A DNA stretch of 55,983 nucleotides, counting the filler, from Dugesia japonica (lineage: Eukaryota): the NCBI GenBank assembly GCA_001938525.1. It is 4 parts of 4 records of this genome, joined end to end, with 100 filler letters (N's around TTAATTAATTAA, not from the genome) between each part and the next. Parts side by side here need not be neighbours in the genome. Positions count along the whole stretch, not along the records: positions 1 to 11,550 come from MQRL01619396.1; 3 more parts are not named here. One strand, written 5' to 3'. The notes below the pieces were generated by a model. The model worked only from the letters and a program-made list of their open reading frames with translations. It was not told the origin of the DNA and searched no databases. Positions 1 to 55,983 of the stretch are shown here, one piece after another. Position numbers and translations under genes: made by a program. Every line of letters begins with the position of its first letter. Positions within the stretch are counted from its first letter, which is position 1.

Positions 1-393
1 GTGTCATTTTTTCTTTCTACTACTAATTATAAAACTTTTAAATTATAAAACTACTAATTATAAAACACTAACTATTACTGCTACTAATTATAAAATGATT
101 GTATTAAAATTTCATATATATATGTATATGATAAACTACATATATGTATTAATATAATAATATTTAGCGTATAGAATATTTTATTTTCAACATTGAATGT
201 GACAATCAAGTTTCTAAAGTTTCTCGGAGAAATTTAATTTTTTTTTGAATGTAATTATGGAAAAATGAATTTTTTCATTGATATTGATAACATTAGAGAT
301 AACAAATTTTTTCTGTGGTAATCGTTTTTTCATGCAAGTATTTATATTTATTCAAATAATTTACAAATATATCTAATCAACAGCAATTGTAAA

Positions 394-1130
394 AATAACT
401 AATCTGTTATAGCTGTCTAGCTATAATAAAAGGTGTAAGAACTGTTCTTCTCAGTTTCATCCATGAGGGGTAGCAGATTTTTGCTTTTAAAATTTGAGAT
501 GAATCTGTCATTGATCGATCATTGACGGAGTCTCGAGAAATCCTGGAAAGAAGTGAAATGTCTTTAAATTGAAATTAATTAAAGTTCAAAATAATTTATG
601 GTAACCAATGACCTTGACCTACTTTNNNNNNNNNNNNNNNNNNNNNNNNNNNNNNNNNNNNNNNNNNNNNNNNNNATAATTAATCTGTTATAGCTGTCTA
701 GCTATAATAGAAGGTGTAAGAACTGTTCTTCTCAGTTTTATCTATGAAGTCAGTTTTATCTTATCTTTAAAATTTGAGATGAATCTGTCATTGATAGAGC
801 TTCCAGAGCTCTCTAAAGCAGTGAAAATTCTCTCTTTTTTTAAAGTGTAAGAACTGTTCTTCTCAGTTTTATCTATGAGGGGTAACAAGTTTTTCGCTTT
901 AAAATTTGAGATGAATTTGTCATTGACAGAGTCTCGAGAGCCTCTAGAAAGTAGTGAAATCTCTTTAAATTGAAATTAATTAAAGTTCAAAATAATTTAT
1001 GGTAACCAATGACCTTGNNNNNNNNNNNNNNNNNNNNNNNNNNNNNNNNNNNNNNNNNNNNNNNNNNTAAATTGAAATTAATTAAAGTTCAAAATAATTT
1101 ATGGTAACCAATGACCTTGACCTACTTTTT
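394..1130 (+). repeat. Imperfect tandem/local duplication (units of a few hundred bp, interrupted by N gaps)
   Basis: Blocks taatctgttatagctgtctagctataat, gtgtaagaactgttcttctcagttt, aaaatttgagatgaat and taaattgaaattaattaaagttcaaaataatttatggtaaccaatgaccttg recur 2-3 times; partly possible assembly redundancy around gaps. Confidence 0.85.
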
Positions 1131-1309
1131 TGAAAGCGACTCTGGCCTAGTTTCAGTTGCTAAGGACGGTTGCCATGGTAACCAATGACCTAAACACTGT
1201 TGCTAACGCGGTTGACATGGAAACGACATTGACCTACATTGGTTGCCATGGCAACGGGGGGACCCCCCCGTTGACCTACTTTGTTCTAGTGTCCTCCTAT
1301 CTATCTACT
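1131..1309. mobile_element. Putative Polinton/Maverick terminus with RFX-like boxes and a GC hairpin
   Basis: Ends CTATCTATCTACT (1297-1309; AGTAGATAGATAG on the minus strand), identical to 52365-52377; X-box palindromes at 1169-1182, 1211-1224, 1242-1255; a Helitron 3' end is an alternative reading (hairpin 1252-1273, CTAG 1286-1289). Confidence 0.5.
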
Positions 1310-1799
1310 ATCTCACTATCTACTAGTATTATCCAACTCTTTACTAGTATTTTACAATCTCTACTATCTACTGATATTTTCTTACAATCTACTGGTATTC
1401 CTCCATTCCACAATAGAAATATCTCTGTAATAAAATTATTCTATATATGCAATGGGTTTTCTTTCACACTCAACTGGCTTTATCACATTGTAAATGACTT
1501 TCTCTAACTTTATCTAACATCATTTGAGAACATCATGATCCAAATATTGGCTAGTCTATATTAACATTAACAATAATATTGCCCGGGATGTGAACACTAA
1601 CATTAATCTTAACATCAATATTGTCCAGGGGAACATCTAATATAATAGGAAAAGTAAGTCTTTGTGTATATAATGTTAATGATTTTCTCTGGTTTTATAA
1701 GTGTTTTATTGTTAGAAATGTCTACGTTTTTAAATGAATTATATATATTCTTTAGGGCTAATGTAAACTGTACATTAAATAATATAGGTTTCAAAGCCA

Positions 1800-3200
1800 A
1801 TACATAGAAGTCTTCACATTAAAATTGCATTTAATCATAGAAAATGTAAGTTTACTAATGAAAAATTCTAAATCAACACATAACGGTATAATCCATTGCA
1901 CAAAATCTTTATTTAACTCATGAAAATTATAACTCAACACATGAAGATCACATAGAAGTTAATTAAAATTTCTAAGATTTTCTAAAAGATTTACTAAAGA
2001 TTTAATAAAACTCTTAACCAACAATTTAAACTTATAATCTTTCACACAAGAATGTAGCTCATTGAAATTTCTAAGACAACCTTTAAAATTTCAATCAATC
2101 TAACAAAAGTCCGATCGAACTTATAAAAAGTAACACTCAACAAGTACATTTCTTAGTCAACACATAAATTCATAATGTAGCACACTAAAACTACAATCCA
2201 TCACACAGAATTGTAACATATTACACTAAAATTACAATCTATTTCAAAAGATTTCATTCAATCACAGTAAAATTCTAAGTAGTCACACCAAATTTCTTAA
2301 CCAGTACATAAAAATTATAATTGATCGTGCTAAAAATATATACAGAAGTCATTGAAAATATTTAAAAATACATATAAGTCATTAAATTATTTCAACCGTT
2401 GTATATTTCTATTAAAAAGCTTTATAAATTTTACAGATGTATTCAATAACAATCAAAGATTACAGAAGATAATAAAATTTCGAAGTAAGCAGTCAAAAAT
2501 TCAAACCAATAAGTGAAACCTATAATCTACCACACTAAATATATAGTTCATCACATTGAAATTTCTAAGTCAACGTTTTAAAATGTACATTTCATCAATT
2601 AACATTCTAAAACAACACATAAAATTACTCAGTCAACATGTAAAATATAGGATTCATAATTGAAAACAAACATTTCAACATGGAAATAATCACTTTGTCC
2701 TGGAAAATTATAATTTTATCACAAAACATGTACACTTCATCATAGAATATACATGTATCATCATGATAAATACACGAGTCATCATTGAGAATTAGAGACA
2801 AATACATAGAAAGTATATTATTCGTCATTTAAAATACAACTGTCATCATAAACCTAAAAATTCATAAGATTTAAAGTGCTTCTGTTTTATCTGTTTCAAT
2901 TTAATAAGAATCAACTTTTACCAGCGTTAAATTCATAAGAATAAAAATATAAAGTTTAAATAATTAAAAATTAAAATTTATCAGTTTGAAATTAATATGG
3001 AACAAATTTACCAGCTTGACATTAATATGAATCAAAGTTTAGCAACTTGTAATTATTATTTATTAAAATTGATCAATTTTAATTTCACATGAATCAAATT
3101 TTATCTGCTTAAAATTAATACGAATCAAATTAAACAGTTTAAAATAAATAAAATTAATAAATTAAAATTTATCATTTAGAATTAATGTTTTTTAAAATTG
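1800..3200. repeat. Degenerate ~21-bp-period minisatellite region
   Basis: Recurrent aaaatt(a/c)taa..caacac(a)-like units; aaaatttatcagtttgaaattaat-like units toward 2900-3180. Confidence 0.55.
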
Positions 3201-3884
3201 ATTTTGATAAATTAAATTTAATTAATTTATTAAAATATGTTAAACCATTATTTATTATTAAATAATTTTGTTTAAAAATATTGATTAAATATGGCCTGAA
3301 TGGAATAATTTCACATGTTTCGCCAATTAACAATATAAAGTAAGATGTTTTATTTAAATTGCTATATTATTAATTTTATTTTAGATTATTTAAAAAATCT
3401 ATTATGATTTGTAATATATAATTTAAAATTTAAAATTTATTGTTATCAATGTTATTATAGAATTTGATAAATTATGAAATTAAGCAAGGATTTATTTTTA
3501 TTTAAATTAAACGGTAATAATTTTCTTAAATTGTAATAATTTTCGTAATGATTTTATTTAAAGTTAACAATTTTTAAAATTAATAATTTCTTTTCAGTTA
3601 ATAAATTGATTTTCAGGTGATAATAGTATACGTTATAAAATCTTTATAATATGATTAAAGTTATTAGAGATATGGTAAATTATTACGAATTATGACCATT
3701 TTTATGAACTTTGATAATAAGTAAGGATTTATTTTATTTAAATATAATGGTAATGATTTATTAATATGGTAATTTTTTTTTCTTAAATGATTTAACTTAA
3801 AGAACCTTTAGTAATTCTTTTTTAATTCTTTAATGATAATAAGTAATGATTTTCTGCAATGATTTATTTTAAGATTTATTTAAT

Positions 3885-4230
3885 AACATTTGACCTGGAA
3901 TTATTTACTATTTTGCGAATCTGAGTCCAGTCAAATATTAGGATTGAGGACTAACTGTTTTTATCTTATAAAGATTATACAGTTGTAGCAATATATATTT
4001 GAGACCGGATGTGAACGGTCAGAAGCATTGCTACCAGAGATGCACATACTGTATTGGAGCTTAGTCTAGTTAAAACTACACAAGCTGATCGATAAGTTCA
4101 ATCATGAACGAACTCGATTGGATGCTAACGAACCTTGATGTATTCGCTCCGTCGGACTGTACATGTTAGAGAAGTTAATGTAATGGCATGGAATTCAAAC
4201 TGTTATGGAAACAATGTATGGAAATAATTT
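3885..4230 (+). repeat. Interspersed repeat, homolog of 17170-17510; possible decayed ORF
   Basis: Shared blocks tctgagtc(c/t)agtcaa, aacggtc(a/g)gaagcattgctac(c/t)agagatg(c/t)acatactgta, gataagttcaat...gaactcgat. Confidence 0.8.
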
Positions 4231-4779
4231 TAATAACCTTATTGATAAGTTTACTTAGAATACAAATAATATACGGCTTTCATTAATTATACTAAGTCAG
4301 AATTATTTACTAAAACATATAAATATTAAAATGATTTTCCTTGGAATAGTATTGGTTTCTTTTGGTAAGCAGCTAATATTAAAGGAACTGTGAACATCTA
4401 ATGTTAGGAGTATTGAATCGTTTTGTTCAGGGATCATCCTATTTTGGTTACAGCCAAGAGAGCGTATCCATAGACATTTCATAGTTTGTACCCTGTAACC
4501 ACCAATGTTTCAAACCAAGATCTTATAGTTTGAACACTGAAACATATATTAGAATGAGACTTGAACATATAATGTTATTATTGCTCGGAGAATATTTAAT
4601 GATAATATAAAATCACATTCAATAAATTTTGTTTAATTTAAATAAACATAAGATTTTCAATAACTTCCATAAAGATACTCAAAGTAAATAATTTCATTAA
4701 AATTAAACAGATAATCATTTATTTCGATTAATTTAAACAAGGAATCATAAAACCACTTATTTTAAACAAAAAAACCATT

Positions 4780-5104
4780 TGAAAAAAAATTGGCCAATCA
4801 AATCGTTGGAAACATGTGCGTGACCAATCAAATTGAAGCCCTCAGAAAAAAGCCTTAATGGCACCAATAACGTTATCACACACCTGAAATTTTTACCAAT
4901 CAAATTGTAGGAAACATGTGTGCAGCCAATCAAATTGAAGCCTAAAAAATTCCGTAATGGCACCAATTACGTAATCACATACCTGAAATTTCGAAAAAGA
5001 AAATTACAAGAAACATGTGTACAGCCAATCAAATTGAAGCCCAAAAAAATTGGGGGTTAGGTTGACGAAAAGTATGTGGGGCCGTGCGCTTCTGAGTACC
5101 TACT
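4780..5104. mobile_element. Putative Polinton terminus with ~100-bp subterminal tandem repeats rich in CCAAT
   Basis: About 2.5 copies of a ~100-bp unit (aaacatgtg...ccaatcaaattgaagcc...aatggcaccaat), then a G-rich tract, ending TACCTACT (AGTAGGTA on the minus strand). Confidence 0.55.
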
Positions 5105-5767
5105 ATTTTGAAATGACATCTATGACATTTTTTAGGCATTTTTATGTAAATTTAATTTCGCTTATGTAATTTTAGTGTATTTTATTGACTTCTAGTCATT
5201 TTTGGTCGTATTTTAATGACATCTATGCATTAAAATTGAAATATTTATGTAATAAAACATATTCAATTTTTGAAATGATTTGTTTAATTTGCAGTTGCTT
5301 TGCATTTGTATTGCATTTAAATTGTTTTAACGAAGAAATTTCAATCAAAAGATGATAATAATCTAAGTACCACAATTTCAACCAATAAAAGCCATACTTA
5401 CAAACTATACATTAAATAATTATCAACACTGAGTATAAAAGCAAAAAACATTTAATAAATTTTCATTATTTAAAAATGAAGCAAATTATTGGGTTAGCAA
5501 AAGATAATGTTATGACCATCGCTGTGAATTACGGAAAGCCTACAGAATTTCATGGAATCTAAATGAAAACAAAGTTGGAAAACCAAAAAAAAATCAAAAA
5601 CTAGAAAGTCAAAAATCAGTTCAAAAATCTTTTTTAAAAAACAAGTTAGACTGAATAAGTTCAAGAAGATAGCAAAACTCTATAGAAAAAAGCTTAGAAA
5701 CGTAAATGAATATCAATATAAACAATCTGTTTATATGTAGATAAAATATAATATTTAGATAAGAAAA

Positions 5768-5965
5768 ATGAAATCACATCAAAGTATTCCATTTTTTTTA
5801 CCTTTAATCAAATCACCAAGTATAATTAGAGTGAGAATCCTGCAGGCATTTCCAGCCTGTGTTGTTGATGATTTAGTAGAAATCATTAGAGATATTTTTA
5901 GCGGTTAGTTATATGAAAAGCCTGCTTGGATATTACCATCGCAAATAGTTAATAATGAAAAATAA
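5768..5965 (+). pseudogene. Polinton remnant: PW/core-protein-like N-part fused by deletion to a probable integrase chromodomain tail
   Basis: Translates ...IRVRILQAFPACVVDDLVEIIRDIFSG*LYEKPAWILPSQIV; the first half resembles the small Polinton protein with CLCECALNILKG, the second resembles the KGY...SWIP chromodomain end; lies directly before the penton. Confidence 0.35.
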
Positions 5966-6320
5966 TTTCTATACACTTTTGCCGAGTTATAGTAGTCATC
6001 TTGTTTATCAGGATACTAATGGTAGTAATTTCATTGTTGAAATTCAAATTGCAATTAATTAGGAAGGTAGTTGGCAAGTAGCCATGACGGATTTCACTTA
6101 TGTATCAATCATTTCCTATATATAGTAAATCTAGAATTGATTATGAAATATTTCAACAAGTTAGTAGTGACTTGTTTTTACTTATTGATAACAAACAAAA
6201 AATAACTCGTTTAACTATTTCTTATAAAGGTTTTGATAAAGATTATAAACCTAATGCAGCTCTCAATGATAATACGCTAATATTTAATAATACTAGTGCT
6301 GTTAGTTCAGAAAGTGCTTT
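5955..6320 (+). pseudogene. Polinton/adintovirus minor capsid protein (penton, PX), N-terminal remnant
   Basis: MKNNFYTLLPSYSSHLVYQDTNGSNFIVEIQIAIN*EGSWQVAMTDFTY matches the penton N-terminal pattern FYxxLPSNSS...N..SNFxV.L...I.L.G.WEV.L.EI.Y; internal stop and frameshift. Confidence 0.85.
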
Positions 6321-6324
6321 GATG

Positions 6325-6734
6325 TTTAATACTCTTAAGGGTGATTATAAATATTCTATTTCAACATTTCAAGATTTAAATGTTACTTTCTTGTCTTTAG
6401 CAAAAAATATTGGTTATCGAGAGACAGATACTCAGGATTTTGAAAACGAACAATTATAGCACTACATATATCCAATCTATTGTTCAAAATATGGTATATT
6501 TGGATATGAATATGAATTATGAATTAACTCTTGATGAATTCAAAACCAAATATCCATTTTTACAATCGTGCTTGATCCGGATTTCGATATAAATCAAAGT
6601 CAATTACCACAACAAGGAAATTTGAGATTAAATATAAAGTTTGCAAAAGCTTTGACTGTACCAGCGTATGTTATTATTTATGGAGTATTGGAAAAGGAAA
6701 TTCAAATCAATGCTATAGAACAGTATTAGTGTAA
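6325..6734 (+). pseudogene. Polinton/adintovirus major capsid protein (PY/hexon-like), C-terminal remnant
   Basis: FNTLKGDYKYSISTFQDLNVTFLSL...QDFEN/NYSTTYIQS...ELTLDEFKTKYPF/FTIVLDPD...QGNLRLNIKFAKALTVPAYVIIYGVLEKEIQI parallels the MCP pattern FAFDLTPD...GNxRLE..F..AL....CIVYAEF...I.I; two or more frameshifts. Confidence 0.85.
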
Positions 6735-6737
6735 ACA

Positions 6738-7135
6738 ATATCGTGTAAAATCGATAAATGTTATGAAGTAAGTTTAATTATATTTATGATTTTTATTTAA
6801 TTAGTTCTATTCAGATTGCAACAAAGTGGATTGGATCAGCATGGTTAGGTGTCTATCCATTAGACAGGATTCCATATATACCATTGAATAAAGCATTAAT
6901 CGTCAATACCCATACATCAAACCTAGGTGGAGAACATTAATTAGCTATTAACAATAAACCATCAAAGATATTGGTATTCGATTAGTTTAAGTATTATTAT
7001 CCATCAATGTTGGTATCACATCTATTGAAAATGTCAAAAACAATTAAGTAAAATAAGATATGCTATCAACCATGGTTTACTATAACCTGTGGACAATATT
7101 TCTTATTGGGGTTGAGATATCAACATTATAGTTGA
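6738..7135 (+). pseudogene. Adenain-like (adenovirus-type) cysteine protease of Polinton, with predicted intron 6768-6814
   Basis: WLGVYPLDRIP...ALIVNTHTSNLGGEH*LAI...VFD*F...NKICYQPWFTITCGQY retains catalytic H, D and Q..CG motifs; three in-frame stops; GTAAGT...TTCAG intron joins SCKIDKCYE in frame. Confidence 0.88.
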
Positions 7136-8559
7136 AAATGTACATTGATGTATTGATGTTTTTTGAAAATAAATGTAATTAAAAAAAATTTGTCTTGTTT
7201 TCATTTGTTAATAACTAATAATATATAGTCTTACAGTATTACATATAACAAGATTTGACTTAATTTTTGGACTTAATTTAAAATTAACTAATGATATACA
7301 CACGTAGTTAGATAACACAGAAAGAACAAAAAAGATAAGAGAGTATATAACACATTACATATTTCATTTTCATCAGTTGTTAATTAAAAAGCAAAATGTA
7401 GAGGAGCTTCGCAAAACATGCATTGAATCAGCATAATCAGATGGCCAGCAGGATCTAATTAATGATAAGGTATTTCTTTTTTTAATAATTAATATTTTTT
7501 TAATTTTTACTTTCAGATATTATTTCGATAATTCTTTTAAGAAAAAGATGGGTTCCTTAAAAAGAAGAATATCAAACAGTTTTAGAAGGATATTACAAGG
7601 ACATATATTTGTGCGCTCTTTGCAAATGCTACAAGTGTATATATATATATGCTTCTTGAGAATCTTGTAAATTTGTGTTAATACATTTTTTGTTAATAAA
7701 ATATTTTTCTTTTTTATTTTCATATAGTTATTTATAATAAAGTTTTTAGTTAATTTGGTGGTTATTTTTTTTAAAGTAATTTATTTGAAATACAGTTTTT
7801 ATTATTTAGTTAGTTAATTTGATAGGTATATCTTTATAAATATTGTGATTTATATATAGTTAATTAAAAAAAAGTCAAATAAATAAATACCATTTATTAT
7901 AATAACGTTTTTATTAATTGAGTTAATGTTGTCTCCATTTTTCTTGACTCCTTGTATTTCCACCTGTATCATATATTGTTGGGAATTTTCGAATAAAATC
8001 GATTTGATGAAAACTGTATCCTTAATTGTAATCGTTGGTTAAATTCTTTGTAATAATAAATTCAAAGTATTCATGTCTTTGGAACCGATATTGGATATCA
8101 ACACACTATACGTAGAATTTTGTATCTTTACAGGTTCCTATATAAAAATTTTAAAAGTCCTTTGTTCTTTCTTATTTGATTTTTTCGTAAAGTATGCATT
8201 TTATCATACTTATCTTTAAGACAATGTATAGGTAGACTTTAATCTCTATTTGATAGTATCAAATTTGAGTCTGTGCACGCTTTTTAAACATTAAAATTTT
8301 AAACATTTAATAACTCGACACCAATACATCAGATTAAAATTCCGAGATAGCAGTTATGTTCAACAGTACCAAGGTTGTCATCATAGCGTGTATGTACTTG
8401 ATTTAATCTTGATTTTAAAAGTGGTGATTTTAGGTGGTTTACTGCTGACATAACTACTCTATTGTTCTTCACTTTTCGATATGAAGAAAGCATTTTTGTC
8501 TTTAAGTCTTTCAGGTAATGTATAGTTGATTTTCGATTTTATGATGTTTTTTTGAAAAA

Positions 8560-8847
8560 AAAGTATGACTCATCAAAAAATTCAAAATGTCTGGAGCGTA
8601 AGGGTTAGGGGGTTTGGGTAGTGGGTAGGAGGTTTTTGTTCAAAAAAAAGTATAACTCATCAAATAATAAAGTTTTAAAAAATTTAAAACAAAATTAAAA
8701 AATAATTTAAAAAAAATTTTTTTTTAGAAAAGATGTAGCCAAAAAAAATTGTGTGTGGCCCAAAAAATTGAGCATGGCCAAACAAAAGTGGGCGTGGCCA
8801 AAATGGGTGCTGCTGTGACTCATTGGGGGATGATATTTCTACCTACT
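8560..8847. mobile_element. Putative Polinton terminus inserted next to/into a PolB gene
   Basis: ~20-bp repeats ending tggcc, GGGCGTGG box, two TGACTCA, G tract, ends CTACCTACT; PolB coding sequence starts immediately after. Confidence 0.55.
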
Positions 8848-9700
8848 CTACAGGACTTGGGAATGCATCGGTTATTTTTATCATGAATTAGAGGTGGCAT
8901 GACATTTGTAAATACACATTACGTTCGGGCAGACAAGAATACCTCACTGCAATATATCGATATAAATAATCTATTCGGTTTGGCCTTAAAACAGTCTTTA
9001 ACATATAGAGACTTTGAGTTTTTACCGGAAGATCAGTTGGAAGAAGTATATCAGAAGTTATTATTATCAAGCAGTGAAGAAGGATTGTATATGTCTGGAT
9101 AGACCAAGTTACATTAGACAGACGGGGCTGGATCTTACCAAGCTACGCATGTACAAGTTACAGTATGAAGAGTTGGAAAATATCGAAATCAATTTGGTTG
9201 TGAAATCCTTATTACCGGTGAGATAGATAGCACTTTCTTGTCATGCACTGGAGTGGACAAAAACGGACTCTTAAGAGAATTTAAATTTGTGGTCTGCTGA
9301 ATATAATAAATTATTCAAAGGAACACTCATTATACTCTAGTAATGTAACCAACAAGATCTGGTCATTTAAAAATGAGGGTCAAGGAGAGGATTATCTGGA
9401 ATGGGTATTTTTGAGACCTAAATGCTATAGCATGAATAAGGAAGATGGCAGCACAACTATGAAGGCTATAAGAGTTGGTTTGAAAAAAACTTATATTCGC
9501 CATGATAACTATTTGGACTTCTATACCGAAGCAGAAGAAGTAAAGAAGGTAAATCAGAGCACATTCAGGTCACTTAATCATCAGACTTATACAATAGAAA
9601 CTAAGAAATACGCGTTATAATATGTGGACGATAAGCTCTTTTGGAAGGAAAAAAATAAGAGTATGGCCGATGGCCATGATCAAATAAATAACTCAATTTT
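8848..9700 (+). pseudogene. polB: Protein-primed family B DNA polymerase (Polinton/adintovirus pPolB), internally deleted C-terminal remnant
   Basis: IRGGMTFVNTHYVRA...LQYIDINNLFGLALKQSL (YxDxNNLYG motif), LDLTKLRMYKLQY, a degenerate DTDS, FKNE...LRPKCYS, FRSLNHQTYTIETKKYAL*YVDDK...ADGH. Confidence 0.92.
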
Positions 9701-9805
9701 ATAATCAAAAATAATCGTTATTTTGTTTCGATGTCAACCAATTCCAATGCTGCATTCAGATTGTTACAGAAGAGGAAAGCCTATGTTTTTTAATAATAAG
9801 GTTTT

Positions 9806-9872
<67 letters not shown>

Positions 9873-9922
9873 NNNNNNNNNNNNNNNNNNNNNNNNNNNN
9901 NNNNNNNNNNNNNNNNNNNNNN

Positions 9923-9985
<63 letters not shown>
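9806..9985. repeat. (AAT)n microsatellite spanning a gap
   Basis: Direct observation; explains the poly-I/poly-L ORFs. Confidence 0.97.
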
Positions 9986-9988
<3 letters not shown>

Positions 9989-10359
9989 AATAATGTGAGA
10001 AAATTTACATGTCGATAAATAAAATCATTGTTTACAATGAGGTCTGAAAATTCACACATAAAAATATTTTAAATAAGTTTTTCATGTCCATTCAAACAGT
10101 AAAATAAAATTTTTGGAATTTCTTTAATGCCTAATGCGCATCGCTTTTAATTTTTTATAAAATAAATAATGTTTGAAATTTTTTATTGTTAATTTAAACA
10201 AAGAAAATAATTTGAGTTCAACTGAGTGTGAAATTTAGCACCTAAGGTAATTTTTTATTTAAAAGTGTGAATTTTCACACTTTGTGTATAAATTTCCAAT
10301 TTTTACATTTAGATGTGAAAATTGACGACAAAGATGTGAAAATTCACACTTATTTTACA

Positions 10360-11420
10360 ATAAATCAATAACTTCCATGTAATCTGTTCCTTGAATAATA
10401 TTAGAATGTCATGTCAGTAGAATTCATATTGCACGATTTTTACACGTGTATTGTGCACATAATATATATTTATTGCAACATGTTGCGCATTAATACATCA
10501 TGTAAATTTCAAAAAAAATGTTTTGATACTTCTTTGCAATTTCATAAATTAATTTCTGACTTCTATCCAATTTAATAAAATATGTAGTGACTTCTAGTCA
10601 TTTTTAGATTTACTTTCTAAAATATGATTTTGAAGGAATTATAGACTTCTATGAAATTTATGATTATCTTTTCAACTACTATATAATTTCAGATAAAATT
10701 ATTTGACTTCAAGTAAATTAGATAATACTACTTTGCACTTTCTGGACCTCATTTACATTAGCTTCCTCATACTCTTGTTCTTACTTATCATTGTTTTAAG
10801 TAAAGACACATACTAAGAATGAAGTGAAACCTTATTTGGATAAGAAATAATTGAATATGTATAACTTGTTTGTTAATAGTTTGTTCTAAATAATAAATTA
10901 TAATGTAGTGGGGCTTCTTACAAAAATTAGTCTATTGAATGTTTCTTGTTTAATAGCCTTCTATTTAATTATAAAAAACCTATATGTGTCATATTAAAAT
11001 TTATATTGTATGGTTTAAACCAATATTTTCATGATAAATCCCATTTTTACATGATAAAATTTTAAATTAAACCAATATTTTCATGAGAATACCCATATTT
11101 GCCATTAAACATATACTTTCCACTTAACCGATATTTTCAATGTTGAATCAAGTATTTATTATGACAAAACCTGTATTTCCTATGTTAAACTCTTATTTTC
11201 CAAGAAAGTTTCTGGTAATTTGACATTTAAAAGAAAATGAAATACATAAAACCAAAGTTAACAAATTAAAGCAAATAGCAAGCAAAGAACCAGAAGGATA
11301 ATCAAATGATGAAAACATACTGAAATAGTTAAATTATTTTAAATAAGAGATATGAGATATCAAGTGTTACTCACTATCACTCAGTCGTATAGTTTTCTTN
11401 TATCTCTTACTGTTACTTTT
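10360..11420 (+). repeat. ~1.1-kb interspersed repeat, inverted homolog of 44640-45820
   Basis: Colinear shared blocks ttccttga(a/g)taatat.agaatgt, attcatattgcac, catgtaaatttc, aaaaccaaagt, atactgaaata, ttactc(a/g)ctatcactcagtc. Confidence 0.8.
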
Positions 11421-11550
11421 TAAAGATTAAGATTCAATAGAACGTAGAGTAAAATATAGATAAATAGAGTAAATGATGCTTGTATGTATGCTTTATTGAA
11501 ATAAAAATGAAATTAGAAAGAAGTATTCAGTTTTTTATCGCCTTGATTAA

Positions 11551-11650
11551 NNNNNNNNNNNNNNNNNNNNNNNNNNNNNNNNNNNNNNNNNNNNTTAATT
11601 AATTAANNNNNNNNNNNNNNNNNNNNNNNNNNNNNNNNNNNNNNNNNNNN
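11551..11650. other. Artificial assembly spacer N44-TTAATTAATTAA-N44
   Basis: Exactly 100 bp with a six-frame stop linker; identical design at 22037 and 37373. Confidence 0.95.
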
Positions 11651-12142
11651 CCATAAAAAGTATTATTTCCTTAATAAATAGCTATTATAATAAAATTAAA
11701 ACCACCATATAAGAATTATAACTAAATTAAATATTAAATAATTCCCTTAGCAGAATTGTCAGTTATATTTTACGTAACTGTTAAAGTCATTATTAACTTG
11801 GCAATAATTGTAAGCTTCATATGAGAGAACTATTGAAACAATAATCAGTAATAATAAAGCTGACAAAAGTTTCAACCAATCCATCAAACTTTTTATCGTG
11901 TTTTTTATATTAATTGTATTGTTGAATTTTATTTCTGGTTCCGTAACGTTAAATTGCAATTGTTGCTCTATAACGACATCATTGGCTGGATCAATAATTG
12001 ATTTACAAGTAATCGTTTTGAAATTACCAGATTTGTCAGCAAATAATACCAATCTTATAACAACATCTAAATTTTTCAAATTTAAAATTTTGAAATCCTG
12101 ATTTTCTAAAAGGATTTTAGCAGAATAATCTTTCCATTCACA
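11651..12142 (-). repeat. Near-identical duplicate of the 3' half of the 300-aa gene (probable assembly/haplotype redundancy)
   Basis: Matches 12193-12682 apart from about two synonymous differences; separated by a 50-N gap. Confidence 0.85.
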
Positions 12143-12300
12143 NNNNNNNNNNNNNNNNNNNNNNNNNNNNNNNNNNNNNNNNNNNNNNNNNNCCATAAAA
12201 AGTATTATTTCCTTAATAAATAGCTATTATAATAAAATTAAAACCACCATATAAGAATTATAACTAAATTAAATATTAAATAATTCCCTTAGCAGAATTG

Positions 12301-13203
12301 TCAGTTATATTTTACGTAACTGTTAAAGTCATTATTAACTTGGCAATAATTGTAAGCTTCATATGAGAGAACTATTGAAACAATAATCAGTAATAATAAA
12401 GCTGACAAAAGTTTCAACCAATCCATCAAACTTTTTATCGTGTTTTTTATATTAATTGTATTGTTGAATTTTATTTCTGGTTCCGTAACGTTAAATTGCA
12501 ATTGTTGCTCTATAACGACATCATTGGCTGGATCAATAATCGATTTACAAGTAATCGTTTTGAAATTACCAGATTTGTCAGCAAATAATACCAATCTTAT
12601 AACAACATCCAAATTTTTCAAATTTAAAATTTTNAAATCCTGATTTTCTAAAAGGATTTTAGCAGAATAATCTTTCCATTCACAGTCTACTGAAAATGTT
12701 GTATTAATGAGTATTGGATTGGATGCATTCGTTTTCATTACTAATTGATATTGATGCGGATAAATATTCATTTGAACAGCATAAATTGGTGTTATCTTAG
12801 GAAAATCGATATCTCGTCTTTGAATTGAAACTTCCAAATTTAGAGTATGATCAACCGATTGGAATTCAATTTCAAAGTAAATGACTTTATTCCAGTAAAA
12901 ATTTCGTTTCGGTTTAAAATGTAGATATTCTGCGAGATTGTGAGACATTTCAGCTAGGGGTTCATAACGAAAAACATACTCGTTATCATAATTCAAATAA
13001 AATGCTTCTCCAGGATAAAGTTTGCGATTTTCCAATAAACCTATTGTTAAATTAACTAAAGTATTTGATTTAACTGGAAAAGGGGGTTGTAAATCTACAT
13101 CATAAATCTTGTCGTAGTCGATTTGTTGTCCATGTTCATTAGAAATATTCCCAAACAAATTGTAGAGAATTATTAAAAAATAACTTGAAATAAATTTATT
13201 CAT
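12301..13203 (-). CDS. Single-exon type I membrane protein (300 aa), possible Ig-like domain
   Basis: Long intact ORF in AT-rich DNA; N-terminal hydrophobic signal; Cys pair VDCEW...LVLFADKSGNFKTITCK; TM LLSALLLLIIVSIVLSY; short tail. Confidence 0.85.
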   Translation of the reverse strand: MNKFISSYFLIILYNLFGNISNEHGQQIDYDKIYDVDLQPPFPVKSNTLVNLTIGLLENRKLYPGEAFYLNYDNEYVFRYEPLAEMSHNLAEYLHFKPKRNFYWNKVIYFEIEFQSVDHTLNLEVSIQRRDIDFPKITPIYAVQMNIYPHQYQLVMKTNASNPILINTTFSVDCEWKDYSAKILLENQDXKILNLKNLDVVIRLVLFADKSGNFKTITCKSIIDPANDVVIEQQLQFNVTEPEIKFNNTINIKNTIKSLMDWLKLLSALLLLIIVSIVLSYEAYNYCQVNNDFNSYVKYN

Positions 13204-13570
13204 GTAGTTATTCAGAATAGAAATTTAATTTCAGTATTGAATGTATCTATTGGTAAACTATTGATTATTTGAATATTATTATTTAAATTAATTATTGATT
13301 AAGTATAATAATGATAGAATTCTGTACTACGGAACTTCGAATCTTAAATGTTTTAGAAATGGAATATAAAATAATATAGAATTTACTTTTAAGATTCAAA
13401 CTCGAATTGAATTGACAGGTTCTGAATTTTTGTCGACAAACATGGATAAGTTTATATATATTGTTAAATTAACTAAAATATTTGATTTAACTGGAAAATA
13501 TATATATAAAAATCGAAGAAAAATTACAATTTTATAATAAAAACTCTGAAAACTCCATTTAAATATATTT

Positions 13571-14290
13571 TTGTATCACATGTTTCGGCAGAAAATCTGT
13601 CATATTCGGATACAATAATTTAATTCTTTTTTGAAAATTCTTTATGGATAAAGTATTATTCCTTTTTTAATTTTTTTNNNNNNNNNNNNNNNNNNNNNNN
13701 AGTTCTGATTATGTTAGCAATGATGCAATATCTCCAATAAATCAATTTAATTAAAAAAATTCAATAAAGATTTAGAACATTAACTTTTGGATCAATTGAT
13801 CTAATTATCAATGCTTCAAACATGACTCTCTTCCAATTATCTTTAAAGTTTATGCACAAAATTTTAAAATTATTTAAACTGATAACTTATTTATAATTAA
13901 TATTATATTCAGCAATATTACTTTGAATACAAATTCGACGATGTTCTTGAATTCTTGTACAGAGATGACGTGAAGTTTCTCNAATGTATGTGGCATTACA
14001 TCCATGACATTCATAATTATAAACAAGATCGAAACAGAATTGAATTGGTGTTTTTATTAAACATACTTATGATTTTATAAGATTGCGAAACAGTTTTAAA
14101 ATTCAAAGAGTCATTTCTATATTTTAGTAACCCACTCTTGAATTGCTTAAATCCTTCTGAATACGGAATAGTTAATACTATTTGTTAATGTTCAAATTTT
14201 AGCTTCTTAATTAAATAAAAATGGTTATTATAAATCAATTGTGGAGAAATTAAATCGTGAAACATTTGATAAGATCGTTTATACAAATAA
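13571..14290 (-). mobile_element. Penelope-like retroelement remnant (GIY-YIG endonuclease plus decayed 3' hammerhead)
   Basis: DLVYNYECHGCNATYIXETSRHLCTRIQEH; homologous to 22700-23760; decayed HHR at 13571-13616. Confidence 0.85.
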
Positions 14291-15218
14291 TAATTAAATT
14301 AAAGATGTCAATAATAATGGTACTAATAATTTAAATTGTGAAATATTATCCAAGACACAAATAAAATAGATAAGTTTAGAAGTAGTATAATTCTGTTTAG
14401 CCGTATTCTGTCTAAATTTCTGTTTCCAAATTCTTAGCATTTCATATTTGAATTTCATCATTCTGTCTGGTCGGTGGATGATTTCAGATCTTGTTAAAAA
14501 CTTCAATTGATGGTTACGTTTTATTATCCTTCTGATATTATAAGCTGTTGTTTTTGGTAGTTTCTAAAGAATAGAAAGAGAGTGTTTTGCAAATTTGGAG
14601 TATTTCTTTAACACGATTTTTGGCTGTGTAGGTTTCTAATAGCATATACCGCTGCTGATTTTCAAAACCATACTCCGTAACGTTTTTGATCTCATAAAAT
14701 CATTTCCCCGTAAATATCGCTACTGCTATCTCCGTGAGATGGTCTACCATTTGTAGCATGGATTATTATTCTAGGCTGTGTTTATGGAGCCGGAACCACT
14801 ATTATTTTATTTATCAACTATTTTATCATATGGCAGTGAAATGCCATGTTTCTACTAGACTACTATTGTCTACGATAATTCCATTGATTCAGTATCTACA
14901 ATGCAAATTAATTAAATTTATTTCTATTAAAATTGGTCATCGAACCATATCATTTTCAAAATTTAAAATTGGCTTATATTATTTGCCGTAAATTTTGATC
15001 GTTTTTTTAATAATTTGTTTTTTTAAAGGTCACCTTATAAATAACGATAATAATAACGATAAATAATAATATTAATATTATAAATATAAATATAGATAAT
15101 ATTTTCTCATAATATGGNNNNNNNNNNNNNNNNNNNNNNNNNNNNNNNNNNNNNNNNNNNNNNNNNNNNNNNNNNNNNNNNNNNNNNNNNNNNNNNNNNN
15201 NNNNNNNNNNNNNNNNNN

Positions 15219-16478
15219 AAAAATTCTCAGACATGTGTTGATGTGTTGCAATTATGTTGCATCTGAGTTGCATTCCTATTGCTTTCATTAAAATTTTCAG
15301 GCACACGTTGCTGTATTGCATTCATATTGCATCTCTATAGCATTCATTATTAAAAACATTAGTGTAGTCTTTATACTTGAAGTATACTGGACAGTCTTGA
15401 TATTTTTGCAATTGATTGGTCAGTATTTATTTTTTCTTGAAGTCTTGATATTTATGTATGATATTGGGTAGTCTTGATATTTTGATAGTATTGTAAGACA
15501 TTGGGCAGTCTTGATATTATTGCAAAGATATTGGACAATCTTGATATGTTCCGGCAGTCTAAAATTTAAATAAAACTAATTAAAATCATAAAATATTCAA
15601 AGAGTCTTTGTGATATTTTCATGATAAAATATTCAAATTAAAACTTTTCTTACAAATAATAAAAACATAGAACGTTTTTCTATGAAAAACATATTAGCTA
15701 AGTAATTTTGCAAATTAAATAATATTAGCGAGGTAATTTTCTATAAAACATCATATTAGCGAAGTAATTTTCCACAAAAAACCATGATAGTGAGAAAATT
15801 TTTCATAAAAAACATATTATTATTGACATTTTTTCATAAAAAACATTACTAGTGATATTTTTCCATTAAGCAAACATATTAGTAGTGACAATTTCCTATA
15901 ATAAACATATTAGTGAGGTAATTTGCCACTAGAAAACATATTAGCAAAGTCATTTGTCATTAAAAAACATATTTGTGAGGTTTTATTCCGTTAGAAAACA
16001 TAATACTAGTGATATTTTTCTAAAAAAAATATTACTAGTGACATTTTTCTAAAAAAACACAAACTACCTAGAAAAATTTCACTACAAAAGGATATTATTT
16101 TTAAAAACGTTTCATACCTATGATTTCTTATAGAAGCGTTTCATGCTTTTATGATTTTTAACATGCAAATATCTCAATTAATTAAATTAAATAATTTTAA
16201 TTAAATTATTTTAGACTGTTATAATTACAATTATTGTGAGAATAATTGTTGGACTTGCAATTGGGCTGCAATAGTGTTGTAATAGGGACGTAACACAGCT
16301 GCAACACACATTTACTGAAAATTTATTGCCTAAGAATTTTTAATAAGAATTTTAAATTTCCCACTAAAAACTAATTTTTTAAATAAATGCAATAGGCATG
16401 TTTGCCTGGGAATTTTAATGAAAGCAATAGGGATGCAATTCAGATGCAACACACCAAAACATGCCTGGGAATTTTTCA
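15219..16478. mobile_element. Non-autonomous element with ~100-bp inverted repeats enclosing a 30-bp minisatellite
   Basis: 15219-15325 is the reverse complement of ~16383-16478 (gttgcatctga.ttgcat.cctattgctttcattaaaatt); internal aaaacatattag...atttt 30-bp units at ~15680-16100. Confidence 0.7.
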
Positions 16479-17169
16479 AACTACTCAAACTACTAAAATA
16501 TAGCAATAATCTAAAAAAAACTTCTCCCACATAGCGTGGTAGCTAAGTAAATACATGGTAACTAAGTAAATACTAGCTAACTATGTAAATAATAAATTAA
16601 TTTTTAAAAATTTAATTTTATTCATTTCATATTAGCATAATTATAATAATTACAATTATGATAATAAGAAATTAAAAAATCAATTAATATATTGATTGCT
16701 TAATTTTATATTACTATAATTGTAATTATTATAATTATGGCAATATGAATTAGTATTTTTAATTTTAAATACATTTAAGATATTAAAATTAAACAATCAA
16801 TTAATATATTGATTTTTTAATTCCATATTTACTTAGTTGTTTTAAAACTTAAAAATGGAGAATTAAAAATGGAGAATTTAAAAATGATGAGTTTATTACA
16901 TTTACATGTTTATTGTTTTAAATGAATTATTTAAATTATATTTTAAAGGTTAATTTAATATAAATTTAGGTAAATCAAATAAAAAATTCACTTTATTATG
17001 CGGTCTATTATGATTAAAGATTCCATTAATATGGTTAATTATGTTTAAAGGTTCCATAGTAATATGGTTTATGATATTTAAAGGTTCCTTTAATATGGTA
17101 AAAAAATGTGTCACAGATGTATAATATATGTGCTAAATAATATAAAAATTAGATGTATTGAGTAAATAA

Positions 17170-17510
17170 CAGTTGCCTTGGAATTCCTTACCATTTTGTG
17201 GATCTGAGTCTAGTCAATTATTGACAATGATGACTGATTGTTCTTTTTTAAAACAATTGTAGTGGTGTTCAAATATGACCGTATGTAAACGGTCGGAAGC
17301 ATTGCTACTAGAGATGTACATACTGTAAATCGAGCTTAGCCTAGTTTGAACTACGCAAGTTGGTTGATAAGTTCAATTGTGAATGAACTCGATCGTGTGT
17401 TATCTGACCTTAATGGATTCTTTCTGTTAGACTGTTGTATGGCGGATGAGGTAATGCAACGGTATGGAATGAAAACAATACTGTTACTGAAACAATGCAT
17501 GAAAATAATT
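17170..17510 (+). repeat. Second copy of the 3885-4230 repeat
   Basis: Colinear similarity over ~330 bp. Confidence 0.8.
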
Positions 17511-18959
17511 AATTATTATTATTAATAATTTATTTAAACTAATTAACTTATAAAAAATTAATTAATGTCTTATTCTTTAAATACCTTTGAGCAAAAAATA
17601 TTTAGACTGCCCTTATCATATATATTTAGACTTAAAAAAACTCACGACACTCTTTAATAAAAAAAATTTAAATTCCACCACACCCGCAAAAAAATATTAA
17701 AATTTAATTACCCACAAAATTCCACTATTAATTAAAACGAAAATCTCAAAGTTCCACTAAGAATTAAAAATAAAATTCTATTAATTAAAACAAAAAAATT
17801 CCACCCTCCACGTTCAAAAATTTTTGATCACGATCAAAAAAATTCATCCGATTAAAAATTGATCCAGCCAAAACTCCGATCACCCCATTAATCCACCCGA
17901 TTCACTCAGAATTGAGTGACAACCAGTAAAAAAATAGCCTTACAATCCTAATTGAGTGACAACCACTTTACATAATAGTGGCACTAAAATCGTAGCACAA
18001 TCGTAAGCAATTATCTAACTCTTGAGAAGAATTGATTTTTGACATTGATTTTTGTTTTCCTTTGATCATAATAAATATTTTTGGATTAATTTATTGTTTT
18101 ATTTGCTGACTTTTTATATACATGTATTTGATAATTTCCAAAAAATACCTTTGAATACTAATAATAATATATATTTCAATAATATTTAATAAGAAAATAA
18201 TAAATTTTTTTATTGATATTAATAAGTTATGTCTTTTTTCATTTAAACAAAAATTTTAAAGTCATAATAATTCAATAAAAAATATTAATTATAATTTTTG
18301 AATAATTTTTTAAATAATTTTTTATAAGAAATATTTATAAAAATTAATATGTATTTGATAAAAAAAATTATAATATTTATAAAATCATGTTATTCAACAA
18401 GATTTAATAATAAACTCAATAATGTCCTTATTCCACTTTATATTTTTCTAAACATCATCAAAAATATTAATTTTACAATTAATGTGTTTAAGGTATCGTT
18501 TGATGTGTAAAATTTCACATTATTGTGTGAAAACTCAAAGTGTGAACAAAATCCACGTCTATGACAAAAACATTTTTATAATAATATTGTGTAAAAAATC
18601 ACTTGTAAATAAAAGAAAAATAGTCGTTTAAGGTGTGAAAGTAGCGTCAAAGGTTTGAAATTTAAATTAATGTTTGAAAATTTTTATGACAATAAAAAAT
18701 ATATTATTTGTGAAAATTAATTGTAAAAATTCAGACTTAATACTGTTTACGTTAAAGATGTGAAATTTGGCGGCAAAGTTGTGAAAAATCACACCTTAAG
18801 TATCGATTTCAATGTTTATATACAGTTGTGAAAGTTCTTATTTGAGATAATGTTAACATCCTGGCCCCAGACAGCTCATAACCCCCTACTAACAACGCAT
18901 GATAAAATAATAATAAAATAACACTATAAAAATTTATTTTTAAATAAAAAACATTTATA

Positions 18960-19400
18960 ACATCAATTTCACGTAACTATTAGTTCTACTATTTAATCTT
19001 TTGATCTTCCACATGACACCAGTTGATTTATGAACTTCGTGTATCTTTTACTTTTACTGGTAACATCCATTCAGATTTATTTTTTATAAATTTATCATTT
19101 ATTATTCTCGTCCTCATCATTAAGATTGATGAAAATTGAATCCTTTATTTTTATATCTTTGCTTAACCTTGCAAATAATGCTTCTAATATGTTTTTATCG
19201 TTCGTGTTAATATCGGAAAGAAGCAAACTCTATTTTTATTTTGTACTCAAAACTGGTTTCTGAAAAATTAATAATTTATAATAAAAACAATAAATAAAAT
19301 TACCTTGAAGTCATAAATAATAGGATTCCTGATGAAATATATCTTGTGATAATGGAAATCTGTAATTTTTCCAGATTCCATGGTAATTGATGAAACATTG
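18960..19400 (-). pseudogene. Decayed unknown gene with a predicted 44-nt intron (19260-19303)
   Basis: Minus strand AAG|gtaatt...tttttcag; coding-like LLLSDINTNDKNILEALFARLSKDIKIKDSIFINLNDEDEN with stops; upstream CCAAT/TATA-like layout. Confidence 0.35.
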
Positions 19401-20369
19401 TCTTAAGTAAGTAAATTTTCTACTATTTTTTGAATTCAAAAGTATTTAATGTTATTAAAACCGTAGTTTATATACTTTCTGTGATGCATACATACACGGT
19501 ATTTGTAAGTTTCTATTGGTTGATATTTGTTTTAGTTGATATGATTGATTGAATGCAATAAGTATGTAATAAGTATGCAACACTTGACTGATCATTTTGG
19601 ACTACCCAAAGCATACAATTACACATATAACTAGCTTTTGTAAAATGATTGCATCAACCATGCAACACATATGCAACACACATAAACATAATGACTACCG
19701 AAACAATAACAAAACATCAAGACTTTCAAAAAATAGCATTTAGACTGCCCAAATATAAGCATCTTACCCCTCTTCCACCATAATTTTAAAAAATGCATAT
19801 ATGCGTTTTCACACCTCGAAAAAATCGAAACCACACTTTTTCATATCACCCAACCTTTCTTCTTTCTACTAAAAATAAATCACACCTCAAAAAAACTTTT
19901 TCGCATACTTATGCTACTTACAAACCGAAACTCTTTATTCGTCGAAAAAGAAATCAAACATTTACCTAACAATCTCAAAACACTTTTCTATATGTTTTAA
20001 TGAAAACCTTAAATGTATTCATATTTGTATGACGTTTGTATAATTCTTCATAATAGTTTGTATATTTATGATGTAAATTGAGTGTATATTTATGTAATTT
20101 GTATTTATATTTGTTTATATTTGTATGAAGTTATGTATACACGTATGATTTAATGAAATTTGTATGTCTTAGTCATTGTATACATATGAAATAAGTGGAT
20201 AAATATGAAGATAGTACATATTTTATTTGAAATTATATCAAATTTTGCTATAATATAAAATTATTAATTACTTATGTATAAGACTCGTTAAAGTTAATGT
20301 ATTATCTACAAAATGTAAGTGATTTAGTAAAAGTGATTATTCCATAATTTTCAAAAATTGGGCTATAAT

Positions 20370-21200
20370 TGCACGAAATCTGTGTAAACCAATAAAAATA
20401 GCACTTATTATGTATGAAAAACATTGTATGTTATAGTAAGTTTATTAAATATTATATATATTTCTCAAAAAACATTGGTATATCATATCAGCATTTCGTG
20501 TTATTTGTACTATATACTGATAAACCCAGTACACTCATAAAGCCTTTACACTCATAAACCTGATACACCCATAACCTCTATAAAAAGCCACATACATTTA
20601 AAAACCTAATACACTCATTAACCCTATACACCTATAAGCCCTATTTTCACGATTTGCATGAAATCTGTGTAAACCTATCAAAATAGTACTTATTATGTAT
20701 GAAAAGCATTACATGTTATAGTAAGTTTATTAAGCATTATCTATAATTTTCAATAATATTGTGTATATTTTACCAAAATCTGGTGATATTCGTATTAAAT
20801 GACAGTTTACTTGTAAATGCTCTATTAATATAATATTCATGGAATTGATATAATTATTTACATGGCATAATGAAATTAAATTGGACTTATGAAATGAGAC
20901 CGTATTTGTATAGGTTAGGTTTGTATTTGTTAGGTTTTTCAAACAATCTCTAAAATTTTCATGCTATGACAAATTTACAAATATTTTAAGCATGTCATGT
21001 AAATTTTACAAAAATTGCAACCAAATCATGTAAGAATACTAAACATAGTAATCATGATATGTAAAAATAATGAGAATTGCAATCAAGTTATGTAAAAGTA
21101 ATAAAAATATTAACCATATCATGTAAAAATAATAACAATAATAACCATGACATTTAAATTTTTAAAAAATTGCAACTATGTTATGTAAAAAATAACAATT
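20370..21200. repeat. Local duplication (20370-20450 vs 20655-20735) with 20-bp and 30-bp minisatellites
   Basis: gaaatctgtgtaaacc...cttattatgtatgaaaa occurs twice; tacactcataaa units at 20525-20640; catgtaaaaataat units at 21000-21200. Confidence 0.75.
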
Positions 21201-22036
21201 GATTATATGTAAAGGCGGCCGGAACATTCATCTGTAAACTACTTTACAACCTTCCAACCATGATTTTTTAAAGTTTATACGTACATCCACAACCCGGAAA
21301 AATCAAGACACACATTTTTCATATCAACCAGCTTTTTCTCTTTCAATCAAAACATTATCAAACTAATAGAATTTCTTTTACCAATACATACTACTTACAA
21401 ACCAATAATCTTTAGTCTGGAAAAGGTAAATCAATAATTCAACCAAGCAACCCTAATTCAGTGCCATCCCCTGTCCAAACATTTACCCTTTCCATCAACA
21501 TAAAATTCATCCAAATCCACCAACTGCTAACAACAATAGACTTATATTAAGTAAAATACACGATAACTCATTGCCCTGGGACAATTCGTTCACAAGTTGA
21601 GAACCTTCGGGCGCATTTACACCATAAATCCTTTAAGCAATGTACAGGTTGAATTAAAAAGCCCGGTTAAATCCATCCTCAAAACACCAAGTTTAATAAA
21701 CCCAAAACTCATACACCACTTTTCAGTAAATTTTCATTTTTTACAATATCCTTATACACACACCACATCACCATACAAACTGCACCCAAATGTGCTCCTG
21801 CACTTTCACATACACATACACTCACAATATCACCCTTCATCAATATCACAATACATTAAAAAACTTTAAAATAAAAAAACTTCAAAATTAATAAACAAAA
21901 TATAAAATTCCCGCAAAACTTTCTCATTAATTGAAACAAAAAATGATCCGATTAATTCTGATTCGATTAAAAGTTACTAATCAATAAATACGCGATAACC
22001 AATACCAAAATCATAGACCAGGACAATATGTTTTCG

Positions 22037-22136
22037 NNNNNNNNNNNNNNNNNNNNNNNNNNNNNNNNNNNNNNNNNNNNTTAATTAATTAANNNNNNNN
22101 NNNNNNNNNNNNNNNNNNNNNNNNNNNNNNNNNNNN
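22037..22136. other. Artificial assembly spacer N44-TTAATTAATTAA-N44
   Basis: Same 100-bp design. Confidence 0.95.
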
Positions 22137-22699
22137 GTGATGGCTGCGTATTGTGACACAGCTAATGATTTATTAAAAACTATTGAATTGTCATTATATT
22201 GATGATATTTCGTATCAAGGTTCGACTGTATGGCGATTCTCATGATACAAAACCACAATACCGTTAACATATTTCATAACGTTCATCATTTCAACACCTT
22301 TAAGAACTAATATGGAAAACATTAAAAAAGATTTGTAAACAATGTACTTATTTTTGAATTGCTATGATATGGCAAATAAACTGATAAATAACGAGTTTCT
22401 TAGAGAAATGCTTCAACTAATAATTTTGTAAAGTTGAATAAAGTCAATTGGAAATATTCTGAAAACTAAGAAAACAATGGACACTCATTAAATGAATTCT
22501 ATTATACAATACTATTTATTTTTAATAAATATTTTTGTTAATTCTGCTCTTCAACTGTCAGAAAAATAAGATCTCCATTAAGAAATTTGAGTAATACTTG
22601 ACAAATTTAATTAATAGTTTTCACTGATTTTTCCAATNNNNNNNNNNNNNNNNNNNNNNNNNNNNNNNNNNNNNNNNNNNNNNNNNNNNNNNNNATTTT

Positions 22700-23760
22700 T
22701 CTATAACATGTTTCGAGAGAACATTTCTCATCTTTACATACACTATTTAATTCATTTGAAAGTTCTTATTTATAAAATGTTGTTGTTGTGTAATCAATTA
22801 TGTAATCTCTCCAGCAAATCAAATGAAATAAAAACATCCAATAAATACATGCTTAACACATGACTCGCTATCAATAATCTTTAAGGTTTCTGCACAAAAT
22901 TTTTAAATTATTTATACTGATAACTGATTTACAGTTAATACTATGTTCAGTAATATTACTTTCACTGCAAACTTGTAAATGTTCTCAGATTCTTGCACAG
23001 AAATGACGGGAAGTCTCTCCAATGTATGTGGCATTACACCCATTACATTCATATTTATAAACAAGATCAGAACACAATTAAATTGGTGTTTTACATTTGT
23101 TGCTAAACATATTTATGATTTTATAAGACTTTGAAACAACTTAAAAATTCAAAGAGTAAATTCTATATTTTAACAACAATTCACTCTTAAATTGTTTAAA
23201 TCTTTCAGAATACGGAATAGTTAATACGTAACTAATGTTATCTATCTTATTTGGGTCTTTGATAATACTTTCACAATTTAAATTATCATTATTATTGACA
23301 TCTTTAATTTGATTTTTATAAACAATCTTATCAATTGTTTCGTGAGTTAATTTCTCCACAATTGATTTACAATTACCATGTTTATTTAGTAAAGAAGTTA
23401 AACTTTGAACATTAGCACAAGACTTCAAATATGAAGAGTAAAGAGTCCATGATCTAGACAACAATCCTTTAATAATGTTCTACTTGTAGCGAGTATTCAT
23501 AAAGAAATTCGATATGAAAAATGTCTACTAGTTCTCAATTTTAGAATAATCATTATTTTTAAACTGTTCTGGTTTTATGCAACAAAAATTAAGATCTTTG
23601 AAATAAATTATTAACTCATTTCAGTCTAATTAGTCTACTTGAACCCATAGAACTTTTTTATATTTGAGCTTCGCACTACATTTTCTGTTTAAACAGATCT
23701 TTCACAAGCATATTATCTTGGCAAATACATATTTGCGGTAACCAAACAAAATTTCCCCGA
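22700..23760 (-). mobile_element. Penelope-like retroelement remnant (RT/thumb, GIY-YIG, decayed hammerhead)
   Basis: VLTIPYSERF linker; DLVYKYECNGCNATYIGETSRHFCARI*EH; NITEHSINC...KIL; gagaa-atg-ttctc...GAAACATGTT motif at ~22701-22740. Confidence 0.88.
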
Positions 23761-24365
23761 ATAAAAACCATGGACAAAATATTCCTGAAGTTGAATATTT
23801 TTCATATTTTCATGACAGAGTTGAAATATTTATGAAAATTTCGACTCTGAGGAGTTTCGTCTTAGTTTTGCCATACACTCCATATGTACATTATTTAAAG
23901 AAATTACCAAATATTAAATTTTCCAAAAATTTTAATCTAAAATTGAGTATTTCTTCAATGAGTAAAAAATATTATTTTTTAAAAATCTTCTACAAATTAT
24001 TATATATACTAGAATTCAAGATCTCGGTCTAATTTAAAAAAATTTTAAGCTCTCATTTCTCCTTAGAAACGATAAAATATCTTACCAAGATAATGTAAAA
24101 TTGTTGAATAATCTAATTACATGAATAAACTTTTTTTTGATAATCTATTTAATGATTCTTTACAATATTAGTTAGGCTTTGTTAACAATATACATAATCA
24201 CATAAGCCATGTATCATATATGATTCATAATTTATTTTCAGAAATACTTTTAACATTTAAAAGTAAATTTAATAAAGGCCTTTGACAGTAAATATGCTCT
24301 TATCGTTTTGTATAATTAAAATTCTTCAAAGCTTTAAGACAATGGTGAAATAAAGATGGAAGATA

Positions 24366-37627: not shown

Positions 37628-39225
37628 ATTGTATAAATTGGTTTAAAGTACAACAAAAACCATTTCGCACTAGGAGTGGATAAGCAAAATGTATTCTTTA
37701 GTGGAAATTGAAAATTGCGAATATTTTGCTATCGAAAAAATTAATTCAGCCAATAGTAAAATTTTATTATTAAGATTGTTACTAAAACTTGTTTTACATC
37801 TTTACAACATGCAAAAAATTGAAAATAAGAGTTGTGATTAGAGAAACAATGAATGCCGGGTCGGATAAAATGCGGGACACACGTGACAAAAAATCAAAAC
37901 ATAATAATAAAACAAACTTTATTGAAACAAGTGTTTTCTTTATATTGAAGATATCTAATACGAGGTACTTTTATTATGGAGCTTCGATTTTATAAGCCAC
38001 TACGAGGTAATGATTTTGGTAAATTTATTAGGTGTACAAGTATGCTCACTTATGTAGTTTAATCCCTCCTTTGTAATAGTATTAGAAAAAGTAATTAAAT
38101 ACANAAAAATGTTAAATANTTTAGATTTATACTAAAGNCAAACACAANACTTATTTATATTGAATAAACGTTCTTCACACACTCAATAAATTTAGATCGT
38201 ATTTTCATTTCCGTGCTGCATGTACATGTTCTAACACGCGGTTCGTTGAAATAGTTGTTTATAAGTCAAACTGTCATTATCCATGGATATTAAAGCCATT
38301 CATTTTGTATTAATTAATNNNNNNNNNNNNNNNNNNNNNNNNNNNNNNNNNNNNNNNNNNNNNNNNNNNNNNNNGTATTAATTAATCAATTGATTTATAT
38401 ATTTTTCTAATATTATCCATGGATATTAAAGCCATTCATTAAGTATTAATTAATCAATTGATTTATTTATTTTTCTAATATTATTATCAACTGCATAAAT
38501 ACCCAAGTATGGCTCTGCCGTTTAGTAATTATATCAAAATCATTTTTGAATAAAGAAATTTTGAAAGTTGTGTTAGAAGAACAACTGTTAGAATTGAAAG
38601 CAAACGAAGAAATAAAAATCAAATTCAAGAATAGCTAACAAGAAGTTTCGCTGCTAAAAGCAATCCCTCAATGGCACCCTGGATTATGTTCGATTGCTCT
38701 GTGGATGAAATAAATTGGAGAATAATTTTTTTTTAAAGGTTTTTCGCTTAAAGATAAAGTTTTCTCGGAACGTATTAATCTTTTATTGGTTTTTGAAATT
38801 TTATTTCAAAATGGCCAAAAAAATTTTCGATTGGTCTTGTTGAGAAACAAAGTTACACTCATCCCCTCAGACAAAAAAGCATTTTTTTGACGTTTTCTCA
38901 GAACGTATCTTAGTTTTTGAATTTTTTTCTTTTTTTAAAATTTTTTTCAAAATGACCGAAAGATTTTTCGATTTGTCTTATTTAAATACAAGTTAAAAAA
39001 TTTTGGAGGGGAGGAGTTTAAGAAAATTTAAGAATCCGAAAGAGGGCGGCGGATGAAATAAGTTTTAACGGCTTTTCGATTTCCCCGGAACGTGTCTAGG
39101 TCGTGAAGCGAGACATGAGTGTATATAATTTATTATCAATATTTAAAATGGATTTGAAAATAAATTAAAGTTAAAATATGAATTAATAATAAAATAAAAA
39201 TTTTCTGAAAGAAAAGTAGACTCAC

Positions 39226-39279
39226 AGATGCATCCTTTTGTTTCAATGAAGATCTGCGNGGCCTTGTCGACATTGCAGG
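39226..39279 (-). CDS. Candidate 54-nt exon (PAMSTRPRRSSLKQKDAS)
   Basis: ttttccag| acceptor and |gtgagt donor, open in phase 0, GC-richer than its flanks. Confidence 0.5.
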
Positions 39280-39388
39280 CTGGAAAATCTTAACAAAAAA
39301 AAATTTCCCCGCATAAAAAACTCATAAAATAAATTGTAATTAGTAAAATACAGTTTTTATGTTTACAAAATGAATTTATCACATATAA

Positions 39389-40810
39389 TTAGTCATTCAA
39401 CATTTCATTATAAGTAACTCCATATTGTATCGGAACAGTTGCGTCTTTAACTTTCCAACACGGTGAATTTTGCGTTTGNACAATTTTAATATAAGGTAAA
39501 CCACTAATCGTGTGTCTATCCAAAGGTTCTTCACTGTCGACATCTGGAAATGGTAATTTTTCTTGGGGTAAATTAGTTGCAATTGGTGGTAAATCAGGAA
39601 AGGGTGGCGCAAGATAAACAGGTGTTTTCTTTGGCATAGGACCCAAACCTTGAATTACACGACAGCCTAACGAACTGGTTAATAATGGATTATACTTTTC
39701 AATAATTCTTCTCCGCTTCTCCTTTTCCATTTCCAATAATGCAGTATCACCGTGAAATGTCGGTATTTCTAATTTGGGATAAATAGATAACAGTTTAGAG
39801 AAAAGTTGACTAAAGTTTTTCCTTAATAATAAAGCCGTATGCGATCCAGGAACAGCATAATTTCTCTTGGGAGACGTTAAATTGTTAAGAATCGGATCAC
39901 AAAATCTAATAGTTCTATCTTCAACGTATTCAGTGAAAAATGCAGTCACATCATTCGAAAGTCGTCGTTTTTTCCCGATTATCAATGTGTAAATTCCCAA
40001 GAAAATAAAAACAACCAGAATAAAGGCTAAACAAATAGAGAGTGCAGAATAATTGATAATTGTGATAAATTTATATCCATGGTTAACGTAAAGCGCAACC
40101 GGTTCAGTAATAAAAATATCGCTAAATTTGCATGTTATATTCAACTGATAAACCTGAGGATTTATTTTACCAACAATTTCCAATACATAACTATCATATA
40201 AATATCTCTCCGATAGAATTGTCAAATTAGAGCTAGACGGCAATATTCTCAAATAATCATCGAATAAATATTTCCAGGGAGTTATTAAAGAACATCGAAT
40301 CTTTATTTCATCAAAGGTTTTGTAAAATAATTTATCGAAATTAAGTTCAAGATCACCAAATTGAAAATTAATACCATACGACTGTTCGATTATTTGTTTA
40401 TAATTCTTTTCATAAATCACCATTAAAGGATACCCATGAAGATTAAATGAAACTTTTAGATAATTTACAATAATACATTTTGTTTTAACAATTGTTTGAT
40501 CGTAAACTATATAAATAGACGCAGGAAAATCTTTATGGGCAGATATTATAAGCCTTTCACTTTCTTGCCAATAATGATATTCTGTACAATTGTAAAATCT
40601 TATTGTTATTTTATGAATTGAATATCGAGTATCCAATTGAATTTCAACAGGTCTTAACTCGAATTTTCTTCGATATAATCTAGGAAACTTCGGTTCAAGA
40701 GAACTTACAAACGGAATTTTTATATCTAACTCATCCCCAAGATTAAATGATGATATTACCAATAAATTCCACTTTATGATAAAATAAAAGCCAACAATAT
40801 TTATAAACAT
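39389..40810 (-). CDS. Type I membrane protein (473 aa), possible Ig-like domain, long Pro/Tyr-containing cytoplasmic tail
   Basis: Signal-like N-terminus; IRCSLITPW...VLEIVG...LNITCKF Cys pair; TM SALSICLAFILVVFIFLGIYTLIIG followed by KKRR; tail PVYLAPPFPDLPP. Confidence 0.88.
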   Translation of the reverse strand: MFINIVGFYFIIKWNLLVISSFNLGDELDIKIPFVSSLEPKFPRLYRRKFELRPVEIQLDTRYSIHKITIRFYNCTEYHYWQESERLIISAHKDFPASIYIVYDQTIVKTKCIIVNYLKVSFNLHGYPLMVIYEKNYKQIIEQSYGINFQFGDLELNFDKLFYKTFDEIKIRCSLITPWKYLFDDYLRILPSSSNLTILSERYLYDSYVLEIVGKINPQVYQLNITCKFSDIFITEPVALYVNHGYKFITIINYSALSICLAFILVVFIFLGIYTLIIGKKRRLSNDVTAFFTEYVEDRTIRFCDPILNNLTSPKRNYAVPGSHTALLLRKNFSQLFSKLLSIYPKLEIPTFHGDTALLEMEKEKRRRIIEKYNPLLTSSLGCRVIQGLGPMPKKTPVYLAPPFPDLPPIATNLPQEKLPFPDVDSEEPLDRHTISGLPYIKIXQTQNSPCWKVKDATVPIQYGVTYNEMLND

Positions 40811-41989
40811 TCCATTGAAATATTATTGAATTAATAATTAACATTAATTGATAAATTATGGATTAGTTTTAATAAACTAACATTATAATATTATATTATC
40901 TAATTAAATACTAAGAATGATTAAATTAACAGACTTCATAAAAAACCAATAAACATGAAAACTAAGCTTTAATAAGTTTTATTTAATAATCGAGTGTTTT
41001 ATAGTAAATATTAGCAGCATTTTTAAATATTACTACAGGCCATGAAATTTGTTATGCTAATATTTTTTTCAATTAAAATGTTTTATCATTTTCATATTAA
41101 AACATAAAACTTTCATATTTTTAATAATCAATAAACTTAATAGTAAAATAAAGCTTAATTACTAAACTAATGATAAAAGAATTTTATCGTTAAAACACAA
41201 TTAGACATTTTGATAATTTTAGCAGATAATTTAATTTAATGGAAATCATATATTGATGTTTATAATTCAAAATGATAAAACTTACAAATATTGGTAATTC
41301 TAATTCAAAATTACAACGTTTTACAAAATTTAAAATAGAAAATAAAATATGATTTTATTATTGTACTTAAACAAATGAAAAGTTTTATTTGAATTTTTTG
41401 TGGACAAATTGAATTTTTTTACAATTATATAATAAGTTAACTTTTAAAGTATATAATCATAAACGAATTATATAAAAAATTTTATTGTTCATAGTTTATT
41501 TATAAATAAAATATTGAATAAGACAATATTACATGATTTTCAAAGCACCTGCGTAAAACTATGTTTATTCAAACTCCAAATTCAAAATTCTACTCCCAAA
41601 ATACTTCAAATAAACAAGATTGTTAATTATTCTAAAATCAATTAAATTAAAAAATTTAACTTCGATAGTCTTCTCTCACAATAATGAAATGTTTCTTTAA
41701 TTTTTAATAAGATAACTTTCAAAAATTTGAATTAAAAACAAAAAGAAACAATAAAACATTTAAAGTTTTGCAATATACTTATACACACTCAATAAGTATT
41801 GCATTTGATATCTTTTCACAGTTTTAATCTTTCTGTTCCGGAGTGGGGTACATTGAGACCGGAATAATCTTGTTATTTTTAACCAGTTGCCCAATAATCT
41901 AATAAATGGATGATTCAGGAATGATATAATGGGATTTAAAAATTATAGAACATTGTCAAAGTTAATTTTAGTTCATTAAATAGGAAAAT

Positions 41990-42780
41990 TTCATTAGGGT
42001 TTTTTTGTATACCACTTAGGTCCTCAAACCTAATTTTGATGTTTAGGTACTCGAAGGTTAATCAATAATTAGTATTAACAAAATATTAATCAATGATTAT
42101 ATTTCTTATAATTCGTATGATTTTTATCTTTAAAAATTCACTTCAAACGCTGAAGAGCTGTTGATCTAAAATTTTATTAGTATCTCCGACATATTCCAAA
42201 TATATCGTTGCTACTCCTGCATACCAGACACACATTTTGTAACCTTATCAATGATTTCCTGAAGCGTTCTTTATGCCTCGGCTATTCCAAACTCTATCCT
42301 CTTGAAATAGTATTGCTATCGCTTTAAAGAAAGTTTTTCTGACCACTTTTTATTTAACTTCACTTGATAATTTGCGTTTTCTAAAATCAATAGAGCTGAA
42401 ATATGCTGTTCTACTCAAAATATACAATATTTCCTCAATATTTTGTAATGGGACGCCTATTTTTCTGTAAAAGCAATAAGCCTTCGAAAATCAAGATACA
42501 AACCAATTTTCTTCTTTTCTTTTTTTTTACTCAAATGACCTCTAAAATTAAATCTTAAATCTTTCTCTTTTATCACTTTCATATCTTCCTAACTTTCCAA
42601 AACCTGAGAATATTCTCTCAAATTTCCTTTCAATATATGGTTCCGACCAGCTCCTTTTCTGTTGAACGCCTTTCGGTAACCAAAGTTCTTTGCCACTTTT
42701 CTGCAACCTTTCATTTTTCCAAACTACTTTTCATATCATTTCATTTAACTGCCTATATCTGCTATCTTGTCATTCTTTAT
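41990..42780 (-). mobile_element. Ty3/gypsy pol (reverse transcriptase) remnant
   Basis: PLQNIEEILYILSRTAYFSSIDFR...YYFKRIEFGIAEA..TLQEIIDKV corresponds to gypsy PLPRIDDL...YFSKIDL...YEF..MPFGL.NA..TFQ. Confidence 0.75.
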
Positions 42781-43472
42781 TAAAGGTTTCATCATATCTC
42801 TACTTGTTTTCTCCTATATCGCATTTCCAAAGATCTTTTATATCTACCCTATATCATTCACTTTTCTTATTGTTTTGATCTCATACAATTTATTAGAAAA
42901 CAAAATATGGTTTATGATATATTTTTCTATTTTATTTATTACAGTGATTTTGTTATGTTGGACATACTCAGTTATAAATACATTAATGTAATAAACATTA
43001 AATTTCAAAACAGGAATATTCAAACCCATGCTAAATACACTGCCTGGGATTTTTATCTTTGATTTTTTTCCAAGATGATTATTAACCATTATTTTCACGT
43101 AAAATCCATTTATTGATATTATGTATTAAACAGAGAAAGTTTAATTTTAATTAATTTATTGTCGTACTGCGTATTAAAAAAATTGAAATACTCAATCAAT
43201 AACGCCTATGTAATAATTCATTAATAATTGGATACAACTTGTTAGCCGTTGCTATACTTTCTGCAGTTTCCATATATAAATAATTATTAATAATTTACAA
43301 GTAAGTCTAGTGAAAAATTTATTTTAATAAAACAGCAATATTAAAACAAATAATTGTTTTAATTATATTCTTTTTTTTATTTGCAATTTCTTTAATTATT
43401 ATTAAAAAATTTTTATGAAACGTTTCATAAAATTTTTATGTATAATATTAAAACATCTTAACATCCCCTACC

Positions 43473-43506
<34 letters not shown>

Positions 43507-43566
43507 NNNNNNNNNNNNNNNNNNNNNNNNNNNNNNNNNNNNNNNNNNNNNNNNNNNNNNNNNNNN

Positions 43567-43625
<59 letters not shown>
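43473..43625. repeat. (TTA)n microsatellite spanning a gap
   Basis: Direct observation. Confidence 0.97.
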
Positions 43626-43628
<3 letters not shown>

Positions 43629-44639
43629 TTTATTATTCAAATAAATATAAATATATGTTAATTCGTACAAACAATCAAGTTTAAACAAAACATATATTGT
43701 TTCATTTAAATTAAAATAGAAAGTTATTTAGTTAAAATTAATTAATTAGAAAAAAATATAAATCAAGTTTTTGTATGACTTTAACCATTCTACCTATTCT
43801 TCTCTAATTTGCCCCCCCCAATTTTATTCTTTATTTTACTCTTATTTTAACCCTATTTACACATACGTGACCCCTATTTAATTCTTATTTACACCCTATT
43901 TTGTCTTGTTTTGTCTTATTTTGTCCTGTCTTTTCTATTAACCATACTTTTACCGATTTTGCCCAGTTTTCCCATTGTCTGCTCTATTTCCCCATATTTT
44001 CTAGGATTTTTCTATATTTTCTTTATATTTATTTATTAAGTTTCAAATAATAGAAATAACTCATCGTTTATTTTATTGGATTAAANATTAAGTCCATTAC
44101 AATTTGAGCTCAATATAGGTTCCAACATGAAAATTATAGGTCTGTCTTGTGAAATATTGGTATTCCAATCAATAAAATTCTCCACTATTTGCTTACTTCT
44201 CATCTGAGCCCTGCTTGCACATTGGTTTGTTTGCTTGCTCTTTGGTTTTTATGGGTTTCATTTTCTTTTAAATACCTAAATATCAGTGACATTTTTAGTT
44301 AAATCAAACTTTAGCTTTTAATGTAAACATTATTATATGGTTTCCATATGGAAAATATGAGTTTCATCATAGACAAATTATGGACTTATCATAGAGAATT
44401 TAATTTTACCATTAGAAAATATGAGTTTGGACATAGAATATATTTAATAGAGTAAATCTAGTTACTACTTATACTACATTTATTCTATACATAGTCATTT
44501 ATTATGCTTAATTTGTCTACTTTTTATCATTTTTGACTTATTTTCCTACCATTTACCATACTTTAGTCATTTACCCTATATTTTCCGTATTGGTTTTTAT
44601 GTATATATCCATAGATCTCACTTCAATAATCTTTAAATA

Positions 44640-45820
44640 GTGGCATATATTAATAAAAGAATACAATAAGACTGAGTGATAGCGAGTAAGAGTTGATATG
44701 TTATGCTTTTTATTTAAAATAATATATTTCAGTATATTTTAATGATCTCGTAATCTTTCTCCTTTTTTGTTTGCTATTTGGTTTCCTGCGTGCACTTTGG
44801 TTTTCATTAGTTTATTTTTATTTAAATACCTTATTATCAGTAAAGTTGTTAAAAAATATGAGTTTAACTTAGAAAATACTGATCTTATCATTAGAAATAT
44901 TGATCTCATCATTGAAAATATTAGTTTCAATAGATAAAGTTATAGTTTCATCATTAAAAGCATCGGGTTTATCGGGAAAATACTCGTTTTTTCATAAAAA
45001 TGTGAGTTTTATAATGGAAACTTTGGTTTTATCACGGAAATATTGGTTTTATCATTGTATATAAGACTCTTGAACTAGATATTTTTAATACTTTAAATTA
45101 AGAAATATTGATATTTTCATCACTTAGACAAACACAGGGACAAACAAGTAATAATTATTCAATTATTTCTTATTCAAACTATGTTTCGTTTCATTCTGAA
45201 TAAGTTTCCTTGAGTTAAGTTAGAAAAATGATCAGTAAAGATAAGAGTGAGAAAGATCAAATTTTTTGAATCTCGTGAGATTTAATCTGAAATTTTATAG
45301 TAGTCAATAAACATTATTTGAAATTTCNTAGTANTCGATANAAATTATCTGAAATTTCAAAGTATTCAATAAATATTATATGAAATTGCACAGTAGTCGA
45401 TAAATATTTCAAAATCATATGTATAAGAGCGAGTAAATAATTTAATTATTGCATAAAAGTATCCAAATATTATATGAAATTGCACAGCAGGCACAAATTA
45501 TTTTATAAAATTGCACATTAGTCGATAAAAAGTTTATGAAATTGCGCAGTAGTCGATAAATATTTTCTTAATTGCACAGTAGTCGATAAATATTTTGTGA
45601 AATTGCACAGTAGTGGTAAATTATTTTATGAAATTGTATAGAAATATTAAAACATTCTATGAAATTTACATGAAATATGCAAGATGAATGATAAATATGT
45701 TGCATTACATACAGACTATGTGTCCAGTACAAGTGTGAGAATAGTGCAATATGAATGCTAATCACTCAACATTCTCATATTACTCAAGGAAATGAATAAA
45801 TGAAAATTATTGATTCTAAT
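44640..45820 (-). repeat. Inverted homolog of 10360-11420 with an internal 30-bp minisatellite
   Basis: gaaattgcacagtagtcgataaat units at ~45290-45640; shared flanking blocks. Confidence 0.8.
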
Positions 45821-45909
45821 ACTGACAAGTTTCATGACCCAATAATTTTTTCATATAACTGCTTGGTAAAAATTGGTTTCAATTGTTAAAATTATAGATG
45901 AGAATATCT

Positions 45910-46125
45910 TAACATACACAATACTCGCTACCAACAGCTATATCAACACAATACTCGCTATCACCAATTCTTAATACATAATGCTCACTGTCATTAAGTA
46001 TTATCATATACAATACTCACTACCATTAAGTCTTAACATAAAAAATACTCACTAATAACAGCTATTAATATATACATTTCTTGTTATAATCACGCATTAT
46101 CATACACAATACTCGTTATAATCAT
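45910..46125. repeat. ~31-bp minisatellite (caatactc(g/a)cta...)
   Basis: About 7 degenerate units. Confidence 0.8.
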
Positions 46126-47259
46126 TTAGCTATTGATTATTCATTTAATGGCTTAATCTATTCATCACTTATTCTTATAGTTATGTCTATAATTCACACT
46201 GAATATATACCTTACAGAACACGTTTTATTTCATAATTTTAAAGTTCAGATAAACAATAAGTGATTTCTTTAATTTTTCAATAGATTTTTAATTTAAAAG
46301 TTTAGAAAAATATTATGACCAAATATTATGATGAAGATTGAAAATAATTGAATTATAAAAATTAAATCCGGTTAGTTTTGATAAATTAAAAAAAATTTAA
46401 TTGATTTTGGTATTGTGTTACTTATGATTTTAATTTGAATTAATGGTAAAAAANNNNNNNNNNNNNNNNNNNNNNNNNNNNNNNNNNNNNNNNNNNNNNN
46501 NNNNNNNNNNNNNNNNNNNNNNNNNNNNNNNNNNNNNNNNNNNNNNNNNNNNNNNNNNNNNNNNNNNNNNNNNNNNNNNNNNNNNNNNNNNNNNNNNNNN
46601 NNNNNNNNNNNNNNNNNNNAAAATAAAGACTAAGTTTTAAAATATGCGTAAATCTTTTTTAAGTTACTTAGAATTTTAATAAATTTATAAAAAAGTTGAA
46701 TAACTATACTGTTTCATAACTTTTCTTGTATTATTAAAATTTCACCAACTATTCAACTTGATCATTAAAAAACAAGAATTATGCTCCCGATTTTAAGAAT
46801 TANATGAAAAATGTAATGAAATCAGGTGGGATTTNNTAATTTTATTAAATGTTCACCGTTTATTTTAATTATTAATAAAAATGTATAATTTACACATAAT
46901 TTAACTTGTGAAATTTGAATTTATATGACTTTAATTATGATTTTATTGTTTCCTTTACAATTATTTTGATGACTATTAATTAATGATGAATTAAAATTTT
47001 GATGATTAGTTTAATAAATACAATTAATTTATTACAAATTTAATGTTATCAAATTAAATTTCNNNNNNNNAAATTTTCTCAGTGATCAACTAAAGTACTT
47101 ACTTATTCAATTTATTTAACGAAGAATAAAGATTGATAATTTTGAACTATGTTTTACTTACTCAACATAAAATTCCCTATCTAATAGATACAAAATTGAT
47201 GTACAAAATTGAGTTACCTTTTAGTTTCAAAATTCTATGATCAAATAATATGATTACAA

Positions 47260-50200
47260 TAATATGAGATTACAATTATCCATGATAACAACCCATGTTG
47301 GCATGGAGATCCCTTTTGGTGACATTTTAGATTGTGCCAGTGATCTTGTTCCTGGCATTGACTGTCTTATTGGGAATCCTCAGTTGTCTAAAGCCTGCAT
47401 TCAACAAGATAATGACTACATCTCTGAAACTGTCTGCTTTAAGACTTTTAAAGCTGTTAAAATGATCTTTTGTAACTTCCTTGTCTCGGATGCGAGGTGA
47501 GCCTTGTTTGCTTTTTGTGTGGACTAACGTATTTCGTACTTGTATGACCCGAAAGCAAACCATGGTGGTGCCATAGAAGAGTAATTTCTTTTGAGACTAC
47601 ATGCATGTATTTCTGAGTTCTGTAGAATAAATGACATCACTCTTATCAAACCTCCTTTCACTGTGACAGTTTTTCAAAGGAATGATCAAAAGAGAAGTTT
47701 AATTGTCTGTGGGTTTATGAGCTCAATCTCAAAATTCAATAAATTGAGTAGAGTTAAATCAAATCAATTAAATTAAAATATTTAAACTTTAATAAAATGA
47801 ATAAAAATTTAAATCATAACAAAAGGAGTGACAAAAATCAAATAGTTAATAAAATTGTTTAAAATACAAATAAAATTAACGAATTGCTGAAAACTATCGA
47901 CAGAAGTGATGTAAACTTAGCTGTAGACTCTTTCTACAGCTATATCTACTATGTTCGATGCGTCAAACCGAAATCCTTAAATTTTAAAATTTGTGACGGT
48001 AAAACTTACAAGCGTGCAGAAAAATGGAATTAAACTTGAAAGATCAATTTTATCACTCTCAAAAAGCGGTTTTTGAGTTGATTACCAATGAGATATCGAC
48101 TGACTCCTTTCCTTTTCAAGTTGACCTCGAAGCATTTTTCCTGTCTAAAGCTGAAGTTNCTCCTAATACTAACTGGGACCTATGCCCCTCTTTAAAATCT
48201 GGGGAAGATAATTTTGAATTTTCTTGTCCGGAACCTTGACGAACAAAATCGATATGCCAAGTTCAACTTGCATATCGCATTCTTAGACATAGCTGATGCC
48301 TTTAGTAGTTTACCAATTGAGCATATTCTTGGTCTTCTTTCGATAATAGAGGTTACCAAAACGGCTACTAGATTAATCAGACCTCTTTATTCTGACTGCT
48401 CCAGCTATTACATCTGCAATAAGGTTTCTACTAACCATATTGCTAACAAAAGAGGGGCTAGACAAGGCTGTCCTCTTTCAATGTTTTTGTTTAACATCGG
48501 CATCAACCATAATCTTAATGAGATTTCGAAAACTGAAGGTGTCAGTATTAAATGTGTTTGACATCCCATATCTTGTTTGGTATAGGCAGATGATCTAGCA
48601 CTTGTAGCCTCTTCCAAGGCTAGCCTTCAGGATATGGTTGATGTCGCTGTCAAATTTGCCGATTAATCACATCTTGATTTTCGGCTGAACAAGTGCGCTT
48701 ATTTGCCTTATCCAATAAATGGCGAACTTGCTCAAATTGTCGTTAAGAATGAAGCTATCCCAAAACTGTTGAACAATGACTCTTATCGGTATGTTGGGGT
48801 TGCTTTAATCGAAAACACTTTCAAACACCAACAGAAAAGCTTGCTAAAGATGCTAGGGATCTGGGGAAAATTTCTAACTCACGTACTGTTTCCTTGGCAA
48901 AAAATCCACGCTTATAGAACTTTTATTCATTCCAGGTTCAGGAATGCGTTCAAGAACTTTAACATTCCATTGGGAAAGTTTGATTGCAGTGAATATCTTG
49001 AAAATGGTATTCTTCTACGACCACGAGGTATCGATAAGAGCATTTGCTCTAGCATTTGTCTGTCCCAAACACTGCTACATGTGACTATTTATAAAGTTCT
49101 CATAAACTTGGAGGGGTTGGATTAACTTCTGCGAGAGATGAATATTCCGTACAATCTTTGGTTCAAGCTTTTAAAATGCTAACTTGTTTTGAGAAGACTG
49201 TACGGGATGTTGCCAGCAATGATCTTGTTCATGCTACGNNNNNNNNNNNNNNNNNNNNNNNNNNNNNNNNNNNNNNNNAATCTCTTGATTAGCTCTTCAT
49301 AGATACCACCAATTTGAATTTGATATGTTGGTGGTCTAAGGTCCATGACGCAATTGCTTATCTGTATAGAATGTACTACATTCAAATTAAGTTTAAACGG
49401 AACGAACATAATATTTGTATGCAGATAATCTATTGTTTCGCAGAAGGAAATTATTTTATTTCTTTCAAGGACCGGAGAAGTCTGACTAAATTGCTTCACA
49501 ACCTTTTAAGTTTAGCTCACACGAGGAAATGGAACAGTCAGTTGAAAGCAGGAAGACTGTCAACTTCAATCAGCGCCTCTCTTCTCTCAACAAAGCCCCT
49601 TTTTGATGGAGTTTCATTCATAAGGCAAGAAAAAGCACCCTTCCTGTAGGAAGCAATCATGGTATGCCTATTAAATCCTACAGGAAATGTTCTTTTTATC
49701 TTGAAACTGAAGAATATATTCTTTGTCATTGTGGTCCTTCTTCTTCATTTCGAATTTAATTCATTCCGACTTAATGAAGTGCTTGAGTTGCTATCCAGCT
49801 TTGTCAGATCAAAGACAAGCTATACAGTCGTTGCAGATCAGACTTGTGAATTTGTCAAGAGAACTGATCGTGTTGACCTTCAGCTGATAAACAAGCGTAC
49901 TTTCCTATTGGATGTGAAAATTCTATATGACACATAAGATAACATCAAACTAGCCAAAGATAATAATATCGTTAAATACACACCACTCAAGGAAGACATC
50001 ATGAAAAACTTGAATGGGTGGAAAGTCTCCCTTGAGACAATCTCAGTAGAATGCCTGAGATCTTGGTGTGTAGAAAACGAACTTGTTTTGAAACAAGTAG
50101 GTTTAAAAGCTAGAGTAATTAGAAAATTTGCGTTCATTTCAATTCAGAAATGCATTGCATGGTCAAGCAAAAATTGGTGCTTCCATAGCGGACAAGCTGG

Positions 50201-50455
50201 TGCATTAGACAATTCTGATGAACAATGCAGGATTGTTTATGACAGAGAGTCTGATGTTGTTTTAATCTTTCATTAATTCTGAATATATCTTTCTGTCTAG
50301 GAGATGATAACTGGCAACCACAGAAATTTGTTACTCTCTCCGGTAACACGATCCATCTTTTCCCAGATTCAGCGGGACTATGCTGTATCCCGTCTTGAGT
50401 ATTTAATTTCTGCTTGATTCGGCTCTTAAATTATCGATAGTATCAGTTGTTTTAA
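47260..50455 (+). mobile_element. Non-LTR retrotransposon with restriction-like endonuclease (NeSL/Utopia-like), decayed
   Basis: RT motifs IAFLDIADAFSSL, RGARQGCPLSMFLFN, *ADDLAL, LDFRLNKC; LFPWQKIHAYRTFIHSRF; RLE region RTD...FLLDVKILYD...KY; C-terminal SW...N..VLK..G...CIAWS..W; N-terminal Ulp1-like traces. Confidence 0.88.
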
Positions 50456-50521
50456 TTAATAATTACACTTTTCAAAGATAACAACTTTTAAAGAAAATAT
50501 GTTATTTACATACACAACCAT

Positions 50522-51450
50522 TCATTCGTCTAGGCTGATAATCTCGGCTTCTTTATCAATTTTCTTGGATGGCGTTGACACTTGAGTAAGAGTGCAAACT
50601 GTTGTGATTAATACTCCTTCCCGATCGGCATATGCTTTTATGATATCCGCCATTGCTCGGCATGACTGTGATAGTGTCAGATCTCTCTCCTTTAATCTAC
50701 TCACNTTGCTTCTGAGCTGAGTATTCTTTTGTTATAACTCTATAATCTCGGATTTCCATTTCTTCTGTATTGCACACCATTTCATTTGAATAACTGCGGT
50801 CGATGAATTGGTTATCTTTTTCACTTCGAACACTGGAAATAACGGAATATTTTAAAACTTTCATCTATTTCATAAAAGTATTATATCAATTGAAAATTAT
50901 TTTAGTTATCCAAAATAATCAGAAATCGAAATATAGTTTCAAAGTTAAGTTATTTTTAACTATTTTATTTATTTCATTAGTGTTCAATCATATCATGACA
51001 AGATAGTAACATATAAAACTATATTGCCGCTATAACATACACTACGGATTTACACTACAGTTTCAGAGATATATACAGTTTCATCCAAAGGTGCCAGAAT
51101 TTGATGCAGTGCAGTTTCTACTTTTTCCGATAATCTCGCTAACATCTTCGCATATTCTTCCATTTCCAACTGAATATCGCGTGACTTCTGAATCATACAA
51201 TCATACAAGCATACAATCATACAATCCAATGTTTTGCAGTTTTTTGTTAATCTATTCATTAATACTTTAAATCCCGGAGTTAACACTGGTGCTAAACTAC
51301 TCGTTTCATATTTTCTGATATCCTCTTCACTTTTTGATATGATACTAAAATTCGTTGATCTCAGTTGTTTCGTTCGTATGAGTGACTATTTTTTCACTTT
51401 GTTTTTTCTTTACACCTTTTTATCTACAAGGTTTGACGAATTGTAACCAT
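50522..51450 (-). pseudogene. Decayed unknown coding fragments near a Polinton-like terminus
   Basis: Coding-like helical peptides (IQLEMEEYAKMLARLSEKVETAL; SRLKERDLTLSQSCRAMADIIKAY) with stops, frameshifts and an atttccag acceptor near 50835. Confidence 0.35.
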
Positions 51451-52019
51451 GTTTTTCCTACTCAAAATAAAATAATCTAGTGACTATAATAATTCTCTAT
51501 AGATTAGATACCTCTTTGACCAATTTTGAGATACGTTTTGAATTTTCGAAAAAAGTTACCAAATTTGAGAGGACAGCTGAATATCTTCGTTAGGAAGCAT
51601 TTTTCCCGAGACGATATTTTAATTTTGCATAGTCTTTTTTTCTTCCTGAGTAAAATAATACCAAATTTGAAACCATACGAGTCATGTACGCAGAGAAAAT
51701 TGAGCGCCAAAAATCAAAATTTGAGATTTTTCACAACAAAACCTTATTTATTTCATCCCGGATTTTAGATTTATATATTCGTAATCAGCAAAGAATTCTC
51801 TATCTTATAGACATGGTTACTTTATGTAAAGATAAGAAATAATTTTTTCGAAAAATTGTTTTTTGTGAAAAATAATCTCCATCAAATTCTCGATCGATTG
51901 ATGTTAGTCAAAAATTTTTGAAATTTCTGGATTCACTTAAAAAAATTTTATTTAAAAATTTTTTTAAATTTCATATTATTTAAACAAATTGAGTTGTTCA
52001 CCCGAATTTCCATAAAAAT

Positions 52020-52377
52020 TCCTATAAAAAATTTTCCTAACTAAATACGCATCAAAAATATTGCTGCTTAAAAAGCCTGAAAAATTCTACTGCTTAAAAA
52101 GCCTACAAAAAATTTTCCCAACTAAATACAACTAATCACTTATGTAATAATCTCGCGACGAAATTAATTTTGCACACATAAATTTTGTTCTCGCCTAAAT
52201 ACATAAAAAATACTGGATCACTTACGTAATATTCTCGGACGAGATTAATTACATTATGTAACGCACATAAATGTGTGCCGCCACCTATTTACATTAGAAA
52301 ATACTGGATCACTTATGTAATATTATGATTGCGTCAAAGAGGGTAGGGGTGATCCAGTTCGCTACTATCTATCTACT
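52020..52377. mobile_element. Putative Polinton terminus with repeated TTA(C/T)GTAA sites
   Basis: Repeats aaatactggatcactta(c/t)gtaata; G-rich tract; ends CTACTATCTATCTACT. Confidence 0.55.
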
Positions 52378-53679
52378 TAATAAGAAAAGATTTACTATTA
52401 TGATAAGGAAATAAAACCACTCTAGATAAGAGAGTTCAAATAGGCAAGCTCCACTCAAAGTATATATGATTGCAGCAATGAATAAAAACAAATCAGATAG
52501 CAATATTTATAATAAACATAGTTTTATTTACAAGATAAAAATAAAGAGTTGTCAGAAAAGTATATGCATTTTCATATAAATAGAGTTTGTTCAGAGGTGA
52601 AATCTGATGTTAAAAATTTGGCCATATAAAAATTGTGAAAAGAATTGAGTTGCATGTGTGAACATAAATTAGATTAGAGAGTGTTATACGGATTTAAAAT
52701 TGTGAGAAACATACGAGATATTTTGTTCAACTAGAGGTCTAGAAAACAGTTTAAATAATTACACTCTAGTGTAGACCAAGTATATACAAATGATGTATAC
52801 GAAGAAATGAATGAAAACGATTTCAAAAGTCTGTACTTTAAAAATGTAAAAAATAAGTCATAGAAAAATCCTTCTCAATAGTAATTTTTTTATAATGAAT
52901 TACACAATAATAAAACTAATATTTATGAAAATAATGTGAATGCTTACTACTTCTATGTGCTATTACTAAAATTAAAATAATACTATTTGACACCCTATAG
53001 TTATTAATGTTTTATAATCATTCAAAACTTTTTAAGACTTTGATGAATTGCTCAATATCATAACTTCTGCATAATAATTTAAGCAATGACATATCTGTAA
53101 TAGATTCGGCATTTACAGTTGCCACCATTTTAGGTAAATCTTTAATTGATAATTCATTTTCCTAAACACAATTAATATTTTTAGACATCATTTATTTCAC
53201 TACTAAAATATATAACTGATTAAATAATTATAAAATATTAGAGAGTTTTATTTCCGGATAATATTTTTCTCTAAAGGGTTTTGTATAGCTTCTTCAATTT
53301 TAGATTCTAAGTTCATTGGTCTCATTAATCTCCAAAGTATTTAGGGCTTTTGTCGATTGCTCTCGCTTTTTAATTTATCTTCTAAATCTCGCTTCAATAT
53401 TACAAATGTAATTTTCAACTTTTTCACCACTTTTGCAATCAACCTATCGCATAAGCTATAGTATCCAATAATCTTTTGTTTATCTATTTCTTCTCTCAGA
53501 TATAATATTACTCTTTCATCAACTAAAAAAGTNNNNNNNNNNNNNNNNNNNNNNNNNNNNNNNNNNNNNNNNNNNNNNNNNNTTCGGCATTTACAGTTGC
53601 CACCATTTTAGGTAAATCTTTAATTGATAATTCATTTTCCTAAACACAATTAATATATATATATATTATATATATATAT

Positions 53680-54295
53680 TAAGTGTACAAATATGACTCT
53701 GACATTTTTACATATTCCGATAAAAATTATGTTTGCAATTATAAGTATTTGTATAAAGAAATATCATGTATTAAGTAGTTAAATTATTAATAAACATTAA
53801 CATGTGATATTTGTGTTAGTCCTTGCTGCGTCTTTGATATAAACTCTTTATTGATATAATAATATATCAATTCAATATGACTGCATAGTTTTCTAAAAAG
53901 CAACATTTGCAGGTGATCATATTTCATTATTATATTGCCAAGTAAACCACAGAGGAAATGTACCGCGTGATTCGTAAACATTATGGTGAGTATGCTTCTT
54001 CAGCTACAACATGCAAGGATGGCTTTTGTCGATTACAATGCCGAAGACAAATGACATGGAAAATCACCAAAAGAATTTGAATATTAAAATATTGACAATT
54101 TTACTAGATGAAAACCCATGTCAAACAAACTTGAACTGACTGCTGCATTGAATGTGATTCAAAAATGTATTTCACATCATCTACAATGTATGCGAATAAT
54201 ACGAAAATTTCAGGAATTAAATTCAACATTTATTGACGGAAAGAGACAATTTGCGATGTCGTTCTTTAGAGACGGAAAAGAGACAGTTTTAATTC
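53680..54295 (+). mobile_element. mariner transposon, 5' half remnant (Mos1-like HTH region)
   Basis: KHYGEYASSATTCKDGF...EDK*HGKSPKEFE...LLDENPCQT.LELTAALNVIQKCISHHL; TIR-like aagtgtacaaatatg after a TA tract. Confidence 0.8.
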
Positions 54296-55983
54296 TTTAA
54301 TTTATTTATTAAAAATGTTACTTAAAATATTTTATTTTATTATTTACTTATTTATCTCATTAAATAATTTAATTCTGAAATCTCCAAATAAATCAAAGTC
54401 GAAATCTCAAGAAATTTGTATATGCCATGAATCTTCCTTTACATAAAATATAACAATAAAAAACGTACAATTTTAATTCGTTGTCAAAATTAATTCGGTA
54501 GCCAAAAATAATAATCACTTTGATTAATGTTATTCGGATTTCTGGCAATAATTCTTAAAATCGATAATTCATAAATAGGCATGTCTATATTTATATGAAA
54601 CAAGAAAAAAATCCACTTCAACACATATATTTAACTTTCTATATTTGATTTAATCATTTTTTTTCTTTTCAAACGATAATATTTCGAATATAAAATTAAA
54701 AATATAAAAAATAATATTTTAATTTTACTAAAAAAATCGTTTTTACTGTGAGAGTGGGCTTCAGTTTTTAAACGAAAAAATAAATAATAATAAATTTGAA
54801 AGTAAATAAAGAAACTTTGTTTTGCGAATCATATTTACCCATATATTCCTCATATNTACCTTTTAAATCTCTCATAGATTCTTTGGAACTACTTCATAAA
54901 AATTGAAATAAAAAATATTTTATATTCAATGGAGAGATTCCAAATATGTTAACTTTAAATTTCCAAAATTAAAATAACACAAATGAAAATACATGACGTT
55001 TTATGGTGAAAAAAAATGTCAAAACTCAGAGTTTAGATCTCAGATCTCTGTGCGCTGAGAACTGCTATTGACTCCAATTTGGTATTATTTTACTCAGGAT
55101 AAAAAAGTGACTGTACAAAGTTAAAATATCGTCTCGGGAAAAATGCTTCCTAACGAATATGTACAACCAGCCTCCCGGAATTCGGTGAAGTTGAATGAGG
55201 TCAACGTTTAATTAGTTTTATGTGGTTTTTGTCCACACTTTCGTCAGTGAGGTTGAATAAGGTCAATTTTTTATTGGTTTAGGTGAAATTGGTTAAACGT
55301 TTTCTCGTTGAGGTAGAAAATATTTGGTCAATATTTAAATGGTTTAGAGTAATGTTTATATGATTTGGTCAAATAATTCCTCGGGATTGCTTGGATTGGG
55401 TAATTTTTGGGTGACTTGGTCTAATCTTTCCTCAAGATTAGTCAATTTGGGTTAATTAGGTTAACTTATCTTAGAGTGATTTAGGTGCAATTTGTCGATT
55501 TTTTCCTCGGGAAATTCGATAATTTTAATTTTGGGATGTAATTATTTTAAGTCAATTTTTATCGTATGATTTCAAATTTGATATCGTTGTACTTAGAATG
55601 AAACTTTCTATAAGTAAGTATAATGGTCGCATGACTTTCAATTTCATATAATTTTATATATATATGTGTTTAGGTAAATTTACCATATATAAAATACAAA
55701 ATAACAAAATAAACTTTATACATAAGTAAATTTTACAACAAATACCAGAAAACCTTAATTAAATTCAAATTTATGCTACTTACTACATAAAATATGAAAA
55801 TTACAAACAATAAAAATTGAAATATAAAGACTGGATTTTAATTTCAAAATTTATTTCAATTTAGCTTTTGATAATTTATTGAACAAAATTGAGCTGGATG
55901 GTAATGAATTGGGTGATGATGTCAGACTAAAAATAAATACATTAAATTGTTGAAATAATAATAAATCAAATAATTTTGGCAAT

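What the first reader, a model, noticed from the sequence alone, without database searches (positions are those of the whole stretch)
1131..9700. Nested Polinton/adintovirus graveyard hidden below the ORF track
Seen: penton N-terminus, MCP C-terminus, adenain-like protease and pPolB remnants in frameshifted frames, plus three co-oriented AGTAG-type ends (1309, 5104, 8847). The order (PW-like)-(INT tail)-penton-MCP-protease follows the usual Polinton layout but is compressed by deletions. The end at 8847 abuts mid-PolB. Inference: several different Polintons inserted into one another, and the proteins look divergent enough to represent an uncharacterised lineage.
Basis: partly seen in the sequence, partly recalled or inferred. 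Interest (0 to 1): 0.72.

Follow-up and report, generated by a model that had tools for sequence, protein, structure and literature searches.

The report
Decayed Polinton virus fossil pile-up
This stretch holds broken, heavily deleted remains of Polintons (virus-like jumping elements common in animal genomes), probably from at least two elements with one inserted into the other; it is a fairly ordinary genomic fossil whose nearest relatives are unnamed environmental sequences.

Summary
The Polinton remnants are real. Homology confirms a penton N-terminus (5955-6339), a major-capsid C-terminus (~6340-6714), an adenain-type protease (6815-7114) and the C-terminal part of a protein-primed PolB (8848-9692). 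All carry stops or frameshifts, and large internal deletions shorten the set. The order matches a near-complete Polinton contig (L006). The 'INT tail' was not verified. The 'PW-like' piece has only moderate support and resembles the gene upstream of INT. AGTAG alone is common (91 sites), but the three named ends are among the GC-richest and carry subterminal repeats. PolB homology starts at 8848, one base after the 8847 end, which supports an insertion into PolB. Full nesting is unproven: no partner TIR, TSD pair or PolB N-half lies in the window, and no core genes were found between 1310 and 4780. The proteins are not deeply isolated: unnamed environmental relatives reach 44-61% identity for PolB, and one PolB fragment nests among them. 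No named Polinton was available for comparison. Verdict: a new member of a known kind, of modest interest.

The parts
1068..1309 (-). End-like segment E1: AGTAGATAG terminus at 1309 facing left, GC-rich, with internal 15-nt repeats; repeat units continue left across assembly gaps to ~395
   Evidence: first 20 nt resemble the end at 52377; Polinton origin inferred, no partner found
1310..1399 (.). Degenerate ~48-bp duplication with further CTACT copies (1324, 1365, 1372, 1393), which makes the exact E1 terminus ambiguous
2633..3150 (.). Dispersed repeat with 30/31-bp arrays, related to copies at ~11.1 kb and ~44.9 kb; not a Polinton core gene
3874..4287 (.). Dispersed repeat, 72% identical to 17157-17566
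4785..5104 (-). End-like segment E2: AGTAGGTA terminus at 5104, 99-bp subterminal tandem repeat, sharp GC drop outside (0.52 to 0.20)
   Evidence: Polinton origin inferred
5801..5947 (+).
   Evidence: score 59, 0 of 300 shuffles; negative
5955..6339 (+). Penton (PX, minor capsid) N-terminal ~130 of ~350 aa; one stop, frameshift near 6100; rest deleted
6340..6729 (+). Double-jelly-roll major capsid (PY) C-terminal ~125 of ~410 aa, joined to the penton piece by a deletion; stop near 6457 and a frameshifted stretch ~6460-6550
6815..7114 (+). Adenain-type (Peptidase C5) protease pseudogene, 3 stops, His/Asp/Cys motifs recognisable
8006..8155 (-). Remnant of an unknown gene with a second decayed homolog at 19128-19280
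   Evidence: score 82 against shuffle maximum 63 in 300
8540..8847 (-). End-like segment E3: AGTAGGTA terminus at 8847, 19-20-bp and 35-bp subterminal repeats; abuts PolB
8848..9692 (+). Protein-primed PolB, C-terminal part only (P0001 aa 789-875 and 1028-1231; ~150 aa deleted between them), stops and frameshifts near 9073, 9172 and 9268

Best explanation
The region is a pile of dead Polinton (Maverick/adintovirus-type) proviruses in an AT-rich, repeat-rich eukaryotic, probably animal, genome. SHOWN: a virion module (penton, MCP, protease) in the usual order and the back part of a pPolB are present as pseudogenes, cut down by large internal deletions. The PolB piece starts one base after an end-like sequence. 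INFERRED: element B (virion module plus right end at 8847) integrated, by the retroviral-type integrase that Polintons encode, into the polB gene of an older, related element A. The ends at 5104 and 1309 are right ends of further Polinton-type or non-autonomous elements that landed later inside this stack; their left halves lie upstream of the window or were deleted. Point mutation and kilobase-scale deletion then erased most coding sequence. Nothing here can now replicate, integrate or make a capsid; the locus has no evident function beyond being a fossil.
For: Four core-gene remnants score far above decoys. Folds of natural relatives match DJR capsid and penton. The order equals that of the near-complete Polinton L006: ATPase, small gene, INT, penton, small gene, MCP, protease. 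There are 8 stops in 639 homologous codons plus frameshifts. PolB profile homology starts at 8848, directly after the terminus at 8847, and PolB profile positions 1-710 have no significant match anywhere in the window. The three ends rank 2nd, 4th and 6th of 91 AGTAG sites for inward GC; only 0.8% of 100-bp windows reach 0.45 and 4.8% reach 0.40. Each has subterminal repeats. They are unlike each other beyond ~8 nt, so they are different families. 1068-9872 is free of assembly gaps. In L006, polB lies upstream of the virion module and on the opposite strand, unlike here. Decayed copies are the norm for the family: 96% of vertebrate loci (PMC8097293).
Against: No partner TIR for any end (0 of 5 ends tested, 20 nt with up to 4 mismatches), so no TSD pair can be checked. 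The termini are not the published (AGT)2 or (AG)3 hexamers (PMC8097293), and AGTAGRTA is not enriched (8 against 5.5). The GC and repeat criteria were chosen after seeing the sites. No end matched any of 72 fetched loci at DNA level. INT and ATPase were not detected. 1310-4780 shows only other repeats. A tempting protein similarity between 4471-4539 and 8054-8122 failed the shuffle test. Same-strand modules occur in some single Mavericks (X. tropicalis, PMC8097293), so strand layout alone does not force two elements. No right end for element A was found before the gap at 9873.
Confidence: 0.6

Rival explanations
1. One Polinton only (virion module and polB on the same strand), scrambled by deletions. 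The three ends belong to short non-autonomous AGTAG-ended repeats that inserted into or beside it, one of them into polB.
For: Similar lone ends occur elsewhere without any core gene (52377, weaker 18890). Penton and PolB relatives seem to share contigs (equal contig lengths 12568, 11339 and 6960; an inference), so both parts could come from one element type. Same-strand layouts exist (PMC8097293).
Against: No polB N-half lies left of 8540 or anywhere in the window. No left terminus closes a short element around 8540. The L006 layout, which shares the virion-module order, has polB elsewhere.
Confidence: 0.2
2. The pieces are independent truncated elements brought together by host deletions or by side-by-side integration, not inserted into one another.
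For: At least two, probably three, internal deletions of 0.45 to ~1.7 kb show strong deletion pressure. No left ends are present.
Against: A deletion would have no reason to stop exactly at the last base of a terminus; PolB begins at terminus+1.
Confidence: 0.12
3. Assembly chimera of collapsed repeats.
For: The window is a gappy draft with duplicated gap flanks (565-625 = 1068-1128; 11607-11906 = 12149-12448).
Against: 1068-9872 is one ungapped stretch. Gene order across the deletions is preserved, and the decay is consistent throughout.
Confidence: 0.05
4. The 123-codon open frame 6088-6459, which joins penton to MCP sequence, is a selected, domesticated fusion protein.
For: It is the longest open frame in the region, and the deletion junction is in frame.
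Against: It lacks the penton start and ends at a stop inside the MCP part. At the measured 1.25% stops per codon, a 123-codon open run has a chance of about 0.2. An in-frame junction has a 1-in-3 prior.
Confidence: 0.02

Closest known systems
Polintons / Mavericks (polintoviruses; PMC4028283, PMC8097293, PMC10748475)
   Same: pPolB of the PF03175 class, DJR major capsid (PY), penton (PX), C5 protease; order penton, MCP, protease; AG-starting end-like sequences; mutational decay, which is the usual state of genomic copies.
   Different: No INT or ATPase detected; ends unpaired and not exact (AGT)2/(AG)3; no intact gene; penton relatives are ~350 aa; pieces of at least two elements probably abut.
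Adintoviruses (PMC8502044)
   Same: Adenain, hexon, penton and PolB set. The comparison contig L006 has small genes upstream of INT and between penton and hexon, like the Beta-class labels in the text of Suppl. Fig. S2 (layout uncertain; positional inference only).
   Different: Integrase, FtsK and the OTU domain are absent from or deleted in the window.
Unnamed environmental Polinton-like proteins P0001/P0008/P0016 (PolB), P0121/P0123 (MCP), P0139 (penton)
   Same: Best matches: PolB 44-61%, MCP 39-44% over ~125 aa (63% over 57 aa with P0124), penton 52% over the first 50 aa. The PolB C-fragment groups with P0001, P0008 and P0016 (100/91).
   Different: They are open reading frames on short contigs without names or hosts; the window copies are host-embedded pseudogenes with a long terminal branch (0.68 against a median of 0.24).
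L006 (12.7-kb Polinton-like contig inside a bacterial MAG record)
   Same: Same virion-module order; MCP 45% over 62 aa and protease 36.5% over 104 aa.
   Different: Its PolB falls in the outgroup side of the tree and lies upstream on the opposite strand; it retains INT, ATPase and a TBP-like gene.

Membership tests
Polinton/Maverick | [quoted passage not shown] | tested here: met
   Remnant 8848-9692 matches P0001 (PF03175, 98 bits) and 100+ relatives. C-terminal part only.
Polinton/Maverick | Retroviral-like (rve) integrase | tested here: inconclusive
   No significant match. Its expected place, just upstream of the penton, appears deleted, so absence from a fossil is not absence from the parent.
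Polinton/Maverick | Double-jelly-roll major capsid protein (PY) | tested here: met
   6340-6714 against P0123; P0123 model matches PBCV-1, iridovirus and virophage capsids.
Polinton/Maverick | Penton / minor capsid (PX) upstream of the MCP | tested here: met
   5955-6339 against P0139; P0139 model matches mavirus penton, E 2.8e-8.
Polinton/Maverick | Adenain-type cysteine protease | tested here: met
   6815-7114 against the L006 Peptidase_C5 ORF.
Polinton/Maverick | Packaging ATPase | tested here: inconclusive
   A 5-sequence profile and a pairwise test were negative; it may be deleted or lie upstream.
Polinton/Maverick | Paired terminal inverted repeats with an AG-type end motif | tested here: inconclusive
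   Three end-like segments, none with a partner in the window and none with an exact published hexamer; partners may lie upstream.
Polinton/Maverick | 5-8-bp (usually 6-bp) target-site duplication | not testable with these tools
   Needs the left junctions, which are not in the window.
Adintovirus Alpha or Beta class | PolB and virion proteins cluster with Mayetiola (Alpha) or Terrapene (Beta) references; N-terminal OTU domain | not testable with these tools
Nested Polinton stack | Mirror-order left ends and an interrupted target gene resuming on the far side | not testable with these tools
   Only the right-hand junction at 8847/8848 is visible.

The most novel reading that the evidence does not exclude
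A true four-level stack of Polintons inserted into Polintons, reflecting a preference for integrating into their own kind. It belongs to a polintovirus clade so far seen only as unnamed environmental contigs (the P0001-type PolB with ~350-aa pentons), so this genome would supply the first host link for that clade, with a non-canonical AGTAG(A/G)TA terminus.
Probability: 0.2. Interest if true: 0.55.

Novelty: new member of a known kind. Interest (0 to 1): 0.27.

Why it matters
As it stands, it is one more decayed Polinton locus of the kind that makes up most genomic copies, useful for repeat annotation because ORF finders and Pfam miss it entirely. It would matter more if the genome confirmed self-targeted nesting. 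It would also matter more if intact copies tied this unnamed environmental clade to a host, which would give a handle on which organisms these viruses infect.

Tried and rejected
Pfam on 12 whole frames and on 29 ORFs or pieces found no Polinton domain; the weak hits there are noise, except an RT at 48196. A PDB sequence search with the MCP alignment gave 0 hits. Pfam also missed all 18 MCP/penton-search hits scanned as capsid proteins. Rfam gave 0 matches. INT tail and ATPase tests were negative; one of four INT C-termini gave p=0.01 at a lysine-rich spot away from the expected position and was discounted. The idea that 4200-4780 and 7880-8560 hold the same gene was rejected (46-48 against shuffles 40.5 +/- 4.8). 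DNA similarity of window 1-9850 to 72 loci: none below E 0.02. An end at 19870 was rejected because repeat homology runs through it. An intron before the protease (~6770-6814) was considered by eye and is not needed to explain the alignment. The PolB fragment-A tree was unresolved. The atlas search of P0139 gave only unnamed clusters with a low recognition score. Literature searches listed no paper on Polintons nested in Polintons; I read listings only, and most subscription papers are not in the library, so this is weak. Unchecked: the rest of the host genome, RepBase, the viral contigs and metagenome contigs collections (closed), bioRxiv supplements, and the sequence file in the PMC8502044 supplement, which could settle the class and the 'uncharacterised' claim.
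Full report
Setting. The window is a gappy draft of an AT-rich genome (16-38% GC per kb) with many tandem arrays, an RT remnant at 48196 and orphan membrane-protein ORFs, one with a weak Ig-like lead (0.88). This suggests a eukaryote, probably an animal; the host was not identified. The stretch 1068-9872 has no assembly gap. Pfam on 12 whole frames and on 29 ORFs or pieces found no Polinton domain, so the finding had to be tested by homology.

PolB. The piece 8851-9102, read with X at stops, found 1 protein among 112 candidates: P0001, 1235 aa, 51% identical, with PF03175 and Endonuclease_7 domains. P0001 maps to the window as aa 789-875 (8848-9093), 1028-1061, 1061-1098 and 1084-1231 (to 9677) in changing frames, so about 150 aa are deleted internally. 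P0001 itself has 376 relatives among 5419 candidates, 120 of them listed. A profile of 25 of these starts to match at 8848 exactly, and its positions 1-710 have no significant match anywhere in the window (best 1.8 bits against a decoy best of 2.0).

Capsid genes. The frame 6088-6726 found 26 proteins at E<=0.001 among 1.84 billion. Most match from ~6340 on; P0123 aa 282-405 gives E 2e-17. P0139 matches 5955-6104 and, in another frame, 6094-6363 (E 3e-22). An AlphaFold model of P0123 (pLDDT 84) matches PBCV-1, iridovirus, Sputnik and mavirus major capsids. A model of P0139 (pLDDT 92) matches mavirus penton first. These folds are of the natural relatives, not of the window's pieces. So a penton N-third is joined by deletion to an MCP C-third. 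PMC4028283 (part 1 of 4 read) identifies PY and PX as these proteins and places PX just upstream of, or one gene from, the MCP.

Protease and gene order. A scan of prokaryotic genome contigs with the PolB alignment gave 73 loci, many of them apparently eukaryotic or viral contigs inside MAG records (inference). Of 1318 ORFs from 72 loci, and setting aside PolB hits and rows under 30 bits, two hit the window, both from L006: its MCP and its protease (6815-7114, 36.5%, E 3e-12). L006 reads ATPase, small gene, rve integrase with chromodomain, penton, small gene, MCP, Peptidase_C5, the order seen in the window. The His, Asp and Cys motifs align. The small gene upstream of INT aligns to 5801-5947 (59; 0 of 300 shuffles), but its L010 homolog does not (p=0.06), and the profile search missed it. 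PMC8097293 (section 7) uses PW for the gene between the capsids, so 'PW-like' is probably a mislabel. The INT tail and the ATPase were not detected. Across ten homologous segments there are 8 stops in 639 codons: these are pseudogenes.

The ends. AGTAG occurs 91 times in the window, and AGTAGRTA 8 times against 5.5 expected, so the motif alone proves nothing. The published vertebrate motifs are (AGT)2 and (AG)3 (PMC8097293; passages and section 7), which none of the three matches exactly. In their favour, 1309, 8847 and 5104 rank 2nd, 4th and 6th of 91 for inward GC (0.51, 0.47, 0.44), each has subterminal repeats, and 5104 and 1309 have a sharp GC drop outside. These criteria are post hoc. 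The ends are not homologous to each other beyond ~8 nt and poly-T tracts, while 1309 shares its first ~15 nt with a fourth end at 52377 (1 of 500 shuffles). None of 5 ends tested has a partner in the window, and none matches the 72 loci. The best evidence for a real terminus is that PolB begins one base after 8847.

Nesting. Three right-hand ends with no left ends between them is what one flank of a nest looks like. The 8847/8848 junction is what an insertion into polB gives. The mirror half is not in the window, however, and 1310-4780 contains only other repeats. A suspected shared gene between the second and third segments failed its shuffle test. I therefore put an insertion of one Polinton into another's polB, with further ends piled up, at about 0.6. 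A single scrambled element with short inserted repeats gets 0.2, juxtaposition by deletion 0.12 and mis-assembly 0.05.

Lineage. The single-frame PolB fragments are up to 61% (fragment A; 171 of 173 hits kept) and 48% (fragment C; 140 of 148 kept) identical to environmental proteins. In a tree of 91 of 141 rows, fragment C sits in a four-row clade with P0001, P0008 and P0016 (100/91), on a long end branch as decay would give. Fragment A (93 of 172 rows) is unresolved but nearest to P0038 and P0008. The reference set was gathered with P0001, so this placement is partly built in, and no named Polinton is in the trees. Of 21 proteins looked up, only P0144 carried an organism name (Cordylochernes, ~29% to the MCP piece); P0198 (Holothuria) appeared. 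Equal contig lengths hint that the penton and PolB relatives come from the same elements (inference). The lineage is thus unnamed in what I could search, but well sampled and not deeply isolated. Alpha or Beta class (PMC8502044; passages, sections 7-8, and part 1 of 400 of a cut supplement) could not be assigned. PMC10748475 (passages and section 8) counts over 22,000 INT-linked pPolBs in eukaryotic assemblies, so a named or catalogued relative may well exist.

What is known. Degraded copies make up 96% of vertebrate Maverick loci (PMC8097293). Other mobile elements nested in polintons or PLVs are reported (bioRxiv 10.1101/2025.02.07.637071, passages; PMC12220804, passages). Searches listed no paper on Polinton-in-Polinton stacks, at listing level only. 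PMC11161782 and PMC3671162 (passages) added nothing on this point. Nesting of transposons in repeat-dense DNA is in general common (own knowledge).

Verdict. The nest is plausible but only one junction is shown, and the new-lineage claim is weak. New member of a known kind; interest 0.27.

Noticed in passing
window 52122-52377 (-): A fourth AGTAG-type end whose first ~15 nt match the 1309 end, with 82-91-bp-spaced subterminal repeats and no Polinton core gene detected nearby.
   Followed up: partly
window 18840-18890 (-): A weaker end candidate: AGTAGG followed by a short GC-rich patch, with a sharp GC drop outside.
   Followed up: partly
window 19128-19304 (-): Decayed homolog of the unknown gene at 8006-8155, preceded by an intron-like GT...AG stretch of ~43 nt seen by eye.
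   Followed up: partly
whole window: CTACT outnumbers AGTAG on the plus strand 65:26 (third most skewed of 307 5-mer pairs; 37:18 after collapsing clusters). Unexplained.
   Followed up: partly
window 7469-7518 (+): T-rich GT...AG stretch that looks like a short spliceosomal intron inside an unidentified remnant downstream of the protease; seen by eye only.
   Followed up: no
window 10363-11429 and 44627-45815: Two inverted copies (66-75% identical) of a ~1.1-kb repeat with 31-bp arrays, 33 kb apart.
   Followed up: no
window 48196-49650: Reverse-transcriptase remnant (RVT_1, E 1e-9) with adjoining ORF pieces; by recall it resembles an R2-like non-LTR element.
   Followed up: no
window 39389-40822 (-) and 12301-13224 (-): Long orphan ORFs with a likely transmembrane segment; the first has a weak Ig-like lead (0.88).
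   Followed up: partly
window 565-625/1068-1128, 11607-11906/12149-12448, 53105-53195/53583-53673: Identical or near-identical duplicates flanking N gaps, likely assembly artefacts.
   Followed up: no
L006:1-12666 and many of L001-L073: Polinton-like contigs sit inside bacterial and archaeal MAG records, probably mis-binned eukaryotic or viral DNA; L006 also encodes a TBP-like protein.
   Followed up: partly

Follow-up and report, generated by a model that had tools for sequence, protein, structure and literature searches.

Four short GT...AG segments in DNA of Dugesia japonica raise the question of whether a Polinton, i.e. a virus-like element, can carry spliceosomal introns in its core genes, and where such introns would begin and end. 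Intact vertebrate Polintons are described, in the part of PMC8097293 available to us, as having eight 'intronless ORFs' in which 'no introns were observed', and the core genes of the C. plicata element are called intronless in the accessible portion of 10.1101/2022.07.12.499685. The window, by which we mean the whole analysed stretch of 55,983 nucleotides, has a GC content of 25%, with microsatellites and many N gaps throughout. A first-pass annotation had proposed introns at 6768-6814 (47 nt), 7470-7516 (47 nt), 19260-19303 on the minus strand (44 nt) and 34096-34149 (54 nt), and all four segments are present with the ends claimed for them. By comparison with relatives, the first lies in a decayed Polinton protease gene whose second codon is split by a 37-nt, clade-conserved GT-AG segment, very probably one that the host spliceosome removes.

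Judged by tblastn from intact relatives, which found five gene pieces, the region 5768-9698 is a decayed Polinton (Table 1). Of the features by which membership was judged, polymerase, adenain-like protease and double jelly-roll capsid were found in it. The rve integrase (PF00665, E 1e-12) and the packaging ATPase (PF04665, E 2e-6) were both identified in the relative L007, and tblastn gave no match to either in the window, whose Polinton copy is partial. No terminal inverted repeats bracketed the element among the 25 longest of 447 inverted pairs, the relatives themselves being contig fragments, and Pfam gave no match for the window protease, capsid or intron-flanking pieces. The L007 polymerase is of family B; its ORF matches the phrog_1907 DNA polymerase (E 5e-20) and contains polymerase motifs. 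The L007 homolog of the major capsid remnant scored 0.98 against a double jelly-roll cluster, in a search whose clusters were of mixed taxa. The 352-aa ORF may encode a minor capsid protein, judging from gene order. The stretch 9000-9700, at first read as integrase, was reassigned when tblastn from relatives showed polymerase. Exon 2 of the window protease contains three in-frame stops (6938, 6983 and 7049); this copy is a fossil, from which the protease can no longer be produced, spliced or unspliced.

Table 1. Features of the window discussed in the text. L001-L013 are protease loci from metagenome contigs; a slash marks an exon-intron boundary.
Feature	Position	Strand	Evidence
Conserved Polinton ORF of ~110 aa, remnant	5768..5905	+	tblastn with L004/L007 ORFs, 51-59% identity, E 1e-12 and 4e-10
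352-aa ORF, 5' remnant, putative minor capsid protein	5940..6101	+	tblastn, 30-44% identity to L003/L004/L007 ORFs
Major capsid protein gene, 3' remnant with stops	6340..6711	+	tblastn, 36-41% identity, E 1e-16 to 2e-21
First coding exon of the protease gene, ATG and two further bases	6763..6767	+	ATGAA immediately 5' of the donor in 8/8 intron-bearing loci
Predicted phase-2 intron, 37 nt, GTAAGT...TTAATTAG, 6% GC	6768..6804	+	Position common to L001-L007; not in L008-L012
Protease exon 2, adenain-like, broken	6805..7135	+	PF00770 homologs at 49-65% identity
Intron-like segment, 47 nt, AG/GTATTT...TTTCAG, in a decayed gene	7470..7516	+	Sequence and shuffle test; between protease and polymerase remnants
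Protein-primed DNA polymerase gene, 3' remnant, in three frames	8836..9698	+	tblastn, 41-57% identity to the L007 polymerase
Intron-like segment, 44 nt, AG/GTAATT...TTTTCAG, in a decayed gene	19260..19303	-	Sequence
Candidate intron, 54 nt, between two open frames	34096..34149	+	Sequence only

Relatives of the protease were sought with the exon-2 frame, X being placed at the stops. Six proteins were matched at the identities given in Table 1, four of them with PF00770. Five of the six had N-termini rich in F, I, Y and N and ending near S-x-Q, while the sixth began late, which suggested that gene callers had translated through an intron whose acceptor lies earlier than first annotated. A scan of metagenome contigs added 13 protease loci, of which seven (L001-L007) have the intron and five (L008-L012) lack it; L013 is partial and was not scored. 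A profile built from 15 proteases matches the adenovirus protease structure 1avp (E 1.7e-6). No relatives were found in the viral contigs or prokaryote genomes scanned.

The protease gene starts with the ATG at 6763, and the comparison places the intron in phase 2, inside codon 2. All eight intron-bearing loci, i.e. the window and L001-L007, read ATGAA/GTAA...AG/T; they represent seven distinct introns, those of L003 and L004 being identical. The intron lengths (37, 37, 38, 39, 39, 38, 43 and 37 nt) fall into all three classes modulo three, so the frame is kept only by excision, and GC content is 5-15% in the introns and 31-40% in exon 2. At all eight loci the AG corresponding to 6803-6804 is the first AG at least 25 nt beyond the donor and brings the ATG into the protease frame. 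The following AG is out of frame at every locus; L005 has one later AG in frame, but its use would lose conserved residues. Exon 2 is open for 110-113 codons in all seven relatives. Left unspliced, the exon-2 frame has an upstream stop and no in-frame Met before exon 2 at any of the eight loci, and thus none of the seven intact intron-bearing relatives has the uninterrupted ATG-initiated frame that would speak against an intron. The predicted spliced start, M-N-S-I-Q in the window and usually M-N-S-x-Q, aligns without gaps to the starts of the five intronless relatives (MLTHEI, MDSREV in two of them, MHTSEL and MDSHKV). Two database proteins of the window's own subclade, P0156 and P0266, begin as predicted with MNSVQI and MNSIQI; they may stem from spliced transcripts or from intron loss, the start being the predicted one either way. 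Cluster look-ups for P0156 and P0018 returned no pair of spliced and unspliced forms.

The donor at 6768 thus stands as first annotated, while the acceptor moves from 6814 to the AG at 6803-6804, which is conserved in 8/8 loci. In the original proposal a phase-0 intron of 47 nt separates an upstream exon, SCKIDKCYE, from IATKW; in the window this intron does have a good TTCAG end, and the join is in frame. The model is nevertheless extremely improbable, since its acceptor is out of frame with the conserved ATG and its supposed exon is non-coding spacer, the frame of which (V, stop, TISCKIDKCYE) lacks an ATG and is unconserved in all seven relatives. The codon at that acceptor is CAG in only three of the eight loci, GCA in two and GAA in three, so that L003-L007 already contradict the model; the CAG itself encodes Gln, residue five of the predicted start M-N-S-I-Q. 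Furthermore, genomic copies in DNA run X1 have 1- and 2-base insertions just 5' of the ATG, which would shift the frame of the supposed exon, as well as a 2-base deletion within the intron.

What survives of the claim is its core, that a Polinton core gene has a short intron of spliceosomal type, with position and splice dinucleotides conserved, and length and interior varying, among seven intact relatives. The protease introns of L001 and L002 are 79% identical, their second exons 94%. Over 21 pairs, intron interiors have an identity of 0.62, against 0.58 when shuffled; the ungapped exon identity of 0.55 makes an unfair contrast to the 0.62. Acceptors are weak in places (TAAG in L003 and L004), and the AT-rich interiors contain no YTRAY branch point at a consistent distance. 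GT...AG ends together with a donor-consensus match were found at all eight protease loci, in nine further introns, and in four more in L001. As a separate observation from protein data alone, P0007 and P0161 have called N-termini with ...WSK... 5' of exon 2, which would fit an ATG-GA/GTAAG start giving Met-Asp; such a start resembles those of intronless relatives.

Introns were also found in the polymerase genes of relatives, where they sit in the 5' part (L002:1590-4472, L001:1477-2045 and L007:9122-12938 on the minus strand). The L002 gene, with its ATG at 1590, contains five GT-AG segments of 42-46 nt and 0-10% GC; their excision leaves 888 codons with no stop, continuing into the polymerase frame, and this frame and the L007 polymerase share 44% identity over 533 residues. 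In L007 three introns (45, 53 and 49 nt) are predicted, and 1223 codons without a stop remain after excision. The first four L002 introns recur in L001 at identical positions, where they measure 42, 41, 42 and 41 nt as against 44, 42, 42 and 46 nt in L002; exon lengths differ only by 6 nt between the two genes, three of the four intron lengths by 1, 2 and 5 nt. Identity between the two is 0.80 for intron 1, 0.76 for intron 2 and 0.76 for the intervening exon, the introns not falling below the exon because both consist almost wholly of A and T. The first polymerase exons encode a Cys/His-rich stretch, and the polymerase carries an endonuclease VII domain. An accessory gene of no known family (L007:1502-2138, plus strand) has one 43-nt phase-0 intron, without which it reads as 198 codons with no stop. 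Single open frames were found for the ATPase, the integrase and both capsid proteins in L004 and L007, and for the capsid protein in L005; all have a Met within 15 codons, a small first exon being still possible there. A TATA-binding-protein-like ORF (PF00352) occurs in both an intron-bearing and an intronless relative, at L007:2160-2621 (plus strand, E 2.7e-17) and L008:1688-2194 (plus strand, E 4.9e-12).

Were the protease segment not spliced, ATG-AAG-TAA would be a conserved two-codon upstream frame, with the protease made by re-initiation or from a downstream non-ATG start. The unspliced message does read Met-Lys-stop at all eight loci, and the RNA data agree with this reading as far as they go. 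Three RNA runs were aligned to 5150-8600, and DNA runs of the same organism contain part of the window. With about 6%, 25% and 25% of the respective runs covered, 122, 476 and 229 RNA reads aligned, mostly less than 90% alike to the window and on both strands. In RNA run X11 depth is ~13-17 at 6750-6788, over the donor and the intron interior, so unspliced or DNA-derived molecules are present. The check first suggested for the intron came out in two halves. GT and AG are conserved; no junction was listed in any of the three RNA runs, a result that does not favour splicing and, with low depth, divergent copies and a short upstream anchor, makes a weak test. We consider the upstream frame quite improbable all the same, as it leaves unexplained the homologous AG in 8/8 loci, the gap-free match to intronless relatives and the twelve frame-keeping segments in three polymerase genes, and would have to do without any in-frame Met 5' of exon 2 at the eight loci.

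Another reading, that the segments are recent insertions into integrated copies, whether introner-like or from AT-rich decay, draws on the heavy decay of the window copy and on the post-integration entry of introners into such elements (PMC12166617, as far as its available text goes). It appears very improbable, given that the same site is occupied in proteases only ~45-55% identical whose frames are intact. Moreover, the five L002 polymerase introns have mutual identities of 0.57-0.74 against shuffle means of 0.60-0.66; being no more alike than their shuffles, they are not young copies of one element. Excision by the host spliceosome therefore remains our preferred reading of the protease segment. 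Well supported by comparison, the intron structure of protease and polymerase appears to be real and previously mis-annotated.

The other proposed introns could be followed less far. Strong splice-type ends and a GC content of 5-7% characterise the segments at 7470 and 19260, which alone in the window match the pattern AG/GTA[AT][GT]...TTCAG with a length of 36-55 nt and less than 12% GC. In 200 local shuffles this pattern, which was drawn after seeing both segments, occurred on average 0.01 times and at most once. Neither gene has a homolog among the 13 loci, and the 19260 gene has none in the protein database; by eye the latter resembled the accessory gene of L007 that bears an intron, a likeness that was not borne out. 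The 7470 segment, lying between the protease and polymerase remnants, probably belongs to the Polinton, and its flanks are present in other genomic copies in run X1. In the window its phase-2 frame has no stop; five differences in other copies at 7602-7624, read by hand in 40 of 828 rows, include two that would leave a phase-1 protein unchanged and one that creates a phase-2 stop. RNA depth at 7470-7585 was rejected as a sign of expression, the reads being poly-T. In run X1, 3955 contigs aligned, so the family has many copies there. Contig depth was also high at 7900-8600, another multi-copy segment, which follows the 7470 gene, precedes the polymerase remnant and has no match among the 13 loci. 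The 19260 segment is ~10 kb from the Polinton remnant. For the candidate at 34096-34149, first annotated as a host intron, the donor is weaker (GTGAAT) and the GC content is 22%; Pfam gave no match for either flank.

The distribution of the protease intron was examined in larger sets. A profile search counted 548 representatives (E up to 1e-10), and 282 proteins came from a search based on words. In a 55-row tree all seven intron rows fall within a 23-row set (support 95/83) that also includes some apparently intronless rows with ordinary starts. A quick tree of 154 rows, leaving out L004, L011, L013, P0041-P0155 and proteins of <90 or >165 residues, narrowed the intron clade to 47 rows (SH-aLRT 83). 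Among the 40 protein-only rows within it, a Met start is canonical in 3 (one being a late start by eye) and lacking in 22, while 11 begin late and 4 are without the anchor motif. Outside it, 90 of 103 rows have the canonical Met, 10 begin with a Met displaced by one or two residues and 3 are partial. A Fisher test on these counts ignores relatedness and was not relied on. On this sequence comparison, the grouping of intron carriers in one clade is moderately supported, the simplest reading being one gain of the intron and a few losses across the clade.

The elements resemble the Polintons/Mavericks (eupolintoviruses) of vertebrates and Caenorhabditis in that the relative L007 combines in one element a protein-primed polymerase, rve integrase, A32-type ATPase, adenain-like protease and jelly-roll capsid, and differ from them in their interrupted protease and polymerase genes. 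Spliceosomal introns on Polintons have a precedent in the intron-bearing cargo genes of nematode Mavericks, wasp proteases and krma kinases, according to the portion of 10.1101/2022.07.12.499685 at hand; there, however, they lie in captured host-type genes, while here the genes concerned are virus core genes and the introns are conserved throughout a clade. Dinoflagellate polinton-like proviruses likewise contain spliceosomal-type introns, but these introners are described in the available text of PMC12166617 as repeated and mobile, mostly post-integration and mostly non-coding, whereas the present introns are non-repetitive and position-conserved, in animal-type elements. In cryptophyte polinton-like viruses, going by the accessible part of PMC12220804, self-splicing group I introns of 309-376 bp recur at a site in a gene adjoining the capsid gene, as the present intron does, although ours are 37-53 nt with GT-AG ends.

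Adenoviruses are a related nuclear DNA virus lineage with the same protease family and use of the host spliceosome. Their late splicing mainly joins leaders to gene bodies, while in the present case the protease gene has a tiny intron of its own, within codon 2.

We found no published description of animal Polintons whose core genes have conserved spliceosomal introns, although supplements or Repbase may annotate exons. This covers the available portions of PMC8502044, PMC6431247, PMC8532177, PMC8363768, PMC11244446, PMC12721341, 10.64898/2026.07.28.741278, 10.1101/809541 and 10.1101/2023.08.22.554363. Surveys choose 'intact' Polintons by uninterrupted ORFs, as stated in the accessible text of PMC8097293 and 10.1101/2023.08.22.554363, and under such a choice the intron clade would score as degraded or be given wrong N-termini. 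The database proteins show mis-annotation of this kind, with the called starts of most clade members inside or after the intron.

Taken together, this Polinton clade likely needs host splicing. Host RNA polymerase II would transcribe the element in the nucleus, and the major spliceosome would remove its introns; the clade ancestor may have gained them in hosts with short AT-rich introns, and they would since have been inherited with the element under selection. The conserved protease and polymerase introns can be seen as sequence evidence of nuclear transcription and splicing under selection. As the unspliced message gives only Met-Lys-stop, protease output would depend on splicing, and the long capsid, integrase and ATPase frames would require none. 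A tentative and on balance doubtful extension is that an animal Polinton clade is spliceosome-dependent with the codon-2 intron acting as a switch for the amount or timing of protease, the capsid genes being intron-free; unspliced read-through RNA from the capsid gene would then yield nothing but the two-codon peptide. If so, intron size would also limit which hosts the element colonises. The introns supply junction markers for real late-gene expression of Polintons, and the clade offers a compact system in which to date how a mobile element gains and loses introns.

Lastly, several other features were noted in the window. The segments 10363-11429 and 44627-45815, 33 kb apart, have ~1.1 kb of inverted similarity at 73-77% and are possibly two copies of another repeat, with the Polinton genes outside. 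An exact 300-nt duplication (11607-11906/12149-12448), beside N gaps and at the 3' end of a 307-aa ORF (12301-13224, minus strand), is probably an assembly artefact. Putative remnants at 13811-14054, 22849-23479 and 35262-35938 resemble, in their motifs, Penelope-type endonuclease and mariner transposase genes. At 39389-40822 on the minus strand lies an uninterrupted 477-aa frame with a likely membrane segment, a 447-aa ORF piece of which has a weak likeness (<0.9) to animal Ig-domain surface proteins and is a lead only. A decayed non-LTR retroelement occupies 47249-50276 on the plus strand, with RVT_1 (E 1e-9) at 48196-48561.
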